In this document: positions 1 through 64,000 of the stretch, piece after piece | Numbering within the stretch: the first letter of the stretch is position 1 | How the letters are laid out: each line of letters begins with the position of its first letter | DNA from: an uncultured Geobacter sp. | GTDB lineage: Bacteria; Desulfobacterota; Desulfuromonadia; Geobacterales; CAIOGM01 | DNA: 64,000 bases | Direction of reading: 5' to 3' | Assembly: GCA_903902855.1 (NCBI GenBank) | Contig: CAIUWK010000095.1 | Location: forward strand, 5,887-69,886 | Notes under the pieces: generated by a model | What the model was told of the DNA's origin: nothing | Databases searched by the model: none | What the model saw: the letters and a program-made list of their open reading frames with translations, nothing else | Translations under genes and position numbers: made by a program

Positions 1-315
1 GAAAAGCCGGTAGGTGCCGCCGTAGAGATCCTCGGTGACCACAAGATGGTCGCCGCTCTTGAAGAGGAAGAGGAGGCTGGCAATGGCGGCCATCCCCGTG
101 GAGTAGGCAAAACCCCGGGCCCCACCGTCCATCCGGGCCATCCCCTCTTCAAGTGCTTGGCGGGTGGGGTTCCCCGAGCGGCTGTAGTCGTAGCCGGTAC
201 TCTGCCCCAGCCCAGGATGGCGGAAGGTAGCAGTCTGGTAAATGGGGACCGTCACGGCCCCGGTGCGGGTATCCCAGTCGAGGCCGATCTGTGCTGCCTG
301 AGTCGCGATGTTCAT
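1..315 (-). CDS. Cys/Met-metabolism PLP-dependent enzyme (cystathionine gamma-synthase/beta-lyase family); N-terminal 105 codons only, gene runs off the window
   Basis: Reverse translation from the ATG at 315-313 gives MNIATQAAQIGLDWDTRTGAVTVPIYQTATFRHPGLGQSTGYDYSRSGNPTRQALEEGMARMDGGARGFAYSTGMAAIASLLFLFKSGDHLVVTEDLYGGTYRLF, a typical N-terminus for the trans-sulfuration PLP family. There is a GGAGGA SD at 326-321 and a SAM-I riboswitch immediately upstream. The gene is absent from the ORF track because it is truncated by the window edge. Confidence 0.8.
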   Translation of the reverse strand, partial: MNIATQAAQIGLDWDTRTGAVTVPIYQTATFRHPGLGQSTGYDYSRSGNPTRQALEEGMARMDGGARGFAYSTGMAAIASLLFLFKSGDHLVVTEDLYGGTYRLF

Positions 316-330
316 GCTCTTCCTCCAAAG

Positions 331-490
331 AAAAATCCCCTTCCGGGGTGCGGAAGAGGATTCCTTGTCAGGTCTCACTCTTCCTTATCTTCCGAAAACG
401 CTTGCGCGCTTTCGCGGGAATTGGCACCTTCCTTGAGGAGGTTGCCGCGACGTCGTAGGGCCCGTCCCTCGGTCGCTCTTGATAAGAAAT
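331..490 (-). promoter_or_regulatory. SAM-I (S-box) riboswitch with intrinsic terminator expression platform
   Basis: The minus-strand read is TTCTTATCAAGAGCGACCGAGGGACGGGCCCTACGACGTCGCGGCAACC...GGTGCCAATTCC...GGAAGATAAGGAAG (about 489-381). It matches the S-box conserved cores (CTTATCAAGAG, GAGGGA, GGCAAC, GGTGCNAATTCC, closing AGATAAG). It is followed by the hairpin CTTCCG-CACCC-CGGAAG (356-340) and a U-run directly before the SD of the PLP-enzyme gene. Confidence 0.85.
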
Positions 491-736
491 CGTGTATGCA
501 GTTGTCTGTTGTTATGCAATCTAACGTGATGATACTAAATTGAAGATGAGGCACTTGTCAAGGAGTATTATGGCAGGTATTGCAGTAACTATTTTTTGTG
601 AACCTGCCAAATTTGTGTGGTTCTTGGATGGTAGGAGGCCTATTTTCTACGGCAGGCAGTAATCTCAATGAGCAAACACAATCATCATTAGTCTTCCAAG
701 CATGCACCTGTAGAGTAGGGAGTTGATTAACAGAAA

Positions 737-768
737 AAGAACGACGGGCAGAATGCCCCGTCGTTCTT
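737..768 (-). terminator. Rho-independent terminator after cassette A
   Basis: A 12-bp perfect stem (737-748 paired with 757-768) is followed on the minus strand by a U-run (RC of cagaaaaa, 731-738). It lies about 30 nt downstream of the stop at 800. Confidence 0.7.
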
Positions 769-799
769 CAGTGACGGCACAACAGGCGAGCGCCTGCTG

Positions 800-3241
800 C
801 TACCTGAGCGGGAAATTGATATAAATCACATGGTTTCCGCCAACGTCGTCATATTCGAGCTTCCATTTGAGCTGGTAATCTTTCACAACATTACGCCGGT
901 CAATACGGAATGAGAAAGTGTCACTCGAGGTTTTGACGGCACCACCTGCAATAGAACCGAAACTTGCCACGCCATCCACTGGAGTGACCGTCGCCGGCCA
1001 CGAGTCCAATGTCATCTTTACGTTGTTGGCCGGTGTGTTGCCCCGGTTGCGCATGTCAAACTTGTAGGTGTATTCATAGATAAACGTATTGATCCGTTTT
1101 TCACTGACCTTCACATAGTTCTCGGGCCAGAGGTCGACGACGAAAACCTGGGTATAGGTCTGGGTTGTGGCGGTCAGGCCTTTATTGTCCGTTACCCGGA
1201 GGCCAATCTGACCTGAATACGGGGTCGCCCAGATGTGCTGGACCGTCGAACTCGAACCGCTGCTGGTCTCAAAGGTGCCGTTCCCGTCCAAATCCCACTC
1301 GTACAAAGCAATGGAACCACCGGGATTCGGGGAGAATGAGGCCGATCCGTTGAAGGTGATGGGTGACCCGATCACGCCGTTATACGGACCGCCCGCATTG
1401 GCGACCGGCGCTACCCAAGTAGTGCTGATGGTGACCGGAACGACTACTTCTCCGATTTCCTGGGGTGACGAGTTATCGCCCACCGTTAATTTTGCGTTGA
1501 CGGTATAATCTGCTGGTGGACTTTTTTCCAGGTATCCGGCATAGGAGATCGGCCCGGAAACGGGGAAGTTGCCACTCAGTATGGTGGTGCCGTCACCCTT
1601 CACATCGATCCAATACTTGGTCAAACTCTTCGCGGGATCCTGATGATAGGAGCCGCTGATATCGAATTTGACCGGCTTGAGTGCCGGAGTGGGGTTGGGG
1701 CTGACCGTCATGACGGCGATGGGACGGAAGGTGAAGACGTTCCTCGTCAGTATCTCGACCGCCCAAGCCGTGTCAAACGTATAATAATACGTCAGATAAA
1801 ATGAACCATCACCATTCTGTATTGATAGAAGATAGGTGCTGTATTCATCGTACCAGTCCCAGCCGCCAAGCAACTGGATCTCCGAATAGGTGTCACCGAT
1901 TCCGTCTCCGTTCGTGTCGACCTTCGCAATGCGGGCTCCTTTGGCTACGGCATACATTGAGTACATGTTGCCGGTTCCATGCTCCTGTGTGCCTAGATAG
2001 TTGCCTGCGGCAACGATGCGATCAAATGTTTTGACCTTTCCTTCGAACGACATCTGGCAGATTCCGGAAGCGGTGAGCGCTGCACCCGTTCCCAGCCCCG
2101 TATACCCGAGAGCCCCATAGTACCATTGACCCTCATAGCCGGTGAAGTACTGGCTGTAATTGATCCAGTTAAAGTTATCAGTCTTGATTTTCGGGTGAAT
2201 GGCCACGCCCCAGCCGAACTCTGCCGCTTCCATCCCGATCGAGGGCCATTGACAGGCGGAGTTATCAGGCCAATTCTGAGGGCCGTAACGCCAGCCGCCT
2301 AAACCAGGGTACTGCGCATAGTCAGCGTAATCAACCATGTCTTCAACCAGCTTCCGGTAGGTCTTGCCGATCACGCCTGTTGGTCCCGTGGTCGCAACGA
2401 GTTCGGGCGCACCGCTTAATTTGTCACCGGCGCCCACCAGCGCCATCATGTACATGCCGATCTTGTAGGGCCCGCGGTAATCATACATGGGATAGTAATT
2501 GTCCGCCACATACTCACCATTACCATTGCTGTCATACTGGGGATCAACTCCGACAGCCATAAGTGTCGATATTGCGTAATCGAGACCACGGTGAACGGTA
2601 TCGGCGTAGATTCGTCCTTTCTCCCATATCGCCCTGTCGGCCGCATTAACGACGCCGTCGCCGTTCTGATCCTTCGTAACCGGCTTATGGCCTCTGTTCT
2701 CGAAGGCCAGGACTGCGGCTGCTGTCTCCGCCCCGGCTGAAGAATAATAATTCCAGTAATATATTGAACCATCCGAGTATTGAGAGAGATAAAGATATTT
2801 CAGTCCTCTTTCGATGGCAAGCTGTATCCTGGCATCCTTGTCCACGACAGGTTTCACGTAGATACGGACCGTGGCGCTGTTCAGCAGGCCGTTGCCGTCT
2901 GTCACGGTCAGGGTTGCGTCATAGACGCCGGCGGCTGTGTAGGCATAGTTGACCGAGATGTTTCTGGCATCGGTCACTGTGCCGTTGACCACGGGGGACC
3001 CATCACCGAAGTTCCAGGAATAGGTGCCAGTTGTGGAATCTCCCCACTTCACGTTGCCCCAGACATCAAGGGAGTTACCAACCCAGGTGTAGGCGCTCTG
3101 CGCGGTGTCTCCGCTCGGCATGACATTGACACTTGGACCGTTGGCGAAAATAGCAAGAGCAATCGATGACCATCCCATCAGACATAACAGCCACAGGACA
3201 AAAACCGATCTGAGGCTCCATCTTTGTACCCAGTATTTCAT
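800..3241 (-). CDS. Secreted multidomain protein: signal peptide, PKD domain, alpha/alpha-toroid (prenyltransferase/squalene-cyclase-repeat-like) domain, Ig-like/PKD domains, C-terminal beta-sandwich (copy A)
   Basis: The ORF spans 800-3295. The start is chosen at MKYWVQRW (3241) because it has a GGAG SD. The protein has a hydrophobic signal sequence and PKD motifs WNFGDGS and YEWDLDGNG. The central region has repeated QxxDGS/GGW-type motifs (QYSDGSIYYW, LGGWRYG, QNGDGSFY) and a DxNGDGVVNAAD calcium-loop-like motif. It is a paralogue of 9329-11842. Confidence 0.7.
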   Translation of the reverse strand: MKYWVQRWSLRSVFVLWLLCLMGWSSIALAIFANGPSVNVMPSGDTAQSAYTWVGNSLDVWGNVKWGDSTTGTYSWNFGDGSPVVNGTVTDARNISVNYAYTAAGVYDATLTVTDGNGLLNSATVRIYVKPVVDKDARIQLAIERGLKYLYLSQYSDGSIYYWNYYSSAGAETAAAVLAFENRGHKPVTKDQNGDGVVNAADRAIWEKGRIYADTVHRGLDYAISTLMAVGVDPQYDSNGNGEYVADNYYPMYDYRGPYKIGMYMMALVGAGDKLSGAPELVATTGPTGVIGKTYRKLVEDMVDYADYAQYPGLGGWRYGPQNWPDNSACQWPSIGMEAAEFGWGVAIHPKIKTDNFNWINYSQYFTGYEGQWYYGALGYTGLGTGAALTASGICQMSFEGKVKTFDRIVAAGNYLGTQEHGTGNMYSMYAVAKGARIAKVDTNGDGIGDTYSEIQLLGGWDWYDEYSTYLLSIQNGDGSFYLTYYYTFDTAWAVEILTRNVFTFRPIAVMTVSPNPTPALKPVKFDISGSYHQDPAKSLTKYWIDVKGDGTTILSGNFPVSGPISYAGYLEKSPPADYTVNAKLTVGDNSSPQEIGEVVVPVTISTTWVAPVANAGGPYNGVIGSPITFNGSASFSPNPGGSIALYEWDLDGNGTFETSSGSSSTVQHIWATPYSGQIGLRVTDNKGLTATTQTYTQVFVVDLWPENYVKVSEKRINTFIYEYTYKFDMRNRGNTPANNVKMTLDSWPATVTPVDGVASFGSIAGGAVKTSSDTFSFRIDRRNVVKDYQLKWKLEYDDVGGNHVIYINFPLR

Positions 3242-3324
3242 GACTATCTCCTTATGGGTAATGCAGTTAGATGCCGACACGAAATCGACTCGCATCCGTG
3301 TGCCACGCTAAACCTACGGATCTA

Positions 3325-3909
3325 TTATCCCATTTTACGCCTGATGAAAATTAAACCACCAAGACCGGCCCCCAGCAGTAGGAACGTGGACGGCTCCGGC
3401 ACGGAGGAGCCTCCCTGCAATTCGGTATAGCCCGTATCAGTGGTGCTGTAATCGCCGGTCGCTTGATTGATGGTGCCGACCTGATAATAGAGGTGGTCAA
3501 AGGTTCCCCCCGGTTGCATGGTAAATGATGTAGTGAAGCCGCCGAAGCTGCCACCGGAGACAATACCGCTGCCGATCGCATCGGAGTTGTAGATCCCGGG
3601 GTTGTCGATGGCCGACGGCTCAAAGGAGTAGGAGAACCATCCTGAGGGTAAACTGACGCCATTGGAATCGGGGATAAAATTCGAGAACGACTCTGTTTGT
3701 GTAAAATTCAGACCGTCACTCGTCTGGCCGAAGTAGATCGATAGCCACTGGATCGGGTCAGTCAGTGTGTCGTTCTGTACCGTGAAGTTTAGCGTGTACG
3801 CAGGGGGCATGGAACCGGCAACCGAATACCGCAGATGTGTTGCCGAAGCCGTGGTAGCCATCCCCACCAAAATCATACCTGCCAGCATTATTATCATGAA
3901 CTTTTTCAT
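3325..3909 (-). CDS. PEP-CTERM sorting-domain protein (copy A)
   Basis: The C-terminus is VPEPSTFLLLGAGLGGLIFIRRKMG (PEP motif, TM helix, basic tail). The N-terminal signal MKKFMIIMLAGMILVGMATTASA follows a GGGGGTGAGAGG SD. A sigma-54 promoter lies upstream. Confidence 0.85.
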   Translation of the reverse strand: MKKFMIIMLAGMILVGMATTASATHLRYSVAGSMPPAYTLNFTVQNDTLTDPIQWLSIYFGQTSDGLNFTQTESFSNFIPDSNGVSLPSGWFSYSFEPSAIDNPGIYNSDAIGSGIVSGGSFGGFTTSFTMQPGGTFDHLYYQVGTINQATGDYSTTDTGYTELQGGSSVPEPSTFLLLGAGLGGLIFIRRKMG

Positions 3910-3998
3910 CCTCTCACCCCCTTGTAGCACTCGTAGAGTTCGTTTTCCTAACATTGCCGAATCCTCCCTTCATGAAGATTAATGTGCACAAACACACC

Positions 3999-4014
3999 TG
4001 CAACATATGTGCCG
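3999..4014 (-). promoter_or_regulatory. Sigma-54 (-24/-12) promoter of PEP-CTERM gene A
   Basis: The minus-strand read is cGGCAC-atatg-TTGCA. This has the GG-N10-GC spacing of the TGGCAC-N5-TTGCW consensus. It sits about 90 nt upstream of the start at 3909. Confidence 0.6.
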
Positions 4015-4161
4015 TTTAATTTGCTCGCATCTAATCTACAGCCGACTGCGGCAGCTCCCCGCTGAAGTAAGAAACCATCCTTCTTGAGGGTACTTCACTA
4101 CGGCTTGCATCCCGGTGACTGATAAAAATGACGACGTTGTGCTCTTCTCGGGCATGAGCGA

Positions 4162-4211
4162 GTGTCGACTTTCTTTACACTTCTTCCCAGTGACTGTCGA
4201 AATTCTTTACA
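4162..4211 (-). promoter_or_regulatory. Tandem direct-repeat candidate enhancer (UAS) for the sigma-54 promoter, copy A
   Basis: GTGTCGACTTTCTTTACA (4162-4179) and CTGTCGAAATTCTTTACA (4194-4211) are 32 bp apart start to start. They lie about 150-210 bp upstream of the -24/-12 element. The same pair is present in copy B. Confidence 0.4.
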
Positions 4212-4515
4212 ATAAATCTCCCCGAATTAATTGCTGGACTGCTAGGATCAAAACACACCCGCAGGCGCCGGCAACCAGCCAAACAGGTGAGATCTGAACA
4301 GCCATGACGGCTCCATCCAGGAGAGAAATCCCGGCAAGCATGAGCAGCACGAGGGGCACGGCATAGGGTGTGCCCCTCGTGTTTTCATGACGCGCCACAG
4401 CGTAACAACACACGGCCCAAAGGGATCGGGCGGGAAGGACGTTTCAGACGATCTATTCCTGCATCGCAGATATCGTTAAGACACATGCCGCCAGAATAAT
4501 TGAGCGAAAGAGACA
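4207..4515 (-). pseudogene. eboC: eboC (UbiA prenyltransferase) relic with N-terminus and central ~280 bp deleted
   Basis: 4207-4400 aligns to the 3' end of 12910-13100 (VARHENTRGTPYAVPLV...ISPVWL vs VARHENRRSKPYAVPLV...ISPVWL). 4400-4515 aligns to B 13380-13500 (YSGGMCLNDICDAGIDRLKRPSRPIP). No start codon remains. Confidence 0.8.
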
Positions 4516-4693
4516 CATGGGGAAGCCACCGGTCCAGAAGCGTGGTAAGTCTGGTCGTGTAATCTGCCCGTTCTCGCCGCCGCAGCGCGGCAGGAGCAAA
4601 TGCAGATTTGATGGAAGGAAGATGATCCCGAAGGGGGGCAAAGGTTGCATCCCAGCTTTCACCTGGATGTATGTTGGTGCAGGAGGTGATTAC
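4516..4693 (-). pseudogene. eboE: eboE relic (N-terminal fragments only); eboF entirely deleted at the eboC/eboE junction
   Basis: 4516-4570 aligns to B about 15730-15785. 4570-4693 aligns to B about 15960-16081 (ITSCTNIHPGESW). The start-codon position reads GTA instead of GTG. About 2.2 kb (the rest of eboE, all of eboF, and the eboC N-terminus) is missing relative to copy B. Confidence 0.75.
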
Positions 4694-5128
4694 ACGGCAC
4701 TGAATTTGGAATACTGACCGAAGAAGGTCGCCGGATTGTCATAAATAACCTTCCGGATCAGCTCGATTCCGTATCGTTCGAGGATGTCGACGGTCCGGGC
4801 AGGGCTGCATTTGAAGTTCCGGTAGAGGGTCACCCCGGCCCGGAAGCCCCGCGCCAGATCTCCCCGATGGTATGCTCTTCGGCATGGTCGATGAGAACCC
4901 GTTCCGCTCTGCAGCCAGGGCGATCTGCAACTCCAGCACCGTGACCTCGTTCCGTCTGTTCTTGTTGATGACGATCTCTCCCACCCCCAACACCGTGGGA
5001 CGGTCCAAGTAGTCGGGCATGATTGCCAGTACTTCCCGTGCCAGGGCAAGGTCTTTGGCCTGCTTGGGGTTCTGGCAGATCCAGCAGTAATGCCGGATGC
5101 CGAACTTTGCGGCCTAGGCCGGCTCCCC
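4690..5128 (-). pseudogene. eboB: eboB (TatD-family hydrolase) relic with several internal deletions, frameshifts and an in-frame stop
   Basis: Pieces in different frames match 16078-16881: GVTLYRNFKCSPARTVDILERYGIE, LDRPTVLGVGEIVINKNRRNEVTVLELQIALAAER and AKFGIRHYCWICQNPK. Gaps of about 100 and about 110 bp exist relative to B, there is a TAG at about 5115, and the N-terminal metal-binding HxH region is lost. Confidence 0.8.
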
Positions 5129-5232
5129 CACGATGAAAGGAATGCGGCGACCTCCAGAATACGCGCCCGGTTCTCAAGAAACGAGCCTTCCAGTATCTCT
5201 TGTGCCGATAGCTGACTTTTCAGACAGTCCAT
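5129..5232 (-). pseudogene. eboA: eboA-position gene relic (first ~32 codons only, fused to the eboB relic)
   Basis: MDCLKSQLSAQEILEGSFLENRARILEVAAF matches the N-terminus of 16868-17182 and then breaks off. The track ORF 4690-5316 is a chimera of these relics. Confidence 0.7.
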
Positions 5233-6391
5233 GACTCTCTCCTCTTCTGCTCTCCTTGGCAGCCAGGGTTGAGATGCACTCCTGATACACGTCAACATCA
5301 ATCTCATGAACCTCAATCCTCTTCCCGACCCCCTTCAAGAGCGGTATGGAGAGGACTCCCCCCAGATGCTCCCGGAACTCCTGGAGCGCCCGGGCTATGT
5401 CGATCCACCGAAGTGCCGTGTCATAGAGGGTGAAGCCCACCTCTTCCAGCAGCGTCAGTATCCGGTGCAGATCCAGGTCACTTATCAGCGACCGCCGGTG
5501 GGAGTAGAGGGAGTCGAGGGCAATCCCGATGGCTACGGCCTCACCATGCCTGAGCTCGCCATGGGTCAACTCTTCCAGCTTGTGGGCCGTCCAGTGACCG
5601 AAGTCCAACGGCCGTGACGTCCCGAATTCGAAGGGGTCGCCGCAGCTGCGGATATGCTCCAGATGAAGTTCGGCACAGCTGACGATCAACCGCTCCATGG
5701 CCGGTGGAGAAAAAACCGACAGTTCCCGGCGCTGGGCATAGAGGCGCTGGAAAAAAGGGCGATCCTTGATCAGGGCAACCTTGATCGCCTCGGCAATACC
5801 GGCCCGCTGGTCGCGTTCCGTAAGGGTTCGGAGAAAATCAAAGTCATTGATTACGGCGCAAGGGGGGGCAAAAGTCCCGAGAAAATTCTTCCGGCCAAAA
5901 GCGTTAACGCCGTTCTTGACCCCAACGCCGGCGTCATTCTGGGCCAACACCGTAGTCGGCAACCGGATCAGCCGAATGCCGCGATGGGCGGTGGCAGCCG
6001 CATACCCGACCACATCCAGCACTGCCCCACCTCCCATGGCAATGATAAAGGAATGACGGCAGAGCCCCTCCTTCTCCACCAGAGCGTGAAGCCGCTCGAC
6101 TTCCTGTGGCTTATTCTTGCACCCTTCGCCCCCCGGTAAAACCAGGGGGTGAGTGACGAATTCAAGGAGCCCCTGATGCAACGAGGCAAACCGTTTGATT
6201 TTTTCCAAGAGTCCAGTCGTCAGCCGCGCCACCTCCGAATCGATGACCAAGGCGATCCTCACAGGTCTCTCGCCGTAGGAGGAGAGAAGCTCAGGCAGGA
6301 CCGGGTTCCCTTCGCCGAACAGATCACGGGTGAAGAAGACCGGATATGAATAAGAAAGCGTGAATTCCTGCCGGATGCTCTCCATGATCAC
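5174..6391 (-). CDS. eboD: 3-dehydroquinate-synthase-family sugar-phosphate cyclase, EboD-type (copy A, intact)
   Basis: This 405-aa ORF carries DHQS-family motifs (GGGAVLDVVGYAAATAHRGIRLIRLPTT, NDAGVGVKNG, HWTAHKLE, HGEAVAIG). It is collinear with 17124-18335 at high identity (about 85% by eye). Confidence 0.8.
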   Translation of the reverse strand: MIMESIRQEFTLSYSYPVFFTRDLFGEGNPVLPELLSSYGERPVRIALVIDSEVARLTTGLLEKIKRFASLHQGLLEFVTHPLVLPGGEGCKNKPQEVERLHALVEKEGLCRHSFIIAMGGGAVLDVVGYAAATAHRGIRLIRLPTTVLAQNDAGVGVKNGVNAFGRKNFLGTFAPPCAVINDFDFLRTLTERDQRAGIAEAIKVALIKDRPFFQRLYAQRRELSVFSPPAMERLIVSCAELHLEHIRSCGDPFEFGTSRPLDFGHWTAHKLEELTHGELRHGEAVAIGIALDSLYSHRRSLISDLDLHRILTLLEEVGFTLYDTALRWIDIARALQEFREHLGGVLSIPLLKGVGKRIEVHEIDVDVYQECISTLAAKESRRGESHGLSEKSAIGTRDTGRLVS

Positions 6392-6394
6392 CCC

Positions 6395-7573
6395 CTATAA
6401 GCCCCGGGAGATGATCTCCAGGGTGATGACCGCGTACGCGGTGACGAGCCCAGGATCCTTCTCCCACCAGCGGCCGTTGGCATTGGCCCAGAAGCCATCG
6501 CCGTTCTGCAGGTCGATCAGCTTCTTTGCCAGATCCCTGCGCCAGTTGACGCTCTTCCCACTCTTGAGGGTCAGGTTGTCCACCCCGTAGACGCTGAGGG
6601 CCTTGGCCATGGTGTGGTAGTAATAGTAGAGGCCGTCTTTTCCCATGCCGGGATTTTCGTCAAGGGTATAGTGCCGACGTAGCCAGTCGTAGACCGCCTT
6701 GACCCGGGGATCGTTCCTATCGAGTTGGGCGTAGATGTAGCTCAGCAGTCCGGCATAGCTCATGCTGCCGTATGATCTGAGGGCCACCTTGCCATCAGGA
6801 AGTTTCACCTCGCCCGCCTTGCTCTCATCCGGGAAATAGACGAAGCCACCCTTGTTGTCAGGATCGTCGCTGGCCCACTTCTGATCATTGGAACCGGGGA
6901 GGTTCTGGGTCCGGGAGAGAAACTGGACTGCGGCCTTCCAGTTGAGATCCTTCGCCTCGGCGTCACCGGCAACATCACTTTTGAGGTAGCGGCTGTAATG
7001 GAGCGCTTCCAGGGCGAAGGTCGTATTGGCCAGATCCGAATGTTTGTAGGTACCGCCGTAGCCGATGCCGCCGTCCAGGGGATCGTCTCCCATCCCTTTT
7101 TCCCCGAAATCGTCCTGCAGGCCGATGATATATTTTCGTGCATTCTTGATGACCGGCTGGTATTCCGGCCGGTTGGCCATCAGGAGGGCCATCATGGAGA
7201 TGGAAGTATTATAGTTGGTCAGCTCCTTGCCGTAGATACCTCCGTCAGGTTTGACGTTTGTGAGGAGGTAACCGTATCCTTTGGTTATAGCCTGCTCGTA
7301 TTTCCTCTTATAGAAACCCGACTGGTCCCCCTGGAACCCGGTGAGAACCAGAGCGGTGAGGGCCGGGTACTCCTGCTGTCCCCAGTACCCCTCCGGCTTC
7401 TGCCTTGCAGCCAGCCAAGTCAGCCCCTTGCCGATGGCGTTCTCCACCTCCAGCTTAAGGGAAACGTCGGATTTGGAGCGAGCAACGACCTTCTCCGCGG
7501 CAATAGCCTGGGTCGAGAGTGCCAGCCCCATGACTACCGCGCAGAAAATTTTCCGATTCAGTGACAATTTCAT
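6395..7573 (-). CDS. Secreted prenyltransferase/squalene-cyclase-repeat (alpha/alpha toroid) protein (copy A)
   Basis: The start is at MKLSLN (7573) with a GGAGGA SD, and the signal peptide ends AIA-AE. Toroid-type repeats are present (QKPEGYWG, VKPDGGIYG, DPLDGGIGYGG, NKGGFVYF, QNGDGFWANANGRWWE). It is a paralogue of 18345-19526. Confidence 0.7.
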   Translation of the reverse strand: MKLSLNRKIFCAVVMGLALSTQAIAAEKVVARSKSDVSLKLEVENAIGKGLTWLAARQKPEGYWGQQEYPALTALVLTGFQGDQSGFYKRKYEQAITKGYGYLLTNVKPDGGIYGKELTNYNTSISMMALLMANRPEYQPVIKNARKYIIGLQDDFGEKGMGDDPLDGGIGYGGTYKHSDLANTTFALEALHYSRYLKSDVAGDAEAKDLNWKAAVQFLSRTQNLPGSNDQKWASDDPDNKGGFVYFPDESKAGEVKLPDGKVALRSYGSMSYAGLLSYIYAQLDRNDPRVKAVYDWLRRHYTLDENPGMGKDGLYYYYHTMAKALSVYGVDNLTLKSGKSVNWRRDLAKKLIDLQNGDGFWANANGRWWEKDPGLVTAYAVITLEIISRGL

Positions 7574-7590
7574 GGTTCCTCCACGCAAAG

Positions 7591-8364
7591 TTAATGTTTA
7601 GGTAGTATCGTAACGGTAACCGCACTCCCCACCGGCGGCACGGTGTCTTCCTTAACGAACCATATCTTGTCGCTCTCTCCACCGGCGGAGGCATTGTCAA
7701 TCAAAGCTATCGGATCGTGATAAAGTGCGATTATTGATCCTTCCATCTGCGCCAGGAACTTGCCGTTCCCGACAACGGAGCCCGTATAGATCCACGAGAG
7801 AGTGGATATCTCACACGTCTTTTTATCAATTTTTTTGCAGATCCAGCGTTCATAGTCGTCCGCAGCGGCCTTGCCGTCGGCGCCGACACGGGTGACAAGA
7901 ATCCTTACCGAGTCACCTTTGGGCGTAGAGGGGTCTCCCTGATAGGCAAGAGGCTTGTCGGTCCCTTCATACCCCAGGAGCAGAAAGGCTACCTGAAGCG
8001 GGTAGGGCTCCACGGTGGTGCGCAGGAGACTCTCATGGGTCTTTCCAGCGTTTCGTACCAGGAGATACTCCAGGAGTCCCTTCCCCATATTGACCACGGC
8101 AGGGAATGAAATCGATCGTTCCATTTTGTTGATCAGGATATCTCCTATCCGGAATACGCCCGGAGAGACCTTTTCTATTGCCGGTGGCTGTTGTGCCATG
8201 AATGGCGGTGGGGGGAGCAACGGGCGAGGTGGTGGCGCATTCTTCAAACCAGGTGGGAGTGGATTCTGTACCGCGGGAGGGGCTTCAGCCGTAGCGTTGG
8301 TTGCAACAACCGAGCAGGCGAGCATCAGATACAATCCGATTCGTGTGATACTGCTTCGCTTCAT
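7591..8364 (-). CDS. Secreted protein of unknown function with Pro-rich linker (copy A); possibly YdjY-domain-like (unverified recollection)
   Basis: The protein has a signal peptide, a PPPRPLLPPPPF linker and a conserved core (VSPGVFRIGD...LLEYLLV...GKTHESLLRT...IALYHDP...DKIWF). It is a paralogue of 19544-20323. Its stop is 18 nt before the downstream start. Confidence 0.6.
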   Translation of the reverse strand: MKRSSITRIGLYLMLACSVVATNATAEAPPAVQNPLPPGLKNAPPPRPLLPPPPFMAQQPPAIEKVSPGVFRIGDILINKMERSISFPAVVNMGKGLLEYLLVRNAGKTHESLLRTTVEPYPLQVAFLLLGYEGTDKPLAYQGDPSTPKGDSVRILVTRVGADGKAAADDYERWICKKIDKKTCEISTLSWIYTGSVVGNGKFLAQMEGSIIALYHDPIALIDNASAGGESDKIWFVKEDTVPPVGSAVTVTILPKH

Positions 8365-8456
8365 GAGGTTATGCCTCCTTTCATCTATCCATACCCGCCG
8401 GAACTATCCGCTGTAAAGGAATACGGTTCAACCGGGGCGACGTTACCCTCTACCAC

Positions 8457-9032
8457 CTAGAACGAGTACGTATATACCAGCTCAAAACCGCACGTGCGAT
8501 CATCCACGAATTTCTCGAAGTACTTCACCCCGACTTCGTGCTGTTTACTGATCTTGTATGCTGCACCGAATTTCCAGGTATTTGTATTGTAATTGTTGTT
8601 ACGGTCAAAGGCGTCACGATGCCTCATGCTGACGTTCAGATCAAAGGTGTTGTCAACGACTGTCCAGACCAGTCCCGGTTCGATGGTGTAGTAGGGACAG
8701 TTCTTTTGTTGGGTAAATTTCTCGCCGATGCCCAAGCGGAGGGTCCCCTTGACCGGTCCGAACAGTTTCTGATCATAACGGACACGCGCTTCCAGCTTTG
8801 TTTCCATATCCTTGGTCAGGGAGTCCTGCTCTCCCTCAAACTTCAAGTCAACCTTGAAGCCGTTATCGAATTTATAGCCGGGGGCAATCGAAAAGGCATT
8901 TATCGAATCATGAGGCTGATTCTTGTTGTTCTCATACTCATACTCGAACGTCATAAACCCACCTGCTCCAAAGGCAGGCACACTGCTCAACAGACACAAG
9001 ACCGTAACTAAAATTTTTCCAAAATTCCTCAT
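8457..9032 (-). CDS. Small outer-membrane beta-barrel protein (present only in copy A)
   Basis: The start is at MRNFGK (9032) after an AAGGAGGA SD. The protein has a signal peptide, alternating amphipathic beta-strand pattern, and the C-terminal YTYSF with terminal Phe typical of OM barrels. Confidence 0.6.
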   Translation of the reverse strand: MRNFGKILVTVLCLLSSVPAFGAGGFMTFEYEYENNKNQPHDSINAFSIAPGYKFDNGFKVDLKFEGEQDSLTKDMETKLEARVRYDQKLFGPVKGTLRLGIGEKFTQQKNCPYYTIEPGLVWTVVDNTFDLNVSMRHRDAFDRNNNYNTNTWKFGAAYKISKQHEVGVKYFEKFVDDRTCGFELVYTYSF

Positions 9033-9135
9033 ACATTCCTCCTTTTCCACATATAGTTCGGATAGTTACCCTGTTATCGCTCCACCTTTTGGCCGATGAC
9101 TCCCTTTTATATTAATAAAAATTTTAATGTAGACA

Positions 9136-9165
9136 TTAATATCACATGAGAGATGCACGTGTCAA
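9136..9165 (-). promoter_or_regulatory. Candidate sigma-70 promoter for cassette A
   Basis: The minus-strand read is TTGACA (9165-9160), an 18-nt spacer, then TATTAA (9141-9136). It lies in an AT-rich gap about 105 nt upstream of 9032 and just downstream of the copy-B terminator. Confidence 0.35.
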
Positions 9166-9262
9166 GCAGTTCTAATATGATATGGAGTGGGGGGGGTAAT
9201 TGATGGCGGAATATTATCAATCTGGAAATTGAACTTTCGTGTTCTTTAAAAAAGGCAAACAT

Positions 9263-9299
9263 AAAAGAACGGCGGGGCAATGAGCCCCGCCGTTCTTTT
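9263..9299 (-). terminator. Strong (bidirectional-looking) Rho-independent terminator after cassette B
   Basis: A 16-bp perfect stem, AAAAGAACGGCGGGGC (9263-9278) paired with GCCCCGCCGTTCTTTT (9284-9299), encloses a 5-nt loop. T-runs occur on both strands. It lies 30 nt downstream of the stop at 9329. Confidence 0.8.
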
Positions 9300-9328
9300 A
9301 TTGCGTTAAAAAATGCGAGTGACTGCTG

Positions 9329-11842
9329 CTACCTGATCGGGAAGTCTACGTATGACACATGAGTCCCGCCCGCGTCATCATATTCGAGTTTCCATCTGAT
9401 CTGTAAATCACTCACAGGATAGCGCCGGTCGATTTGGTATGAGAAGGTATCGATGGACGTCTTGACCGAAACGCTTGGTATGGAACCGAAGTTGACATTG
9501 CCGTCCACCACGCGGACCGGTGCCGGCCAGGACGACAGGGTTGATTTCACGTTATTTGCCGGAGCGTTCCCCCTGTTGCGCATATCGAATTTGTAGGTGT
9601 ATTCGTAGACGAACGTGCTAACTCGCCGTTCGCTAATTTTTACATAATGCTCGGGCCAGAGGTCTACTACGAAAACCTGAGCATTAGCCTGGGAAGTGGC
9701 GATAAGGCCGTCGTTGTCGGTAACCTTCAGGCCGATGACTCCTTGATACGGGGTCAACCAGGTTTTCTGGACTGTGGGGCTTGAGCCGCTGTTAGTTTCA
9801 TAGGTGCCATTCCCGTCAAGGTCCCACTCATACTTGACGATGGAGCTACCGAGGTTCGGCGAGTAGGAGGCAGAACCGTTGAAGGTAATCGGCGTTCCTA
9901 TCACGCCATTGTACGGACCGCCCGCATTAGCGACCGGCGGCACCTTGGTGGTGGTGATGGTGACCGGAATAATTGTTTCCGCAAATTCCTGAGGTGATGA
10001 GTTGTCGCTCACTCGGAGTTTTGCGTTGATCGTATAGTCTGCCGGAGGCGACTTTTCCGGATATCCGGTATAGACGATCGGGCCGGAAACCGGGAAGCTT
10101 CCGGTCAGATCATAGACGCCATCCCCGTCCACATCGATCCACCATTTGGAGAGAGACTTGGTGGGATCCTGATGGTAAGAGGCACGGATGTCGAAATTAA
10201 CCGGCGCAGGATGGAGCGCCGTGCTCGCCGGTGTGGGGTTGGGGGAGGCAGTCATTATGGCGACGGGGCGCAAGGTGAAGACGTTCCTGGTCAGGATCTC
10301 GACACTAAACGAGGTGTCAAGAACATACTGAGTGTAGCCCCAAGCGTACCATGAGCCATCAGCAGCCTGGTTGTCGATGAGCCAACTGCTGTATTCGTCG
10401 TACCAATCCCAGCCTGGAGCTGATCCCAGGAGTTGAATTTCCGAGTAGACGCCGCCAAGTTTAGCGATGCGGGCACCCTTCGTTATCGAATACATGTAGT
10501 ACGTATTACCGGTGCCGCGTTCGCCGGGTACGAGTCGGAGAAAGTTGCCTGCCCTTGTAATATTCGGATCATTTTTTTGTTTGCCCTGAAATGAAAGCTG
10601 GCATATCCCGGCTCCGGTCAAGGCGGCATAGCCGCCGGTCCCTGTACATGAAGGACAGGTGTAGCCAAAGAGGCCATCATAAACATCACCGGAAACATAT
10701 TGGCTGTAATTGGTCCAGTTGATGTTGTCGTTCTTGATTTTCGCCCGGATCGGGACTCCCCAGATGAACTCCGCAGCCTCCATGCCGATGGCGGGCCACT
10801 GGCAGGCGGAGTTATCCGGGAAATAGCCGGGGCCATACCGCCAACCACCATAATTGGGGTCGGTGTACTGGGCATAGTCGGCATAGTCGACCATGTCCCC
10901 GACGAGATCGCGGTAGGTTCTGCCGATCACACCGGCAGGCCCGGTGGTGGCAATCAGGTTAGGGGCACCTTCGGGGTTGGGCGTAATACCATCCGGTTTT
11001 AAGGCTGGAGCATTCTCACCCGCGCCGACCAAGGCAGTCATAAACATCCCTATTTTGTAGGGTGAACGGGAATCAGACCAGTACGGTGAGTAGCTGTCGA
11101 CAACCATGAGGCCGTTCGGCACAGCCGGATGATTGTCATAGGCAGGAGAGGTAACACTGACGGCTACGAGGTTTGAAATGGCGGCATCAAGCCCCTTGTG
11201 TACTGTCTCGGCATAGATGCGCCCTTTCTCCCAGATGGCCCGGTCGGCCGCATCAACGACGCCATCGCCGTTCAGATCCTTGGTGCAGGGCTTGTGACCC
11301 CGGTTTTCGAAGGCGAGGACTGCTGAAGCAGTCTCGGCGCCCCAGGAGTTGTAGCTGTTGACATAATAGATTTCGCCACCGGCGCCCTGCCGGAGATAGA
11401 GCCATTTCAGCCCTTTCTCGATGGCCAGTTCGATCCGGGCATCCTTGTCAACGACAGTTTTTACGTAAATATGGACCGTGGCGCTGTCCGAAAGACCGTT
11501 GCCGTCAGTCACGGTCAGGGTTGCATCGACGGGGCCCCCAGCCGAGTAGGTGTGATATGCAGAGATGTATTTGGCGTTGGTAACCGCTCCGGAGACCACG
11601 GGGGTCCCATCGCCAAAGTTCCAGATGTACGTACCTGACGCGGAGTCTCCCCACTTCACATTACCCCAGACGTCAAGCGAGTTCCCCACCCAGGTATAGG
11701 AACTCTGAACAGTGTTCCCGCTCGGCATGACATTTATGCTTGGACCGGTCAGCGCAAAAGCAGTCGAACTCCAGCCCATCATGCACAACATCCACAGGGC
11801 AAGAAGAGCCCTGATGCCCCAACTTTGTTTCCGGTAGTTCAT
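9329..11842 (-). CDS. Secreted multidomain PKD / alpha-alpha-toroid / PKD protein (copy B)
   Basis: This 837-aa ORF has an AAGGAGG SD and a signal peptide. It carries WNFGDGT and YEWDLDGNG PKD motifs and central toroid-like repeats (YGGWRYG, NQAADGSWY). It is collinear with 800-3241. Confidence 0.7.
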   Translation of the reverse strand: MNYRKQSWGIRALLALWMLCMMGWSSTAFALTGPSINVMPSGNTVQSSYTWVGNSLDVWGNVKWGDSASGTYIWNFGDGTPVVSGAVTNAKYISAYHTYSAGGPVDATLTVTDGNGLSDSATVHIYVKTVVDKDARIELAIEKGLKWLYLRQGAGGEIYYVNSYNSWGAETASAVLAFENRGHKPCTKDLNGDGVVDAADRAIWEKGRIYAETVHKGLDAAISNLVAVSVTSPAYDNHPAVPNGLMVVDSYSPYWSDSRSPYKIGMFMTALVGAGENAPALKPDGITPNPEGAPNLIATTGPAGVIGRTYRDLVGDMVDYADYAQYTDPNYGGWRYGPGYFPDNSACQWPAIGMEAAEFIWGVPIRAKIKNDNINWTNYSQYVSGDVYDGLFGYTCPSCTGTGGYAALTGAGICQLSFQGKQKNDPNITRAGNFLRLVPGERGTGNTYYMYSITKGARIAKLGGVYSEIQLLGSAPGWDWYDEYSSWLIDNQAADGSWYAWGYTQYVLDTSFSVEILTRNVFTLRPVAIMTASPNPTPASTALHPAPVNFDIRASYHQDPTKSLSKWWIDVDGDGVYDLTGSFPVSGPIVYTGYPEKSPPADYTINAKLRVSDNSSPQEFAETIIPVTITTTKVPPVANAGGPYNGVIGTPITFNGSASYSPNLGSSIVKYEWDLDGNGTYETNSGSSPTVQKTWLTPYQGVIGLKVTDNDGLIATSQANAQVFVVDLWPEHYVKISERRVSTFVYEYTYKFDMRNRGNAPANNVKSTLSSWPAPVRVVDGNVNFGSIPSVSVKTSIDTFSYQIDRRYPVSDLQIRWKLEYDDAGGTHVSYVDFPIR

Positions 11843-11925
11843 GGTGACCTCCTTATGGTATCTGATAATACGTGAGGCTAAAGAAAACCGACTAGACCCT
11901 CACGGTCTCCCGTTCGAGTTCGCTG

Positions 11926-12507
11926 TCAGCTTTTTTTCCTTTTTAAGAAGGCAAGGCCGGCGAGACCACCTCCCAGCAGCAGGATCGTGGAGGGCTCGGG
12001 AACGCCTGAAGGCTGCGAATATTGCGTGTACCCGCTGTCAAGGAGATTATACCCTCCCGCTTGGTCGAAGTTGCCCACAAGGTAGTAGAGATGATCTAAG
12101 GTTGCGCCTTGCTGCATGTCGAATGATACCGTAAAACCGCTGAGGCTGCTCCCGGGGGCAACGCCACTGCCGGCGGCATCGGAGTTAAAAATACCAGGAT
12201 TATCGATGGCGCTTGGCTGGAAGGAATAGGAAAACCACCCCACGGGACTGTTGACGCCCACATCGTCAGGAACAAAATTGGAAAATTCCGCGGTTTGCGT
12301 AAAGTTTAGACCGTCCACCGTCTGTCCGAAATAGACCGACAGCCACTGGATCGGATCCGCCAGGGTGTCATTCTCGATGGTGTAGTTGATCGTATACCCA
12401 GTCCCTGAGCCCGAAGGGTTTTGGTACTTCACTACTGTTGCCGATACTGTCGATACCATCCCCACAAGGAGACTACCTGCCAGCAATGCTAAGATTAATT
12501 TTTTCAT
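11926..12507 (-). CDS. PEP-CTERM sorting-domain protein (copy B)
   Basis: The C-terminus is VPEPSTILLLGGGLAGLAFLKRKKS. The start is at MKKLILALL (12507) after an AGGAGGTGAGAGG SD. A sigma-54 promoter lies upstream. Confidence 0.85.
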   Translation of the reverse strand: MKKLILALLAGSLLVGMVSTVSATVVKYQNPSGSGTGYTINYTIENDTLADPIQWLSVYFGQTVDGLNFTQTAEFSNFVPDDVGVNSPVGWFSYSFQPSAIDNPGIFNSDAAGSGVAPGSSLSGFTVSFDMQQGATLDHLYYLVGNFDQAGGYNLLDSGYTQYSQPSGVPEPSTILLLGGGLAGLAFLKRKKS

Positions 12508-12599
12508 CCTCTCACCTCCTAGTTGTGATCTTCGCACTCGCTTCGAAACGGCGGCGAGTATCCATTAATGCCTAAATTTTACTGATAGCGAAACGTAAA

Positions 12600-12615
12600 T
12601 GCAATACATATGCCA
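12600..12615 (-). promoter_or_regulatory. Sigma-54 (-24/-12) promoter of PEP-CTERM gene B
   Basis: The minus-strand read is TGGCAT-atgta-TTGCA, a near-perfect match to TGGCAC-N5-TTGCW. It sits about 93 nt upstream of the start at 12507. Confidence 0.65.
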
Positions 12616-12774
12616 GTTAATGCGCTTGAGTCGGCAGAAGGATCAATAACAATAAACCAATACCCGACCTCTCCCAACACAAGTAAAAAGGCGTTCTACA
12701 AAGAGAAAAGGTGTATCCGTATCCGGAGTATCAGAGGAGTAAACTTACAGGCAACTTTCCGGCGGCACTGGCGT

Positions 12775-12824
12775 GTGTCGGCTTTCTTTACACCTTACGG
12801 TGACTAGTGTCGGATTTCTTTACA
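12775..12824 (-). promoter_or_regulatory. Tandem direct-repeat candidate enhancer (UAS), copy B
   Basis: GTGTCGGCTTTCTTTACA (12775-12792) and GTGTCGGATTTCTTTACA (12807-12824) match at 17 of 18 positions and are 32 bp apart. They lie about 160-210 bp upstream of the sigma-54 element. Confidence 0.45.
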
Positions 12825-12909
12825 GTAGCGTTCACATGCAGAGGAGAAGAAGGAGGAGATGCTGTGGTAACAGTCGGCAGGGTACGGAGACCACCGTGGA
12901 GGAACGCGC

Positions 12910-13638
12910 TCAATCTCCCCGGACAAAGCGCTGACCAGCCAGGGTCAGAACGGCACCGCCGATCCCGGCCGCCAACCAGACGGGAGAGATCAGAGCGGCC
13001 ATGACGACGCCGTCCAGCAGAGAGATCCCGGCCAGAAGTATCGGCACCAGAGGCACCGCGTAGGGCTTGCTCCTCCTGTTTTCATGCCGCGCCACCGCGC
13101 TGATCAGGAGGACATAGCCGAACTGGAGGCATCCGGCGAGTATGACGGAGCTGCCGACCGTTCCGGATACCGCCACCGCCACGACCACGAAGACGGTCAT
13201 CCGGCAGCCGGCCATGAGCAGGATACTGAAATATCGGGACTGATGCAGGGTATCATAGGCGATGATGAGCAGGAGCAGTATCACGCCCGCCAGGAGCGCC
13301 AAGGGGTGAGGAACAACGACAAGTAGGGAGAGGGCCGTCGAAAACAGCACAATTGTAAAAACCCGGGCACCACGGGTCGACACCCGCCCTGAAGGGATAG
13401 GGCGTGAGGGACGCTTCAACCGGTCGACTCCGGCGTCGCAAAGGTCATTGAAGCACATTCCACCGGAGTAGAAGAGCGACAGCGAGAGCGCAAGGACAAC
13501 ATAGTGCCGCCAGGAAAATCCTCCCCCGGCAAGAAGGAGCGCCGCAAGGACGTTGGTCCAGACCGTCGGGAGGTTGCTGACCCGACAGAGCTCCAGGTAT
13601 GACTTGATGAGGGTGCGGGGCACTTGGTTCACTCGCAA
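12910..13638 (-). CDS. eboC: UbiA-family prenyltransferase, EboC-type
   Basis: The protein is polytopic and hydrophobic, with UbiA motifs (LELCRVSNLPTVWTNVL, NDLCDAGVDRLKRPSRPIPSGR). The start is TTG at 13638 or GTG at 13632, overlapping the eboF stop. Confidence 0.75.
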   Translation of the reverse strand: MRVNQVPRTLIKSYLELCRVSNLPTVWTNVLAALLLAGGGFSWRHYVVLALSLSLFYSGGMCFNDLCDAGVDRLKRPSRPIPSGRVSTRGARVFTIVLFSTALSLLVVVPHPLALLAGVILLLLIIAYDTLHQSRYFSILLMAGCRMTVFVVVAVAVSGTVGSSVILAGCLQFGYVLLISAVARHENRRSKPYAVPLVPILLAGISLLDGVVMAALISPVWLAAGIGGAVLTLAGQRFVRGD

Positions 13639-14996
13639 AAGATATGCTTCAGCAGCAGGTCACGAACCTGCTCTGCCTCGATGAGGGGAGCTTCAAGGAG
13701 TTCCGGTTCGGTGGTCATGAAAAGCGGCCCCTCGTCGGCTCGATCGGTGACCCGTCCGTGAGACCCCTTGACGAGGGAGGCGTCCAAGGGAATCACCTCC
13801 ATGAGGTAGCGAAAGCCGAGGGCTTTTTTCAGCAGGGTCCAGGCGATCTTCGCCTTGGGCGCCGGAAGCTTCGGATCCAGAAATAGTTCACAGGGATCGT
13901 ACCCCGGTTTGGCGTGGATGTTGACAGTACGGGCGTAATCCGGCGCCCGCGAGTCGTCGTTCCAGAAGTAGTAGGTAAACCAGCTCTCCCCACCGGCAAT
14001 GAGCAGCAGTTCCCCGCTTCGCTCATGGTCGAGACCGTACCTGCGCTTCCCCTCCGCGCCCAGTACCTGTTCTACTCCCGGCACTCCGGAAAAAAGATGT
14101 TGCACCGCCGGAATATCGTTTCGATTTTTCACATAGATGTGGGCGATCTGGTGGTCGGCCACGGCAAAGGCACGGCTGGTTCCAGGGTCCAGGTATTCCC
14201 GCCCCAGATCGACCTTGAGGCTAAGGAATCCGGCATCGCGCAGAATCCTGTTCGGATGGAGCGGGCGCGAAACCGGGGTAATGCCGTATTCGGAGAGGAC
14301 GATGACCCGACAACCGCGATTCCGGAAAAAGTCGATGAGTTTGCCGCAAAGGGTGTCGATCTCACTCAGGTCGCGGTCAAGATCCCCCTCCGGCCCGACC
14401 TTCTGGAGGATGTAATCCAGATGGGGAAGGTAGACAAGCTGGAGGGTTGGTTGATGCTCCTCCTCTATGGCCATGGCCGCCTTACCGATCCAGTCGCTGG
14501 CGGTGATGGAGGTGGCCGGTCCCCAGAACTGGAAGAGCGGAAACTGCCCGAACTCCCGGTTGAACCTCTCCCTCAGTTCCGGAGGGATACTGTAGCAGTC
14601 CGGCAGTTTCTTCCCGTCAGCGCAATAGAGCGGGCGGGGAGTCACCGCCCACTCCAGATCCGTTACCATGTTGTACCACCAGAAGGAGTTGGCGCAGGTA
14701 AACGCTGCGTCCCGCTGCCGCGCACTCTGCCAGATTTTTTCCGACTGGACGAGCCGGTTTGACTGGCGCCAGAACATGACCTCACCCAGATCCCGGAAAT
14801 ACCAGCCGTTACCGACGATGCCATGTTCCCTCGGCAGCTTGCCGGTGAGATAGGTCGTCTGCATGGTGCAGGTCACGGCCGGCGTGATGGCCCTGATATC
14901 GGCGCTCCCCTCAATAAGTTTATTCAGGTTGGGGGTCTTGGCGCCGAGGAGTGAGCGGGTCAGCCCCACCACGTTAAGGACAACAGTTCGTTTCAT
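13629..14996 (-). CDS. eboF: Alkaline-phosphatase-superfamily nucleotide pyrophosphatase/phosphodiesterase, EboF-type
   Basis: This 455-aa protein begins MKRTVVLNVVGLT...ITPAVTCTMQTTYLTGKLPREHGIVGNGW, the type I phosphodiesterase N-terminal catalytic-Thr region. Its start overlaps the eboE stop by 4 nt. Confidence 0.7.
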   Translation of the reverse strand: MKRTVVLNVVGLTRSLLGAKTPNLNKLIEGSADIRAITPAVTCTMQTTYLTGKLPREHGIVGNGWYFRDLGEVMFWRQSNRLVQSEKIWQSARQRDAAFTCANSFWWYNMVTDLEWAVTPRPLYCADGKKLPDCYSIPPELRERFNREFGQFPLFQFWGPATSITASDWIGKAAMAIEEEHQPTLQLVYLPHLDYILQKVGPEGDLDRDLSEIDTLCGKLIDFFRNRGCRVIVLSEYGITPVSRPLHPNRILRDAGFLSLKVDLGREYLDPGTSRAFAVADHQIAHIYVKNRNDIPAVQHLFSGVPGVEQVLGAEGKRRYGLDHERSGELLLIAGGESWFTYYFWNDDSRAPDYARTVNIHAKPGYDPCELFLDPKLPAPKAKIAWTLLKKALGFRYLMEVIPLDASLVKGSHGRVTDRADEGPLFMTTEPELLEAPLIEAEQVRDLLLKHIFCE

Positions 14997-16081
14997 CCCT
15001 TATGTCCTTTCAGCCACAGAAGCTCCCTGACAATTGACTGGTCAACGGTCTCCGCACGAAGTTCCGGCGGGAGGACATCCCAGGTGTAGGTCTCGACTTC
15101 CAGCAGCACCGTATCGTCCACGTGGGGGATCAAGGTGTCGATGAAGCAGCGGGTTGTCCCGTACTGCGGCATCTGTTCCACGAAGATGGGGAGGTGAAAG
15201 TGAACCCGCCACTCGTCGCCTTGGGCAGCGGGATGGAGCCGGAGGGCCGCAGGGAGATCATCATACCGTCGGATCATCCCCTCCCGGTCACGGATGACTG
15301 TCTGGTGCAGGTAGACCGGCTCACAGAACCGTTCCAGCAAGGTCCGGTCGGGATCGAGCATCCGGAGTGCGGAGGATATCTGAATCTTCCCCACCGGGAT
15401 ATCCGCGTCGGCAAGATGTTCCAGGCACGCTGCCGGCTCCTCGAACTCCACCGCCTGATGACAGCAGTCCAGGCAGATCCCCAGCATCGTCCGGAGAGAA
15501 TCGGGAAACGCCATCCGTTCGAAGAACCATACGACCTCTTCGGTTGTTTCCAGCAGACATCCCGGCTCCGGTTCCAGAGAGAGGATGATACTCTTGCCGC
15601 TCCTCTGCCGCAGGCAGTCGAGATGCTCCAGGGTTCTAAGGAGATTGCTCCTGACAACCGCCAGCTCCTCCTTCGGAAGAGTTTTTCCGAAACAGACCGG
15701 CACGGTGGATACAGACCCCTGCAGCCCAACCGGAAGCCACCGGTCCAAGAGCGTCACCAGCCGGGTGGTATATTCAACCCGCTCCGGCTGGCGCCAGTCG
15801 GGAAGATAAACCAGCTCTTTTACCCGTGCGCTATGGAATGATCCATAGGGAAAGCCGTTGATGGTCGGCACGAAGAGTTCGTGCCGCTGGAGCCACTCCA
15901 GAAAGCGACTCTCGGCAACTTGGTCCAATTCCATGGCGGCGCGCCGGGAGAGCCGTAGGCCCACCGGGAATGGTTCGACGGAGGAAAACTCGGATTTGAT
16001 GGCAGGCAGGTGACGGCGCAGGGTGCTGAAGGTTTCTTCCCAGCTTTCACCCGGGTGGATGTTGGTGCAGTAGGTGATCAC
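14993..16081 (-). CDS. eboE: Xylose-isomerase-like TIM-barrel protein, EboE-type
   Basis: The start is taken at the GTG at 16081, overlapping the eboB stop as GTGA. The protein begins VITYCTNIHPGESWEETF...INGFPYGSFH...VPVCFG. The upstream 72 codons of track ORF 14993-16297 overlap eboB and are Arg-rich noise. Confidence 0.7.
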   Translation of the reverse strand: MITYCTNIHPGESWEETFSTLRRHLPAIKSEFSSVEPFPVGLRLSRRAAMELDQVAESRFLEWLQRHELFVPTINGFPYGSFHSARVKELVYLPDWRQPERVEYTTRLVTLLDRWLPVGLQGSVSTVPVCFGKTLPKEELAVVRSNLLRTLEHLDCLRQRSGKSIILSLEPEPGCLLETTEEVVWFFERMAFPDSLRTMLGICLDCCHQAVEFEEPAACLEHLADADIPVGKIQISSALRMLDPDRTLLERFCEPVYLHQTVIRDREGMIRRYDDLPAALRLHPAAQGDEWRVHFHLPIFVEQMPQYGTTRCFIDTLIPHVDDTVLLEVETYTWDVLPPELRAETVDQSIVRELLWLKGHKG

Positions 16082-16881
16082 GCGGCGTGAAATTTGGGGG
16101 ACTGCCCAAGAAACGCCGCAGGATTGCCATGGAATACCTTCCGGATCAACTCTTCGGGGTGCCGGCGCATCCGCATTTCGTTGGCGGCCTTGACGGTTGC
16201 CAGGGGATCGCTGATCCCCCAGTCGGCGGCGGAGTTGAGCCAGATCATCTCGATTCCGTACCGCTCGAGGATGTCCACGGCCCTGGCGGGACTGCATTTG
16301 GAATTCGGATAGAGAGTCAGCCCGGCCCAGAAACCCCGGTCCTTGATCTCTCCGATGGTATGCTCTTCGGCGTGATCGATGATGACCCGTTCCGGTCGGA
16401 TCCGTGGTTCGTTCCGGATGGCGTCCATGATGAGGCGGGTCCCCTTGAGCTTGTCTTCAAGATGGGGAGTATGCACCAGGATCAGCTCATCCCGCTCTGC
16501 GGCCAGCGCAATCTGCAGCTCCAGTACCGTGACTTCATTCCTGCTGTTCTTGTTCAGGCCGATCTCCCCGACCCCCAGCGCCGTGGGGCGATCCAGGAAC
16601 TCCGGCATCACCGCCAGGACATCCCGTGCCAACGCAAGATCTTCGGCCTCCTTGGGGTTCAGGCAGATCCAGCAGTAATGCCGGATGCCGAACTTCGCGG
16701 CCCTGCCGGGCTCGGCAACGGTAAGCTGGTTGAAATAATCGCGAAACCCCTCTGCGGTTCCCCGGTCGAAGCCGGCCCAGAAGGCCGGCTCGGTCACGGC
16801 GTGGATGCCGGCCAAGGCCAGGGCCTGGTAGTCGTCGGTGGTCCTGGAGACCATGTGGATATGAGGGTCAATGATCTTCAC
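16078..16881 (-). CDS. eboB: TatD-family metal-dependent hydrolase, EboB-type
   Basis: MKIIDPHIHMVSRT carries the HxH metal motif, and GVGEIGLNKN...VLELQIALAAERDELILVHTPH...IIDHAEE is the TatD/amidohydrolase pattern. Confidence 0.75.
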   Translation of the reverse strand: MKIIDPHIHMVSRTTDDYQALALAGIHAVTEPAFWAGFDRGTAEGFRDYFNQLTVAEPGRAAKFGIRHYCWICLNPKEAEDLALARDVLAVMPEFLDRPTALGVGEIGLNKNSRNEVTVLELQIALAAERDELILVHTPHLEDKLKGTRLIMDAIRNEPRIRPERVIIDHAEEHTIGEIKDRGFWAGLTLYPNSKCSPARAVDILERYGIEMIWLNSAADWGISDPLATVKAANEMRMRRHPEELIRKVFHGNPAAFLGQSPKFHAA

Positions 16882-17182
16882 GAGTCACCTCCTGCCATGC
16901 TCCCACCGCGCTTTTCATCCCGGCGGAGCTTGGTATCGGCTCCGTGGTCGGGTCGCTCAAGCGATGGAGGATAGCTCCGGTCCGATTTCCGGATGGTGCC
17001 AGGAGACAACCGACAGCGTGCAGCACTGCCTGATAACGGAAATCTTTCCGTGCTTCGGCAGCATCATCGGCCCGCTCGATCCGGTCAAGAAACGCGGCGA
17101 TTTCGAGGATTCTCGCTCGATTCTCAAGAAACGTGCTTTCGAGGATCTCCTGTGCGGATAACGGACTTTTCAGAATGCTCAT
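16868..17182 (-). CDS. eboA: Small conserved protein in the eboA position (putative EboA)
   Basis: This 104-aa ORF is wedged between eboD and eboB, with a 59-nt overlap with eboD and a 14-nt overlap with eboB. Its N-terminus is conserved in the copy-A relic. The family assignment rests on position only. Confidence 0.45.
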   Translation of the reverse strand: MSILKSPLSAQEILESTFLENRARILEIAAFLDRIERADDAAEARKDFRYQAVLHAVGCLLAPSGNRTGAILHRLSDPTTEPIPSSAGMKSAVGAWQEVTREDH

Positions 17183-18335
17183 GGCGATCTCCAGCTCTGG
17201 TCACCCTGTCTGCCAGGGTTGAAATACACTCCTGATACAGCTTGACGTCAATCTCATGCGCCTCTTTTTTGTCTCCGATACCCGACAAAAGCGGGATAGA
17301 GAGCACTCCTCCCAGATGTTCCCGAAATTCCCGAAGTGCCTTGTCCACATCGATCCACCGGAGGACCGTGTCGTAGAGAGTGAAGCCCACGTCTTCAAGG
17401 AGGGTCAGAATCCGGTGAAGGTCGAGGTCCCCGATCCCGGACCGGCGGTGGGAGTAGAGCGCGTCGAGGGCAATCCCAATGGCCACGGCTTCGCCATGCC
17501 TGATATCACCATGGGTCAATTCTTCCAGTTTATGGGCCGTCCAGTGACCGAAGTCCAGCGGCCGGGACGTCCCGAATTCGAACGGGTCACCGCAGGTACG
17601 GATATGTTCCAGGTGCAGTTCGGCACAACGGATGATCATCCGTTCTATTGCCGGTGGGGAAAAAATCGCCAGTTCCCTGCGATCCAGATACAGGCGGTCA
17701 AAGAAGGGCCGATCCTTGATCAGCGCTACCTTGATCGCCTCGGCAATACCTCCCCGCCGGTCGCGATCCGAAAGTGTCTGCAGAAAATCGAAATCGTTAA
17801 TCACCGCACACGGCGGGGCAAAGGTCCCCAGAAAATTTTTCCGTCCGAACGCGTTGACGCCGTTTTTTACACCAACACCCGCGTCGTTTTGCGCCAGAGT
17901 GGTGGTCGGCAGCCGTATCAGGCGAATGCCGCGATGGGCCGTGGCGGCAGCATAGCCGGCGACATCCAGCAGAGCCCCGCCGCCGAGAGCGATGATGTAG
18001 GAATGGCGGCAAAGCCCTTCCTTTTCTATCAGGGAATGGATTCGCTCGACTTCCCGGGGCTGATTCTTGCACCCTTCACCCCCCGGCAGAATCAGGGGTG
18101 GAGTGACGAATTCCAGAAGACCCTGGTGCCGGACGGCAAACAGTTTTATTTTTTCCAGGAGTCCGGTCGTGAGTCGTGCCACTTCGGAATCAATGACCAG
18201 GGCAATTCTGGCGCGCGCATCGCCGGAGGAGGAGAAGAACTCCGGCAGTACCTGGTTTTCTCCGCCAAACAGGTCACGGGTGAAGATCACCGGATATGAA
18301 TAGGAGAGAGTGAATTCCTGTCGTAGGGAGTACAT
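17124..18335 (-). CDS. eboD: 3-dehydroquinate-synthase-family sugar-phosphate cyclase, EboD-type (copy B)
   Basis: This 403-aa protein has the same DHQS-family motifs as 5174-6391. It is the first gene of the tightly coupled ebo block. Confidence 0.8.
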   Translation of the reverse strand: MYSLRQEFTLSYSYPVIFTRDLFGGENQVLPEFFSSSGDARARIALVIDSEVARLTTGLLEKIKLFAVRHQGLLEFVTPPLILPGGEGCKNQPREVERIHSLIEKEGLCRHSYIIALGGGALLDVAGYAAATAHRGIRLIRLPTTTLAQNDAGVGVKNGVNAFGRKNFLGTFAPPCAVINDFDFLQTLSDRDRRGGIAEAIKVALIKDRPFFDRLYLDRRELAIFSPPAIERMIIRCAELHLEHIRTCGDPFEFGTSRPLDFGHWTAHKLEELTHGDIRHGEAVAIGIALDALYSHRRSGIGDLDLHRILTLLEDVGFTLYDTVLRWIDVDKALREFREHLGGVLSIPLLSGIGDKKEAHEIDVKLYQECISTLADRVTRAGDRHEHSEKSVIRTGDPRKHVS

Positions 18336-18344
18336 GTCAGCCGC

Positions 18345-19526
18345 CTATAATCCCCGGGAGATAATCTCCAGGGTAATGACCGCATAAGAAGAGACGAGGA
18401 CCGGATCTTTTTCCCACCAGCGACCGTTGGCATTGACCCAGGAGCCGTCGCTGTTTTGCAGGGCGAGCAGCTTCTTCGCCAGATCCTTGCGCCAATTGAC
18501 GCTTTTCCCCTCCTTGAGGGTCAGGTTGTCCACCCCGTAGATGCTGAGCGCCTTGGCCATGGTGTGGTAGTAGTAGTAGAGACCGTCTTTCCCCATGCCA
18601 GGATTTTCGTCGAGAGTATAGTGCCGGCTCAGCCAGTCGTAGACCGCCTTGACCCGGGGGTCGTTCCTGTCGAGTTGGGCGTAGATGTAACTCAGCAGCC
18701 CGGCATAGCTCATGCTGCCGTAGGATCTGAGGGCCGCCTTGCCATCGGGAAGCTTAACCTCGCCCGCCTTGCTATCCTCCGGAAAATAGACGAAGCCCCC
18801 CTTGTTGTCCGGGTCATCACTGGCCCACTTCTGGTCATTGGATCCGGGGAGGTTCTGGGTCCGGGAGATGAACTGGATCGCGGCCTTCCAGTTGAGATCC
18901 TTCGTCTCGGCGTCACCGGCAACATCACTCTTCAGATAGCGGCTGTAATGGAGCGCTTCCAGAGCGAAGGTCGTATTGGCCAGGTCCGAATGCTTGTAGG
19001 TGCCGCCGTAACCGATACCGCCATCCAGCGGGTCGTCTCCCATCCCTTTTTCGCCGTAATCGTCCTGCAGGCCGATGATGAATTTTCGGGCATTCTTGAT
19101 GACCGGCTGGTATTCCGGCCGGTTGGCAACCAGAAGGGCCATCATTGAGATCGAGGTGTTATAGTTGGTCAGATCCTTCCCGTAAATGCCACCGTCAGGC
19201 TTCACGCATTTCAGGAGGTAGTCGTACCCTTTGGCGGTAGCTTGCTCATATTTCCGTTTAGAGAAACCCGACTGGTCCCCCTGGAACCCGGTCAGCGCCA
19301 AGGCGGTCATGGCTGGATATTCCTGCTGGCCCCAGTAGCCTTCCGGTTTCTGCTTCGTCGCCAGCCAGGTCAACCCCTTGCCGATGGCGTTCTCCACTTC
19401 AAGCTTCAGAGAAACATCAGATCCGGATTTGGCCACCACTTTATCAGCCCCAACAGCAGGCATTACCATGATTGCTGCCATGAAAAAAACGGCTGCCATC
19501 CTTCCGCCCAGGGTGTGCATCTTCAT
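18345..19526 (-). CDS. Secreted prenyltransferase/squalene-cyclase-repeat (alpha/alpha toroid) protein (copy B)
   Basis: The start is at MKMHTLGG (19526) after a GAAGGAGAA SD. It has a signal peptide and the same toroid repeats as copy A. Its stop is 9 nt before the eboD start. Confidence 0.7.
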   Translation of the reverse strand: MKMHTLGGRMAAVFFMAAIMVMPAVGADKVVAKSGSDVSLKLEVENAIGKGLTWLATKQKPEGYWGQQEYPAMTALALTGFQGDQSGFSKRKYEQATAKGYDYLLKCVKPDGGIYGKDLTNYNTSISMMALLVANRPEYQPVIKNARKFIIGLQDDYGEKGMGDDPLDGGIGYGGTYKHSDLANTTFALEALHYSRYLKSDVAGDAETKDLNWKAAIQFISRTQNLPGSNDQKWASDDPDNKGGFVYFPEDSKAGEVKLPDGKAALRSYGSMSYAGLLSYIYAQLDRNDPRVKAVYDWLSRHYTLDENPGMGKDGLYYYYHTMAKALSIYGVDNLTLKEGKSVNWRKDLAKKLLALQNSDGSWVNANGRWWEKDPVLVSSYAVITLEIISRGL

Positions 19527-19543
19527 AGGTTCTCCTTCTCGAT

Positions 19544-20323
19544 TCACTTTTTACGTTGTATCGTTACGGTTACCGGCGTTCCGACAGGTGGTACGGCGCC
19601 TTCCCTGACGAACCAGATCTTGTCGCTGTCGCCCCCCTTGGAGGCGTTATCGACAAGAGCGGCAGGGTCATGGTAGAGGGCAATGATGGAGCCTCCCATT
19701 TGGGCAATGAACCGGCCGTCCATAACCACAGAACCTGTATAGACCCAATCCAACGTTGAAATAGTTACCCGCTTGTTGTCAATCAGTTTACACATCCAGC
19801 CGGTGTAATCTACCGGCGCCGGTTTTCCGGAGGGATCGGTAAGAGACACAGTTATTGTCACCGCATCCCCCGTTGGTGTCCGGGGATCACCCTGCCCGGC
19901 AAGAGGTTGGTTGGTCCCCTCGTATCCCAGCAGGAGGAAGGCGACTTGAAGTTGGTACGGGTCGACCTTCGTCCTCAGGAGGCTTTCGTGGGTTTTTCCC
20001 CCCAAACGAACCAGCAGATACTCCAGGAGACCACGGTCCATATTCACCTCAGCGGGAAATGTGACCGAGAGTTCTTTCTTGTTGATCTGTACATCGCCGA
20101 TGCGAAATATTCCGGGAGAAACCTTCTCAATTACCGGTGTCTCCTTGGCGGCCATTGGTGGGAGAGGCGGGGGAGGCGGGGGGGAGGGAGGCGGGGGGAA
20201 CGACAATTTGCTCCTCACCGGAGCAGGGTCGAGCGGTTCCAGGGCCGCCGCGTATCCGGTCATCAACAACAACGAAAGTACTGCCATGATCATCCTGCTT
20301 CCGGTACGGCTGTACTTACGCAT
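19544..20323 (-). CDS. Secreted Pro-rich protein of unknown function (copy B)
   Basis: It has a signal peptide, a PPPPSPPPPPPLPP linker and the conserved core shared with 7591-8364. Confidence 0.6.
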   Translation of the reverse strand: MRKYSRTGSRMIMAVLSLLLMTGYAAALEPLDPAPVRSKLSFPPPPSPPPPPPLPPMAAKETPVIEKVSPGIFRIGDVQINKKELSVTFPAEVNMDRGLLEYLLVRLGGKTHESLLRTKVDPYQLQVAFLLLGYEGTNQPLAGQGDPRTPTGDAVTITVSLTDPSGKPAPVDYTGWMCKLIDNKRVTISTLDWVYTGSVVMDGRFIAQMGGSIIALYHDPAALVDNASKGGDSDKIWFVREGAVPPVGTPVTVTIQRKK

Positions 20324-20424
20324 GGTTTCCTCCTGGAATGCCGGTTACCGCGGTCCATTATCGTCTGTATCTCTCCGCAGGTTCGGGAAAAGATAGCAAG
20401 TTTCAATAAGGGATACAATGTTTT

Positions 20425-21885
20425 TTAATATTGATCGGACATTTTTTCCGTACCCGTCGGTATGGTTTCAAGGCGGCAGTGCAACTCCTTGAGCATCCGG
20501 CAGATCGTTTCCCTCTCTTCTCTGCCGATTATGCCCCCACCATACCGGACACGGTCACACTCTTCGAAGAGAGTCTCTACCAGATTGATCGCCAGGTCAC
20601 TGCTCCCCTCCGGGCGGAGGTGCGTGTCGACGATTCCCGCTGTGATGGCCTGGGGTGGGATTTGATAATGAACACCGAGTGACTGCTGCAACGCCCGGAA
20701 TACCGTTGTGGGAGAGCCCCCGGATTCGACTTCTGCCAGTACAGTCTCAAGATTCAGTTCGACCTCCCCTTCCCGAAAAACTACCGGGTTTATGGTTTCG
20801 GGCAGCGCTGTCGCCTCTCTTCTTCGGTAGTACCCCAGCGAGCCCCCTGCCAGCGCCAGGAGCAGGATCCCGGAGACAACCGGCAGGTACCGGCGATGGA
20901 GGCTGACCGGTGCGACGTCGGCCCGAACGGTCCCCGGGTGTGACGTGGAGTGCGCCGGATACGCGAGAGTCACCGGAGGTCTGGGAGGTGGTATGGTATC
21001 GGTGATTGTTACCGGGAATGGCCCCTGCCGCACGGTCCGGTAGGAACCTTGCATGGAATCAAAATAGCTGAAGAACACTGGTGGGACTTGCCGGATGTGA
21101 CCAATCGGCGTCAGAACCTGCTCGCAGACAGTCGTTCCCTTCAGTCGCCGCGCCTGGGGCGGATACGTGCTGAAACCGACGTTCGCCGCCATCGCCGGGC
21201 AGGTAACCGTGTCCATCGTTCCATCTCCGGAAATAGTGCTCGTAACGGTGACCGGATTCCCGCTCATCACGGTGCGAGGCGTTACCGTCACCGCAAGCCG
21301 AAAATCGCCGACAGCTCCCCTGAAATCCGCCGGTTTCCCCTTCAGAGGAAAGGGGGCAATGGCAACGGTAACCCCTTCAGCCTTCAGCTCCCGGCGCTCA
21401 GGGACGGCATCCCCGAAGAAGCTCGGGGAACCGGTTGCGGCAGGGAGCAGCAGCGAACAGGCAAGGGTGACCGGCCCCAGATTGAATTCGCCGGCCTTTT
21501 TTCCGGAAACGATATACCTGAACTCCATCGTCGTCCAGGAACGGCCGTTCCTCACTTCCGAGCCCAGGGAGGGGGGAGCGGCTTCACGGAGCGTGAGGCC
21601 GGGATGGAGCATCGTGGGATACTGGATATCCCGGATGGTCAGCTCTGTTGCGTACCCCAGCCTGACGATCACGGGGATCGTTTCTCCCGGATAGGCCACT
21701 CTCTTCTCCGCTGAGAGGGTGAATGAGAGCAGAGCGGGCAGGTCAGGGGAGACATCAGCCGGCGGTATGCTGCTCTCCGGAGTCGCCGTTCCCCCGGCCT
21801 GAGCTGTCTGGCCCGCGATCAGGAGGAGAGCGGTGACGACGGCACCGGCACTCCAGCGGAGCAGGAATCGTCTGATCCTGGTCAT
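20425..21885 (-). CDS. batD: BatD-like protein (aerotolerance-operon family)
   Basis: This 486-aa protein has a signal peptide, a large extracytoplasmic domain and a late TM segment (VVSGILLLALAGGSLGYYRRRE). It is the last gene of the moxR-DUF58-batABC operon. Confidence 0.6.
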   Translation of the reverse strand: MTRIRRFLLRWSAGAVVTALLLIAGQTAQAGGTATPESSIPPADVSPDLPALLSFTLSAEKRVAYPGETIPVIVRLGYATELTIRDIQYPTMLHPGLTLREAAPPSLGSEVRNGRSWTTMEFRYIVSGKKAGEFNLGPVTLACSLLLPAATGSPSFFGDAVPERRELKAEGVTVAIAPFPLKGKPADFRGAVGDFRLAVTVTPRTVMSGNPVTVTSTISGDGTMDTVTCPAMAANVGFSTYPPQARRLKGTTVCEQVLTPIGHIRQVPPVFFSYFDSMQGSYRTVRQGPFPVTITDTIPPPRPPVTLAYPAHSTSHPGTVRADVAPVSLHRRYLPVVSGILLLALAGGSLGYYRRREATALPETINPVVFREGEVELNLETVLAEVESGGSPTTVFRALQQSLGVHYQIPPQAITAGIVDTHLRPEGSSDLAINLVETLFEECDRVRYGGGIIGREERETICRMLKELHCRLETIPTGTEKMSDQY

Positions 21886-22662
21886 CTACCACTCCTTGAG
21901 AACTACGGCGGGGTGACCCGGACGGCGCGCATCACGGAACAGAGTGGTCGCCCCGCCTGGTTGCGGCTGTTCCCGCAGGAGCGCCTCCGCTTCCGGGCGG
22001 GATATCCTGAGTTGTTTCTGGCTCTTGGTCCCCTTCTCTCCTGCTTCTGCCGCTGATCTGCCATGGGCCTGATCACCGGATGAGGCGCGCCCCATCTCTG
22101 AAGTGTCACGTTCCCCTGGGACGACTTTCCTCCGTTTCTCCCCCCCCTCTGACTCCCCTTCTTTCCGGTGATCGCTGCCGGTGCCCGACTTCTGTTCGTT
22201 ATGAGCGGCTTGTACTCTCTGAAGCCGGTTACGGGCAACGGCACGGTTGAACTGCGCATCAAGGTCAGCCCCGTCAAGGCGCAGCACCTGCTCATACTCG
22301 CCAATGGCCTGGCGATAAAACTCTGCGGCGCCTCCCTGATCACCGGCAGCCGGCTCATCCCCCAGCCGGAAGAGGGCATTGCCGAGATTGTACTGTGCGG
22401 CAGCCGTTATACCAGGGGCTTTTGCTCGGATCGCCCGGGAAAACTCCGCAGCCGCCCTGCGGTATTCCCGTTGCCGGTAGAGCGTCACCCCGCTGTTGAA
22501 CGCAAGCCCCGCCGAACCGGGAAAGAGGTTCGCGAGCCGCGGCCAGATTCCCCCCTGACCGTATGACTCCGTAGCCCTGACAACGGGCCAAAAGATGAAG
22601 GCCACGCCGAAGAGGAACAGGAGGCAGAAGAGAAAAAAAGGGGGAAACCATCGTCGCCTCAT
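21886..22662 (-). CDS. batC: BatC-like TPR protein
   Basis: The start is at MRRRWFPPFF (22662), overlapping the batB stop as ATGA. It has an N-terminal TM segment, TPR-like repeats (AAEFSRAI...AQYNLGNALFRLGD...YRQAIGEYEQVLRLD) and a charged tail. Confidence 0.6.
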   Translation of the reverse strand: MRRRWFPPFFLFCLLFLFGVAFIFWPVVRATESYGQGGIWPRLANLFPGSAGLAFNSGVTLYRQREYRRAAAEFSRAIRAKAPGITAAAQYNLGNALFRLGDEPAAGDQGGAAEFYRQAIGEYEQVLRLDGADLDAQFNRAVARNRLQRVQAAHNEQKSGTGSDHRKEGESEGGEKRRKVVPGERDTSEMGRASSGDQAHGRSAAEAGEKGTKSQKQLRISRPEAEALLREQPQPGGATTLFRDARRPGHPAVVLKEW

Positions 22663-23642
22663 CGCCGTCCCCGTAGCGCCACAAGCAGTTCCAGGAGCAG
22701 CAGGAAGCAAGCCATCCCTAGGGGGAGCTGAAACCACTCCCGGTACTGTCGCCGCGTCCCTCCCTGCGCCTCCCGCTTGGGCAGGAGTGAGAGCCGCTCC
22801 TTGTAGAGCCGGGAGAGGCTGTCGACCCCGTCGATGGTGACCATGATCCCGCCGGCGGCCTCCGTAAGAGCTCGCAACGTTGCGGAATGGAGGGAACTCC
22901 TGACCACGTTCCCCTGCCGGTCCTTCAGGTACCCCCCCGGAAGCGGGATGAGCGCCCCTTGGGGACTCCCCACCCCTGCCGCGACAAGAGTGATGCCGGC
23001 GGCGCGCAGCGCCTGTAGAGGCTGCCGGAAATCCCCCTCATGCTCTTCGCCGTCACTGACGACCACCAGTACCCGTGACCTCCCGCCGACCCCCTTGAAC
23101 CCTCCAAGCGCCCCCTCCAGGGCGGCCGCCAGCGAGGTCCCTCCCCGGGGGACCGCCTCCGTATCCACTTGGCGGAGCACCCCGGTAAAGGCGCCGTAGT
23201 CCATGGTCAGCGGGCAGGCCAGGAACGACGATCCGGCAAAGAGGAGAAGCCCGATCCGGTCCCCCGTGAGGAAGGCGGACAGCCGTTCGATGGCCCCCTT
23301 CGCCGCCGTCAGCCGGTTGGGGCGAAGGTCATCGGCCAGCATGCTGCGTGAGGTATCCAGGGCGATGAGGAGATCCAGCCCCTCCCCTTTCCGGACCTCG
23401 CCATAAGGCTCCCCCTGGGGCCGCAGCAGCGCCACGACGCAGAGAAGGAGCGCCGAATACCGGAGGAGAGTCCTGAGGAGCTCTCGCAGCCGGTCGACGG
23501 GTGGCACGATGGAGTGGCGGGTCTCATCACGGGCGAACCGCTTCAGGGATGCGGCGCGCTTCCGCACCGCTCGGGCCTGGAGCAGGAGAGCGCCCGCCAC
23601 CGGGAGCAACAGCCAGAGCGCCTGCAGGTTCGCGAATCTCAT
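22659..23642 (-). CDS. batB: VWA-domain protein BatB
   Basis: It has N-terminal TM helices, a VWA MIDAS motif (LIALDTSRSM), a C-terminal TM segment, and the operon context. Confidence 0.7.
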   Translation of the reverse strand: MRFANLQALWLLLPVAGALLLQARAVRKRAASLKRFARDETRHSIVPPVDRLRELLRTLLRYSALLLCVVALLRPQGEPYGEVRKGEGLDLLIALDTSRSMLADDLRPNRLTAAKGAIERLSAFLTGDRIGLLLFAGSSFLACPLTMDYGAFTGVLRQVDTEAVPRGGTSLAAALEGALGGFKGVGGRSRVLVVVSDGEEHEGDFRQPLQALRAAGITLVAAGVGSPQGALIPLPGGYLKDRQGNVVRSSLHSATLRALTEAAGGIMVTIDGVDSLSRLYKERLSLLPKREAQGGTRRQYREWFQLPLGMACFLLLLELLVALRGRR

Positions 23643-23643
23643 C

Positions 23644-24648
23644 TCAGGGTACCCTTCGCAGCAGGGTGCTCTTCAGCGCGATCTCCAGAAGGAGGAGCAG
23701 CAGCGCTAACAGCAGAAACGGGAGGAACAGCTCTCTTCTGGTTCTATACTCCGTGGTTTCCATGGGGCGCTTTTCCAGAAGGTTGATCCGCTGACAGATC
23801 CTGCGGAGAGCGGCGGCGTCGGCGGCCCGGTAATAATCGGCGCCGGTGGTGCCGGCGATTTCCCGCAAGGTCGGCTCATCCATATCCGCCTCAACCTGCC
23901 GGTAGACCGTGGAACCGAAGGGATCGACCAGCGGGTAGACCGCCCGACCATGGGAGCCGACCCCCACCGTATAAACCTTGATGCCGAGTGCCCGGGCAGA
24001 GGCGGCGGCAACGGCCGGAGTCACCCTGCCGGCGTTGTTTCTCCCGTCGGTAAGAAGAATGACGATCTTCCCTCTGCCGTCTGCACGCGTGCCGTTGTCC
24101 GTCAGCCGGTTCAGGGCGGTGAGGAGTCCGTCGCCCAGAGCCGTGCCGTCCTCGATCATCCCGCTCTCCAGACGGGCCAGGTTCTCCCGCAGCCAGTCAT
24201 GGTCCAAGGTCAGCGGAGAGAGGAGATAGGGACGGGCAGCAAAGACGACCGCCCCGATCCGGTCCCCCTCCCGCTGCCGGATGAACTCCCTGAGGACCGT
24301 TCGAGCGATCTGAAGCCGCTCCCCCCCTCCGGCGTCCAGATCCCGCGCCTTCATGCTGGTGGAGACATCCACCGCCAGCATGATATCGATCCCTTCCGAA
24401 CGGACCCTACTCTCCTTCTCCACCATCTGGGGCCGCGCCAGAGCCACGACCAGGAGCATGAGTGCCGCACTCCGGAAGAGCGGCAGAGAGCCGGCGCCCT
24501 TTACCCTGGACGTTTTCGGCAGCTTCCGCAGCAGCCGGCCGTCGGGGAATCTCACCCCCGGTGCGCTCTTCTCGTTTCGCAGCAGGATCGGCAGCAATCC
24601 CAGCGCCGGCAGAAAAAGGAGGAGCAGCCAGGGATCAGCGAAGGTCAT
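23644..24648 (-). CDS. batA: VWA-domain protein BatA
   Basis: It has an N-terminal TM segment, a VWA MIDAS motif (MLAVDVSTSM...ILLTDGRNN), a C-terminal TM segment, and the operon context. Confidence 0.7.
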   Translation of the reverse strand: MTFADPWLLLLFLPALGLLPILLRNEKSAPGVRFPDGRLLRKLPKTSRVKGAGSLPLFRSAALMLLVVALARPQMVEKESRVRSEGIDIMLAVDVSTSMKARDLDAGGGERLQIARTVLREFIRQREGDRIGAVVFAARPYLLSPLTLDHDWLRENLARLESGMIEDGTALGDGLLTALNRLTDNGTRADGRGKIVILLTDGRNNAGRVTPAVAAASARALGIKVYTVGVGSHGRAVYPLVDPFGSTVYRQVEADMDEPTLREIAGTTGADYYRAADAAALRRICQRINLLEKRPMETTEYRTRRELFLPFLLLALLLLLLEIALKSTLLRRVP

Positions 24649-24685
24649 GAAAATCTCGGTTCATGGTTCGTGGAGGCGCCCACAG

Positions 24686-25309
24686 TCAGTGGAGTGTCGG
24701 GGAGGGTTCCCTGCCCGTAGTGGAGAGGATAGCCCGGGCCGCGGAGAGATCCTCCCTGATCTCCACGGCGAGAGGTATCGCGCCGGCAAACTTCACCAGA
24801 TCGCAGTGGAGCAAAAAGGTTCGGAGCAGCTCGGACTCCTCCGAAAAAGCCCCCCCCTGAGCATCAATCCCGGCCAGGAACTCCTCCGTGGTCATCCCAA
24901 GGGGGGCGAGTCCGGCCCGCTCTGCCAGGCAGAACCGCACCAGAGAAGCAAGTTCCCCATAAAGTAGATCGATCTCAACTCCCCCTTCCCTGAACCGCTG
25001 CTCCAGGAGTTCCAGAGCAGCCCAAGGCGACGGCAAGCGGGAGACAGGGAGCCGGTCGCGCCGTACACCTTGGCACTTCGTGACCATGAGGAATGAAATA
25101 GCCGCAAGGAGAAGGGCGGAACTGACCGGCAGGAACAAGGGGAAGAGCCTGTTGAGAGGGAGGTGCCCCTTGATTTCCCGAATTTCTCCCGTTGCGGCGG
25201 AGCCCCCCCGGTCCCCGGCCACCGACACGACCGGGACCGCTGTCGTTGCCATGCAGAGGAGAAGCACCGCTCCTGCCGGAAGTACTGTCCACCGGATCAT
25301 TCTCTTCAT
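24686..25309 (-). CDS. DUF4381-like single-pass membrane protein of the bat operon
   Basis: Its size, single TM segment (LFPLFLPVSSALLLAAISFLMV) and position between the DUF58 and batA genes fit this family. Its start overlaps the DUF58 stop. Confidence 0.5.
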   Translation of the reverse strand: MKRMIRWTVLPAGAVLLLCMATTAVPVVSVAGDRGGSAATGEIREIKGHLPLNRLFPLFLPVSSALLLAAISFLMVTKCQGVRRDRLPVSRLPSPWAALELLEQRFREGGVEIDLLYGELASLVRFCLAERAGLAPLGMTTEEFLAGIDAQGGAFSEESELLRTFLLHCDLVKFAGAIPLAVEIREDLSAARAILSTTGREPSPTLH

Positions 25310-26190
25310 CAGCGCCGCTGCCTCCGTCCCCGATTCCGGAAAAAGCTCACCAAGGTAAGCAGATACGAACTCCCCGGTGCAATCTCCACGAGATCGGCCC
25401 CTGTCCCACGGAACAGTCCCCGCAGCGCCTCCCGTCGTATGATTCCGGCTTGGTGATACCGGCGCCGGACCCGGGGGTCGGCCGTGTCCACCAGGAACCG
25501 TTCGCCGGTTTCCGGATCCTCCAGGGTCACCAGTCCGACCTCCGGCAGGTCGATCTCCGCCGGGTCGGTGATGACGATCCCCACCAGGTCATGGCGGGCC
25601 CGGGCCCGCATCAGGGGGGCCGAGAAATCCGGCGAGGCACAGTCCGAAACGAGGAAGAGGAGTGCGCTTCGCTTCATGACCCGGTTCAGATACTCCAGTG
25701 CCCCGGCGATATCGGTCCCGGTTCCCACCGGTTGCAGACAGAGCGCCTCCCGGATCATCTTGAAGAGATGCCGATTTCCTTTTTTCGGGGGGAGATACCG
25801 CTCGATCCGGTCAGTGAAGAGGAGAAGGCCGACTTTGTCGTTATTCCTCAGGGCCGCGCCGGCCAGAAGGGCAACGACCTCCACCGCCGTCCGGCTCTTG
25901 AGCTCCTCCCCGGTGCCGAAGTTCAGTGAAGGGGAGATGTCCAGCATGATCATGACGGTAAGTTCCCGCTCTTCCACGAACCGGCGGACAAAGGTGCGAG
26001 ACGACCGGGCGGTTACGTTCCAGTCTATGCTTCGCACATCATCACCCGGCAGGTATTCCCGCAACTCTTCGAACTCGAGTCCCTTCCCCTTGAAGACGCT
26101 CCGGTATTCGCCGGCAAAGATGCCGGTGGCCAGGCGCGAGGAGAGAAGGTGAATGCGCCGGATCTGCTTCAGGGCTTCGGATGAGATCAT
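25309..26190 (-). CDS. DUF58-family protein (MoxR-associated, VWA-like)
   Basis: The start is at MISSEALKQIRRIHL (26190). It carries the YxxGDDxRxIDW motif (EYLPGDDVRSIDWNVTAR) and lies immediately downstream of moxR. Confidence 0.7.
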   Translation of the reverse strand: MISSEALKQIRRIHLLSSRLATGIFAGEYRSVFKGKGLEFEELREYLPGDDVRSIDWNVTARSSRTFVRRFVEERELTVMIMLDISPSLNFGTGEELKSRTAVEVVALLAGAALRNNDKVGLLLFTDRIERYLPPKKGNRHLFKMIREALCLQPVGTGTDIAGALEYLNRVMKRSALLFLVSDCASPDFSAPLMRARARHDLVGIVITDPAEIDLPEVGLVTLEDPETGERFLVDTADPRVRRRYHQAGIIRREALRGLFRGTGADLVEIAPGSSYLLTLVSFFRNRGRRQRR

Positions 26191-26224
26191 GGCACTGGTC
26201 GCTTCCGGGAGGCGAGAATGTGGT

Positions 26225-27217
<993 letters not shown>

Positions 27218-27485
27218 GTGCGCTCTCCTGGTTCACCGGATTAACCTGCGCCAAACAGATCGTTCGGGCTTCGCGACGCCGATCCGGAGCTGCACTATAA
27301 CCTTCTTATTATAAAATTTCTACGATGTTTTCCGGTCGGCTCATTTTTTCCATCAAACGAGAATCTGAACAAAAGCACCAACCAGGGGCATTGTGCGATT
27401 CGGAAAATGATGGCACGAGCAGGAAAGAATCGGACGGGGAGTACATCCTGAAGGGGGGGGCAATCTGATAGCGGAATAGCTTTTC

Positions 27486-27923
27486 TTATCTTCCACGGGG
27501 TCCATGGTAAACGCGGGCGTTGCGAAGACGATCATCTCCTATCTCCATGATCACGTCATGGCGTTCTACCTTGTTATTGTCGACCAGTAACGTTTCATAC
27601 CCTACATACCCCCTCTTGCCGAGTTCCACCACCATCTTCAGCGCCTCACCCTTTTCTTCCTGCGACAGATGGTCGAATGCTTCAAATTTTCCGGGACGAT
27701 TCAGATCAAAGAAATTATCCACCGCGGCAAAGACGTCATGGGATGCGGAAAGATCCACGGAGACGGCATCAGCGGTACGTGAAGAGCGGTTCAAGGCGGC
27801 ATCCCGGGCAGCGGAACCGGAAACGGCCGAAGGGGGCGTCGAACCGGGCAAGGAGGAGGACGCAGCAAGGAGGAGTTTCGAGTATAAATCTCCGCTGCTT
27901 GTCTCTGCTGATGTTCTCATCAC
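27486..27923 (-). CDS. Hypothetical protein (145 aa), Ser/Ala-rich N-terminus
   Basis: The ORF has coding-like composition and a GGAGGGAATG SD context. No motif was recognised. Confidence 0.4.
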   Translation of the reverse strand: MMRTSAETSSGDLYSKLLLAASSSLPGSTPPSAVSGSAARDAALNRSSRTADAVSVDLSASHDVFAAVDNFFDLNRPGKFEAFDHLSQEEKGEALKMVVELGKRGYVGYETLLVDNNKVERHDVIMEIGDDRLRNARVYHGPRGR

Positions 27924-28102
27924 ATTCCCTCCTTGAAAAAAAGCCCGTCAAGACCGAAGAAACTGCTCATGGAATTCTTATCGGCGCCTCGCTGCGGATT
28001 CTTGAACCAAACAGGTCATCGCCGCGAACAAACCGGACTAACAAGCATCCCGTTGTAAAATCTCATTTTCTACGTTACACTGATAACAAAAATTCCGTCA
28101 GG

Positions 28103-28756
28103 ATGGTTGTCATGAAAGCTACCCAACGCCGTAAAGAACTTCTCACCATGATCCAGGAGAAAGGGGGACTCTCCCTCAAGGAGATCACCGAACAGTTCGA
28201 CGTCTCAAAGATGACCATCCATCGGGATCTGGAAGTCCTGGAATCCCGAGGACTCATTCGACGGATCTTCGGGGGTGCGGTTCCCGCCGATGACGCAAAG
28301 AGTCCTCTTCCCTCCCCACCTCCTCCTGTGCCGCTCCGGGCAACAGCTCCTGCTCACCCCATGGACAGCTGCCTCGTCTGCCTCCGCCCGGTTACCCAGC
28401 ACCTCCTCTACTGCATTACCCTGGCCACAGGTGAACAGCATTTCGCCTGCTGTCCTCACTGCGGCCTCTCGGCCCACCTCCGGCACAGGGAGAACATCAC
28501 CTCGGCCATGACCGCCGACTTCATCAGCGGCCGCCCCCATCCGGCCCATCGCTCTTTTTACCTCATGGGGAGCAGTGCGGCCCCCTGCTGCACCCCCTCC
28601 ATCCTGACCTTTGAAAACGAGGATCAGGCCCAACGCTTCCAGGCCGGTTTCGGCGGGAAGGTCGGCCCCCTCCAGGAGGCCCTGGAATTTCTCCAAGATG
28701 AGATGTCCATGGATGGCGGCAAGAAGGGATGCCCCCACTGCGCCGCCCAGAGTTAA
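28103..28756 (+). CDS. DeoR-type HTH transcriptional regulator fused to a Cys-rich (TRASH/NosL-like) C-terminal domain
   Basis: The start is the ATG at 28103 (or 28112), inside track ORF 27677-28756. The N-terminus, RRKELLTMIQEKGGLSLKEITEQFDVSKMTIHRDLEVLESRGLIRR, is a DeoR HTH. The C-terminus has CLVC...FACCPHCG...PCC, and by eye its segment SFYLMGSSAAPCCTPSILTFENEDQAQRFQAGFGGKV aligns to the NosL paralogue at 29577. Confidence 0.65.
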   Translation: MVVMKATQRRKELLTMIQEKGGLSLKEITEQFDVSKMTIHRDLEVLESRGLIRRIFGGAVPADDAKSPLPSPPPPVPLRATAPAHPMDSCLVCLRPVTQHLLYCITLATGEQHFACCPHCGLSAHLRHRENITSAMTADFISGRPHPAHRSFYLMGSSAAPCCTPSILTFENEDQAQRFQAGFGGKVGPLQEALEFLQDEMSMDGGKKGCPHCAAQS

Positions 28757-28776
28757 CCTCCCGTACCTTGTACGAA

Positions 28777-28819
28777 AACAGCCGAAATATTCTGTGCGAG
28801 ACAGGATATTCCGGCTGTT
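28777..28819. terminator. Hairpin between convergent genes (regulator / thioredoxin)
   Basis: The arms AACAGCCGAAATATTCTGT (28777-28795) and ACAGGATATTCCGGCTGTT (28801-28819) have 2 mismatches and enclose a 5-nt loop. Flanking T-runs are weak. Confidence 0.4.
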
Positions 28820-28856
28820 GATGTTTGGGGGTTTAAAAACCGTCTGCGAGGAAAAA

Positions 28857-29375
28857 CTACTCTGCCAGCATATTCTTGACCTGTTTTTCCATGAGCTTCA
28901 TGTTGGTCTCGTTGTAGCCACGGAATATGCCGGCAATCGTTCCCTTCCTGTCCAGGATCAGATAACAGGGGATCGAAAAGATCCCCATGGTATTTTTAAC
29001 CGTCTTCTCCTCTGCCATTGCCATCGTGTAGCCGACCTTATAGTCATTGATATAATCCTTCAAATTCTGTGCGGTGAACTTTGCGCCATAAATAAGTCCC
29101 AGCAACTGGAATCCCTGGCTCTCATAACGTTTGAACAGCTCTCCCATTCCGGGAATACCTTTCTTGCAGGCATTGCAATCATCGGACGTCACGGCGATGA
29201 GGAGCACCTTGCCGGCGTACGTGCCCAGGGTGATCCGCTGACCTGTCACCGTGGTCGCCTCAAAGGGAGGAAGATTCTTACCTTTCTGGGGAGCAGCCTG
29301 GAGTAATCCGGGCGACACCAGTGACAATCCCGTCAGGATTAACAGCAGAACCGTTATCACAAGCGATCGTAGCAT
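28857..29375 (-). CDS. Secreted TlpA/ResA-like thioredoxin-fold thiol:disulfide oxidoreductase (1)
   Basis: The start is at MLRSLVITVLLL (29375). It has a signal/anchor sequence, a CNAC active-site CxxC and redoxin-family flanks (GKVLLIAVTSDDCNACKKGIP). It is a paralogue of 33208-33726. Confidence 0.7.
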   Translation of the reverse strand: MLRSLVITVLLLILTGLSLVSPGLLQAAPQKGKNLPPFEATTVTGQRITLGTYAGKVLLIAVTSDDCNACKKGIPGMGELFKRYESQGFQLLGLIYGAKFTAQNLKDYINDYKVGYTMAMAEEKTVKNTMGIFSIPCYLILDRKGTIAGIFRGYNETNMKLMEKQVKNMLAE

Positions 29376-29576
29376 AACAACACCTCGAAAAAACAACTGA
29401 AGAATCTTAGAAGCGCAACAAATTAACAACCCGCCTCTGATTTGTCAACGGGCAAATATCATGGGGTGTTAGTCCAATAACCTATTGAAGAAACAACATA
29501 ATTCATATATAACTACCATCGTCGAGCAGTATCGAAACCCCTAACTCATCCGGATGGGGAAGGAAGGAACCGTGTG

Positions 29577-30044
29577 ATGATCAAAAAAATTCAGCTATTT
29601 TCCCTGCTCTTCACCCTGACAGTGCCACCCTTTGCCCTGGCTGTCGCAACACCGGGGCCCAAGGACAAGTGCCTTGTCTGCGGGATGTTTGTCGCCAAGT
29701 ATCCTGACTGGACGGCAGTGGTCGAATACAAGAATGGCCGGGTGGTGCAGTTCGACGGGGTCAAGGACCTGACCAAGGGGCTCCTGACACCGGGGAAATA
29801 CGGACTACCCAAGGCGCCTGGGGATATCAAGGCAATCTGGGTGAAAGACTACTACAGCCTCACCCTTGTGGAGGGGCGTTCGGCAAGCTATGTGATCGGG
29901 AGCGACGTCCTGGGTCCCATGGGGAAGGAGCTGATCCCCTTTGCCAAGGCCGGCGATGCCAAGGGCTTTCTCAAGGACCACCTGGGCGAAAAAGTCCTTC
30001 GTTTCGATCAACTTACTCCGGACGTCCTGAAAAAACTGGAGTAG
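29577..30044 (+). CDS. nosL: NosL-family protein (periplasmic metal chaperone-like)
   Basis: It has a signal peptide followed by the NosL hallmark CLVCGMFVAKYP, and DVLGPMGKELIPFAKAGDAKGF further on. Confidence 0.7.
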   Translation: MIKKIQLFSLLFTLTVPPFALAVATPGPKDKCLVCGMFVAKYPDWTAVVEYKNGRVVQFDGVKDLTKGLLTPGKYGLPKAPGDIKAIWVKDYYSLTLVEGRSASYVIGSDVLGPMGKELIPFAKAGDAKGFLKDHLGEKVLRFDQLTPDVLKKLE

Positions 30045-30050
30045 TCATTG

Positions 30051-30335
30051 ATGGCTCGACCTTCGACCCTCTATCTCTCTCTCCTGCTGCTGCTGGGTCT
30101 GCTCCTCCTGACGCTGCACGCCCATTCCCGCTGTAACCTGGCGAATGACACGCGACGTCTGGCACAGGTAGCCCGATTGGCAACACGGTTCAGCCTCACC
30201 GACCTGGCACTCTGCACCGAGGCCCGCTACTCCCGACACCTCTCCCAGGCAGATCGCCATGCGGCTTTTCAGGATCATCCCGGCGCCCTGGAACACTTTC
30301 CGTCAGGCTCCCTTCTCCCCCCCCCAGACAGGTAG
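30051..30335 (+). CDS. Small signal-anchored hypothetical protein
   Basis: This 94-aa protein has an N-terminal Leu-rich hydrophobic helix. Its stop is 2 nt before the permease start. No motif was recognised. Confidence 0.35.
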   Translation: MARPSTLYLSLLLLLGLLLLTLHAHSRCNLANDTRRLAQVARLATRFSLTDLALCTEARYSRHLSQADRHAAFQDHPGALEHFPSGSLLPPPDR

Positions 30336-30337
30336 CA

Positions 30338-31480
30338 ATGCGAACAGTCATCGAATCTCAACGAAATATTCTCGATTACGCCTTGAGCGGGCTGATGAGG
30401 CGACGGGGAAAAACTTTTTCCCTGATCCTTCTCTATGCCCTGGTGGTGTTTGTGCTTGCCTCGATCATGTTTTTTACCCATGCCATGCGGCGTGAGTCGG
30501 AGCTACTCCTCTCCGGTGCCCCGGAACTGGTCGTCCAGCGAATGATCGCCGGTCGTCACGATCCCATACCGCTGGAGTACGGCCGCGGAATCGCCACGAT
30601 CCGCGGTGTGAGCAGAGTGCAACCCCGACTCTGGGGGTATTACTATGACTCCGATATTCGCGCCAACTATACCGTGCAGACAACCACCGACGACTCCATC
30701 ACAAGGGGAACCCTGGCGATTGGGGCCGGATTGGCTCGAATGCGTTCCCTCAAAAAGGGGGATGAGCTCTCAATCTGGGGGTACGACGGCCAACCACGGA
30801 CATTCCAGGTTGCGACTATTTTTACCGTGGAAAGTGATCTCTTGACAACCGATCTGGTTCTGACGCACGAGGCCGATTTCCGGGAACTGTTCCACTTCCC
30901 CATGGAGAGAGCCACCGACCTGTCAGTGACGGTACGTAACCCCCGAGAGATTCCCACCGTAGCGGCGCGAATCGCGGAACTCTACCCTGACACTCGTCCC
31001 ATAACGAGACAGGATATTCTGCGAACCTATGCGGCCGTGTTCGACTGGCGCGGCGGCATTCTCATCGTCATGGTCTCCATGGCGCTCCTGGCATTCGTCA
31101 TTTTTGCCTGGGATCGGGCCAGCGGTCTTTCCGCCAATGAACAGCGCGAGATCGGCATACTGAAGTCCATAGGCTGGAAGACCGAGGAGGTACTCATTCT
31201 CAAGCTCTGGGAAGGTGCCATCATCTCGTTAACCGCGTTCCTGCTGGGGCTGATCGGAGGGTATATTCATGTGTTTCTGCTTTCAGCGCCGCTCTTTGCC
31301 AGGGTGATCAAGGGATGGGCCACGCTCTATCCCAGCTTCCGGCTCACCCCCTTCATCGATTATTACCAGGTGGCTGTTCTCTTTGTCCTTTCGGTCTTCC
31401 CCTATCTTCTGGCCACGGTGGTTCCTTCCTGGCAGGCCGCCATCGTTGATCCGGACAACGCCATGCGGGGAAGCGAATGA
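30338..31480 (+). CDS. ABC transporter permease, FtsX/MacB type (type VII architecture)
   Basis: It has an N-terminal TM segment, a roughly 200-aa periplasmic domain and three C-terminal TM helices (FtsX pattern: EIGILKSIGW). Its stop overlaps the ATPase start. Confidence 0.7.
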   Translation: MRTVIESQRNILDYALSGLMRRRGKTFSLILLYALVVFVLASIMFFTHAMRRESELLLSGAPELVVQRMIAGRHDPIPLEYGRGIATIRGVSRVQPRLWGYYYDSDIRANYTVQTTTDDSITRGTLAIGAGLARMRSLKKGDELSIWGYDGQPRTFQVATIFTVESDLLTTDLVLTHEADFRELFHFPMERATDLSVTVRNPREIPTVAARIAELYPDTRPITRQDILRTYAAVFDWRGGILIVMVSMALLAFVIFAWDRASGLSANEQREIGILKSIGWKTEEVLILKLWEGAIISLTAFLLGLIGGYIHVFLLSAPLFARVIKGWATLYPSFRLTPFIDYYQVAVLFVLSVFPYLLATVVPSWQAAIVDPDNAMRGSE

Positions 31481-32208
31481 TCGAACTCCTGAATGTCACC
31501 AAAATCTATAACCGGGGCCGACACAACGAATTCAGTGCCGTCCGCGGCATCACCCTGGAGCTGATTGCCGGGGAATGCGTCATCATCAAGGGACCCAGCG
31601 GCTCCGGCAAGAGTTCGCTGCTCTCCCTCATCGGCTGCATGCATCGACCCACCAGCGGAAGAATTCGCCTCCATGGTGCGGAGGCGGCACGGGTGGTCGG
31701 GAGCGCAAACCCGGCGGAACCTGTAGAGGTCACCTCGCTGCCGGAACGCTATCTGACTGAAATCCGGCGGCAACTCTTCGGCTTCATCTTCCAGCAGTTC
31801 AACCTGGTGCGGGGGATTACTGCCCTGGAAAACGTCATGCTGCCTGCCTATCCCCTGGGCGTTCCGCGCTCCGTCATCAGGAAAAATGCACTGGAGTTGT
31901 TCGACTCCCTGGGTATCGCCCACCGGGCCACCGCACGGATCGAACATCTTTCCGGCGGGGAGCAACAGCGGGTGGCCATCGCTCGGGCACTGATCACCAG
32001 GCCGACGGCACTCATCGCCGATGAACCCACCGCCCACCTGGACTCGAATCTCTCCCGGGAATTTCTCGCCATCGTGGAAAAGCTGAAACTGGCCGGCACC
32101 ACCTTGATCATCGCCAGTCATGACCCCCTGGTCTATGATTCACCCCTGGCGGATAAGGTCGTCGAAGTTCGTGACGGCCTCCTGCTCTCCCCTGGGAGCA
32201 GCCGGTGA
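31477..32208 (+). CDS. ABC transporter ATP-binding protein (MacB/LolD-like)
   Basis: It has a Walker A motif (GPSGSGKSS), an LSGGEQQRVAIARAL signature and a Walker B motif (LIADEPT). Confidence 0.85.
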   Translation: MIELLNVTKIYNRGRHNEFSAVRGITLELIAGECVIIKGPSGSGKSSLLSLIGCMHRPTSGRIRLHGAEAARVVGSANPAEPVEVTSLPERYLTEIRRQLFGFIFQQFNLVRGITALENVMLPAYPLGVPRSVIRKNALELFDSLGIAHRATARIEHLSGGEQQRVAIARALITRPTALIADEPTAHLDSNLSREFLAIVEKLKLAGTTLIIASHDPLVYDSPLADKVVEVRDGLLLSPGSSR

Positions 32209-33200
32209 TCATGCAATCAGGCATCATCGCCCTTTTGGTCACGTCCCTGGGGACAGCGGGGCTACTCCTCTATGCGGCACGGATCGCCATTCAGACGCTG
32301 CGCAGCTGGGATCTGGGAAGCGGCAGTGAACAGCAGCTGCTGCTGGAACGAAAGACCGCGCTTGTTTCCACCATAGTCGCCCTTATTCTCGGCTTTCAGG
32401 TGGTAACCCTGGCGCTGTTCATCTACACCGTGGATGCACTGCATATCCTCTTCGCCGGCTCCATGTGCGCAGCCGGCACGCTCAACGTGAACCCCCTGGG
32501 GTATCCGTCCCTGGCGATCAAGCTTCTCTGCACCATTCTGGCCGGGATCTGGATGATCATCAATCGGGCCGACTACCTGGCCCACGATTTCCCGCTCATC
32601 AAGGTAAAATTCACACTGCTCCTCGTCCTGGCGCCGCTGTCTCTCCTGGAAGCAGGGTCACTCACCTCCTATTTTCTCCTGTTGAAACCTGACGTCATCA
32701 CCTCATGCTGCGGCAGCCTCTTCGAGGGTGGACGCACCACCCTGGCCGGTCTCCTTGCCGGACTTCCCCCCGTACCGTCCGCCATCGGCTATTATCTGGT
32801 AACCGCCGTCACCCTGCTCAACGGAATCATTACCTGGCGTACCGGACGGGGTGGACTACTCCTGGCGGTGACCAGTCTGGCAGCTTTCATCAGCGGCATT
32901 GCCGCTCTCGTCGCCTTCTTCTGTCTCTACTACTACGAGATCCCCACCCATCACTGCCCCTTCTGTCTGCTCCAGCCCGAATACGGCCGGATAGGGTATC
33001 TGCTCTACGCTCTGCTTATCAGCGGTGTCGTGACGGGGTGCGGCGGCGGGGTCATCCATCTGAACCGGAAGCGCCCGAGTCTGAGCGTCATCGTCCCGAA
33101 ATTGCAGAAGAGACTCGCCCTCTGGACAGTGCTCAGTTTTTCGCTGTATCTCCTGCTGGTAACGATAAAGCTGCTGACCACCTCGTTCCGGCTGGATTGA
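32205..33200 (+). CDS. Polytopic membrane protein (about 8-9 TM) with conserved-looking Cys/His motifs, unknown family
   Basis: The protein is highly hydrophobic. Its motifs are SMCAAGT, TSCCGSLFEGG and THHCPFCLLQPEYG. It is translationally coupled (ATGA) to the ABC ATPase. Confidence 0.55.
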   Translation: MIMQSGIIALLVTSLGTAGLLLYAARIAIQTLRSWDLGSGSEQQLLLERKTALVSTIVALILGFQVVTLALFIYTVDALHILFAGSMCAAGTLNVNPLGYPSLAIKLLCTILAGIWMIINRADYLAHDFPLIKVKFTLLLVLAPLSLLEAGSLTSYFLLLKPDVITSCCGSLFEGGRTTLAGLLAGLPPVPSAIGYYLVTAVTLLNGIITWRTGRGGLLLAVTSLAAFISGIAALVAFFCLYYYEIPTHHCPFCLLQPEYGRIGYLLYALLISGVVTGCGGGVIHLNRKRPSLSVIVPKLQKRLALWTVLSFSLYLLLVTIKLLTTSFRLD

Positions 33201-33207
33201 GAGGGGG

Positions 33208-33726
33208 TTATTCCACCAACAGCAGCTTCACCTGCTTTTCCATCTCCTGCATGTTCCGCTCGCTGTACCCCCGGTAATACCCCGTAATAGTTCCCATTTT
33301 ATTCAAGAGGATATACGTCGGCACCGCATAGGCGCCGATGGTGTCAATGGTCTGGGCAGACACCAGCGCCAGGGGATGCGCTACCTGGTTTTCCTCGATG
33401 TAGCGCTTCAGGCGTTCCAAGCCGAAACCAGGCCCGCGGATCACTCCCTGCACCAGCAGACCCTGCTTTCCGTATGAATCAAATAGCATGTTGAGCCGGG
33501 GTATCGCCATCTTGCAATAGGTACATTTGTCGGCTGAGATGGCCAGTAACACCACCTTTCCGGCAAATGCAGTGGAGGATGACACCTTCTGGCCTGTTAC
33601 GGCAGTCGCCTCGAAGGTTGGCAGGCTCTTCCCCTTCTGGGGGACGGCATAAGCGGCCAGCGGCAGGACAAGCAGGATGACCGCGACAACTACGATTCTA
33701 CAGTTTCTCGCTATCAGGTTACTCAT
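33208..33726 (-). CDS. Secreted TlpA/ResA-like thioredoxin-fold thiol:disulfide oxidoreductase (2)
   Basis: It has a signal/anchor sequence, a CTYC CxxC motif and the same family pattern as 28857-29375. Confidence 0.7.
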   Translation of the reverse strand: MSNLIARNCRIVVVAVILLVLPLAAYAVPQKGKSLPTFEATAVTGQKVSSSTAFAGKVVLLAISADKCTYCKMAIPRLNMLFDSYGKQGLLVQGVIRGPGFGLERLKRYIEENQVAHPLALVSAQTIDTIGAYAVPTYILLNKMGTITGYYRGYSERNMQEMEKQVKLLLVE

Positions 33727-33813
33727 GGAGAGTTCCTCGCAGATTCCGCTCTACATGAAAAAAGCCCGGAGCTCAAAAGAGCACCGGGCCTTCTCCTCAT
33801 GTCGGTCGGATGA

Positions 33814-35883
33814 TTACTTGACCGTCGTTTTTACCGTCGTTGCTACCGACTTGAAGTTATTCGTTTCGAGGGTCTCGGCCACAACTGCCGCGGAATCGGC
33901 AACAGCGCCGACGTAGAAGGTGCCGGCGGCCAATTTGGTCGTTGCAACGGCAGTGGACAGCGTCAGACTCTGCGTGGCGCCGGCAGCCAGGGCAGAGGTG
34001 GCGATCGTACCAACCTGAGTGACCGCAGCCGTGATTGTGGGAGAGAGGTAGAAGCCCGTCGTCGATGCGGCACAGCTTCCGGTTCCCTGGTTTTTAACCG
34101 TAGCAGTGAAGCTATACTTTGTCGTACCCCGGGTGATCGCGGTCGGCCCGCTGACTGCACTGATGATCAGGTCGCAGGTCACCGGCGCTACCACCGGGGT
34201 GGAGATCGTTGCCGTGTTGTTGGCCAGGTTCAAATCAACGCTGCCGGCCTTGACGCTGGCGTTAGTGACAAGCGTAGAGGCTGTGCCGGCAGTCGTTGCC
34301 GTAACGGTAACTATTTTACTGCTGCCCGGGGCCAGATCAGCAAACGTACACGCAATAGAACGTGTATTAAGCTGACATTCCGGAGTGATGGGATTATTGG
34401 AAGTAACGACAAAGTTGGTCAACGTCTTGTCAAAGCTCTGGTTCAGTTTGGGCTGCACCGCGGAACTCGGGCCATTGTTGGTTACGGTCATAGTGTAGGT
34501 TACCGTGCTCTTGGTCTTGGCCGGGCTCGGTGTTGCCGCCAGGGACACAGAGAGGTCGGCAGTTCCGCCAAACGCCTTCAGGGCGCCGTTGATGAGAGTA
34601 TAGAGGGTGCCGTCCATGCCGATGATGGGCACCCGGGCATCTGTTTGGTAGATGTTAGCAACGGTATATTCCCACACCTTGACCCCTGCAGTGCTGTACA
34701 TATAGAGATGGCTTGTGAAATCGACGCCATCGACCATCTCATCCGAATTGACGATGATGGCGCCCGTGGCGTCAAAGATGGGGGTGGCTGCGTCGGTCAT
34801 TCCCGGCAGAGTTGTCTTCCAACGAAGCGCACCGGTTTTGGCGTTGATGGAGTAGAGATCCGTAGTGCCGGAGAAATCGAATACTTTCACGCCCGAGGCA
34901 TCAAGGGTGAAGGGGAGCACCATGGCAGCGATCGTTCCGGAACCGTCGATTGCGGTCGTTGCGTCAAAGGCAATTCGATCAACCTGCATACCGGAGAAGG
35001 AGATAACCGTACTGACGGCGGCAGGAGGGGGCGTCTTATCGTTGATGCCGATCATTGCCGTGTCGATAGCAATAATTTTCTGATCGGCGGCAATGAAAAC
35101 CACATCACCCTTGCCGGTAACAGCCTTGGCCACCGGCATCGTCTCCCTCTCGTTCTTGATATCCTGATACCACAATTCCTTACCGGTTGCGGTTTCGATG
35201 GCGACCAGGAACAAGGGGCCAGCCACGTAAAGGGTCTTGCCGTCGGTGGAGGTAGATGACGCCCAGCGGACTTCACGCTGATCGTAGAGCCATTTGGCGC
35301 TGACGGTCTTTGCGATGAGGGGATCGGCATTGGTCGGATCAGTAAAGTTCAGGTTTGCCGGGTCGAAGGCGTACAGGACCCCTTTACCCAGCAGGATGGT
35401 GCCATCCGCGCCCACCGTGATCGCCCCGCAACAGGTGTCGCCATCGGGAAAATAGAACCTGACCGTGAAATCGGGATTGAGCGCCCAGAGGCCGTTACCG
35501 GCAAAATAAATGGTACCGTCCTGGCCGACAACCGGTGGGGCGCAGCAGACACCAATACCGTCGAGAATGTGCTTGACGCTACCGTTGGAATCAAAAGCAT
35601 AGGCCCGACCATCGGCACCGGCAGCGTAAATGGTGCCGTCAGCGCCTTCAGCCACGCCGGCAACGAACGCCGGGTCATAAACCCAGCCGGCAATGGGATC
35701 AACTACGTTGGGATGCTGATAGGACCACTTGACAGAAGGGGCAGAGGGGGCGGCTTTATCCGCCTTGCCGGTCTGCTGGGCATCGTGCTGATAGGTGCCC
35801 CAGTATGCCGAAGCATCCTTGACTGGCGCCAGGGAGAGAGTGAGTGCAAGAATAGAAGCACTCAAGATCACGGGTTTAAGCAT
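33814..35883 (-). CDS. Secreted PQQ-like beta-propeller repeat protein with C-terminal DUF11/CARDB-type Ig-like domains
   Basis: The start is at MLKPVIL (35883). The propeller repeats recur as DGTIY...G..LYAFD, with two vicinal Cys pairs (GVCCAPP, DTCCGAI). The C-terminus has TVTNNGPS and KNQGTGS...ETNNF, which are CARDB/DUF11-like signatures. Confidence 0.65.
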   Translation of the reverse strand: MLKPVILSASILALTLSLAPVKDASAYWGTYQHDAQQTGKADKAAPSAPSVKWSYQHPNVVDPIAGWVYDPAFVAGVAEGADGTIYAAGADGRAYAFDSNGSVKHILDGIGVCCAPPVVGQDGTIYFAGNGLWALNPDFTVRFYFPDGDTCCGAITVGADGTILLGKGVLYAFDPANLNFTDPTNADPLIAKTVSAKWLYDQREVRWASSTSTDGKTLYVAGPLFLVAIETATGKELWYQDIKNERETMPVAKAVTGKGDVVFIAADQKIIAIDTAMIGINDKTPPPAAVSTVISFSGMQVDRIAFDATTAIDGSGTIAAMVLPFTLDASGVKVFDFSGTTDLYSINAKTGALRWKTTLPGMTDAATPIFDATGAIIVNSDEMVDGVDFTSHLYMYSTAGVKVWEYTVANIYQTDARVPIIGMDGTLYTLINGALKAFGGTADLSVSLAATPSPAKTKSTVTYTMTVTNNGPSSAVQPKLNQSFDKTLTNFVVTSNNPITPECQLNTRSIACTFADLAPGSSKIVTVTATTAGTASTLVTNASVKAGSVDLNLANNTATISTPVVAPVTCDLIISAVSGPTAITRGTTKYSFTATVKNQGTGSCAASTTGFYLSPTITAAVTQVGTIATSALAAGATQSLTLSTAVATTKLAAGTFYVGAVADSAAVVAETLETNNFKSVATTVKTTVK

Positions 35884-35915
35884 GGGATATTCCTCCAAAT
35901 TTCTGTAATTGATGA

Positions 35916-36218
35916 CTACTTGTTGCTGATTTCGTAGGCCCTGAGCCCGTGCTCTTGAGCAGCCGGAGTATTGACTTCGATCTTCTCGCTACCCGGGATT
36001 ATCTGACGATTGGCGTGATACTGCTTACGTTTCTCCATTGCCGATGCACTCTTTTTCTTCCCGGTCGTCTTGCAATCAGCAGGGGGGGTGACCGTCTGTT
36101 TGGCAACGGCAGTCGCCGTTTTAACGGCATCAGCCCCCTTTTCATCCGCGAAACCGGCCGCCGGCAGAGCCAAGGCGGCTGCCAACAGTGTCAGCACCAG
36201 CTTGCTTCTCATTTTCAT
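35916..36218 (-). CDS. Small secreted hypothetical protein (100 aa)
   Basis: The start is at MKMRSKLVL (36218) after an AAGGAGGA SD. It has a signal peptide (ALPAAGFA-DE) and is Lys-rich. It is the first gene of the propeller/thioredoxin transcription unit. Confidence 0.5.
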   Translation of the reverse strand: MKMRSKLVLTLLAAALALPAAGFADEKGADAVKTATAVAKQTVTPPADCKTTGKKKSASAMEKRKQYHANRQIIPGSEKIEVNTPAAQEHGLRAYEISNK

Positions 36219-36899
36219 AAAATCCTCCTTGAGTTGTTTCCCGTCACGAGTGGCGGGGGTGAGTGATAACTGCGTCCTGTATTGAGAAATACGTGAGGCG
36301 TGGCGGCGGGATATTGTAAACTTAGAGTCTAAATACTGTAAAACGCAAACTACTGTCAAGTAATTTTTTTGTATCAAAAGAGTAAAAAAAGTTCTTTATT
36401 CGGCAGGTTAAGCACGAAATTGCATGACTCACCAACACCAGGATCTGCGTATATATTAACACCTGCATATCTGTATTATATTTTTTACAAAATTAAGAGC
36501 TAAACTTCAGTCGAATGGCGTGCACATCGCTATAACATACTATAATTGCTTAAAAAATATTTCACAGTGCAATGATGTATTTTACAGCTCAGTGAATAGT
36601 GTAAGGATCTGACGCGACACCGTTATTCAGTGATTTTTTTGTTATTCTGATATCAGAAAACAACAGTAACTCGTCGTTCCTTTTATTTGCATATCGCTGA
36701 ATCGGAATAATCACACGATTGACTAGAATGCCAAGCCTCATTTTTTTTAAAGGGCGAAGACGATTTTGTCGGGAAAACAGTCATGGCTCTGTTCAGTTTT
36801 CTCTACACATGGTATGGTCTCACCACTGCTGTGATGCTCCTCTGCAGCGGGATTGAGTGAATCCCCCGTATCCCGCCGAGCGGATAAAAAGGAATTTCA

Positions 36900-39074
36900 A
36901 TGAGTCACCTGTTCGAATATTTCATCACCGCCCCCCGCAGCGCCGAATATCTCCTGGCCGCCGAACTCTTGGCGCTGAATGCCTCGCATATCAGAGAGTC
37001 CCATGCCGGAGTCTTCTGCTCCGGCCCCCTGGAGCTGGGATACCGGATCTGCCTCTGGTCCCGCATCGCCGGACGGGTATTTCTGACGTTGACCCGGTTT
37101 CCCGCGGAAAGTCCCGACGAGCTCTACCAAGGGATTCTCACCGTGCCGTGGGACGACCACCTCCTCCCCGAAGGGACCCTGGCCGTGGATTTTGCCGGAG
37201 GCTCTGCTCTCATCACCGACACCCGTTTCGGCGCGGTGAAGGTGAAAGACGCCATCGTGGATCAGTTCCGTGACCGGTACGGAGTCCGCCCTTCGGTGGC
37301 CCGGGACCGGCCGGATCTCCAGGTGGCTGTCCGGCTCCATAAAGGGGTGGCGACGGTGAGCCTCGACCTTTCCGGGGAAAGCCTGCACCGCCGGGGATAT
37401 CGCCAGGAGAAGGGGGAGGCTCCGGTGAAGGAGAACCTGGCCGCAGCCATCCTCCAGCGCGCCGGCTGGCCGGAACTGGCAAAGAGCGGCGCACCGCTGT
37501 TGGACCCCATGTGCGGCTCCGGCACCTTTCCCATCGAAGCGGCCCTCATGGCCACGGACACCGCGCCAGGACTCTTTCGGGAGTATTTCGGCTTTCTGGG
37601 GTGGATGCGCCACGATGCCGGGCTCTGGGCGGAGGTGCGGAGAGAGGCCAAGCAACGGTGGGATGTGGGGTTGAACCGGACAATGGACATCGCCGGGTAC
37701 GACCGGGACGAAAAGGCGCTGGGAATGGCCCGCTCCAATGCGGAACGGGCCGGTCTGGCGGGGGTCATCCGGTTCGAGCGGAGGGAGATCGGTGAGGCGC
37801 GTCCCACTGTTTTCGAAGGCCCTCCGGGACTCGTGGTGATCAACCCTCCCTACGGCGAACGGCTGGGACGGGGGGAAGATCTCGCCCGTCTCTACACCCG
37901 TCTGGGTGAAGTACTCAAGGGGGAGTTTCGCGGCTGGAGCGCCGCCCTTCTTACCGGGGTCGAACAGCGGCACCCCATCGGACTCAAGCCCCGCAAGGTG
38001 ACCACGCTCTACAACGGCGCACTGGAATGCACCCTCTCCCTCTTCGATATCGCGGCGCAGGATACCTCCCGCCGGAAAGAGCCGGGCGCCCCCCCTGTTC
38101 CTCTCATACCCCTCACCCCCGGTGGCGAAGCTTTTACCAACCGGCTCCGGAAGAACCTGGCCAACCTGGAGAAGTGGGGCGCCCGGGCAGAGGTGACCTG
38201 CTACCGGCTCTACGATGCAGACCTCCCCGATTACAACCTGGTGGTTGACCTCTACTCCGGCGAACGGCTCTTCGCCCACGTTCAGGAGTATGAAGCCCCC
38301 CGCTCCATCGACCCTGCCGACGCCGACCGGCGGCTTCGAGAGGCGCTGGAGATCATCCCTGCCGTCCTGGGAATCCCCGCGGATCAGCTCTTCGTCAAGG
38401 TCCGCCGCCGTCAGAAGGGGAGCAGCCAGTATACCCGGCTGGCGACAACCGGAACCTTTCACCAAGTGCAGGATGGGCCCTGCCGGTTCCTGGTGAACTT
38501 CACCGACTATCTGGATACCGGCCTCTTCCTGGATCACCGCCCCACCCGGGAACTCCTCCGGAGCCTCGCTTCCGGCAAGCGATTTCTCAATCTCTTCGGT
38601 TACACCGGTGCGGCCACGGTGCATGCCGCAGCGGGAGGCGCCACTGCCACCACCACCGTGGACCTCTCCTCCACCTATCTGGAGTGGGCCCGACGGAATC
38701 TGGAGCTAAACGGCTTCGGCGAAAGCGAGCACGAACTGATCCGTGCCGACTGCCGGGAGTGGCTGGAGCAGACGGCCCGGCAAGGGAAGCAACGGTGGGG
38801 GCTCATCTTCCTGGACCCCCCGGCATTTTCCAACTCCAAGCGAATGGAAGGGACCTTCGATGTTCAGCGGGACCACGCAACGCTCATCCGCCTGGCGTCC
38901 CGGCTGCTGGAACCGGACGGCATCCTGATCTTCTCCACGAACCTGCGCAACTTCACCATGGAGCGGGAGGCGCTTTCCGGTCTCATCCTGGAAGAGCTCA
39001 CCAGCCGGACCGTCCCTTACGATTTCCGGCGCACCCCCCGGATCCACTCCTGCTGGCGGATCACGCTGCCATGA
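36900..39074 (+). CDS. rlmL: Bifunctional 23S rRNA methyltransferase RlmKL (THUMP + two SAM-MTase domains)
   Basis: This 724-aa protein has an N-terminus (MSHLFEYFITAPRSAEYLLAAEL) and motifs DPMCGSGT, INPPYGERL and FLDPPAFSNSK, which are typical of RlmL/RlmK fusions. Confidence 0.85.
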   Translation: MSHLFEYFITAPRSAEYLLAAELLALNASHIRESHAGVFCSGPLELGYRICLWSRIAGRVFLTLTRFPAESPDELYQGILTVPWDDHLLPEGTLAVDFAGGSALITDTRFGAVKVKDAIVDQFRDRYGVRPSVARDRPDLQVAVRLHKGVATVSLDLSGESLHRRGYRQEKGEAPVKENLAAAILQRAGWPELAKSGAPLLDPMCGSGTFPIEAALMATDTAPGLFREYFGFLGWMRHDAGLWAEVRREAKQRWDVGLNRTMDIAGYDRDEKALGMARSNAERAGLAGVIRFERREIGEARPTVFEGPPGLVVINPPYGERLGRGEDLARLYTRLGEVLKGEFRGWSAALLTGVEQRHPIGLKPRKVTTLYNGALECTLSLFDIAAQDTSRRKEPGAPPVPLIPLTPGGEAFTNRLRKNLANLEKWGARAEVTCYRLYDADLPDYNLVVDLYSGERLFAHVQEYEAPRSIDPADADRRLREALEIIPAVLGIPADQLFVKVRRRQKGSSQYTRLATTGTFHQVQDGPCRFLVNFTDYLDTGLFLDHRPTRELLRSLASGKRFLNLFGYTGAATVHAAAGGATATTTVDLSSTYLEWARRNLELNGFGESEHELIRADCREWLEQTARQGKQRWGLIFLDPPAFSNSKRMEGTFDVQRDHATLIRLASRLLEPDGILIFSTNLRNFTMEREALSGLILEELTSRTVPYDFRRTPRIHSCWRITLP

Positions 39075-40365
39075 ATGTTGACGCAGCAGCAGCCACCAAC
39101 TCCCGAACGGAACTCCTGAAGGAAAACGAACAGCTTCGTCTCCGTCTGGAAGAGGCGGAAACGGCTCTGCGCGCCATGGGGAAGAGGCGGATGGCCGCCG
39201 ACGTGGTCGCCGCGCCTTCGGGGGAGATCGACACCCTGAGGCAGACGGAGCAGAGAGGCCCACCTCAACGAAGCCCAGCGGCTGGCCCAAATGGGCTCTT
39301 GGCAGCGTGACTACGTCAAAAACACCCTTACCTGGTCCGATGGCATGTACCTGATCAGCGAGTTGACCCAGGAGGAGTTCAACGACAACTTCGACAACTA
39401 CCTGAACATAGTCCATCCCGACGACCGGGAACTTCTCCTCCGGACGGCCCAGGAGGCCCATTCCGCTCAGCTCCCCTACGACCTGGAATATCGTCTGATC
39501 ATGCCCGACGCCGGAATCAAATGGGTGCACTCCCGGGCCACCGCCAGCTATGATGAGAATGGCATCCCCCTCATCATGACCGGCATCCATCGGGACATCA
39601 CCGACCGGAAGCAGGCCGAAGCGGAGCTTTCTCGTACCAAAGGGCTCAGAAACCTCATCATCGATGCCGTGCCGGCCTACATCTCCTATGTGGACCGGGA
39701 GTGCCGGTACCAGCTGGTAAACCGGCGCTACGAAGAGCTGACAGGGTTGAGTGTTAAAAACATCCGCGGCCGTCTTGTCCGTGACATACTCGGTGAAATT
39801 GCTTGGGCGGAAGCCTCCCCCTACGTGGATCGGGTCCTGGCAGGAGAAGAGGTCACCTATGAGACCAAATTTACCGGAGTTGACGGGAAGCTCCGGACGC
39901 TCCAGGTGTTTCATACCCCTGATCGTGGTCCGGACGGAGAGGTACTGGGGTCTGTGGTTCTGGTCCATGACATAACCGAAAAGAAGAAAACGGAACAGAC
40001 GCTCCAGAGCTACAGTCGACGCCTGATCGATCTGGAAGAGGAGGTGCGGAAAGATCTCGCCGCCGAGTTGCACGACGAACTGGGGCCCGATCTGACGGCG
40101 CTGAACTTCACTCTGGCGCTCATCAACAACGACACGACGGAACCGGGAGGACGTCTCTCCTTACTGATGGCCGATGCGACGCAACTGGTGGACGACATGA
40201 GCGGCAAGGTAAGAAATATCATCGCCCGCCTGCAACCCCCCGTACTCTCCCATCATGAAAATGCGGGCGGAAATGCTGGGAGGGAGCTTCCGCCTGAGAA
40301 CAGCCCCCGGCAGGGGAACCGTGATCCATCTGACCTTACCCAAGGAGGAGATCCATGCCGATTAA
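39071..40365 (+). pseudogene. PAS-PAS-HisKA_3 sensor histidine kinase, disrupted (5' frameshift; most of the HATPase_c domain deleted, with a frameshift)
   Basis: Three frames are involved. Frame A, 39071-39310, encodes a coiled coil (MNVD...LRLRLEEAETALRA). Frame B, from about 39260, encodes EAHLNEAQRLAQMGSW, two PAS domains and an H-box (LAAELHDELGPDLTAL), reaching LQPPVL at about 40245. Frame C, 40255-40365, encodes only the HATPase tail (MRAEMLGGSFRLRTAPGRGTVIHLTLP). The N and G1 boxes are absent. Confidence 0.7.
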
Positions 40366-40990
40366 CGTCCTCATCGCCGACGATCATGCCATCGTACGGG
40401 TCGGGCTCCGGAAAATTCTGGAGACACAGCCAGATATCGTCGTCACCGGTGAAGCGGCGGACGGTGGTGAGGCCATTGCCCTCTCCGGAAAGATCCTCTG
40501 CGACGTCATCATCATGGATATCGCCATGCCCGGAATGAGCGGGATCGACGCCCTCCAGAGCATCAGGACACTACTCCCCCAGATCAGGATCATCATCCTC
40601 TCCATGCACGACGAATCCGAGTACGTCTATCGTGCGTTCCAGGCAGGGGCCTCCGGGTATCTCCTCAAGGGAGTGGCGGGGGATGAGGTCGTTACCGCGC
40701 TCCGGAAAGTCTTGCAGGGGGAGATATACATCGGTAAGGGGGTGGAGCCGTTGCTTCATGCCGAGCACTCCTTTGTGGAAAACCCCCTGGCTCATCTCAG
40801 CAGCCGGGAAAAAGAGGTATTGAAACTGGTGGTCGAGGGGAAATCCAGCATGGAAATTGCCGATCTCCTCTCCCTTGCCGATAACACCCCAGATGTGTAT
40901 CGCATTAGAATCATGAAGAAACTCGGTCTGAAGAATACAGCCTCCTTGGTCAAGTTCGCCCTTCAGCACGGGATCGACTCGCTGAAATGA
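40355..40990 (+). CDS. NarL/FixJ-family response regulator (REC + LuxR-type HTH)
   Basis: INVLIADDH...IIMDIAMPGMSG is the REC domain with the acidic pocket and phospho-Asp. LSSREKEVLKLVVEGKSSMEIADLL is the LuxR HTH. Confidence 0.85.
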   Translation: MPINVLIADDHAIVRVGLRKILETQPDIVVTGEAADGGEAIALSGKILCDVIIMDIAMPGMSGIDALQSIRTLLPQIRIIILSMHDESEYVYRAFQAGASGYLLKGVAGDEVVTALRKVLQGEIYIGKGVEPLLHAEHSFVENPLAHLSSREKEVLKLVVEGKSSMEIADLLSLADNTPDVYRIRIMKKLGLKNTASLVKFALQHGIDSLK

Positions 40991-41134
40991 CCCTTTGCGC
41001 CACCGGTCCGGGAGTGCCGCGGCAAAACAGCTCTTGAAACAACGGTCGTTGATGGAATATACTAACCAGCTAATTGTCGGAGCCCCTCTCAAGGAGGCGC
41101 CACTCCCCGATTGCGAACAACTTCAGGAGATATT

Positions 41135-42316
41135 GTGCCGGACGAGATTTCACCCCTCCAGAGCATTATTCATGATCGTATCCGAGCCCAGGGACGTATC
41201 CCCTTTGCCGACTACATGGCCGCCTGCCTCTACGAGCCCGGGCTTGGCTACTACACCTCGCCGGGGCGCAAGGTGGGGGCCGAGGGAGATTTTTACACCA
41301 GCAGTAACGTCCATGCGCTCTTCGGCCGACTCATTGCCCGGGAGATCGTCCGGATGGACGAACTGCTAGGCTCGCCCCAACGGTTCGACCTGGTGGAGGT
41401 GGGAGCGGGAAACGGCCGACTGGCCCGGGATATCCTGGATTACCTCTGCACCGAGAGTCCCGCTCTCTATGGCCGATTGGCCTGCCGTCTCATGGAGGCT
41501 GAGCCGACACTCCGGACCATTCAGGAGGAGCTGCTGGGAGAGCACGCCCCCCGAATCTCCTGGAGCACTCCTGAAGAGCTCACTTGCGGCAACCTTTCCC
41601 TTACCGGCTGCATCTACTCCAATGAACTGATCGACTCTTTCCCGGTCCATCTGGTGGAAATGACCCCCGATGCTCTTCGGGAGATTTATGTCACCCTTCG
41701 GGAAGGTGAACTGGCCGAGGAGTCGGGCGAACCTTCCACCCCGGAACTGGCCTCCTATCTGAAACGGATCAACATCACCCTCGTGGAGGGGAAACGGGCC
41801 GAGATTAATCTTGCGGCCCCTCGCTGGCTGGCCGCCGTGGCCGCATCGCTGGAGAGAGGCTTTCTCCTCACCGTGGATTACGGCTACGAGGCCATGGATC
41901 TCTTCTCACCGGCACGACTAGGGGGGACGCTCCTCTGCTACCACCGACACCAGGTGGAGGAGAGCCCCTATCTCCGCCCGGGCGAACAAGACATCACCTC
42001 CCACGTGGACTTCACAACCCTCATGAAGTGTGGTCAGGAGGCTGGGCTGGCAACGGTCTGGTTCGGCGAGCAGTACCGTTTCCTCATGGCGGTGGGGTTC
42101 ATGGAAGAGATGATGCGGCTGGAGAGTTCGAACATCCCGCCGGAGGAGAAGCTGAAGGCCCGACTGCTCATGAAAAAACTGATTCTCCCCGAGGGGGGGA
42201 TGGGGGACACCTTCAGGGTGCTGGTCCAGGCCAAGGGGATGGATAATCCCGGGCTTCGCTGCATGAACGACTGGACGAAAACCGGGGACCGGGGACCGGG
42301 GAGTGGGGACCGGTGA
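41135..42316 (+). CDS. SAM-dependent methyltransferase, MidA/NDUFAF7 (DUF185) family
   Basis: It carries IPFADYMAACLYEPGLGYYT...GDFYTSSNVHALFG...LVEVGAGNGRLA. The start is chosen at the GTG at 41135 after an AGGAG SD. The track ORF starts at the TTG at 41111. Confidence 0.7.
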   Translation: MPDEISPLQSIIHDRIRAQGRIPFADYMAACLYEPGLGYYTSPGRKVGAEGDFYTSSNVHALFGRLIAREIVRMDELLGSPQRFDLVEVGAGNGRLARDILDYLCTESPALYGRLACRLMEAEPTLRTIQEELLGEHAPRISWSTPEELTCGNLSLTGCIYSNELIDSFPVHLVEMTPDALREIYVTLREGELAEESGEPSTPELASYLKRINITLVEGKRAEINLAAPRWLAAVAASLERGFLLTVDYGYEAMDLFSPARLGGTLLCYHRHQVEESPYLRPGEQDITSHVDFTTLMKCGQEAGLATVWFGEQYRFLMAVGFMEEMMRLESSNIPPEEKLKARLLMKKLILPEGGMGDTFRVLVQAKGMDNPGLRCMNDWTKTGDRGPGSGDR

Positions 42317-42945
42317 TTCAGATTCGCGCCATCATCTTCGATCTGGACGGGACCCTCTACGTCAATCGGGAGCTTGGTCAAGAGGTCCATCTGTCGGCCT
42401 GCCGCACCATTGCCCGACATCATGGCATCAGTGACGAAGAGGCCGGGAAACTGCTCCGGCAGACCAAGGAGCATCTTTCAAGAGAGTCCGGCTTCCCGAT
42501 ATCTCTCACCCGCTCCTGCCAAGAGCTGGGAATCGACATTCGGGAACTGCACCGCCGGTTCTGCCAAGAGATCTCCCCCGAAAAATTCCTGACCCGGGAC
42601 GAACGGGTGGTGGCGCTCCTGAAACGCCTGGGCTCAAAGCATGAGCTTTATCTCTACACGAACAACAATGGCTGTCTCACCTCCCGAATCATGGGGCTTT
42701 TGGGCATCGACGGGATGTTCCGACGAATCTTCTCCATCGAGGATTTCTGGCGTCCCAAGCCGGACCGGGAGATTCTGGAAAGCATTTTCACCGAAATCAG
42801 ACGCCCCCCCCAGGAGTGCCTCTTCGTGGGGGACCGCTACCCCATAGACCTGATGCTGCCGGAACAGATGGGAGCCCGGGTCTTCCTCTCCACCTCAGGG
42901 GAAGAACTGCTGAGAGTTGAAACCGTGATCGGGAACGCCTCGTGA
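42313..42945 (+). CDS. HAD-superfamily hydrolase
   Basis: IIFDLDGTLY is HAD motif I and FVGDRYPIDL is motif IV. The GTG start overlaps the upstream stop. Confidence 0.75.
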   Translation: MIQIRAIIFDLDGTLYVNRELGQEVHLSACRTIARHHGISDEEAGKLLRQTKEHLSRESGFPISLTRSCQELGIDIRELHRRFCQEISPEKFLTRDERVVALLKRLGSKHELYLYTNNNGCLTSRIMGLLGIDGMFRRIFSIEDFWRPKPDREILESIFTEIRRPPQECLFVGDRYPIDLMLPEQMGARVFLSTSGEELLRVETVIGNAS

Positions 42946-42970
42946 GCGAACAGACCAGGGAGAGACCGTC

Positions 42971-44371
42971 ATGGCGGTAAGAATTGAAAGCGATACCCTG
43001 GGGACGATGCAGGTCCCGACGGACGCCCTCTACGGAGCCCAGACCGCCCGGGCCGTGGCCAACTTTCCCATCTCGGGTCTAACGCCGTTCCCGGTCTTTG
43101 TCCGGGCCACGCTTCGCATCAAGAAGTGCGCGGCTCTGGCCAACATGGCCACGGGGAGGCTTGAATCAAGAATCGGCAACGCCATCGTGGCCGCGGCTGA
43201 AGAGGGGCTGTCAGGAAAACACGATAGACAGTTCGTGGTGGACCCGTTCCAGGCAGGTGCCGGCACCTCTCACAACATGAACGTCAACGAGGTTCTGGCC
43301 AACCGGGCCGACGAGCTCCTGGGAGGGGTGCGGGGAAGCGGCCTGATCAACGCCAACGACCAGGTCAACATGGCCCAGTCCACCAACGACGTGATCCCCA
43401 CCGCCATCCGTCTCGCCTCCCTGGAACTGCTGGACCGGCTCACGCCGGAACTGGAAAAACTCCGGGACGCCCTGGCCCGCAAGGGTGAGGAGTTCGACGG
43501 CATTCTCAAGTCGGGACGAACCCACCTCCAGGACGCGGTCCCCATCCGCCTGGGACAGGAGTTTGCGGCCCATGCCGCAACCGTTGACCGGGCCATCCGG
43601 GGGTTGGACGCCTGCCGCCCTGATCTCTGTGAGCTGGGGCTGGGTGGGACCGCCGTGGGGACCGGCCTCAACGCCGAAGAAGAGTACATCGACCTGGTGG
43701 TGGCGGAACTGGCCCGGGAAACCGGCCTACCGCTGTTTCGGACAACGAACCTGGTGGAGACCACCTTCAACATGGACCCCTTCGTGGCCCTCTCCGGGGC
43801 GCTCCGGAGGGTGGCGGTGGTTCTCGTCAAACTCTCCGGCGATCTCCGGCTCCTGGCCTCGGGACCACGCACCGGCTTGGACGAAATCACCCTGCCGGCG
43901 GTGCAACCGGGCTCCTCCATCATGCCGGGGAAGGTAAACCCGGTCATGGCGGAGATGATCAGCATGGTCGGCTTTCAGGTGATGGGGTGTGACACCACCG
44001 TGATGCTGGCGGCTCAGGCCGGACAACTGGAGTTGAACGTGATGATGCCGGTCATCGCCTTCAACCTCCTCTTCGCCCTGGAGATCCTGGCCAACGGGGT
44101 AGAGCGTTTCACCACCCTCTCCATCCAGGGGATCACCGCCAATGAGGCGCGCTGCCGGCGCTATCTTGACGAATCCCTTGGGATGGTGACTATTTTCGCC
44201 CCGTACATCGGCTACGCCGCAGCGGCCCTGGTGGCCAAGGAGTCGGCCGACTCCGGTCGAAGCATCCGGGAAATTATCCTGGAACAGGGGCACCTGTCGG
44301 AGGAAGAGGTTACCGCAATCCTCACGCCGTATCCGCTCACATCCCCCGGCATACCGGGAAGAACAGGGTAG
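42971..44371 (+). CDS. aspA: Aspartate ammonia-lyase / class II fumarase superfamily enzyme (aspartase-like)
   Basis: It carries the [12 protein letters not shown] signature. [20 protein letters not shown] resembles the aspartase-type GAGTS motif rather than the fumarase GSGTQ. Confidence 0.65.
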
Positions 44372-44454
44372 GGGCAGGGCGCGCCGTGCCCCTACGAAAC
44401 CGGGTGAGGCACCGCCTCGCCCCACACACGCAGGACAATAAAAGGAGAGAGTCC

Positions 44455-44679
44455 ATGATCGAAGAAGTACAGAAAGCCCTTGAATTTATCCGTCCGGCCC
44501 TCCAGGCGGACGGCGGTGACGTCCAACTGATTGATGTCAGCGAAGATGGTATTGTCCAGGTCAAACTGACCGGGGCCTGCGGCCACTGCCCCATGTCCAC
44601 CATGACCCTGAAGATGGGAATCGAGCGGACTCTCAAGGAGAAGGTGCCGGGAGTCAAGGAAGTCGTGCAAGTCAAATAA
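44455..44679 (+). CDS. NifU C-terminal-domain (Nfu-like) Fe-S scaffold/carrier protein
   Basis: [48 protein letters not shown] carries the CxxC Nfu motif. The start follows an AAAGGAGAGAG SD. Confidence 0.8.
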
Positions 44680-44684
44680 AAACA

Positions 44685-44736
44685 GGTTCAAGGTTCAAGG
44701 TTCAAGGTTTTAACCCTGAACCCTGAACCTTGAACC
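44685..44736 (+). repeat. Hairpin built from tandem heptamers (GGTTCAA x3.5 and its complement); probable terminator/RNA-stability element
   Basis: The left arm is GGTTCAAGGTTCAAGGTTCAAGGTT (44685-44709) and the right arm is AACCCTGAACCCTGAACCTTGAACC (44712-44736). There are two A-C mismatches. It begins 6 nt after the nfu-like stop. Confidence 0.6.
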
Positions 44737-44842
44737 TCAGCTTTCAGGGGGAATTTTTATTCAACAACTTTACGGCAATCTGACCGGACTCAAGAAGAGC
44801 CAGATCAACGGGCTGGAGCGACTCTACCGCCGCCGTGTCCCG

Positions 44843-46501
44843 GTGGAGGAGGTCGTCAGCGACGAACTGGCATGGCGGATGGCCGAGCTCTCCCAGGAAA
44901 CCGGACGCCAGGTGGGGGCACTCATCGGTCGCTCCGGCGCCGTGGAGTACGTCATCGTGGGGGACGAGCGGAGCATTCTCATCCCGGAACTCTCCGATTT
45001 CCCCCTAGGGCGCAAGCTGCTCCGGGGGTTGCGCTTCGTTCATACCCACCTCCGGGGGGAGGAGCTCACCAGCGACGACCTCACCGACCTGTCGCTCCTT
45101 CGGCTGGACCTCATGGCCGCTCTCCTCCCCTCCCTGCACGGCCAGCGGCTGGAGATCCAGATCGCTCATATCGTGCCCCCCTCTACCCGGATCACCCACC
45201 CGTATACCGTGGAAAGGCCCCAATCCCTCAGCGCCTTTACCCTGGATTTCACGGCATTCATCAGCACCCTTGAAGGATCGCTGAAGGAGTCACGCCAGGA
45301 ATCACGGGAGGTCTCCGACGCGGTGGAACGGGGGATACTCATCTCAGTGACCACCCAAACCCTGCTGGAGGCCGAGGATTCCCTGGACGAGCTGCAGGAA
45401 TTGGCCCGCACCGCCGGGGTGTCGGTCCTGGACCGGGTCATCCAGCGGCAGAAGGCGATCAATCCCCGCTATCTCATGGGGGAGGGAAAGATCCGGGAAG
45501 TGGTAATCCGGGCACTCCAGCTGGGTGCGACCCTCCTCGTCTTCGACCAGGAACTCTCGCCGACCCAGGTCCGTTCCATCTCCCAGATAACGGAGCTGAA
45601 GGTCATTGACCGAAGCCAGCTCATCCTGGACATCTTCGCCCGCCGGGCCAAAAGCCTGGACGGCAAGGTTCAGGTGGAGCTGGCCCAGCTCAAGTACCTC
45701 CTCCCCCGGCTCTCGGGACGGGGGGTGCAGATGTCACGGCTCATGGGAGGGATCGGGGGGCGCGGCCCCGGCGAGACCAAGCTGGAGATCGACCGGCGAC
45801 GGATTCGCGACCGGATCGCCCGGCTGGAACGGGAACTGGAAGAGCTCTCCAAGGGGCGGCGGGAACGGCGACGCAAACGGGTCAAGGCCGGTGTCCCCAT
45901 CGTCTCCATCGTCGGCTACACCAATGCGGGGAAGTCCACCCTCCTCAACTCCCTGACCAAAAGCGAAGTTTTCACCGAGAACCTCCTCTTCGCCACCCTG
46001 GACACCGCCACCCGACGTCTCCGCTTCCCCCGTGAACGGGAGGTGATCATCACCGACACCGTCGGCTTCATCCGCTCCCTCCCCAAATCGCTCATGGGTG
46101 CCTTCAAGGCAACCCTGGAGGAGCTCCAGGACTCGGACCTCCTCATCCATGTGGTGGATGCCGCCAACCCCCGCTTTGAAGAGCAGATCAGCCAGGTGGA
46201 CACCATCTTGGAAGAGCTGGGGTTGGGGGAGAAACCGCGCCTCCTGGTCTACAACAAGAGCGATCTGGTTACCGCACTCCGGAAAAAAGACCCGGTCTCT
46301 TTCATCCGGGTCCGCCAGTCCGGGCGCCGCTACCGGGCCATCTCCGTCTCCGCCCTGGAGCGGACGACTCTCGAGCCGCTCCTGGTGGAACTGGAAAAGC
46401 TCTTCTGGGCCGGGGAGCAGGACCCTTGGCTGATCACCCAGGAAGAGTTCCCCGACGAAGAACAAGTAAACTATTCTGATTTTCACCACAGAGTGCACTG
46501 A
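44843..46501 (+). CDS. hflX: GTPase HflX
   Basis: It has G1 (GYTNAGKSTLLN), G3 (DTVGF) and G4 (NKSD) motifs, plus the HflX N-domain. The true start may lie upstream at about 44759 (see findings), because 28 coding-like in-frame codons precede the GTG. Confidence 0.8.
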   Translation: MEEVVSDELAWRMAELSQETGRQVGALIGRSGAVEYVIVGDERSILIPELSDFPLGRKLLRGLRFVHTHLRGEELTSDDLTDLSLLRLDLMAALLPSLHGQRLEIQIAHIVPPSTRITHPYTVERPQSLSAFTLDFTAFISTLEGSLKESRQESREVSDAVERGILISVTTQTLLEAEDSLDELQELARTAGVSVLDRVIQRQKAINPRYLMGEGKIREVVIRALQLGATLLVFDQELSPTQVRSISQITELKVIDRSQLILDIFARRAKSLDGKVQVELAQLKYLLPRLSGRGVQMSRLMGGIGGRGPGETKLEIDRRRIRDRIARLERELEELSKGRRERRRKRVKAGVPIVSIVGYTNAGKSTLLNSLTKSEVFTENLLFATLDTATRRLRFPREREVIITDTVGFIRSLPKSLMGAFKATLEELQDSDLLIHVVDAANPRFEEQISQVDTILEELGLGEKPRLLVYNKSDLVTALRKKDPVSFIRVRQSGRRYRAISVSALERTTLEPLLVELEKLFWAGEQDPWLITQEEFPDEEQVNYSDFHHRVH

Positions 46502-46640
46502 GAAAACATAAACGCATATGTCAACCAAAACCTTCCACCCGAAAGTGCTTTGTTTTTTCTTGATAGTTCGTGGTTTCTCTGTGACCTCTGTGACTCTGTG
46601 GTGAGCGGTTTTTTCAAGAATTCGACAAGGAGAATCTCTC

Positions 46641-47684
46641 ATGTCCTTCCGTACCATCCAGTGGCGCGACGACAAGGTCGTCATGATCGATCAGACCCGG
46701 CTCCCGGCCGAGGAAATCTATAATGAGTACTCCGACTACCAAGGAGTAGCCCAGGCGATTCGGGGGATGATCATTCGCGGTGCCCCGGCCATCGGCGTGG
46801 CCGCCGCCATGGGGGTGGCCCTGGGGGCGCGGGATATCCAGGCGTCCGACCACGAGAGTTTCTTCCGGGAATTCGAGACAATCTGCGACGTCATCGCCGG
46901 GACCCGCCCCACGGCGGTGAACCTCTTCTGGGCCATCCAGCGGATGAAGCGGATGGCCGAAGCCCACCGGACTCTTCCCCTCCCCACAATTTGTAAGATC
47001 CTCATTGCCGAGGCGATCCGGGTGGAGGAAGAGGATCTGGCCATCTGCAAGGCCATCGGCGCCAACGGAGCCAAGCTGATTCCCCAGGGGGCAACGATCC
47101 TGACCCACTGCAACGCCGGAGGGCTCGCCACTGCCGGCTACGGCACGGCCCTGGGGGTCATCCGTGCAGCCCACGAGGCGGGAAAGGGGATCAAGGTCTT
47201 TGCCGACGAGACCCGCCCCTGGCTTCAGGGAGCGCGTCTCACCGCCTGGGAGTTGATGAAGGACAACATCCCGGTGACCCTCATCTCCGACAACATGGCC
47301 GGTTACTTCATGAAAAAAGGGGAGATCACCTGCTGTGTGGTGGGGGCCGACCGGATCGCCGCCAACGGCGATACCGCCAACAAGATCGGCACCTACTCCG
47401 TGGCGGTCCTGGCCAAAGAGAACGGCATCCCCTTCTACGTGGCGGCCCCGGTCTCAACCCTGGATCTCACCCTTTCCCACGGCGACCAGATCCCCATCGA
47501 GGAGCGAACCACTCTGGAGGTGACCCACATCAAGGGAATCGCCATCGCCCCGGAAGGGGTTGCGGTGAAAAACCCGGCCTTCGACGTCACTCCGGCCCGC
47601 TACATCACCGGCATCATCACCCAGCATGGGGTGGCAACCGGTGACTACCTGAAGGAGCTGAAGGCGCTGGCGGAGAAGGGGTGA
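46641..47684 (+). CDS. mtnA: S-methyl-5-thioribose-1-phosphate isomerase
   Basis: It carries [22 protein letters not shown]...[12 protein letters not shown]...HCNAGGLAT...[18 protein letters not shown], the MtnA/eIF-2B family pattern. Confidence 0.85.
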
Positions 47685-47775
47685 TCGCCGGTTGCTATCC
47701 GTCGTTCCCGAATGTTTAATCGGGAAGGTGCGACAAGCAAAAACCTAACCGGACAACGCTGACTCAGGATGAAGT

Positions 47776-48315
47776 ATGACGAAAAAAGCCGACCACGAAA
47801 GTCATAAAGAGCTTTCTCCTCCGAAAGAGGATAAAGGGCTTGCGCCACTGGTTACCGAGCTTCGCGGACTCATCCACGCCGTTGCCACCAAGGTCAACAT
47901 CCTGCAAGTGCGGACTAACTTCGAGATCGGGCGGCGGATTGTGGAGCAAGAGCAGAAGGGGGCGGAGCGGGCCGAATATGGGAAAGAGCTGCTGAAGGAT
48001 CTTTCGGTGAAGCTGTCCGCAGAGTTCGGGAACGGTTTTTCTCCAACCAATTTACGTCTGATTCGACAATTCTTTCTTGATTACCGGGACCGAATTGGTC
48101 AGACACCGACTGACCTTTTCCCCATCACGCCAATTTGTCAGACAGTGTCTGATAAATTCGAGAAAATTGTGCAGGCACCGTATGGGAATTCCGGCAAGCC
48201 ACCTATTACGCTCAGTTGGTCCCATTATCTGCCGTCCAAGGAGTTGTTGCAACAGAAGCTGGTTGAATGGGTGAGGGAAGAGGAGGTGGCTTATGGAGCC
48301 GAGAGAACATCATGA
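47776..48315 (+). pseudogene. YhcG/DUF1016-family (PDDEXK nuclease) gene remnant lacking the nuclease core
   Basis: The N-terminal DUF1016 region is intact (FEIGRRIVEQEQKGAERAEYGKELLKDLSVKLSAEFGNGFSPTNLRLIRQF...LSWSHY). It joins directly to a C-terminal tail (LPSKELLQQKL). At 179 aa it is well short of the roughly 340-375 aa expected (length from memory). Confidence 0.55.
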
Positions 48316-51300
48316 ACCGTAACGACTTTTATGCCGAATTCCCCACAGCTTTTGCTCCCGCTCCCGTGGCAGGGGACCGGAACCTCATCGCCTTTCTGCA
48401 GCGAATGGGGTACGTTTTCCCCTCCCGCTCCGCCACCAACCTCCGACTTCTGGCCGAAAGCCTCCCCGGCGAGAACCTGGCAGGAATGGCCTATGCGGCG
48501 CTCTTCACCCCTTTGCCGGATATGGCGCTGAACGGTCTGGAGCGGATCAGCGCGGTGGTCTCCCAAGAGGAACTGCACGCCGTCTGCGCAAGCAGGCAGC
48601 GCTTCGTCCAGCTGCTGACCCTCTGCGGTTCGTCGCCATTTCTCACCAACATCATCTGCCGCGCCCCTGAGTACTTCCGGGCGCTCTTCACCAACAGGCA
48701 GATCGATACCCGTCGCACCGAGGCCGAGAGTCTGGCAGCCCTGCGGGAATTCATCGGCGACGAGACCGGTTATCAGGAGATCCTCCCGCTCCTGCGGCGG
48801 TTCAAGTGCCACGAAATCCTCCGCATCGCCACCCGTGACCTGAATAATCTCGCCCCGCTGGAGGAGGTGACCGCCGAACTGACCTCTCTGGCCGCCTCCT
48901 GTCTCCAGGTGGCCTACGAGGCGGCCCGACGCAAGCTGGTAAAAGAGCATGGCTCTCCCATGACCATTACCCCCCACGGGGAGCGGGAGGCGGACCTCAC
49001 CATTCTCGGCATGGGGAAGTTCGGAGGAAGGGAGCTGAACTTTTCTTCGGACATCGACCTGATCTACTTCTATACCTCCGACGAAGGGGAGACCGCCGGA
49101 GTTCCCGGCAGTCATGGCGCTCTTCAGGGGAAGGTCTCGCTGCACGCCTTTTTCGTCAAGCTGGGGGAGTTGATCTCCCGGGCCATCTCCCAAGTGACTG
49201 CCGACGGCTATGTCTTTCGGGTGGATATGGGGCTTAGGCCCGAGGGGAAGAGCGGCGACATGGCAATCTCCCAGCGCTCAGCCGAGGTTTACTATGAATC
49301 GTGGGGCCAGTCGTGGGAGCGGACCGCCATGCTGAAGGCTCGACCGGTGGCGGGAGATCTCCCCCTGGGTGAATCGATCCTCAAGTTTCTGGAGCCCTTC
49401 ATCTATCGCAAATACCACGACTTCAACATGATCGAAGATATGAAGGTAATGAAGCAGAAGATCAACGCTTCCCTGGCCCGGGAACGGGAGGGGGAGCTGA
49501 ATATCAAGCTGGGGCACGGCGGCATCCGGGAAATCGAGTTTTTCATCCAGTCGCTGCAGTTGGTCTATGCGGGTAAGAATCCCGCCCTGCGGGAACGGAC
49601 CACCATGAAGGCGCTGGAAAAGCTCCGGGATACCCGACTCATCACCGGGGAGGAGTGTGACACGCTCCGGAATGCCTATCGGTTTCTCCGCACCGTGGAG
49701 CACCGGATACAGGTGGTTCAAGAACGCCAGACCCACAACCTCCCCACCAGGGAGGAAGAGTTCAAAGCCCTGGCCCGCCGCTGCGGCTTTCTCCGGGAAA
49801 ACGGGGTGCAGCGGTTTAAGCAAACTCTTTCCGGCCACCGGGCGCGGGTCTCCGGGATGTACGGCAAGCTCTTTCACACTGGGGAGCAGACGGCAGCGGA
49901 TGAGGTGAGCCCGGTGATCAAGCGGTTCCTGGACCACCGGGCCGATCCCGACCTGATCAAGGATCTCCTGGCCGAGCAGCGGTTCACCCATCTGGACCGG
50001 GCCTATGAGAGTCTCGTGGTGCTCCGGGACGGCCCCCCCCGGGCCCGCCTCACCGAGCGGGCGCGACGAACCCTGGAAAAGATCGCACCCTTCTTTCTCC
50101 AGTATCTGCTGGAGTCGCCGGACCAGGATATGGCGCTGGCCAACCTGGAACGGTTCCTGGTGGCGGTGGGGTCACGCTCCACCCTCTACGCCCTCCTTGC
50201 GGAAAACCGGGAAACGCTCAAACTGCTGGTCTCCCTCTTCGGCATGTCCGAGTTTCTCTCCAAAATCCTCATCAATAACCCGGCACTCCTGGACAGCATG
50301 GTCACCCGCTCCACCTCCGACTTCAACAAGAGCCGCCAGGAGATGGCAACGGAACTCTCCCTCCTCCTGGACCAGGCCGATGACTTTGAGGAGCGGCTGG
50401 ATACGCTCCGGCGCTACCGACACGAAGAGTTTCTCCGAATCGGTCTCAATGACATCCACGGCAAGCTGGGGCAGTCGGAGATCACCCACCAGCTCACCAC
50501 CCTGGCCGATGTCCTCCTCTTTGCGGCCTACATCATGGCGAAGAAAGAGCTTACCCGCCATGGGAAGCCGACCTGCTCTGATAACGGCCCTCTCCGCGAG
50601 GCCGGTCTCGCCGTCATCGCCCTGGGAAAGATGGGTGGCTACGAGCTCAACTACCATTCCGATCTGGACATCATCTACATCTATGACCATCAGGGAATGA
50701 CCGACGGCCCGAAACCGATCAGTAACCACGAATACTTCGCCAAACTCGGCCAGAAGATCATCTCCATCCTCTCCACCCAGACCCGGGAAGGGTACGTCTA
50801 TAAAATCGACACCCGGCTGCGCCCCTCGGGCAACGCCGGACCGCTGGTGACCTCCCTGGGATCATTCCGGAGCTACCATGCCCATGAGGCCCAGACCTGG
50901 GAACGGCAGGCGCTTACCAAGGCCCGCATCGTCATCGGTCGTCCGGAGCTGCGGGAAGAGCTTGAGCAGATCATCAGTGCCACCGTCTACGGCGCCACCG
51001 CCGGTGATGAGGAGCGGCATGAGATTCGCCGGCTCCGGATGCGGATGGAGAATGAGCTGGCCAAGGAGAAGAAGGGGAGCTACAACATCAAGACCGGCCG
51101 GGGGGGGATCGTGGATGTGGAGTTCATCGTCCAGTACCTCCAGCTGAAATTCGGCTGCGACCACCGGACTCTCCGCTCCCCTTCCACCGTGACGGCGCTG
51201 AAGGCGATGCGACATGAACAGCTCATGGCCGACCAGGACGCGGAAACACTCCTCACCGGGTACAAATTCCTGAGGCGCCTGGAGAACCGGCTCCGGATTA

Positions 51301-51476
51301 TCCACGACTACTCCATGAATGATCTGGGGGGGTCCAGCGACTATCTGGACAAACTGGCCCGACGGCTTGGTTACGATACGAAACTACGTCATCCCGGAGA
51401 ACTCTTCATGGCGGACTACGAAAAGACCACCTCAGCCATCCGCGACTGCTTCCACCGGGTCTTCGGAGAAGGGTAA
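48312..51476 (+). CDS. glnE: Bifunctional glutamine synthetase adenylyltransferase/adenylyl-removing enzyme
   Basis: The start is at MNRNDFY (48312). It has two nucleotidyltransferase modules (GMGKFGGRELNFSSDIDLIYFY and ALGKMGGYELNYHSDLDIIYIY) with GlnE-type linker regions, for a length of about 1054 aa. Confidence 0.85.
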   Translation: MNRNDFYAEFPTAFAPAPVAGDRNLIAFLQRMGYVFPSRSATNLRLLAESLPGENLAGMAYAALFTPLPDMALNGLERISAVVSQEELHAVCASRQRFVQLLTLCGSSPFLTNIICRAPEYFRALFTNRQIDTRRTEAESLAALREFIGDETGYQEILPLLRRFKCHEILRIATRDLNNLAPLEEVTAELTSLAASCLQVAYEAARRKLVKEHGSPMTITPHGEREADLTILGMGKFGGRELNFSSDIDLIYFYTSDEGETAGVPGSHGALQGKVSLHAFFVKLGELISRAISQVTADGYVFRVDMGLRPEGKSGDMAISQRSAEVYYESWGQSWERTAMLKARPVAGDLPLGESILKFLEPFIYRKYHDFNMIEDMKVMKQKINASLAREREGELNIKLGHGGIREIEFFIQSLQLVYAGKNPALRERTTMKALEKLRDTRLITGEECDTLRNAYRFLRTVEHRIQVVQERQTHNLPTREEEFKALARRCGFLRENGVQRFKQTLSGHRARVSGMYGKLFHTGEQTAADEVSPVIKRFLDHRADPDLIKDLLAEQRFTHLDRAYESLVVLRDGPPRARLTERARRTLEKIAPFFLQYLLESPDQDMALANLERFLVAVGSRSTLYALLAENRETLKLLVSLFGMSEFLSKILINNPALLDSMVTRSTSDFNKSRQEMATELSLLLDQADDFEERLDTLRRYRHEEFLRIGLNDIHGKLGQSEITHQLTTLADVLLFAAYIMAKKELTRHGKPTCSDNGPLREAGLAVIALGKMGGYELNYHSDLDIIYIYDHQGMTDGPKPISNHEYFAKLGQKIISILSTQTREGYVYKIDTRLRPSGNAGPLVTSLGSFRSYHAHEAQTWERQALTKARIVIGRPELREELEQIISATVYGATAGDEERHEIRRLRMRMENELAKEKKGSYNIKTGRGGIVDVEFIVQYLQLKFGCDHRTLRSPSTVTALKAMRHEQLMADQDAETLLTGYKFLRRLENRLRIIHDYSMNDLGGSSDYLDKLARRLGYDTKLRHPGELFMADYEKTTSAIRDCFHRVFGEG

Positions 51477-51490
51477 CAGGAAGACAGGCA

Positions 51491-53650
51491 ATGAGGCTCC
51501 CCCTGAAGAAGAGTACGTTCGGCCAAAAACTGATCGGCGGATTTCTGGTCGTGGCGTTCTTCGCCGCCCTTGTGGGTGGGGTGGGGATCATCAATATCAG
51601 AACCATTGCCAAGGCCGATACCAGGCTTTATGAAAAATACACGGTTCCCATCGGCCAACTGCAGGAGATGATTTCGTCACACTTTCTTATCCGCCTCACC
51701 CTGCAAGAGTTGCAGTATGAATCAGATCCCTCGAAAAAACAGGAGCATCTCAACAAAGTTCGGGAATTGCTCAACAGTGTCGACCAGAACGCCGGCGCGT
51801 TTGAAACGACCATCCTCACCCGGGAAGGGAGAGAGCACTTCAAAGAGTTTACCGACGTCTGGAAATTGTACAAAAGCGACCTGGTTAAGGCGATTAGCCT
51901 GAGTGAGCAAGGGAACCGGAAGGAGCTGTCACGACTGCTGACAGGAGCGATGGTCCAAAACGGCGCCAGAGCCTTCGAGGTGCTCGTGGAGCAGGTGAAC
52001 TCCAAGATCAGGCAGGCCAAGCGGAGTTCCAACGAAAACAATGTGTTGTCTCAAAAAGCTACCCTGCTCATGTCTCTGTTCACCCTGGCGGCGATTATCC
52101 TGGGGCTGAGTCTCGGTTTGGTCATCACCCGGGGGATCAAGCGGCAACTGGGGGGAGAGCCGGCCGATGTGGCCGAACTGGCCGGCAAAGTGGCTCGCGG
52201 GGACCTCTCTTCCTGCATCGACACGGCAGGGAAGGCCCCCGGGAGCATCATCGTGGCCATGCAACAGATGTCCGAGGCCATCAGGGCGCTGCTGACCGAC
52301 GCTGGGACTCTGACCCAGGCGGCAATGGCGGGGAACCTGGCCACTCGGGCCGATGCCGCCAGGCATCAGGGGGAGTTCCGTGACCTGATGGTGGGGTTCA
52401 ACGATACACTGGACGCAGTCATCGGGCCTCTAAACGTCTCCGCCGAGTATCTGGACCGTCTCTCCAAAGGGGATATCCCCCCCAAGATCACCACTATCTA
52501 CTACGGCGACTTCAATGAAACCAAGGTTAATCTGAACAATTGCGTCGATATCATGACTAACCTCCTGGGCGAAACCGGGAGAGTCCTCGCGGCTGCGGCC
52601 GACGGCAAGCTGGATGAACGGGCCAATGCCGACCTCTTCGTCGGTGACTGGAAACAACTGGTCCTGGGAATCAACAATATCGTAACGAATATCGTCAAAC
52701 CGTTGAGGCTTACCACAGAGCTTCTGAACCATGAAGTTGCTCAACGGCGTAACGATCAGGAACTACTGCAGAAGCATCAGCTTCAGCTGGAGTTGCTGAA
52801 CACGCAGCTGGAAAAGCGGGTGGCCGATGAAGTGATCAAAAACAGGGAGATGGATCGGGCATTGATGCAGAGTGAAAAGATGGCTTCCATCGGTCAGCTG
52901 GCGGCGGGAGTAGCCCATGAGATCAATAATCCCATGGGTTTTATTTCCAGCAACCTGAGAACTCTGGCCGACTATTTTGCCGTACTTGTCCGATACGATG
53001 GAACCCGGCAGGAGTATGAAGAGAGGGATCTGGCGCCGCAGAGCCGAACGGCTCTCACCGTCCACCGAAATTCATTGGATGTCGATTACATTCTGAAAGA
53101 CGGAACCGATTTGATTAATGAATCTCTGGGAGGGGCGCAGCGGGTCACAAAAATAGTCCTGGACCTGAAGAACTTTTCCCGGGTGGATGCTCTTGAGTTT
53201 GAAGAAGTAACGATGGAGAGCTGTCTGGAAAGCGCCTTGACCATCTGTTACAACGAGTTGAAATATGTCGCCACCATTCAAAAGGTATATGAACCGTCCC
53301 CCCGGATACTCTGCCACCCCGGCCAACTGAATCAGGTCTTTCTGAATCTGCTGATCAATGCCGGACAAGCCATTGTTACGGTGCCGGGTGAGATTGTCCT
53401 GAGGTGCTGGTCCGACGACGACAACGTCTACGCCTCGGTGAGCGACACCGGGCAAGGGATACCCGACGAGATTCTGTCCCGCATTTTCAACCCGTTCTTC
53501 ACGACCAAAGAGGTGGGAGAAGGGACCGGACTGGGGCTCAGCATCTCCTATGAAATCATCAAGAAACAGCATGGTGAGATTCTGGTGATGAGTACTCCGG
53601 GCAAAGGGACGACCTTTACCGTCAGGCTCCCCCGCACTACCGAAATCTGA
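51491..53650 (+). CDS. Sensor histidine kinase: TM, periplasmic helical sensor, TM, HAMP, two HAMP-like units, coiled coil, HisKA, HATPase_c
   Basis: It has an H-box ([12 protein letters not shown]), an N-box (NLLINAGQA) and G boxes (DTGQGIP, GTGLGLS). Its N-terminal roughly 395 aa are paralogous to the MCP at 55451-59308. Confidence 0.85.
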
Positions 53651-53655
53651 GACAG

Positions 53656-53698
53656 CGCTGCCAAGGTCCGAAGAGCTTCCGACCTTGGCAGCGTTTTT
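53656..53698 (+). terminator. Rho-independent terminator after the histidine kinase
   Basis: A 13-bp perfect stem, CGCTGCCAAGGTC (53656-53668) paired with GACCTTGGCAGCG (53681-53693), is followed by TTTTT. Confidence 0.8.
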
Positions 53699-53721
53699 CT
53701 GCGTGAAACGGTGCACGAACA

Positions 53722-54945
53722 TCAGAAGCTGTAGGTCACCTTTGTGGCGAATATGTACGACTCTTTTTTCGCATTGCCTATGTTTTCGATGACTTCATAG
53801 TTGCCGTTGATGTAGTGCCCTTCCACCTTCAGCACCACGTTGGGGATCGGGTCGAAGCGGAGCGTCAACGCGGTATCCTTCCACCACATGTTGTAGGGAT
53901 AATACAGAGCAAAGTCTGCGTAGGTTGAACCGTCCCGGTGATGCCGATCGGCGTACACTTCATGGTAAAAACTCCCCATTTCGAACCAGTCATTGAAACG
54001 GTACGTGGCCATGACGCACCAGGAGTCGGTGGCCTGTTTTGAATTGAACTCCTTCGTTACTCCGTTGGAATAGGTGGACATGAGCGTGTAGTCGTCCAGC
54101 TCGTATTCGCCGGAGAGGACCAGATCGTTCAGCGTGTACTCCAGTGAGAAGATATAGCGATGGAGAGAATCATACTTCCAGGTGGCGGTTCCGCCAAGTC
54201 CGTCCGCGTTTAGATTCGGATCCACCGTTGCTGTCCCGCTGAGTGTCGTATGGAGGCCGGTGGCCAGGGCGCGCAGACCGGAAACCGGTGTCCGCCATTC
54301 CAGGCTGTGGGCGATGGAGGTGGTGGAACTGATATCGGTCATGTTGAGATCGCCGATCATGCCGCCGATTTCCTTGGCAAAACCGCCATCCGAGACTGCG
54401 GGGACGACGCCGATCTCCGCCTGATAGTTCAGGGTCCCGGCATTCCCCATGGGGATAGAGCCGTAGATCCCTCCCCCCATGATCGCCACCAGGGAATCCC
54501 GTTCATAATCGAAATACGCCTGCTGGGGAAGGAAGATGAAGGTGCGCAGGGCGTCATTGTCCCGTGCTTCGTTGTAGAGGCCCAGGGGAATCTTCACCTT
54601 TCCCGCCCGGAAACCGAGCCAGTCCTTGAAACGGTAATCGCCGTACCCCCAGTCGATGGTGACCTTGTCCCGGCCGTAGTTGCCCCGGTTAAAGGCGGAC
54701 AATTGCAGTCCCACATGCAGGTCCGGGGTAATCTCCTTGGTAAAATTTATCCCGAAATCGTTGAAATCAAACGACCCCCTGCCGCTGTTGCTCACGGGGA
54801 AATTGTTCTGGGAGCTGCTCTTGATATACCCCTGGGAGAGGAATCCATGAATATCAACCCCCCAGATTTCAATGGCAGAAGCGGTGGTGGAGAAGGCGGC
54901 AACTCCGACGGCGCAGATAACTGCCGCTAGCAATAATTTTTTCAT
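53722..54945 (-). CDS. Outer-membrane beta-barrel (porin-like) protein
   Basis: It has a signal peptide (AAFSTTASA-IE), an alternating beta-strand pattern over 407 aa and a C-terminal KVTYSF. Confidence 0.6.
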   Translation of the reverse strand: MKKLLLAAVICAVGVAAFSTTASAIEIWGVDIHGFLSQGYIKSSSQNNFPVSNSGRGSFDFNDFGINFTKEITPDLHVGLQLSAFNRGNYGRDKVTIDWGYGDYRFKDWLGFRAGKVKIPLGLYNEARDNDALRTFIFLPQQAYFDYERDSLVAIMGGGIYGSIPMGNAGTLNYQAEIGVVPAVSDGGFAKEIGGMIGDLNMTDISSTTSIAHSLEWRTPVSGLRALATGLHTTLSGTATVDPNLNADGLGGTATWKYDSLHRYIFSLEYTLNDLVLSGEYELDDYTLMSTYSNGVTKEFNSKQATDSWCVMATYRFNDWFEMGSFYHEVYADRHHRDGSTYADFALYYPYNMWWKDTALTLRFDPIPNVVLKVEGHYINGNYEVIENIGNAKKESYIFATKVTYSF

Positions 54946-54956
54946 CTGAAATCCTC

Positions 54957-55403
54957 CTACTTGATGGAAATGGTTTTGACCGAACCGACGGCCTGTCCGG
55001 CAGCCACGTAGCCCACCGAGCCCGATTGGCTTGCCACGAAATCAACCAGCTTCCCCGCCTCGTCAAAGGCCTTGGGGGCCGCGGCCTTGCCGGTAAAAAT
55101 CAGTTTCTTCCAGTAGCTGTCGAATTGAGATGGAGTCTTCCCCACAACACTCTGCAGAAAGGCCTTGTGGGCCGCTCCTTCATCCAGGATGACGATCTTG
55201 ATCGGTTTACCGTCGTCCCATCTTGTTTTTTCTCCCAGAAAAATTGCCTGGAGATCGGCCTTGCTCAGTGAGCTCGCCGAGACATTCTTGTTGGCGACAA
55301 TTACAAAGTCGGCCGCCGCCGCCGGAGCGGGAACCCCCATCATGAGTGCGCCTGCCATAAGGGTTGCGGTAAAGCAGTTGAGCAGTACCCGGTTAATCAT
55401 CAT
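54957..55403 (-). CDS. Small periplasmic substrate-binding-domain protein (PstS/PBP-like fragment-size)
   Basis: It has a signal peptide followed by FVIVANKNVSASSLSKADLQAIFLGEKTRWDDG...GSVGYV, a motif pattern seen in phosphate/anion-binding PBP-like domains. Confidence 0.5.
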   Translation of the reverse strand: MMINRVLLNCFTATLMAGALMMGVPAPAAAADFVIVANKNVSASSLSKADLQAIFLGEKTRWDDGKPIKIVILDEGAAHKAFLQSVVGKTPSQFDSYWKKLIFTGKAAAPKAFDEAGKLVDFVASQSGSVGYVAAGQAVGSVKTISIK

Positions 55404-55450
55404 TTGATTCCCCTTTCTTGTAATGAAGTTACGCGAAGCAGGCGATTATG

Positions 55451-58400
55451 TCAGCACAGGGACATGGCGGGCCTCCTCTTCTCGGAACGTCTCGATCCTG
55501 AGTCGTCGGTTTTAAAGAAGGTCACGGCAGCCTGGAGCTGCTCCGCCTGGGAAGAGAGCTCCTGGGCGGTGGATGCCATCTCTTCTGCCGCCGAGGCGTT
55601 CTGCTGAATGACCTGATCCAGCTGCCGGATCGCTTTGTTGATCTGGCCGGCGCCGCTATCCTGTTCCCGACAGGCGGCATTGATCTCCTGTACCAGCTCC
55701 GCGGTCTTCCGGATTTCCGGGACGATCCTGGCCAGCATGACTTCCGCCCGTTCCGCCACCTCCATGCTGGAAAAGGAAAGTTTGGAGATCTCCTGGGCCG
55801 CCTGCTGACTCCGTTCCGCCAGCTTCCGCACCTCGGAGGCCACCACGGCAAACCCTTTGCCGTGCTCTCCAGCCCGGGCCGCTTCGATGGCCGCGTTCAG
55901 AGCCAGCATGTTGGTCTGCCGGGCGATCTCCTCAATAATGGTGATCTTCCCGGCAATTTCCCGCATGGCCGTCACAGTCTCGGCCACCGCCCTCCCCCCG
56001 GCCGTGGCGTCCCCTGCTACCATGGTGGCGATCTTGTCGGTCTCCCGGGCGTTGACGGCGTTCTGCCGGATATTGGCGGTCATCTGCTCTATGCTGGAGG
56101 AGGCCTGCTGGGCGGCATCAGCCTGTGCCGAGGCGCCATGGGAGAGCTGCTCCGCGCCGGAGCTCATTTCCAGAGAGCCGGAGGCCACGTTGTCGGCGGC
56201 GCTCTTCACCTCGCTTACCACGGAGGTGAGCTGGCGGACCATGGTGATAAGGGCCTGCATCAGCTCGTCGTCGGCTGAACGCTTCCCCAGCGCCACCATG
56301 AGATTGCCGGAGGCCACCTCATGGGCGCTCTCGGTAATCCGGAGTTGCGCCTGGATGAGATCATTGAGATTTTGGATGATGACACGATACTCCCCCTGAT
56401 AGTGGTCGGTGATAAGGGGAGGGAGTTCCCCCCGGGAAATCCGCTCCACGCAGTCGGCGGTGAGCATGAGGGGGGTGACGATATTCGTCATGGTATCGTT
56501 GATTCCGGTCACCAGCCGACGCCATCCACCTACGAACTGCCCGGCGTCGGCGCGACGCTTCAGTTCGCCGGTGGCGGCCGCCTTGATGATCATATCACTC
56601 TCGGCCAGGAGATTGTGCATGGTTCCTGCCAGGGTATTCAGATTGTTTTTGGTAATATTGTATTCGCCTCTGTACTCGGAAGTGATCAGGTGGGGGGTGA
56701 TCCCCTTGGCCACCTGATCCACGTAGTCGGCGGTGAGCCGGAGCGGGGTGGCGATGTTGGTGACGGTATCGTTGATTCCGGCAATCAGGGTCCGCCACTC
56801 ACCGACGAACCGGTCGGCGTCGGCCCGCAGGTTCAGGTCGCCGGCAGCGGCGGCGGTGATGATGGCGTCGATCTCCCCGTGGAGGAGGTGCATCGTCCCC
56901 AGCAGAGCGTTGATATTATTCTTGGTGCTCTCGTACTCCCCATGGTACTCCGCGGCGATGAGCGGGGGGATCTCCCCTCTGGTGACCTGATCCAGATAGG
57001 AGGCGGTGAGTCTGAGCGGAGTGACAATGTTGGTGAAAATGTCATTGATCCCCTCCACCAATACCCCCCAGCTTCCCACAAAAAGTCTTCTGTCGGCCCG
57101 TTCATCCAGGTTCCCCTCTGCTGCGGCCAGGACGACTCGACCGGCTTCATCCAGAAGGTTGTTCATGATATCGATACAGCCGTTGAGATTGCTCTTGATC
57201 TCGTTGAAGTCACCACGATACACGGCGGTGATCCGGGGGGGGATGTCCCCCTTGGAGATCCGGTCAACGTACTCGGCCGCCATGTTCAGCGGACCGATCA
57301 CGGTCTCCAGGGTCATGTTGAACCCGGCAATGATCTTGCGGAAATCTCCCTGATGCCGGGTAATGTCCGCCCTGCCGGCCAGATTCCCTGCCACGGCGCT
57401 CCTGACCAGCAGGTTGGTATCGTCAACCAGCGCGGTCACGTTGTCAATACAGTTATTGAGATTGAGTTTGATCTCGTTGAAATCACCGTAATAGCTGTCG
57501 ATGATCTTCTCCGGAATATCCCCCTTGGAGATTCGGTCCACGTACTTTGCCGCCATGTTCAGAGGACCGATGACCGCGTCAAGGGTCTCGTTGAACCCGA
57601 TTATGATCTTCTTGAAGTCCCCCTGATGCCGACCGGCATCGGCCCGGGACGCCAGCTTCCCCTGGATGGCATTCAGAGCCATGAGGTTGGCATCGGTCAC
57701 CAGGGCGGTGACGTTGTCGATGCAGTTGTTCAGATTAAGTTTGATCTCGTTGAAGTCACCGTAGTAGCTGTCGATGATCTTCTCCGGGATATCTCCTCTG
57801 GAAATCCGGTCCACGTACGTTGCCGCCATATTCAGGGGTCCGATGACTGCGTCAAGGGTCTCGTTGAAACCGTTCACAATCTTCCGGAAATCCCCCTGAT
57901 GCCGGTTCGCGTCGGCCCGGGCGGCCAGCTTCCCTTCCACGGCGCTCACGGTCAACCCGTGGGTGTCGTCGATGAGGAGGGTGAAGTTGTCGATGCAGTT
58001 GTTAAGATTGAGCTTGATCTCGTTGAAGTCGCCGTAGTAGCTGTCGATAATCTTCTCCGGTATATCTCCCTTGGAGATCCGGTCCACATACTCCGCCGCC
58101 ATGTTCAGGGGGCCGATGACCGCGTCAAGGGTCTCGTTGAAGCCGATCATGATCTTCCGAAAATCCCCCTGATGCCGGTTCGCGTTGGCCCGGGTGGCCA
58201 ACTTCCCTTCCACGGCGCTCACGGTCAACCCGTGGGTGTCGTCGATGAGGAGGGTGATGTTGTCGATGCAGTTGTTCAGATTAAGCTTGATCTCGTTGAA
58301 GTCGCCGTAGTAGCTGTCGCTTATCTTCTCCGGCATCTCTCCCTTGGCGATCCGGTCCACATACTTAGCCGCCATGTTCAGGGGGCCGATGACCGCGTCC

Positions 58401-59308
58401 AGAGTCTCGTTGAATCCCGTCATCAGGTCACGGAAGTCCCCTTGGTGCTTGGCAGGATCGGCCCGGACGACCAGCTTCCCCGCCATCGCCGCCTGGGTCA
58501 GAGTCCCGGCATCGGCTATCAGGGAACTGATGGCGTCGGACATCTCTTTCATGGCCACGATGATACTCCCGGGGTCCTTCCCTGCCGTGTCGATGATGGT
58601 GGAAAGATCCCCCCGGGCCACTTTGCCGGCCAGTTCAGCCACGAAGGCAGGCTCTCCCCCCAGTTGCCGCCTGATCCCCCGGGTGATGATCCAACCGAGA
58701 CCAAGCCCCAGGAAAATGGCCACCAGGGTGAACAGAGACATGAGCAGGGTAGCTTTTTGGGACAACACATTGTTTTCGTTGGAACTCCGCTTGGCCTGCT
58801 TGATCTTGGAGTTCACCTGCTCCACCAGCGCATCCAGAGCGATGCTGCCGTTTTGAGCGATCTCCCCTTTCAGCAAGAGTGACAACTCCCGGCTCTTTCC
58901 CTCCTCTCCCAACCGGAGCGCCGTCTCCAGAACTCCCTTGTTCAATTTCCAGGAATCGGTAAACTCCCTGAAATGTTCGCGCCCCTCCTTGGTGAGGATG
59001 CTCTTGGCGAACTCCGCAGCATCCTGATCTATGGTATCCAGGAGTTCCCGGGTTTTATCGACCTTTTCCTTTTTTTTCGCGGGGTCCGATTCATCCTGCA
59101 ACTCTTGCAAGGTGAGACGGATGAGGAGGTAGGATGAGATCATCTCCTGAAGTACGCCGATGGGAACCGTGTATTTTTCGTAGAGTCTCGTATCGGCCTT
59201 GTCAATAATTCTGATATTGAAGATTCCCACCCCCCCCACAAGGGCGGCGAAGAATGCCACGATCAAAAATCCGCCTGTCAGTTTCCGGCCGAACGTGAGG
59301 TTTTTCAT
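55451..59308 (-). CDS. Methyl-accepting chemotaxis protein with periplasmic helical sensor, HAMP and an 8-unit poly-HAMP-like array
   Basis: The C-terminal signalling domain carries [41 protein letters not shown]. The N-terminus is paralogous to the kinase at 51491. Eight 91-aa tandem units are present. Confidence 0.9.
56231..58414 (-). repeat. In-frame tandem repeat array, 8 units x 273 bp (91 aa), inside the MCP gene
   Basis: The period was measured from GGGTGTCGTCGATGAGGAGGGTGA at 57961 and 58234, giving 273 bp. Units 1-4 (about 57323-58414) are near-identical ([52 protein letters not shown]...). Units 5-8 are progressively diverged. Confidence 0.85.
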
Positions 59309-59656
59309 GACAAAACTCCCCTAATTCAATGCGACTGGTGTTGAGTGAGGCACTTTTCCGTCTGCTCAAAAGGTCGGTTTCCGGCAGAAGAGACGCAGCT
59401 TGAGTCGTTCATGAGACTAGCACCTGCGTTGCCCCGTTAAAATCTAAATCGTACTCGGCAGGCTCGTTATGACGTATACTTTTCCAGGGGAGCGGCATCC
59501 CAAACGACTTCGCCCGAAAGTTTCCCTTCCCGCGTAATTCATCAAACAGTTTCATCGTTTCGATTGCGTTTGCATTCCTTGCTGCGTTTTTATAGAGTAG
59601 CTCTGCAACCGGACTCGCCGGACATCCTTACTCTAACCAGGAAACGGAATCTGAAG

Positions 59657-61500
59657 ATGACCAGATTTAAGGCAGCTTTTCCCGGCAAGAGAAACGCTAA
59701 AAACCTATCAGGGGAAGACAATGCACCCTTTGACAGAGGATTAGCGTTGCTGCAAAAAGGAGAGCTGGCCCAAACTGAAGCAGTTTTTGTAGAGATGCTT
59801 CAGACCCAGCCCAATCATGCCGACGCGCTGCACTTACTCGGTATCATTGCCCATCGTGCAGCTCATCACCAGCACGCCCTTGCCCTGATAGGCAGGGCAA
59901 TCCGGGTGAACCCCAACAACGCTGCCTATTATAATAACCACGGTATTGCACTGAAAGCGGCGATGCAACCGGACGCTGCCGTCGCCAGCTTTGACCGTGC
60001 CATTGCCCTCAGACCGGAGTACGCAGAGGCATACAACAACCGCGGCAATGCGCTTATGGAGATCAAGAAGCTGGACGCTGCTCTTGAGAGCTATCGCCGT
60101 GCCGTCACCATCAAGCCGGATGCTGAATTTCTCTTCGGTACGTATCTGAATGCAAAGATGCTCGTGTGCGATTGGGAATCCGCCGATGAATGCATCCATG
60201 AGCTCACGAGCCGGATTCAGCGACACGAGAAAGCATCATCACCCTTTCCGGTCCTGGCGTTCACCGATTCACCGGCACGGCAGAGAACGGCAGCTGCACT
60301 CTTCGTGCAGGCGAAGTACCCCTCGGGTACGGCATTGGGCCCCTTGAGAAAAAGAGTACCGGGGGAAAAGATCCGCATCGGCTACTATTCCTCCGACTTC
60401 CACAATCACGCCACTGCATACTTGACGGCTAAATTGTTCGAGTGTCACGACAAGAGCAGGTTTGAGTTGATCGCCTTTTCCTTCGACGCAGCTCAACAGG
60501 ATGAAATGCGTCGGAGAATATCCGCGCATTCGACACGTTCCTTGATGTCAGGATGAAAAGCGATGAAGAGGTGGCGAGGCTTTCAAGAGAGCTGGGAATC
60601 GACATTGCCGTCGATCTGAAGGGTTTTACCGAGGGGAGCAGGACAGGTATCTTTGCCCAACGGTGTGCGCCTCTCCAGGTCAACTACCTGGGGTATCCGG
60701 GGAGCATGGGGGCCGAGTACATGGACTATCTCATCGCCGACAAGACGCTGATTCCCCAGGAGAGCCGACAGCACTACTCGGAAAAAATCGTCTACCTCCC
60801 TGACAGCTACCAGGTCAATGACGTCACGCGAAAAATTTCAGACAAGAACTTTACCCGAGCCGAACTGGGGCTTCCCCAGACCGGTTTCGTCTACTGTTGC
60901 TTCAATAACAATTTCAAAATAGTTCCGGCTACCTTCGATTGTTGGATGCATATTCTCCGTGAGGTTGAAGGGAGTCTGCTGTGGTTGCTGGAAGACAATC
61001 CGACTGCTGCCGGGAATTTGCGTAAAGAAGCCGAACTGAGAGGTGTCGACGCCGGTCGCCTGATTTTCGCCGGGCGGATGCCCTTGGCGGAGCACCTGGC
61101 GCGGCAGAGGGTCGCCGATCTATTCCTCGATACGTTTCCGTACAACGCCCACACCACTGCCAGTGACGCCCTCTGGGCAGGGTTGCCGCTGCTGACCTGT
61201 AGTGGCGAGTCATTCGCAAGCAGGGTGGCCGCCAGCCTGCTCCGTGCCGTAGGGCTGCCGGAGCTCATTACCCTCACGCAACAGGAGTACGAAGCAAGGG
61301 CCATAGAGCTGGCGAAACATCCCGACAAAATATCCGAAGTAAGGTTCAAACTCGAAAGAAATCGCCTCACGACCCCTTTGTTTGACACTCTCTTGTTCAC
61401 CAGGCATATCGAAGCCGCTTACACGGCCATGTATGAACGATCATGCGCAGGAATACCGGTGACGCAGATCGAAATAGAGCGGTTTCTTCCATCCAGGTGA
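59657..61500 (+). pseudogene. TPR + O-GlcNAc-transferase-like (SPINDLY/GT41-type) glycosyltransferase, split by a frameshift near 60521-60526
   Basis: ORF1 (59657-60556) has TPR repeats and the start of the GT41-like domain (IRIGYYSSDFHNHATAYL). ORF2 (60553-61500) has the rest (VNYLGYPGSMGAEYMDYLIAD...FCCFNNNFKI...LDTFPYNAHTTASDALWAGLPLLT). The +1 frame upstream of ORF2 reads AFDTFLDVRMKSDEE, which is contiguous with ORF1 up to ...DEMRRRI. Confidence 0.7.
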
Positions 61501-61515
61501 AGAGAAGGAGCATCC

Positions 61516-62010
61516 ATGTCATTCAATCATTTCGACCACGAGGGGAGTGCCATCATGGTGGATATCAGCGCCAAACTCCCCACGCTCCGGACGGCGGTGG
61601 CCGAGGCCGTGGTTTCCCTGAAACCGGAAACGTTATCCGCCATCCTGGAGGGGCGAGTCACCAAGGGGGATGTGCTGGGGGTGGCGCGACTGGCGGGAAT
61701 CGCGGCAGCCAAGAAGACCCCGGAGCTGATCCCCCTCTCCCACCCCCTGGCCATCCACCATGCGGCCATCGACTTCCGGAGCGATCCGGCCACCGGTATC
61801 ATCCGGGTCAGGAGTACCGTCAGGGCACTGGAACGGACAGGGATGGAGATGGAGGCAATGGTCTCCGCCTCGGTGGCGGCGCTGACCATCTACGACATGT
61901 GCAAGGGAACCGAGAAAGGGATCACCATCGGACCGATCAGACTCCTCTTCAAGGAGGGGGGGAAGAGCGGAACGTATGAAGCCAAAACGAGTGGGGAGGG
62001 GACGTTATGA
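61516..62010 (+). CDS. moaC: Cyclic pyranopterin monophosphate synthase MoaC
   Basis: It carries MVDISAK...TKGDVLGVARLAGIAAAKKTPELIPLSHPL...GMEMEAM..VAALTIYDMCK. Confidence 0.9.
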   Translation: MSFNHFDHEGSAIMVDISAKLPTLRTAVAEAVVSLKPETLSAILEGRVTKGDVLGVARLAGIAAAKKTPELIPLSHPLAIHHAAIDFRSDPATGIIRVRSTVRALERTGMEMEAMVSASVAALTIYDMCKGTEKGITIGPIRLLFKEGGKSGTYEAKTSGEGTL

Positions 62011-62498
62011 AGGCGGCAATTCTGACACTGAGCGACAAGGGAGCACGGGGTGAGCGGGTGGACCAAAGCGGTCCGGCCCTGGAGAAATGGCTGGGGGAGC
62101 GTGGGGTGACGGTGCTGCACACCGAAATCGTCCCCGATGAGCTTGACATCATCTATGTGAAGCTGGAGGGGTGGGCCGACAGCGGCGTCTTCGACCTGAT
62201 CCTGACCACCGGCGGCACCGGGGTATCTCCCCGGGATGTGACGCCTGATGCCACCCGGAAGATCGTGGAACGGGAGATTCCGGGTTTCGGCGAGATGATG
62301 CGGCGAAGCAGCATGGAGAAGACCCCCCATGCCATGATCTCCCGGGCCATCGCCGGGATCAGGAATCGGACCCTCATCATCAATCTCCCCGGGAGTCCCG
62401 GCGGCGCGGTGGAGAATCTGGCGGCGGTTTGGCCGGCTGTTCCCCATGCCGTGGCGAAGATTCAGGGGGACAAGAGCGACTGCGTAGCTCCGGATTAA
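62007..62498 (+). CDS. moaB: MoaB/MogA-family molybdenum cofactor biosynthesis protein
   Basis: It carries ILTLSDKG...DLILTTGGTGVSPRDVTPDAT...IPGFGEMMR...LIINLPGSPGG. The MoaB versus MogA call cannot be resolved by eye. Confidence 0.75.
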   Translation: MKAAILTLSDKGARGERVDQSGPALEKWLGERGVTVLHTEIVPDELDIIYVKLEGWADSGVFDLILTTGGTGVSPRDVTPDATRKIVEREIPGFGEMMRRSSMEKTPHAMISRAIAGIRNRTLIINLPGSPGGAVENLAAVWPAVPHAVAKIQGDKSDCVAPD

Positions 62499-63313
62499 GC
62501 TGTTTCACCACGAAGGTTCCAGCCATCGTCCCGATACTTTACCCGAAGTTCCTCTGACTTCTCCTCTTCCTGCGTCGTGAGCCTCTCTTCCCGCAGAAGG
62601 ACCCCCATCCCCTCCTGAAACGATTCTGCCAGGAGTGACTTCAGCGTAACCTCATCCTCCCTGATACCGGCCTGGCAAAGGGAAAAGGTCTCTGCTCCGA
62701 TACCTTCAGGCGGTTCCCGCATGAAGGTTCCCCCCTCTTCGGCCCTGTTGAGCAGGGGGATGGAGCCGTGCTGGAAGATGACCTCTTTCAACCTCCGCTG
62801 AGCATTACCCCCGATTTTTTTCCCCTCCAGGAGAATATCGTAGCTCTCTTGCCCCGCGAAGCAGAAGGGGGTCCGCCGGCCGAGATGCTGCGCCTGGCTG
62901 ATCTCCGCCGCATAGTGGGGAGCAAGGCCGAGTTTCCCATAAAAAAGGAGGAGAAACGCCGTGAGATACCGGAACGACTCCTTGATAGAGCTGTCAGGAG
63001 GAAGATGATGGGGAGCGCAGATGATGCTGTAGGTCAGCTCATCACCGTGGTAGATCACCCCGCCACCGGTGATCCGCCGGACAAGAGGGATACCGGCGCT
63101 GCGGCAGCGAGCAAGGTCAAGAACCGCTGCGGCATCCTGAAACCGTCCCAAGGAGAGAGCCGCCGGCTCCCAACCGTAGAGACGCAGAATCGGAAGGGAA
63201 CGGTGAGGGTCAAAGGTGAGGAGCAGCGCCTCGTCCAGGGCCATGTTGGTCGCCCCATCCAACGGGCCGGTATCAATGAGACGCCAACTCTGTCCCCCCT
63301 CAGCAGCCGGCAA
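62495..63313 (-). CDS. Lipoate-protein ligase / octanoyltransferase family protein (BPL/LPL catalytic domain)
   Basis: It carries WRLIDTG...NMALDEALL...[18 protein letters not shown]...[12 protein letters not shown]...KIGGNAQRR and lies adjacent to glycine-cleavage P protein. Confidence 0.75.
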
Positions 63314-64000
63314 AACAGACGTTCTGGGACCGGGCGGCCCGGGTCTCGTCCAGCCGGGTCACCGGCATGGTGACTGGGAGCGCGGCAAAGGCTGACGGAT
63401 CGCTCTCCGCCAGCTGCGCCGCCTCAATCATAACCTGGATGAAAGCGTCCAGGGTCTCCTTGCTCTCGGTCTCCGTGGGCTCGATCATGATGGCGTCCTT
63501 GACGATGAGCGGGAAATAAATCGTAGGGGGGTGGTATCCCTTATCAATGAGGAACTTGGCGATATCCAGGGCGTGAACCCCCTGCTTCACCTGACGACTG
63601 GCGGAGAAGACGCATTCGTGCATGCAGGTGAAGTCGTAGGGAAGGTCGTAATACTCCTTGAGCCGGGCCATGATGTAGTTGGCGTTGAGGACCGCCTGCT
63701 CGCTGACCCGAATGAGCCCCTCTCGCCCCAGCATAAGGATGTAGGCATAGGCCTTCACCATGACCCCGAAATTGCCGAAGAAATTGGCGGTCCGGCCGAT
63801 GCTCCGGGGGTTCTCCGTCTCCAGGATGAAGCTGGCGCCGCGTTTAACGATCCGTGGGGTGGGGAGGAACGGAACCAGCGCCTCCCTGACCCCAACCGGT
63901 CCGGAGCCCGGTCCGCCGCCGCCGTGGGGGGTGCCGAAGGTCTTGTGGAGGTTGAGATGAATGACGTCGAAGCCCACATCGCCGGGTCTGACCTTCCCCA
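63300..64000 (-). CDS. gcvPB: Glycine dehydrogenase (aminomethyl-transferring) subunit 2 (GcvPB), C-terminal part; gene continues beyond the window end
   Basis: It carries [27 protein letters not shown], the PLP-Lys region. The reading frame is open to position 64000. Confidence 0.85.

Follow-up and report, generated by a model that had tools for sequence, protein, structure and literature searches.

The window, a 64,000-nt stretch from an uncultured Geobacter sp., has two ebo-type gene clusters, copy A and copy B. The two units adjoin in the same orientation and are collinear (735-8189 with 9263-20142). Copy B contains an intact five-gene core segment. In copy A, only about 0.9 kb is left of this segment, which was originally 4.27 kb, so that 76% was removed (Table 1). 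This relic is very probably dead DNA, the remnant of the core genes of copy A beside the intact tandem copy B.

Table 1. Features of copy A, the relic and its counterpart in copy B; d1 to d6 are the six deletions
Feature	Position	Strand	Description
PKD-domain protein gene, copy A, retained	800-3241	-	Pfam; omega versus copy B 0.15-0.18 (jointly with PEP-CTERM gene)
PEP-CTERM protein gene, copy A, retained	3325-3954	-	Pfam; omega versus copy B 0.15-0.18 (jointly with PKD gene)
Sigma-54-like -24/-12 element, GGCAC-N5-TTGCA (candidate)	3999-4013	-	45 nt upstream of copy A PEP-CTERM gene
Two 17-nt direct repeats, TGTAAAGAWnnYCGACA	4163-4179 and 4195-4211	-	Directly 3' of eboC stop
Relic, very probably dead DNA	4215-5232	-	Remnant of copy A core genes
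eboC fragment 2, codons 181-242 up to stop position	4215-4398	-	71% aa, 74% nt to eboC of copy B
d6, about 276-279 nt	about 4399-4405		After eboC fragment 1
eboC fragment 1, codons 51-89, with Asp-rich UbiA motif	4400-4516	-	79% aa to eboC of copy B
d5, about 2241-2246 nt	about 4517-4520		After eboE fragment 2; 2241 versus L069/L001 (tblastx), 2246 versus copy B
eboE fragment 2, about codons 96-116	4520-4584	-	blastx match to eboE ORF residues 169-189, 76%
d4, 177 nt	4584/4585		After eboE fragment 1
eboE fragment 1, about codons 1-36 (gene of 362 aa as annotated in relatives)	4585-4693	-	blastx match
eboB fragment 3, codons 181-213 and 247-267 plus stop, frame -1	4690-4856	-	Halves joined by d3
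d3, 99 nt	4764/4765		Within eboB fragment 3
1-nt deletion	4856/4857		After eboB fragment 2
eboB fragment 2, about codons 165-181, frame -2	4857-4911	-	100-nt gap before, 1-nt gap after, versus four references
d2, 100 nt	4911/4912		After eboB fragment 1
eboB fragment 1, about codons 53-131, frame -3	4912-5136	-	80% aa, 83-84% nt to eboB of copy B and L068
d1, 363 nt (size from L068)	5137/5138		After 'eboA'-like piece
'eboA'-like gene, first 32 codons	5137-5232	-	blastx, 81% identity to residues 1-32 of 104-aa copy B gene
208-aa ORF, chimera	4690-5316	-	Frame analysis; not a gene
eboD, copy A	5174-6385	-	Pfam DHQ_synthase and DHQS_C; 80.6% aa to eboD of copy B
Alpha-alpha-toroid (squalene-hopene-cyclase-like) gene, copy A, retained	6395-7588	-	omega 0.07-0.14 (jointly with YdjY gene)
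YdjY-domain gene, copy A, retained	7591-8364	-	omega 0.07-0.14 (jointly with toroid gene)
Intact counterpart, copy B, 'eboA'-eboB-eboE-eboF-eboC, 4273 nt	12910-17182	-	Pfam and NCBIfam
blastn block	4215-4402		to 12912-13099; 74%, E 6e-29
blastn block	4408-4513		to 13380-13485; 71%, E 8e-9
blastn block	4521-4543		to 15732-15754
blastn block	4605-4764		to 15993-16152; 76%, E 3e-27
blastn block	4753-4909		to 16240-16397; 83%, E 2e-41
blastn block	4904-5125		to 16492-16713; 83%, E 1e-62
blastn block	5137 onward		to 17087 onward; 79%

Bacteria and the plastids of eustigmatophytes have the ebo operon eboA-F (PMC5133447). One link that has been drawn is with the export of scytonemin precursors (PMC6282210), and a 2026 preprint connects the operon with thallusin biosynthesis (10.64898/2026.05.21.724671). 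The EboE protein of copy B (14993-16297) matched the NCBIfam model NF035939 with 422 bits (cut-off 250), and eboD was assigned by the Pfam domains DHQ_synthase and DHQS_C and by NF004852 (540 bits, cut-off 333). EboF matched Phosphodiest of Pfam (190 bits), which places it in the alkaline-phosphatase/phosphodiesterase family. EboB was counted as TatD-like with a marginal score for TatD_DNase (26.6 bits, cut-off 27); in the ebo literature, EboB forms a separate cluster within its clan and likewise gives a marginal family match (PMC5133447). The best NCBIfam match of EboC, NF035940, reached 96.7 bits and stayed below the cut-off of 250, but the Pfam UbiA match (78.5 bits) was above its cut-off.

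For the 104-aa 'eboA'-like protein, Pfam and NCBIfam gave no match with the E-value limit relaxed to 10. According to PMC5133447, EboA cannot be placed in any detectable family, and some operons have eboG, a small unrelated gene, instead of eboA. The preliminary description had reported the first 32 or so codons of eboA in copy A; these codons are present, but the name is positional only, and the gene could be eboA or eboG. Like the known operon, copy B and the cluster ancestral to the relic unite homologues of eboB, eboD, eboE and eboF and a putative eboC in one cluster, with a small and poorly conserved gene in the eboA position. In contrast to the known operon, the gene order here is D-'A'-B-E-F-C, the clade has YdjY-domain and alpha-toroid genes upstream and PEP-CTERM and PKD genes downstream, the small gene fits no model, and EboC is short (237-245 aa, conserved across relatives) and scores under the NCBIfam cut-off. 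Intact orthologous clusters were found in L001, L002, L065, L068, L069 and the P0005 species.

The relic consists of codons 1-32 of the 'eboA'-like gene, four pieces of eboB in three frames, two of eboE and two of eboC, in the order of copy B. When positions 3500-6000 were compared with 9000-21000 by blastn, all of the matches were on the same strand, with E values down to 1e-62, which bears out the collinear similarity previously seen by eye. Five collinear fragments had been counted; this number holds for groups of genes, but the alignment blocks number nine. Every piece listed earlier was recovered by blastx against the copy B proteins: 'eboA' residues 1-32, eboB residues 55-131 (frame -3, with an in-frame TAG), 155-179 (frame -2) and 182-266 (frame -1, with a 33-aa gap), eboE ORF residues 49-120 and 169-189, and eboC residues 51-89 (YSGGMC..RPSRPIP) and 181-242. 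No trace of eboF was found in this search, as had been stated. The region of eboE fragment 1 aligned without gaps over 180 nt to L068 3063-3242 (78%), and likewise to L001. Identities of eboC fragment 1 to L069, L001, L065 and L002 were 72-74%, and eboC fragment 2 was also matched in these four. As in a pseudogene, the reading frames are broken: the pieces are spread over three frames and have six large gaps, a 1-nt frameshift and a single stop codon.

The genes on either side of the relic are intact. Purifying selection still acts on the ydjY, alpha-toroid, eboD, PEP-CTERM and PKD genes of copy A. In the copy A eboD gene, lineage-specific replacements are not in excess (9 amino acids are unique to it versus 9 to copy B), and omega is 0.12-0.13; ydjY has fewer such replacements in copy A than in copy B, and constraint on the toroid gene was judged by pairwise dN/dS. 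The right-hand limit of the relic is the stop codon of eboD, whose 3' end is overlapped by the start of the 'eboA'-like piece. The left-hand limit is the 17-nt repeat pair, which is conserved in L069 and L001; its motif occurs four times in the window, twice in each copy, versus 0.01 expected. The pair is probably an upstream activator site. A pattern with a GG-N10-GC core matching TGGCAC-N5-TTGCW and with repeated sites 100-200 nt upstream is conserved across copy A, copy B (12600-12614), L069 and L001. Because its identification rests on the published sigma-54 consensus, the sigma-54-like promoter is treated as a candidate, which together with the repeat pair would probably direct expression of the PEP-CTERM and PKD genes downstream. 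A generic scan for sigma-70 promoters and terminators gave nothing above shuffle expectation, and an Rfam search of 3000-13500 gave only sub-threshold matches, all outside the relic.

Six deletions and their junctions

The gap positions agree in comparisons with six intact references (copy B, L068, L069, L001, L065 and L002). By these comparisons the relic has the 1-nt frameshift and six deletions, of 363, 100, 99, 177, about 2241 and about 276 nt. The preliminary description had proposed at least six internal deletions and a loss of about 2.2 kb at the eboC/eboE junction; the six are all of 99 nt or more, and the loss at that junction measures about 2.24 kb. This deletion, d5, took the remainder of eboE, the whole of eboF and codons 1-50 of eboC. 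The closest A-type relative, L067 (88.5% nucleotide identity), continues into intact sequence past the d1 junction. An 84-nt gap 3' of the eboC stop was considered as a seventh deletion and rejected, as it is a copy B-specific insertion; L069 and L001 differ from copy A there by about 10 nt.

In intact orthologues, the d3 segment sits exactly between 12-nt direct repeats that are identical at 10 of 12 positions (GAGCGGATCTGG and GAGCTGATCCGG in L068; GAGATGATCTGG and GAGTTGATCCGG in copy B), and one copy stays in the relic. A second junction has an imperfect direct repeat (8/12). Convincing microhomology was absent at four of the six junctions with copy B and L068 as stand-ins for the ancestral sequence, for which they are only 77-84% proxies. 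Two junctions have 3-7 unmatched bases. Filler of 4-11 nt seemed to be present at three junctions with copy B as the proxy; the 11-nt case at d1 is homologous eboB sequence by the closer L068. Slipped-strand or microhomology-mediated deletion between short direct repeats is RecA-independent. The d3 deletion resembles it, with 99 nt removed between 12-nt repeats and one copy retained. The relic as a whole differs from it, since the signature is clear at only one junction, partial (8/12) at another, and at the other four nothing is recognisable at the present divergence. These results indicate that at least one deletion, the 99-nt d3, happened between short direct repeats and bears the slipped-strand/microhomology signature; the mechanism at the other five of the six junctions is one that we infer.

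The structure is not produced by assembly. Nine contigs (L013-L020 and L025) from independently assembled metagenomes share the relic sequence without gaps and with at least 99.49% identity; they come from at least eight samples and different assemblers (scaffolds, k141 contigs, Logan, JGI) and span both flanks. Because nine independent contigs show the identical structure, assembly collapse is excluded, and the misassembly that the preliminary description had raised as an objection is thereby ruled out. Metagenome-type data and two similar adjoining clusters could in principle let two full clusters collapse or fuse into a chimera. However, the copies are 74-84% identical and thus too divergent to collapse, the relic has substitutions of its own throughout, and with gap-free sequence across both flanks such an artefact has virtually no chance of being the explanation.

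A new functional fusion gene, made of the 208-aa ORF (or a 180-aa version), is very improbable. It would be in line with the 'eboA'-like start codon, which is kept and, like its counterpart in intact clusters, overlaps the eboD stop, and some assemblies annotate the ORF as a gene. However, the ORF runs from an alternative frame of the eboD 3' end through 'eboA' codons 1-32 and out-of-frame eboB into the in-frame eboB C-terminus, and the out-of-frame translation of eboB makes up about half of it. It has no Pfam or NCBIfam match, a search of 5.8 billion proteins found no homologue beyond its own 90% cluster, and four of the few population SNPs lie within the 0.9-kb relic. The earlier judgement that this ORF is a chimera is upheld by its mostly out-of-frame course and by homologues confined to its own cluster, and it should not be called a gene in annotation.

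Selection history and decay of the core genes

The relic pieces record purifying selection over a long time and then a short neutral phase. Between the relic and copy B, dN is 0.13, dS is about 1.0 and omega is 0.13, with 50/39/130 differences at the three codon positions; the intact flanking eboD pair of copies A and B has matching values (dN 0.116, dS 0.91). The changes found in the relic lineage alone are distributed evenly across the codon positions (15/21/23), in contrast to 29/11/40 for copy B plus L001 (Fisher p = 0.004). Replacements at otherwise invariant residues number 30 in the relic versus 7 in copy B (binomial p = 0.0002). At third codon positions, the relic and L068 are 69.2% identical versus 66.1% for copy B and L068; at positions 1 and 2 the values are 89.3% versus 91.7%, and the excess divergence of the relic there is about 3%. 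This pattern of relaxed selection was not seen in the flanking eboD of copy A. Identities by codon position were used here, and a neighbour-joining tree of the concatenated relic pieces was dropped, as it was distorted by missing L068 data.

All six deletions are fixed in the sampled population, unlike the sole in-frame stop of the relic, the TAG at 5114-5116 inside eboB fragment 1, which is CAG in L017, L019 and L025. The sole nonsense mutation is later than the deletions. With one stop codon, still polymorphic, and six fixed deletions, the decay is by deletion rather than by nonsense mutation, as first described. A comparison with related genomes had been proposed for dating the events; it found the intact orthologous clusters but no partly deleted copy A among relatives (genome contigs, metagenome contigs and three protein searches) by which the deletions could be ordered. 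Relatives at 60-88% identity have intact genes, or their contigs are too short to tell (L066, L067). Because no genome in an intermediate state was found, we infer the order and number of deletion events; the absence of intermediates itself says little, since the sampled contigs represent one near-clonal population (at least 99.5% identical).

Sequential deletion is the known default for neutral DNA in bacteria, and the alternative that all six deletions came from one complex event, by serial template switching in replication or repair, appears unlikely. A single event would agree with pieces that are all collinear and in the same orientation, with six deletions fixed together and no intermediates in the nine contigs or the relatives, with short imperfect direct repeats at two junctions and 3-7 unmatched bases at two, and with large deletions (six) outnumbering small indels (one) in the retained DNA. 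However, nothing requires it, with near-clonal sampling the missing intermediates tell little, and the neutral phase, with its excess of about 3% at codon positions 1 and 2, allows several events.

For the cause of the decay, the presence of both clusters in one genome would have made one set of cytoplasmic core enzymes redundant. Selection on the redundant core would then have lapsed, leading to the six deletions (99 to about 2240 nt) and the 1-nt deletion, and the erosion stops at the eboD stop codon on one side and at the repeat pair and sigma-54-like promoter on the other. Erosion of pseudogenes by deletional bias is known in Rickettsia, Mycobacterium leprae and enteric bacteria. The relic is like these cases in that unconstrained, redundant coding DNA was lost mainly by deletions, the remnants are collinear, and the loss stops at functional neighbours. 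It is unlike them in that five adjacent operon genes were cut together to one 0.9-kb mosaic with intact cluster genes on both sides, and in that large deletions dominate and the only nonsense mutation came after. The relic is a clear but ordinary case of bacteria erasing surplus genes.

Origin of copy A and meaning for the ebo family

Copies A and B are not each other's closest relatives in eboD and PKD, in contrast to what a recent tandem duplicate within the genome should show. By trees and identities of these genes, copy B falls with single-copy species (82-86%) and copy A with others (85-88%), whereas the two copies are only 70-81% identical to each other. In neighbour-joining trees, eboD of copy A groups with L001, L069 and L067, and eboD and PKD of copy B group with single-copy species carrying P0129 and P0005; the P0005 species has BatD and Cys/Met-enzyme flanks as in the window. 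The duplication that the preliminary description had taken for granted is thus not established, as each copy groups with the single-copy clusters of other species. These relations point to lateral acquisition or an old duplication instead of recent duplicates. Because the trees contain few sequences, have no support values and have no species tree beside them, they do not separate lateral origin from old duplication. The PKD protein of copy A is only 39% identical to that of L069, although eboD of copy A groups with L069, so that the cluster has a mosaic history.

The preferred reading is that copy A may have come from a related lineage and was not duplicated recently, since nearly all of the divergence between the copies built up while both were working genes. 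In a specific form, which is tentative, copy A would be an orthologous cluster from a sister lineage that integrated beside the resident one; its redundant cytoplasmic core would soon have been deleted, and its committed-step enzyme, eboD, and the exported accessory set (YdjY, alpha-toroid, PEP-CTERM and PKD) kept. Tandem duplication within this lineage, with both copies long kept before one core set decayed, is a rather doubtful alternative. The adjacency, shared orientation and collinearity of the units speak for it, and the PKD proteins of the two copies are 70% identical, far above either versus PKD of L001 or L069 (32-39%). The permuted order in L065 (PEP-PKD before ydjY...eboC) is also expected from differential loss in a tandem pair. 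However, eboD and PKD of copy B are closer to single-copy species than to copy A, and eboD of copy A groups with other single-copy species. In addition, two redundant five-gene sets would have been kept under purifying selection through a dS of about 1 and one of them lost only recently, several independent clean losses would be required in relatives with the same flanks, and the omp-like gene (8457-9050) at the junction of the copies is absent from single-copy relatives.

For annotation, the organism should be credited with a single working ebo core set instead of two. The relic is a clean natural example of how a gene cluster resolves its redundancy: the deletions preceded the point mutations, the erosion ended at functional neighbours, and both the enzyme of the first step and the accessory genes for exported proteins were spared. 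The ebo variant with YdjY, alpha-toroid, PEP-CTERM and PKD partners, whose carriers are annotated as Geobacteraceae and Desulfuromonadaceae, may deserve attention itself, a question to which the relic contributes little. If uptake from a sister lineage is true, one core pathway would serve two divergent exported or periplasmic modules.

Structure of the ebo relic in copy A

The pairwise comparison proposed in the preliminary description showed copies A and B to be collinear (735–8189 versus 9263–20142, blastn), with all relevant genes on the minus strand. The interval between eboD and the PEP-CTERM gene is about 1 kb in copy A versus 4.27 kb in copy B. The ebo mosaic relic described for this interval was recovered piece by piece, and its structure was agreed by blastn, blastx against the copy-B proteins and gap-tolerant global alignments. 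None of these methods found any eboF sequence left in the relic.

Features of copies A and B and pieces of the relic
Feature	Coordinates	Strand	Remark
Copy B, whole	9263–20323	-	
YdjY-domain gene, B	19544–20323	-	
Alpha-alpha-toroid, squalene-hopene-cyclase-like gene, B	18345–19547	-	
eboD, B	17124–18335	-	
'eboA' (104 aa, in eboA position), B	16868–17182	-	
eboB, B	16078–16881	-	
eboE, B	14993–16297	-	ORF; in relatives called as 362-aa gene from ~16081
eboF, B	13629–14996	-	
eboC, B	12910–13638	-	
PEP-CTERM protein gene, B	11926–12537	-	
PKD-domain protein gene (837 aa), B	9329–11842	-	
Copy A, whole	735–8364	-	Outer genes as in B
ydjY, A	7591–8364	-	
Toroid, A	6395–7588	-	
eboD, A	5174–6385	-	
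PEP-CTERM gene, A	3325–3954	-	
PKD gene, A	800–3241	-	
Relic, 'eboA'-like codons 1–32	5232–5137	-	
Relic, eboB codons ~53–131	5136–4912	-	Frame -3; TAG at 5114–5116
Relic, eboB codons ~165–181	4911–4857	-	Frame -2
Relic, eboB codons 181–213 and 247–267	4856–4690	-	Frame -1
Relic, eboE codons ~1–36 and 96–116	4693–4520	-	
Relic, eboC codons 51–89	4516–4400	-	
Relic, eboC codons 181–242	4398–4215	-	

The 208-aa ORF at 4690–5316 runs from the eboD 3' end, read in an alternative frame, through 'eboA' codons 1–32 into eboB, of which about 90 codons are read out of frame and the C-terminus in frame. Profile searches gave no family match, and no homologue beyond its own 90% cluster was found among 5.8 billion proteins. 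Its frame path and lack of homologues bear out the earlier claim that it is a chimera, and this annotation correction is the main practical value of the finding.

The exact copy-A eboD protein is encoded by 9 contigs from various samples and assemblers. Five of them span the relic with both flanks, at 99.87–100% identity to the window and with no gap; the JGI contig L025 is 99.5% identical to the window. The two copies, at only 74–84% identity, are in any case unlikely to have been collapsed during assembly. Contigs L015 (against 16083–16384) and L017 (against 1–436) diverge from the window at their ends, at about 55–65 sites over about 300–430 nt and mostly at every third base, and are 99.9% identical elsewhere. 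Either recombination with another strain introduced these patches or the contig ends are chimeric.

The longest eboE ORF of copy B has an upstream extension of 72 codons that overlaps eboB in another frame. In the gene calls of relatives, eboE starts at the eboB stop, which gives 362–368 aa. The seeming conservation of the extension is eboB constraint and no real overlap.

Deletions and selection history

The gaps in the relic fall at the same positions against all six intact references (copy B and contigs L068, L069, L001, L065 and L002), so the deletions occurred in the copy-A lineage. In gene order they measure 363 (after 'eboA' codon 32), 100, 1, 99, 177, about 2241–2246 and about 276–279 nt, and their total of about 3255 nt agrees with 4273 minus 1018. 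A gap of 84 nt downstream of the eboC stop was rejected as a copy-A deletion. It is an insertion in copy B (12828–12911), located between the eboC stop and a repeat pair and purine-rich on the plus strand (GAGGAGAAGAAGGAGGA), with no equivalent in copy A, L069 or L001.

In the intact orthologues, the segment lost in the 99-nt deletion is bounded exactly by a pair of 12-nt direct repeats (GAGCGGATCTGG and GAGCTGATCCGG for L068, GAGATGATCTGG and GAGTTGATCCGG for copy B), and the relic retains one repeat copy. Slippage or microhomology-mediated deletion classically leaves such an arrangement behind. The repeat at the 100-nt deletion is weaker (8/12). No recognisable repeat was found at the other junctions, which is weak negative evidence because the references are only 77–84% proxies for the ancestral sequence.

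The sole nonsense codon of the relic (5114–5116) is polymorphic, being TAG in the window and L013–L016 and CAG in L017, L019 and L025. The six large deletions are fixed and identical in all of these contigs, so they preceded the stop codon. The view that decay was driven by deletion is thereby supported, and the relic exemplifies, in textbook fashion, how a redundant region is eroded by deletions; the main interpretation offered earlier is correct, and the finding sound but ordinary.

Over 322 alignable codons, relic and copy B differ with dN 0.13, dS about 1.0 and omega 0.13 (50/39/130 differences by codon position). These values are indistinguishable from those of the intact flanking eboD pair (dN 0.116, dS 0.91), which indicates that nearly all of the A–B divergence arose while the now-dead genes still worked. 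Lineage-unique changes were counted at sites where copy B, L001 and L002 agree. Those of the relic are even over codon positions (15/21/23), versus 11/4/19 in copy B and 18/7/21 in L001 (Fisher p = 0.004), and replacements at otherwise invariant residues number 30 in the relic versus 7 in copy B (p = 0.0002). Identity to L068 is 69.2% for the relic versus 66.1% for copy B at third positions, and 89.3% versus 91.7% at positions 1 and 2, where the excess divergence of the relic is roughly 3%. By rough estimate, the neutral phase amounts to about one-tenth to one-sixth of the period since the relic lineage separated from its nearest intact relatives. No such replacement excess was seen in eboD or ydjY of copy A, and omega is 0.07–0.18 for all five retained copy-A genes.

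Relationships and proposed origin of copies A and B

Sequence relationships indicate that copies A and B are not recent duplicates. The copy-A eboD falls with clusters that are single-copy and fully intact (L001, L069, P0134, L067), and the copy-B eboD with another set (P0122, P0124–P0126, P0128–P0131). The copy-B PKD protein is 82–83% identical to P0004, P0005 and P0007 versus only 70% to its copy-A counterpart, whose closest relative is P0002 (85%). The P0005 species carries one complete cluster between the BatD-operon and Cys/Met-enzyme flanks that also bracket the tandem pair, as does the A-type species of L069. The closest A-type relative, L067 (88.5% nucleotide identity in eboD), is intact past the junction of the 363-nt deletion, and L068 (84%) is intact through eboF.

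An orthologous cluster may have been acquired from a related lineage, and its redundant core then rapidly lost. This reading is preferred because purifying selection acted on the core genes through nearly all of the A–B divergence. Old duplication with reciprocal losses would be the other explanation, to which the relative closeness of the two PKD proteins and the permuted gene order in the more distant relative L065 point. There (9370–20001), BatD, PEP-CTERM and PKD come first, followed by ydjY, toroid, eboD, A, B, E, F and C; the usual order is circularly permuted, as would be expected from a tandem pair resolved by outer-half loss.

A porin/OMP-beta-barrel-like gene (191–197 aa, 8457–9050) lies exactly between the copies. 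It has no counterpart beside the relatives' single-copy clusters or elsewhere in the window, and may mark an integration or duplication junction.

Lost and retained functions

The genes match the ebo operon of PMC5133447; their order differs, and their partners are clade-specific. That paper reports no detectable family for EboA and, in some operons, an unrelated small gene, eboG, in its place; the label 'eboA' is therefore positional only. Thallusin biosynthesis has been connected with ebo genes in a 2026 preprint, which regards eboB, C, E and F as the conserved core and assigns the committed cyclitol-forming step to EboD (10.64898/2026.05.21.724671). By this scheme, what copy A lost is exactly the core, and it still has the first-step enzyme.

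In contig L026 (2101–3950), from another relative, the cluster breaks off after eboB, where a PD-(D/E)XK-family transposase gene follows in the opposite orientation; eboE, eboF and eboC are absent from this 7.5-kb contig. The same cluster was thus disrupted independently. Elsewhere in the window, a yhcG-like ORF (47776–48315, 179 aa), which continues into glnE, contains a DUF1016 N-terminal domain and no other, and no HATPase_c domain was detected in a PAS-PAS-HisKA_3 kinase (39291–40538, 415 aa). By domain content alone, both fit the earlier remark on other truncated genes. The ydjY genes carry 13 lineage-specific replacements in copy B versus 4 in copy A, and their first ~57 residues (signal-peptide region) are entirely different.

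The right end of the relic is set by eboD, whose last 59 nt overlap the 'eboA'-like start. Its left end adjoins a pair of 17-nt direct repeats (TGTAAAGAWnnYCGACA) that closely follow the eboC stop (4163–4179 and 4195–4211; 12776–12792 and 12808–12824 in copy B), a pattern with 4 matches in the window versus 0.01 expected and kept in L069 and L001. About 150–200 nt beyond lies a GGCAY-N5-TTGCA element (3999–4013 in A, 45 nt upstream of the PEP-CTERM gene; 12600–12614 in B), which fits the known -24/-12 consensus of sigma-54; L069 and L001 share this arrangement. The repeats are a putative activator-binding site and the element a putative sigma-54 promoter from which the PEP-CTERM and PKD genes would be transcribed, which suggests that these two genes form a separate, enhancer-binding-protein-dependent transcription unit. 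Of secondary interest is that eboD and the exported accessory genes were selectively kept. If the promoter and activator reading is correct, the relic would simply be the stretch where deletions did no harm.

Follow-up and report, generated by a model that had tools for sequence, protein, structure and literature searches.

Copy A of an ebo-type gene cluster in an uncultured Geobacter species is probably, though with real room for doubt, an older second copy which has recently lost its enzyme core and in which the genes for exported proteins have been kept by selection. The window, by which is meant the whole 64,000-nucleotide stretch analysed, also contains an intact reference, copy B.

Two copies of an ebo-type cluster

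The ebo genes (eboA-F), the ‘eustigmatophyte-bacterial operon’, are now tied to the biosynthetic pathway of thallusin, a meroterpenoid (PMC5133447; bioRxiv 10.64898/2026.05.21.724671). Their essential core is taken to be eboB, C, E and F, with eboA missing in some phyla, and in Actinomycetota-type clusters the inositol genes ino1-3 take the place of eboD (bioRxiv 10.64898/2026.05.21.724671). The published core is exactly what copy A has lost.

Copy A and the signals around it:
736-769, minus strand: terminator-like hairpin at the end of copy A, a homologue of the one that follows copy B
800-9050, minus strand: copy A cluster
800-3295, minus strand: PKD-domain protein gene, 831 aa, intact
3325-3954, minus strand: PEP-CTERM protein gene, 209 aa, intact
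3955-5173, minus strand: relic left by seven deletions and an internal stop: pieces of the 104-aa ORF, eboB (TatD-like), eboE and eboC, nothing of eboF
5174-6391, minus strand: eboD, DHQS-like sugar-phosphate cyclase family (NF004852), intact in this genome
6395-7573, minus strand: gene for a secreted alpha/alpha-toroid protein, 392 aa, with terpenoid cyclase/prenyltransferase-like repeats
7591-8364, minus strand: gene for a YdjY-domain (‘Pro-rich’) protein, 257 aa, with signal peptide, Pro-rich linker and beta-rich YdjY domain
8457-9032, minus strand: gene for a small outer-membrane beta-barrel-like protein, 191 aa, with signal peptide and an AGGAGG Shine-Dalgarno sequence before the ATG
9138-9165, minus strand: candidate sigma-70-like promoter, upstream of the barrel gene, consensus match only
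9261-9301, minus strand: terminator-like hairpin at the end of copy B, with an 18-bp stem and a T-run, consensus match only

Copy B:
9329-20323, minus strand: intact reference cluster
9329-11842, minus strand: PKD
11926-12537, minus strand: PEP-CTERM
12910-13638, minus strand: eboC
13629-14996, minus strand: eboF
14993-16081, minus strand: eboE
16078-16881, minus strand: eboB
16868-17182, minus strand: 104-aa ORF
17124-18335, minus strand: eboD
18345-19526, minus strand: toroid
19544-20323, minus strand: YdjY

A first-pass annotation had described eboD, the toroid gene and the Pro-rich gene of copy A as full length amid otherwise destroyed neighbours. The three are indeed present and complete on the minus strand, and eboB, eboE and eboC are fragmentary with eboF gone, but the intact PEP-CTERM and PKD genes beyond the relic had been left out, which brings the number of retained genes from three to five, or to six if the barrel gene is counted.

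Copy B resembles known ebo clusters in having EboD, EboE (NF035939, 422.3 bits against a cut-off of 250), a TatD-like EboB (TatD_DNase 26.6 against 27, borderline, the gene being conserved in 33 loci), a phosphodiesterase-family EboF (PF01663, 190 bits) and a candidate UbiA-like EboC, which at 237-242 aa passes PF01040 with 78.5 bits and reaches 96.7 of the 250 required by the 292-position model NF035940. Copy A retains EboD along with relics of B, E and C. EboD of both copies matches Pfam DHQ_synthase and DHQS_C, and EboD-A, 405 aa from a GTG or 403 aa from the ATG at 6385 that is the start called in public assemblies, scores 562.5 bits with NF004852 (cut-off 333). Unlike the published clusters, the gene order here is D-(104-aa ORF)-B-E-F-C and there is no recognisable EboA, for which no ORF gave an NCBIfam or Pfam match; the conserved 104-aa ORF fills the eboD-eboB slot in 21 loci and matches no family. 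Also different are the secreted YdjY and toroid proteins at the head and the PEP-CTERM protein (PF07589, 28.5 bits in copy A and 29.2 in copy B, cut-off 20.7) and PKD protein at the tail, none of which is mentioned in the ebo literature searched. The ebo architecture variant with a YdjY-toroid head is new here. In related Geobacteraceae there is one such cluster, in the order YdjY, toroid, EboD, 104-aa ORF, EboB, EboE, EboF, EboC, PEP-CTERM, PKD.

The barrel gene was said to be absent from copy B, and it has no paralogue anywhere in the window; it is missing from every related locus and was found only heading copy A. Its product falls just under the cut-offs of Porin_4 (25.6 against 27) and OMP_b-brl (24.2 against 28.7), with an N-terminal signal-like sequence and a C-terminal ...YTYSF read directly from the sequence. 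Only 7 homologues were found among 5.8 billion proteins, in unrelated gene contexts, and the stretch of junction that carries the gene has 40-47% GC against 58% for the window. The promoter that had been proposed just past the copy-B terminator is borne out as a candidate: the site at 9165-9138 (TTGACA, 16 nt, TG-GATATT; 10/12 consensus matches) lies past the hairpin at 9301-9261, both being consensus matches.

The exported pair

By profile match the Pro-rich protein, in which 15 of the 41 residues at positions 26-66 of the copy A form are Pro, is a YdjY-domain protein: with NF040466 (cut-off 50) copy A scores 119.7, copy B 136.6 and E. coli YdjY 146.2 bits, and PF27149 is precomputed on all homologues. 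The YdjY model found no match among solved structures, and comparing profile to sequence directly gave no significant match to E. coli YdjY (E = 0.34). Though E. coli YdjY and both Pro-rich proteins pass the same family model, in ydjX-ydjY-ydjZ the gene sits between two genes for DedA-family membrane proteins, with no adjoining toroid or ebo gene. DedA proteins flip lipids and polyprenyl phosphates (PMC12893004, PMC10193950); for YdjY this is no more than a lead.

Is the toroid protein a terpene cyclase? The comparison is with class II terpene cyclases of alpha/alpha-toroid fold, squalene-hopene cyclase, drimenyl diphosphate synthase and MstE, the last a single-domain meroterpenoid cyclase. 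Shared with them are a weak match to PF13243 (SQHop_cyclase_C; toroid-A 32.8 bits, cut-off 26.1), two QW-like motifs and, from a poor AF2 model of pTM 0.69 and mean pLDDT 65.6 whose middle third is of low confidence, Foldseek matches to small SHCs, MstE and drimenyl-PP synthase at E 3e-4 to 1e-3 and TM about 0.5; AprG, GH76 glycosidases and alpha2-macroglobulin thioester domains match the fold equally well. Similarity to PDB 3sqc is at the level of repeats only. However, the DxDD motif was found in neither copy, the hopene-cyclase model TIGR01507 gives 30.6 bits against a cut-off of 431 and TIGR01787 34.9 against 322.7, and assignment as a squalene-hopene type cyclase was rejected. Also unlike those enzymes the protein has a signal peptide, and it is therefore predicted to be periplasmic.

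How general is the pairing? A survey of 82 loci from several phyla found YdjY directly upstream of the toroid gene in 63 of 77, and EboD or the analogous Ino1 (myo-inositol-1-phosphate synthase) within 7 kb of the pair in 47 of the 82, again in several phyla. Twelve Ino1 loci of Thermodesulfobacteriota type read Ino1, YdjY, toroid, TIM barrel, eboB-like, TIM barrel, eboC-like, eboF-like, with no EboD; they swap the cyclitol-forming enzyme by the same logic as Actinomycetota-type ebo, from which they differ in carrying the YdjY-toroid pair directly beside the cyclase gene and in belonging to other phyla, and none lies in the window. Stand-alone sets of eboD, toroid and Pro-rich genes, whose occurrence elsewhere the first-pass annotation had raised, do exist: 5 of 19 loci have YdjY-toroid-EboD without eboE, eboF or eboC within 10 kb, though those genes may lie elsewhere in the genome (Geobacter sp. 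OR-1, Citrifermentans bremense, a Hydrogenophilaceae MAG and two Verrucomicrobiota MAGs). No other ebo gene is near the set in the Verrucomicrobiota loci L049 and L065; a TatD-like gene alone accompanies it in L017, and eboB with the 104-aa ORF in L010 and L016. These distributions support a genuine partnership of toroid and YdjY with a cyclitol synthase, as opposed to chance proximity. As partners of EboD in particular, which is how they had been proposed, they fare less well, for the pair often occurs without any ebo gene and so is not tied to EboD.

Loss of the enzyme core, probably recent

The 1.2-kb relic at 3955-5173 consists of colinear fragments of eboB, eboE and eboC, and its deletions amount to net losses of 362, 100, 99, 177, 2239, 275 and 84 bp. 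eboB is broken by the stop as well as by deletions; what is left of eboE corresponds to residues 49-120 and 169-189 of the 434-aa copy-B ORF, and of eboC there are two fragments and nothing more. Seven assemblies of this species have the same relic. Its differences from copy B are still biased by codon position (0.15, 0.14 and 0.44 at positions 1, 2 and 3), and dN/dS is 0.118. On relic codons the dN/dS of branch A is 0.13-0.16 against 0.06-0.08 for branch B (bootstrap interval for A 0.08-0.26; probability of exceeding branch B 0.83-0.96), and the decay would therefore be late; it appears recent, with its age imprecise.

Decay of a duplicated operon is an ordinary process, and as elsewhere the most conserved enzyme genes went while the most diverged exported-protein genes (60-70% identity between A and B) were kept. 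The value here is a natural dissection of which ebo neighbours are able to stand alone. The enzyme genes would be the most redundant because they are the most conserved (EboB of copy B is 91-92% identical to that of its relatives L002 and L005), and YdjY, toroid, PEP-CTERM and PKD the least, as they have diverged most from copy B. Copy A probably functioned as a cluster over the greater part of its history, until, in what we estimate as about the final tenth of its branch, the genes for cytoplasmic and membrane enzymes, redundant with copy B, suffered the seven deletions. Selection would continue to hold the four exported-protein genes, now behind a promoter-like site of their own and a newly added barrel gene.

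Selection, redundancy and origin

Might all of copy A instead be drifting, with the flanks not yet hit since decay is so recent? The relic does still resemble recently constrained sequence, and survival of open frames is in itself unsurprising if the decay goes back no further than the divergence of the strains (about 0.005 substitutions per site), when neutral genes would be stop-free with a probability of 0.55 for the trio and 0.24 for all six, though at 0.05 substitutions per site these values drop to 0.004 and 5.5e-7. However, the stop and all seven deletions are confined to the central 41.7% of copy A (p = 0.002 for the deletions under random placement over the copy), and branch-A dN/dS is raised on relic codons only: for toroid and eboD it is 0.11-0.13, equal to that of branch B. 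A/B pairwise dN/dS of the intact genes is 0.07-0.20, not near 1 as neutral paralogue pairs would be expected to show, and family-conserved positions are kept in 83/83 cases by the toroid protein, 18/18 by YdjY and 52/53 by EboD. Among the seven same-species assemblies, which amount to only two haplotype groups, the six copy-A genes differ at 19 synonymous and 14 non-synonymous sites (pN/pS 0.23; p = 2.8e-5 against neutrality), and the trio at 6 and 6 (p = 0.047). Universal drift is thus already disfavoured and looks highly improbable, and the purifying selection earlier proposed for the retained genes is supported by these comparisons. On the same grounds toroid, YdjY, PEP-CTERM and PKD of copy A look like selected paralogues and not pseudogenes; so does eboD-A in this genome, with the reservation of frameshifted alleles in the same species and a polymorphism p of 0.07.

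That reservation bears on the earlier model, which makes EboD-A, toroid-A and YdjY-A an obligate sub-module of three proteins, all equally protected by selection and with EboD-A non-redundant, for example because its cyclitol is fed specifically to the exported proteins of copy A. A full-length EboD-A with an unraised branch-A dN/dS of 0.12 accords with it, as do the natural sets L049 and L065, the similar L017, L010 and L016, and the Ino1 loci, where the pair has a different cyclitol-forming enzyme beside it. But while eboD, toroid and Pro-rich genes are intact in this genome, the eboD-A alleles P0251 and P0250 are frameshifted as read from two other assemblies of the species, in one apparently by two successive frameshifts, on contigs where barrel, YdjY, toroid, PEP-CTERM and PKD are all of normal length. 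Strain differences in eboD-A alone (4 synonymous, 3 non-synonymous; p = 0.07) are not significant, neutral evolution would leave the gene free of stops with a probability of 0.16-0.47, intact EboD-B is only 11 kb away, and two retained downstream genes would be left unexplained. The obligate trio is therefore unlikely. Intact and conserved here and in the majority of strains but frameshifted in a sub-lineage, EboD-A is the weak member of the retained set and probably redundant with EboD-B and dispensable. Of the earlier interpretation as a whole, purifying selection and real partnership stand, and the three-gene set and the tie to EboD do not.

Where did copy A come from? Amino-acid identity between the copies is 85-86% for toroid (91% without the signal peptide), within the 85-90% first given for it and eboD, but 80.6% for eboD, and it is 60% for the Pro-rich protein and, downstream of the relic, 61% for PEP-CTERM and 70% for PKD. 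Copy B is nearer to L002 and L005 than to copy A (eboD 85/84% against 81%, YdjY 77-84% against 60%, PKD 82% against 70%), and by these identities copy A is no fresh duplicate of copy B but an older-diverged second copy. Its branching outside the group of copy B, L002 and L005 would suit horizontal acquisition from a sister lineage, in which homologous recombination placed the incoming cluster, barrel gene included, beside the resident one. So would the interval from PKD to the Cys/Met-metabolism gene, which in L002 and L003 contains no second cluster (L005 ends within eboC), the closest YdjY-A relatives being in other species (72% identity against 60% to copy B), and the rare barrel gene in its GC-poor junction. 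Against this, PKD-A shares its type with PKD-B and L002 (70%), which fits an origin within the lineage, L001, L006 and L086 carrying a 32%-identical type; GC3 of copy-A genes matches that of copy B, relatives could easily lose one tandem copy by recombination, and no donor was found. Transfer is doubtful, though a serious candidate, and whether by it or by old duplication, the origin leaves the retention result unchanged.

What the retained genes may do

For the preferred reading, of an older copy stripped of its enzymes, YdjY and toroid would be an exported two-protein unit in the envelope, acting on or with a cyclitol-derived, probably prenylated product made in the cytoplasm, and copy B would supply EboB, E, F and C in trans. 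A bolder extension, to which we give an outside chance, makes the pair the envelope-side half of Ebo-type cyclitol/meroterpenoid pathways, the toroid being a periplasmic, non-DxDD isoprenoid-binding or -cyclising protein that with YdjY receives the exported prenylated product. If true, this would account both for the role of ebo in ‘transport to the periplasm’ and for the missing thallusin-type terpene cyclase, and copy A would be a natural minimal version, a cyclitol synthase and an exported pair with the enzymes in trans. Half-decayed copy A draws attention to YdjY and toroid as a conserved pair of exported proteins that probably partners cyclitol synthesis.

Two copies of an ebo-type cluster, one of them partly decayed

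The intact cluster, copy B, and the partly decayed one, copy A, are read from the same strand, and the comparison involves the following features.

20323-9329, minus strand: copy B (9329-20323), in order YdjY, toroid, EboD, 104-aa ORF, EboB, EboE, EboF, EboC, PEP-CTERM and PKD
16868-17182, minus strand: 104-aa ORF of copy B, overlapping the 3′ end of eboD and followed by eboB
12910-13638, minus strand: eboC of copy B, clearly of the UbiA family, short (237-242 aa versus a 292-position model)
9301-9261, minus strand: strong terminator-like hairpin between the copies
9165-9138, minus strand: good sigma-70-like match, a candidate promoter, between the copies
800-9050, minus strand: copy A, in order barrel-like, YdjY, toroid, EboD, relic, PEP-CTERM and PKD
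769-736, minus strand: hairpin ending copy A, homologous to that after copy B

The eboD (5174-6391), toroid (6395-7573) and YdjY (7591-8364) genes of copy A, the last encoding what the first-pass annotation termed a Pro-rich protein, are full length as it had them. The copy-A products are of 191 aa (barrel-like), 257 (YdjY), 392 (toroid), 405/403 (EboD), 209 (PEP-CTERM) and 831 (PKD); in copy B the secreted toroid protein has 393 aa, the PKD-domain protein 837 aa, and EboB is TatD-like. An A/B identity of roughly 85–90%, estimated by eye for EboD and toroid, holds for toroid (85-86%, or 91% minus the signal peptide) and is too high for EboD (80.6%); the values for YdjY, PEP-CTERM and PKD are 60%, 61% and 70%. 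At the DNA level 5137-8189 aligns with 17087-20142 at 78% identity, and 735-3925 with 9263-12523 at 68%.

What has been destroyed in copy A? Between its EboD and PEP-CTERM genes is a relic of 1.2 kb (3955-5173) with colinear pieces of eboB (interrupted by a stop codon), eboE and eboC; nothing is left of eboF and little of eboE. Alignment with copy B has seven gaps, with net losses of 362, 100, 99, 177, 2239, 275 and 84 bp, and these are deletions in copy A because the copy-B structure is that of all relatives. The reported loss of the other ebo genes is thus real, but the PEP-CTERM and PKD genes on the far side of the relic, also intact, had been overlooked. With such corrections the original observation is confirmed.

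The barrel gene was rightly said to be absent from copy B: it has no paralogue in the window and is missing from all related loci. Its family is very rare, with 7 homologues among 5.8 billion proteins, and one of these, P0243, lies in unrelated gene contexts. Its low GC (47%) is poor evidence for transfer, GC3 being normal. A promoter candidate just after the copy-B terminator, also proposed earlier, corresponds to the putative site at 9165-9138 and the hairpin at 9301-9261; no further convincing promoters or terminators were found in the relic or ahead of either PEP-CTERM or copy B. The spacer from copy B to the barrel gene (9033-9328) is 296 bp of 39.5% GC, versus 58% for the window, and three strain differences in it, at 9155, 9134 and 9133, are near the promoter-like site.

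Directly adjoining copy B upstream is a Bat-type operon ending in a BatD-like gene (a weak match, BatD alone having been scanned for in the window). As the 100-bp gap before copy B has no detected promoter-like site, copy B may be co-transcribed with that operon. The minus-strand region 20425-24648 has vWA-like ORFs as well as the weak BatD match, and an operon of MoxR, DUF58, vWA (BatA/BatB-like), TPR and BatD type precedes the cluster in the close relatives surveyed (L001-L008, L086). Within copy B, EboC reaches only 96.7 bits on the EboC model, whose cut-off is 250. The 104-aa ORF is conserved in 21 related loci, is without a family match in Pfam or NCBIfam and may be a stand-in for the absent EboA.

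History of the copies and timing of the decay

Going by the source names of its nearest homologues and loci, the organism belongs to the Geobacteraceae. Close relatives have just one cluster, which occupies the corresponding site between the Bat operon and a Cys/Met-metabolism gene. Gene by gene, copy B is always nearer to its counterparts in the Geobacteraceae relatives L002 and L005 than to copy A (EboD 85/84% versus 81%, YdjY 77-84% versus 60%, PKD 82% versus 70%), and so copy A split off before those species separated. It is either an old tandem duplicate that was lost elsewhere or an acquisition from a sister lineage. Toroid and eboD have an A/B synonymous divergence of ~0.7-0.9; in the remaining genes it has reached saturation.

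In the relic 245 codons can be aligned, with differences from copy B of 0.15 at the first, 0.14 at the second and 0.44 at the third position, and this strong third-position bias, with a dN/dS of 0.118, means that most of the divergence arose while the genes were still constrained. When L002 or L005 serves as the third sequence, the branch-A dN/dS of the relic codons is 0.13-0.16 (bootstrap 0.08-0.26) and that of branch B 0.06-0.08, the probability of branch A being the higher lying at 0.83-0.96. Taking 0.07 as the constrained value we infer, as a rough figure, that the pseudogene share of branch A is ~7-10% and at most 20%. The same relic is present in seven same-species assemblies (99.5-99.97% identical), and the decay consequently predates the split of the sampled strains. 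The decay of copy A is ordinary genome evolution.

Selection on the surviving genes

Several independent lines of evidence indicate that the intact copy-A genes, as a set, are under selection. For toroid and eboD the branch-A dN/dS is 0.11-0.13 (0.08-0.17), far from 1 and equal to or below that of branch B, in contrast to the branch-A rise on the relic codons. Copy A retains all 83 of the conserved toroid positions (those at least 95% conserved among 83 relatives), 18 of 18 in YdjY and 52 of 53 in EboD, where the lone change, I355V, is conservative. The seven deletions are all confined to the central 41.7% of the copy unit (p = 0.002). Among strains the six intact genes (barrel, YdjY, toroid, eboD, PEP-CTERM and PKD) have 19 synonymous and 14 non-synonymous differences (pN/pS 0.23; p = 2.8e-5 against neutrality); the figures are 6 and 6 for YdjY, toroid and eboD together (p = 0.047), and 4 and 3 for eboD-A alone (p = 0.07). 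In simulations of neutral drift the probability of remaining stop-free is 0.004 for these three genes and 5.5e-7 for all six at 0.05 substitutions per site, 0.10 and 0.004 at 0.02, and 0.55 and 0.24 at 0.005; the argument from stop-free survival hinges on an imprecise estimate of the age of the decay.

A seeming cluster of 58 SNPs in the copy-B eboB comes entirely from the first 390 bases of L096, a contig of the species (window 16000-16388, eboB/eboE), where there are ~60 mismatches, a level close to A-B divergence; being confined to that segment, it was handled as a chimeric contig end and excluded. The L096 start is probably such an end, caused by the repeat, with recombination with the relic as a possible alternative. 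The toroid protein P0006, from a 1782-bp contig, is identical to that of copy A for ~300 residues and then has a much more distant C-terminus; the switch reflects either chimerism of the assembly or a recombinant allele.

Is EboD-A part of what is retained? Its protein cluster has two truncated members, P0251 (272 aa) and P0250 (74 aa), from two same-species assemblies, ERZ1426632 and ERZ1426817. Removal of one C at window position 5624 reproduces P0251 exactly, and a one-base insertion at 6206-6208 reproduces P0250; neither site has a long homopolymer. The eboD and PEP-CTERM starts are one base closer together than normal on the P0251 contig, while the P0250 contig has normal spacing and the same downstream spurious ORFs, and is read as carrying both the insertion and the deletion. 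The two contigs have barrel, YdjY, toroid, PEP-CTERM and PKD genes of normal length. If the alleles are real, a sub-lineage would have lost EboD-A and then survived long enough for a second frameshift, which argues that EboD-A is redundant with EboD-B and not obligate in a three-protein unit. Of the three-protein sub-module under purifying selection envisaged at first, the selective retention stands; the retained unit, though, is a set of exported-protein genes, with EboD-A apparently dispensable and its weak link.

The YdjY-toroid pair in other phyla

The survey covered 80 loci from species-representative genomes, gathered with a toroid alignment and with all cluster proteins mapped onto them. 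Of the 77 loci with enough sequence, 63 have YdjY directly upstream of the toroid gene, and these span Desulfuromonadota, Betaproteobacteria, Nitrospirota, Thermodesulfobacteriota and Verrucomicrobiota; EboD directly follows the toroid gene in 26 of 71. Sets of the three genes do occur in other genomes: 19 toroid-EboD loci have 7.5 kb or more of downstream sequence, and of these 14 carry eboB/E/F/C and five are without eboE/F/C within 10 kb, the EboD of all five passing NF004852. Two of these, Geobacter sp. OR-1 and Citrifermentans bremense, have the 104-aa ORF and eboB; a Hydrogenophilaceae MAG locus has only a TatD-like gene and then ribonucleotide reductase genes; and two Verrucomicrobiota MAG loci have YdjY-toroid-EboD with no further ebo genes within 10 kb, one of them in an order (YdjY, toroid, EboD, a small unknown ORF, PKD proteins) closely resembling what survives of copy A.

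A second architecture emerged when all neighbouring ORFs were clustered. Twelve loci (L029-L031, L034, L036-L039, L041, L043, L079, L081) have no EboD and instead have Ino1 (myo-inositol-1-phosphate synthase), YdjY, toroid, TIM barrel, eboB-like, TIM barrel, eboC-like and eboF-like genes, paralleling the Actinomycetota-type ebo clusters in which inositol genes replace eboD (bioRxiv 10.64898/2026.05.21.724671). EboD or Ino1 is at most 7 kb from the toroid gene in 47 of 82 loci. That two unrelated cyclitol-forming enzymes adjoin the same pair is good evidence for a functional link, and conserved adjacency to one or the other points to the toroid and YdjY proteins being genuine partners of EboD, as had been proposed. 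In most Verrucomicrobiota loci, though, the pair occurs and ebo-type genes are absent from its surroundings, so that YdjY-toroid is a unit by itself and does not depend on EboD.

The PKD proteins of L001, L006 and L086 are 32% identical to those of the window, whose enzymes are 75-90% identical to theirs, and PEP-CTERM, where a match is detectable, likewise varies strongly between close relatives (the window regions compared being 800-3954 and 9329-12537). This suggests cassette-like swapping of these surface proteins.

What might the pair do?

The N-termini of toroid and YdjY, as read from sequence, are signal-peptide-like. In toroid there are two QW-like motifs and a weak match to squalene-cyclase repeats, and no DxDD motif. 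Its AF2 model, from a 13-sequence alignment, is only moderate (pLDDT 65.6); the Foldseek matches in the PDB (AprG, small SHCs, MstE, GH76 and alpha2-macroglobulin, at TM ~0.5) are generic and too weak for assigning function, small class II cyclases matching no better than other toroid proteins. A profile search of PDB sequences gave repeat-level similarity to SHC only. The central region of PKD, considered as a second toroid, has no significant similarity to the 392-aa protein (E >= 0.09). For the YdjY domain no relative of solved structure was found, and its profile directly against E. coli YdjY was not significant, the family link resting on NF040466. E. coli ydjY (L097, E. coli K-12 1834116-1834793) is between two DedA-family genes, ydjX and ydjZ; that family comprises lipid and polyprenyl-phosphate flippases (PMC12893004, PMC10193950), and the context makes a link to lipid or polyprenyl-phosphate handling possible.

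A role in carrying a scytonemin precursor into the periplasm has been proposed for the ebo genes (PMC6282210). Thallusin has been tied to them, with eboB, C, E and F each essential and EboC a farnesyltransferase, though the terpene cyclase was not identified (bioRxiv 10.64898/2026.05.21.724671). The YdjY-toroid pair might work in the envelope, its target being a prenylated product derived from a cyclitol, and copy B might provide the enzymes that copy A no longer encodes.

Significance

Selective retention and genuine partnership are upheld, and the initial interpretation is to that extent partly supported. A search of the literature found no paper connecting YdjY or toroid to ebo, or ebo to Geobacter, and ebo-type clusters with an accessory YdjY-toroid (plus PEP-CTERM/PKD) layout appear to be undescribed in the searchable literature. 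Though ebo genes are widespread, only recently were they tied to a product, thallusin, and there are gaps as to the route of the intermediate to the periplasm and the enzyme that cyclises the terpenoid part. The locus is a natural deletion experiment: one copy has lost the biosynthetic core defined elsewhere (eboB, C, E, F) and has kept, under selection, the secreted YdjY-toroid pair, the PEP-CTERM protein and the PKD protein. The survey across phyla, with the pair beside EboD or Ino1, flags for study two families of unknown function, the YdjY domain and the toroid family, and makes the pair a concrete, testable candidate for the accessory envelope-side parts of cyclitol pathways.

Follow-up and report, generated by a model that had tools for sequence, protein, structure and literature searches.

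The closest described relatives of the locus reported here are the ebo clusters, which a 2026 preprint (bioRxiv 10.64898/2026.05.21.724671) assigns to thallusin/saccharoquinoline, a farnesylated quinoline. In the published pathway, EboD converts mannose-6-phosphate into a C6 cyclitol by cyclisation, the cyclitol is condensed with aspartate to yield a hydroxyquinaldate, and EboC at the inner membrane farnesylates the latter towards saccharoquinoline/thallusin-type meroterpenoids. In Nostoc, a hydrophobic aromatic intermediate reaches the periplasm only with ebo, and the Nostoc scy/ebo/CrtB system is a precedent for ebo together with exosortase-sorted periplasmic proteins (PMC12188702, PMC6282210). 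A preliminary description of the present DNA called the ebo product and mechanism poorly defined, which is out of date in view of the same preprint and a 2024 ACS Chem Biol paper, as cited in the review PMC12904256. It also put forward a prenylated cyclitol lipid as the product; the preprint gives the farnesylated quinoline instead. The link between ebo and thallusin is based on the preprint and on aerobic producers. The organisms considered here are probably anaerobes.

The stretch of DNA analysed, a 64-kb window, carries an extended ebo locus. On the minus strand, positions 20323-12910 form a tightly packed array of eight genes in the order ydjY-like, toroid, eboD, small protein, eboB, eboE, eboF and eboC. 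The array is followed by a separate sigma-54-type unit that encodes a PEP-CTERM protein and an 837-aa PKD-toroid-PKD protein. Within the array, genes overlap by 4-59 nt or are separated by 9-17 nt. The gap is 17 nt between ydjY and the toroid gene (ATG at 19526) and 9 nt between the toroid gene and eboD, which bears out the close packing reported earlier. The open reading frames lie where the preliminary description placed them, all on the minus strand, and its overlaps of 59, 14, 4, 4 and 10 nt are correct with eboE starting at GTG 16081. Its observation is confirmed overall. A Bat/MoxR operon, previously missed, is located directly upstream of the array. There is no exosortase gene within the 64-kb window.

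Five of the six genes proposed as an ebo signature are supported by profile or identity. The translated eboD (17124-18335, minus strand, as are all genes of the array) is a DHQS-like sugar-phosphate cyclase (PRK06203, 540 bits) with 47% identity to its counterpart in the eboABCDEF operon of Croceivirga. The TatD-like hydrolase eboB (16078-16881) scores 26.6 bits against a TatD_DNase cut-off of 27, and is 42-86% identical over approximately 98% of its length to eboB of other ebo clusters, the 42% being to the canonical Croceivirga operon. The xylose-isomerase-like TIM barrel eboE (14993-16081) matches NF035939 (TIM_EboE) with 422 bits against a cut-off of 250; the match begins at residue 74 of the longest open reading frame, in agreement with the GTG start. 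The type I phosphodiesterase/nucleotide pyrophosphatase family protein eboF (13629-14996) matches PF01663 (Phosphodiest, 190 bits) and is 50% identical to Croceivirga eboF. The UbiA-like prenyltransferase eboC (12910-13638, 242 aa; Pfam UbiA, 78.5 bits) has EboC as its top NCBIfam match, yet with 96.7 bits against a cut-off of 250. It is a short form, common to all Geobacter-type loci, that lacks an internal segment of approximately 60 aa found in the 290-330-aa EboC forms. The sixth gene, in the eboA slot (16868-17182), encodes a 104-aa protein that is not detectably EboA. It has no Pfam or NCBIfam match and no BLASTP similarity to canonical EboA, so the earlier label "small protein" is accurate. 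This protein is kept in Geobacter-type, Nitrospirae and one Verrucomicrobia ebo cluster.

Two proteins predicted to be exported are encoded at the 5' end of the array. The first (19544-20323, minus strand, 259 aa) had been described as a Pro-rich signal-peptide protein; it is present and probably exported, but its identity as a YdjY-domain protein (NF040466, 136.6 bits against a cut-off of 50) went unrecognised. An N-terminal hydrophobic helix is followed by a Pro-rich linker and a beta-rich YdjY domain. Its AlphaFold2 model (pLDDT 78) has no fold match in the PDB. The ydjY gene adjoins the toroid gene in every close related locus.

The second protein (18345-19526, minus strand, 393 aa) is a secreted monodomain alpha/alpha toroid, as earlier recognised, and is a homologue of the beta domain of squalene-hopene cyclase (SHC) without DxDD (Pfam SQHop_cyclase_C, 33.4 bits against 26.1). 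AlphaFold2 gives a helical model of moderate confidence (pTM 0.72; pLDDT 69.7, low over residues 155-271). The best Foldseek matches in the PDB are other alpha/alpha-toroid proteins (AprG, MstE and monodomain SHC-like, E 1e-5 to 1e-4), and the matches also include drimenyl diphosphate synthase and the (alpha/alpha)6 glycoside hydrolases GH9, GH76 and GH105; on this model, the search does not separate terpenoid-binding from sugar-active barrels. Among the conserved residues, polar and aromatic ones predominate (Asn, Gln, Asp, Arg, Tyr, Trp), which would fit binding of a cyclitol or sugar no less than of a prenyl chain.

The PEP-CTERM/PKD pair is outside the ebo operon, in its own sigma-54 transcription unit on the minus strand. 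A pair of direct repeats, TGTAAAGAAnnnCGACA, spaced 32 nt (12776-12824), is a candidate enhancer for a sigma-54 activator. Four exact copies of the repeat are present in the window, against 0.19 expected even when two or fewer mismatches are allowed, and they are paired ahead of both PEP-CTERM genes. Elsewhere, L003 contains two copies and L001 one. The module was correctly described as sigma-54-type: the promoter TGGCATatgtaTTGCA (GG-N10-GC) is located at 12615-12600, and a paralogous site precedes the second PEP-CTERM gene. The motif alone is not above chance (2 found, 3.1 expected), and it is the position that counts. The PEP-CTERM protein that had been noted downstream (11926-12507, approximately 193 aa from ATG 12507) passes TIGR02595 with 30.8 bits against a cut-off of 16. 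It is followed by the secreted 837-aa protein (9329-11842), which contains PKD_4 at residues 66-125 and a K319L-like PKD domain at 650-723. The central region, residues 128-518, is a toroid as proposed and a homologue of the small one (hhalign 98.5%, E 3e-15). An intrinsic terminator with an 18-bp stem and a T run (9261-9301) ends the unit. Ahead of the PKD-toroid gene, L033, L038 and L039 have a homologous PEP-CTERM gene, and in L001, L002, L006, L037, L040 and L041 a PEP-CTERM gene is called or detected at the corresponding position. In L033 and L039, the neighbours of the PKD genes include sigma-54 two-component regulators.

A tandem duplicate of the whole module, missed by the preliminary description, occupies 8364-800 on the minus strand. 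In this second copy (copy B), ydjY' (7591-8364), toroid' (6395-7573) and eboD' (5174-6391) are intact and are 70%, 85% and 81% identical in amino acid sequence to copy A. The 5174-8364 block has 78% nucleotide identity to the first copy over 3 kb. Between 4200 and 5137, fragmentary open reading frames in different frames match eboA-slot, eboB and eboC peptides, and three short blastn blocks have 76-83% identity; eboE and eboF are deleted. The regulatory region (3999-4211) contains the repeats at 4163-4211 and the promoter CGGCACatatgTTGCA at 3999-4014. PEP-CTERM' (3325-3909) and PKD-toroid-PKD' (800-3295, 831 aa) have Pfam matches and are 62% and 66% identical to their copy A counterparts. Both paralogue sets are under purifying selection, with dN/dS of 0.07-0.13 for ydjY', toroid' and eboD', 0.18 for PEP-CTERM' and 0.15 for PKD-toroid-PKD' (0.07-0.18 in all). 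The sole enzymatic ebo gene retained, beside the exported genes, is eboD. A small outer-membrane beta-barrel gene sits between the two copies and is not conserved in other loci.

The association of the accessory genes with ebo is far stronger than chance would give. Ebo genes are present in 12 of 12 loci found via close toroid, YdjY or PKD homologues with usable flank (L001, L002, L033-L036, L038-L041, L043 and L050), against a background of only 4,405 of 124,295 genomes with ebo core genes (preprint 10.64898/2026.05.21.724671), so the co-occurrence put forward earlier is upheld. The layout is shared by L003, the one locus from Geobacteraceae that was found via eboD. The gene set is met again as one unit across Geobacterales/Desulfuromonadales, Nitrospirae (L006, L040 and L041) and unclassified lineages. 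Linkage is kept in L038, where the ebo order is shuffled to B-C-F-D-E, and in L039, where inositol-1-phosphate synthase (Ino1) takes the place of eboD. The steadiest neighbour is a cyclitol synthase gene (eboD or Ino1). The prenyltransferase gene eboC is less constant and is lacking in copy B, L002, L006, L039 and L040. In 26 of 30 eboD-anchored loci from other phyla, none of the accessory genes occurs within 10 kb, so ebo in general can function without the module. For some distant relatives of the PKD-toroid/YdjY module, the flanking sequence available contains no ebo gene. The exported toroid set that travels with ebo appears to be undescribed, and no description of the combination was found within the ebo literature searched.

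The reading favoured here, plausible but held tentatively, is that the exported proteins of this extended ebo locus bind or hand over the ebo product outside the cytoplasm, after the step of EboC and periplasmic delivery. The small toroid and the toroid of the PKD protein are proposed to be binding or hand-over modules, not cyclases, because they are SHC-homologous barrels in which the proton-donating Asp of class II cyclases is missing. They would pick up the ebo product, or an ebo-dependent cargo, at the outer face of the inner membrane and convey it across the periplasm to the cell surface, a route on which a lipid may be handed to the toroids. An exosortase-sorted PEP-CTERM protein and its PKD-toroid partner would hold or present the cargo there. 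YdjY is a conserved partner, with a Pro-rich linker that would suit a periplasm-spanning protein. The duplicated copy may supply extra or variant exported components and an extra cyclitol synthase, and would depend on copy A for the remaining enzymes. Matches of the toroid fold to prenyl-ligand-binding barrels such as MstE and SHC, and the homology between the two toroids, are consistent with this proposal.

It is unlikely that the small toroid is instead a non-canonical periplasmic monodomain terpene cyclase, or another late tailoring enzyme, that turns the EboC-installed farnesyl group into a drimane ring. Such a role fits the Pfam match, the Foldseek matches to drimenyl diphosphate synthase and to MstE (class II, acting on a prenylated dihydroxybenzoate), and the strong conservation of the toroid (approximately 70% identity across the clade). 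Drimane cyclisation is also without an assigned enzyme in the thallusin pathway, for which the preprint (10.64898/2026.05.21.724671) reports no dedicated cyclase and suggests EboC for both steps. However, the proton donor is absent. SHC DVDD (D374-V-D376-D377) aligns with DLAN in the 393-aa toroid, with DLSN in the family consensus and with DNSA in the PKD protein, and the class II catalytic acid is absent across the whole toroid family (>600 clusters at 50% identity, E<=1e-30), whereas even MstE keeps DxD (PMC12414744). The toroid has a signal peptide, unlike the known class II cyclases, which are cytoplasmic or membrane-associated. It is absent near ebo in the recovered loci of Bacteroidota, Verrucomicrobiota and Planctomycetota, phyla with thallusin production confirmed or inferred. 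Each locus has at least three paralogous toroid domains, some within large surface proteins, which is unusual for a cyclase. The missing catalytic Asp favours binding or trafficking over terpene cyclisation, and on sequence grounds processing by cyclisation seems less likely than binding. The earlier term "terpene-cyclase-fold" holds for the fold and not for cyclisation.

Envelope capture or uptake of a secreted, metal-chelating ebo product, with a metallophore receptor and shuttle and with capture by the surface PKD-toroid protein, is quite unlikely. Thallusin is a metal chelator, the YdjY layout of N-terminal helix, Pro-rich spacer and C-terminal domain is TonB-like, and the beta-barrel gene between the copies could be read in the same way. 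Distant-relative small toroid, YdjY or PKD-toroid genes adjoin TonB-dependent receptors in L061 and L068 and a TonB protein in L064, but these relatives are only 25-47% identical and their loci have no ebo genes. No TonB-dependent receptor or ABC importer is present in the window or in close Geobacter/Nitrospirae loci, the barrel gene lacks conservation in the other loci, and chelator production by these organisms is supposition. Finally, an independent exosortase/exopolysaccharide/cell-surface system with polysaccharide-active (alpha/alpha)6 barrels, syntenic with ebo and sharing no substrate with it, would agree with the general tie of PEP-CTERM proteins to exopolysaccharide systems (PMC1569441), the glycoside hydrolase fold matches, the separate promoter and terminator of the PEP-CTERM/PKD pair and the distant family members without ebo, but is very unlikely given that ydjY and the small toroid gene share the eboD array with gaps of 9-17 nt, that linkage persists where the ebo genes are reshuffled, where Ino1 stands in for eboD and in another phylum, that the module and most related loci contain no glycosyltransferase or polysaccharide-export gene, and that selection kept eboD along with the exported genes in the decayed copy.

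The earlier interpretation is partly supported. It stands for the ebo genes, their linkage and both toroids, and has to be revised on the product, on processing by cyclisation and on the PEP-CTERM/PKD pair, which is a transcription unit of its own. As in canonical eboABCDEF (Yurchenko et al. 2016, PMC5133447; preprint 10.64898/2026.05.21.724671), EboD, EboB, EboE, EboF and EboC are present and translationally coupled, with 35-50% identity to their Croceivirga lutea counterparts. In contrast to the canonical operon, the genes run D-a-B-E-F-C, a 104-aa protein unrelated to EboA occupies the eboA slot and EboC is a 242-aa short form under the NCBIfam cut-off. At its 5' end the array gains two genes for exported proteins, after it comes a PEP-CTERM/PKD-toroid unit, and the whole module is duplicated. 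These extras are not mentioned within the ebo papers searched.

The Nostoc punctiforme scy/ebo/cyanoexosortase B system (PMC6282210, PMC12188702) likewise associates an ebo cluster with exported PEP-CTERM proteins, which work on a hydrophobic aromatic metabolite, either in the periplasm or on the surface, and depend on an exosortase. Its partners are ScyD, ScyE and ScyF from the scytonemin locus beside ebo, whereas the partners here are YdjY and toroid proteins, without scy genes. In the merosterolic acid pathway, the monodomain class II cyclase MstE (PDB 6SBB; Moosmann et al. 2020, as cited in PMC12414744) cyclises a prenylated dihydroxybenzoate. The likeness is that a prenylated aromatic acid goes together with one (alpha/alpha)6 barrel of approximately 350-390 aa. 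MstE matches the 393-aa toroid in Foldseek (E 1e-4, TM 0.46-0.55), and sequence similarity between the two is undetectable. The mst pathway, like the ebo one with EboC, relies on a UbiA-type transferase for prenylation. MstE is cytoplasmic with a DxD proton donor, whereas the toroid linked to ebo carries a signal peptide and only one Asp at the corresponding position. The toroid is homologous in sequence to the SHC beta domain (PDB 1GSZ/2SQC) through QW-type repeats and a GG[FW]...D..T..AL motif. It differs from SHC in having one domain, not two, in a degenerate DxDD, in being exported and in conserving mostly polar residues.

Here, the known ebo system occurs in a new and conserved form that includes an exported accessory module not described before, and the preliminary description of the locus is both confirmed and extended. 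The window comes from an uncultured organism related to Geobacteraceae and found again in several environmental metagenomes. All genes of the module described first (copy A) lie on the minus strand. In transcription order, they encode a YdjY-domain protein of 259 aa (20323-19544) and a secreted protein of 393 aa that resembles squalene-hopene cyclase (SHC), here called the small toroid (19526-18345), followed by eboD (18335-17124), a 104-aa protein in the eboA slot (17182-16868), eboB (16881-16078), eboE (16081-14993, with a GTG start), eboF (14996-13629) and eboC (13638-12910). The ORF coordinates bear out the gaps and overlaps previously described along this array (+17, +9, -59, -14, -4, -4 and -10 nt). 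A 402-nt intergenic region separates eboC from a PEP-CTERM gene (12507-11926), which is followed by the gene for PKD837, an 837-aa PKD-toroid-PKD protein (11842-9329), and a strong terminator (9301-9261) closes this unit. A weak hairpin with a T-rich tail (11894-11908, minus strand) lies between these last two genes and could set different expression levels for their products.

The ebo enzymes are compared with the canonical eboABCDEF operon of Croceivirga lutea, to whose counterparts EboC, EboD, EboE and EboF are 35-50% identical. EboD, a DHQS-like sugar-phosphate cyclase, matches PRK06203 with 540 bits (cut-off 333), contains both the Pfam DHQ_synthase and DHQS_C domains and is 47% identical to its Croceivirga counterpart. 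EboE, a xylose-isomerase-like TIM barrel, matches the NF035939 equivalog over the full profile with 422.3 bits (cut-off 250). EboF belongs to the phosphodiesterase family (PF01663, Phosphodiest; 190 bits). EboB, a TatD-like hydrolase, falls just below threshold (26.6 bits, cut-off 27) but shares 42-86% full-length identity with the eboB products of other ebo clusters, 42% in the case of Croceivirga lutea. Both EboB and EboF adjoin the remaining ebo genes.

EboC has EboC (NF035940) as its top NCBIfam match, with 96.7 bits against a cut-off of 250 over profile positions 1-199 of 292, and passes the Pfam UbiA threshold with 78.5 bits. The low NCBIfam score reflects an internal segment of ~60 residues that is absent from the Geobacter-type EboC (~240 aa) when it is aligned with the 290-330-aa forms; the NDxxDxxxD motif and the C-terminus are retained in this alignment. 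Truncation or a frameshift is rejected, as the C-terminus (...RGD) is common to both window copies and all Geobacter-type loci and the difference is internal. Its place in the cluster supports the orthology of EboC.

The protein in the eboA slot, which had been counted as part of a complete ebo cluster, is not supported as EboA. EboA is a PF28008-type protein of ~240-280 aa, against 104 aa here. The 104-aa protein has no family match in profile searches of Pfam and NCBIfam, where the Pfam set may lack PF28008, and no BLASTP similarity to the EboA of a contig with toroid genes (L039) or of a locus with canonical EboA (L007), two proteins that do match one another (1e-26). The eboA slot is instead filled by a small-protein family of its own, in Geobacter-type, Nitrospirae and one Verrucomicrobia cluster.

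Three further proteins of copy A are assigned as follows. The 259-aa protein, previously described as Pro-rich, is a YdjY-domain protein that matches NF040466 (PF27149) with 136.6 bits (cut-off 50) over profile positions 1-179 of 181. Its AlphaFold2 model (pLDDT 78) has an N-terminal helix, a Pro-rich linker and then a beta-rich part. The model could not be assigned to a fold, with no PDB match in either sequence or fold search, and the family is uncharacterised in the literature. The PEP-CTERM protein carries a C-terminal sorting domain behind a signal peptide, with the motif VPEPSTILLLGGGLAGLAFLKRKKS (TIGR02595, 30.8 bits, cut-off 16; PF07589, 29.2 bits). No exosortase (EpsH/Xrt) is present among the scanned ORFs of the 64-kb window. 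PKD837 contains a region homologous to the small toroid (residues 128-518; hhalign 98.5%, E 3e-15, 309 columns) with PKD domains on either side, so that its earlier description as PKD-toroid-PKD is correct.

A first set of loci was recovered via proteins closely homologous to the toroid, to YdjY or to the PKD protein, and ebo genes adjoin the accessory genes in every one of them with usable flank. These are Geobacter pelophilus (L001), Geobacter sp. OR-1 (L002, in which the ebo part is reduced to eboD, the small protein and eboB), two Desulfuromonadaceae MAGs (L034, L035), four metagenome contigs (L033, L036, L043, L050), two Nitrospirae MAGs (L040, L041), an unclassified MAG whose ebo genes run B-C-F-D-E (L038) and contig L039, in which an inositol-1-phosphate synthase gene stands in place of eboD, directly upstream of two toroid genes. 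Because ebo core genes occur in only about 3.5% of genomes (10.64898/2026.05.21.724671), this adjacency is far from chance.

A second set of 30 loci is anchored on eboD from GTDB species representatives, with a neighbourhood of 10 kb. In this set, YdjY and the small toroid occur only in an uncultured Geobacteraceae MAG with a layout like that of the window (L003). A PKD-toroid gene occurs only in L003 and in a Nitrospirae MAG (L006), where eboD, the small protein, eboB and eboE are immediately preceded by two PEP-CTERM/PKD-toroid pairs. Within 10 kb, no accessory gene occurs in the eboD-anchored loci of Verrucomicrobiota, Bacteroidota, Polyangia, Planctomycetota and other groups. The accessory set is a lineage-restricted yet multi-lineage addition to ebo.

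There may also be free-standing versions of the accessory set. PKD-toroid genes that are more distantly related (25-33% identity) often adjoin YdjY or small toroid genes, with no ebo genes in the available flank. Their neighbours are O-methyltransferases, Ino1, sigma-54 two-component systems, and TonB or TonB-dependent receptors. In the metagenome scan, approximately half of the matches from the PKD alignment hit the generic PKD domain only. In distant relatives, small toroid or YdjY genes adjoin TonB-dependent receptors or a TonB protein (L061, 9610-12839; L068, 2591-4553 and 13964-16717; L064, 6110-9169), and giant surface proteins of 2,700-3,600 aa also contain the toroid domain. A natural-product-type O-methyltransferase (Dimerisation and Methyltransf_2) lies beside YdjY in three otherwise different loci (L034, 8240-9235; L039, 1209-2213; L046, 11393-12535), which hints that an ebo-related aromatic product may be O-methylated in some lineages. 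In two Geobacter-type loci, the ebo and toroid genes are flanked by genes for giant PKD-rich proteins that exceed 3,000 aa (FG-GAP, PA14, He_PIG): L002 (13839-21170), where the giant gene takes the position expected for eboE, eboF and eboC, and L036 (16581-21167).

A complete Bat/MoxR-type operon (20425-27217, minus strand) ends 101 nt upstream of the YdjY gene on the same strand. It encodes a MoxR AAA ATPase, a DUF58 protein, a 207-aa protein, BatA, a VWA protein, a TPR protein and a BatD-like protein. This adjacency is repeated in L001, L002, L003 and L034/L035, and is divergent in L036. The adjacency is thus confined to Geobacterales loci; L033, L038, L039 and the Nitrospirae loci lack it, and the operon is a possible part of the system. 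Elsewhere in the window, a 694-aa secreted protein (33814-35898, minus strand) has DUF11 and CARDB domains besides a BamB-like PQQ beta-propeller, and small redoxin-family genes lie near it (33208-33726 and 28857-29429). In a methyl-accepting chemotaxis protein of 1,285 aa (55451-59308, minus strand), a 4HB_MCP sensor is separated from the signalling domain by eight HAMP_2 repeats (713 bits), which make up a poly-HAMP array of unusual length. A TPR and GT41 (O-GlcNAc-transferase-like) protein (59564-61500, plus strand) is apparently split into ORFs 59564-60556 and 60553-61500, which overlap by 4 nt and are either two coupled genes or a single frameshifted gene.

Positions 8364-800 hold a diverged tandem duplicate of the module (copy B) that the preliminary description overlooked. 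In this copy, YdjY', toroid', eboD', PEP-CTERM' and PKD' are intact, with 70%, 85%, 81%, 62% and 66% amino-acid identity to copy A, respectively, and PEP-CTERM' also passes the sorting-domain test. Of the eboA-slot gene, eboB and eboC, all that is left between eboD' and PEP-CTERM' is frame-shifted fragments; eboE and eboF are gone. A recent duplicate or an assembly artefact is rejected on the basis of the nucleotide identity (68-78%), the dS and the purifying selection. Across the five intact pairs, dN/dS is 0.07-0.18 and dS is at least 0.67, values that point to an old duplication with both sets kept by selection. In copy B, selection has retained the exported proteins and the cyclitol synthase, with the other enzymes left to decay. 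Between the two copies lies a gene for a 197-aa outer-membrane beta-barrel-like protein (8457-9050, minus strand) that ends in YTYSF, has weak Porin_4 and OMP_b-brl matches and is preceded by its own sigma-70-like promoter (9165-9138). It is rejected as a conserved part of the module, as the similar-sized proteins at this position elsewhere are PEP-CTERM or unrelated proteins.

GG-N10-GC motifs and conserved upstream repeats precede the PEP-CTERM genes of both copies. In copy A, the motif is TGGCATatgtaTTGCA (12615-12600), and two copies of the repeat TGTAAAGAAnnnCGACA, 32 nt apart, lie ~180 nt upstream of it. By itself, the GG-N10-GC motif is no more frequent than chance predicts (2 found, 3.1 expected). 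The repeat does exceed chance, with four exact copies against 0.19 expected even with up to 2 mismatches; all four precede the two PEP-CTERM genes, and the repeat is also present in L003 and L001. No sigma-54 activator is found within the window, and sigma-54 response regulators and kinases adjoin the PKD genes in L033 and L039. On the strength of the promoter motif, the repeats and these neighbouring regulators, the PEP-CTERM/PKD pair is a separate, probably sigma-54-dependent unit.

The small toroid passes Pfam SQHop_cyclase_C (33.4 bits, cut-off 26.1), and its AlphaFold2 model (pTM 0.72) is helical throughout and weak at residues 155-271. The best Foldseek matches in the PDB are all (alpha/alpha)6 barrels with TM about 0.5-0.6. 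They include AprG of the apramycin pathway, the monodomain class II meroterpenoid cyclase MstE, monodomain SHC-like proteins and SsDMS, with several (alpha/alpha)6 glycoside hydrolases and the complement and alpha2-macroglobulin thioester domains as further matches. The alpha/alpha toroid proposed earlier for this protein is thus confirmed at the level of the predicted fold, yet the fold matches leave its function unsettled.

A role as a canonical class II cyclase is rejected by the DxDD alignment. In a phmmer alignment, PDVDDT of SHC pairs with PDLSNT of the L039 toroid, and HSDLANT of the window toroid falls in the same columns when the two toroids are aligned (36% identity, E 2e-64). Asp181 of the window toroid is therefore aligned as the equivalent of SHC D374, with Ala in place of the proton donor D376 and Asn in place of D377. 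At the corresponding site, PKD837 reads PDNSA. A large family of secreted SHC-like barrels without the catalytic acid is defined, with more than 600 clusters (633 at 50% identity, E<=1e-30) and the consensus RxDLSNT. By sequence alignment, the DxDD (or DxD) general-acid motif is absent from the small toroid, the family consensus and PKD837. MstE, whose substrate is a prenylated aromatic acid, is a parallel for the idea of the toroid as the missing drimane cyclase, and it keeps DxD itself (PMC12414744). Besides the lack of the catalytic acid, three points argue against canonical cyclisation: the small toroid carries a signal peptide, there are several toroid paralogues per locus, and toroid genes are not in the recovered ebo neighbourhoods of Bacteroidota, Verrucomicrobiota and Planctomycetota, which are phyla with confirmed or inferred thallusin producers. 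Taken together, the four points favour a binding or hand-over role for the toroids in the periplasm and at the surface, although the small toroid is possibly a non-canonical enzyme. As for the part of the molecule that the toroids would recognise, their conserved residues are mostly polar or aromatic, and of the neighbouring genes it is that for the cyclitol synthase, not the one for the prenyltransferase, that is kept with the greatest constancy. The earlier interpretation is partly supported; its step in which exported toroids bind or process a prenylated ebo product and pass it to an exosortase-dependent surface pathway is a putative one.

A May 2026 preprint ties ebo to thallusin by a correlation between producers and non-producers and by aspartate labelling (10.64898/2026.05.21.724671). 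In this work, EboC farnesylates trihydroxyquinaldate, thallusin is lost in eboB, eboC, eboE and eboF deletion mutants, and Desulfobacterota are among the ebo carriers. Neither a dedicated terpene cyclase nor an oxidative ring-opening enzyme is found there, and export or handling components are likewise still missing. YdjY, squalene-cyclase-like genes and Geobacter are not mentioned in the preprint. By analogy, the ebo cluster of the window has a putative role in thallusin/saccharoquinoline formation or in periplasmic metabolite delivery, for which the literature evidence comes from other phyla.

For the mechanism of the exported module, we infer a tentative and rather doubtful reading in which the ebo metabolite has an unrecognised extracytoplasmic apparatus of its own, made up of YdjY, the small toroid, the PKD-toroid protein and the PEP-CTERM protein. 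In one version, this apparatus would serve anaerobic metal-cycling bacteria as a receptor for a thallusin-like, metal-binding meroterpenoid and as its relay from the periplasm to the surface; in the other, it would be an exported, non-canonical cyclase or tailoring system. If true, it would supply the missing extracytoplasmic part of a pathway whose genes occur in thousands of genomes, and would bring the Nostoc transport phenotype into line with a biosynthetic role in thallusin producers. The exported proteins tied physically to ebo in Geobacter-like and Nitrospirae loci are concrete candidates for the extracytoplasmic steps, and their conservation suggests that an ebo-derived meroterpenoid may be both produced and handled by anaerobic metal-cycling bacteria. 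Although the proteins involved are unrelated to those of the window, the coupling of ebo to exported, exosortase-sorted proteins has a precedent in Nostoc, because the late steps there need the periplasmic PEP-CTERM proteins ScyE and ScyF and the exosortase CrtB (PMC12188702).
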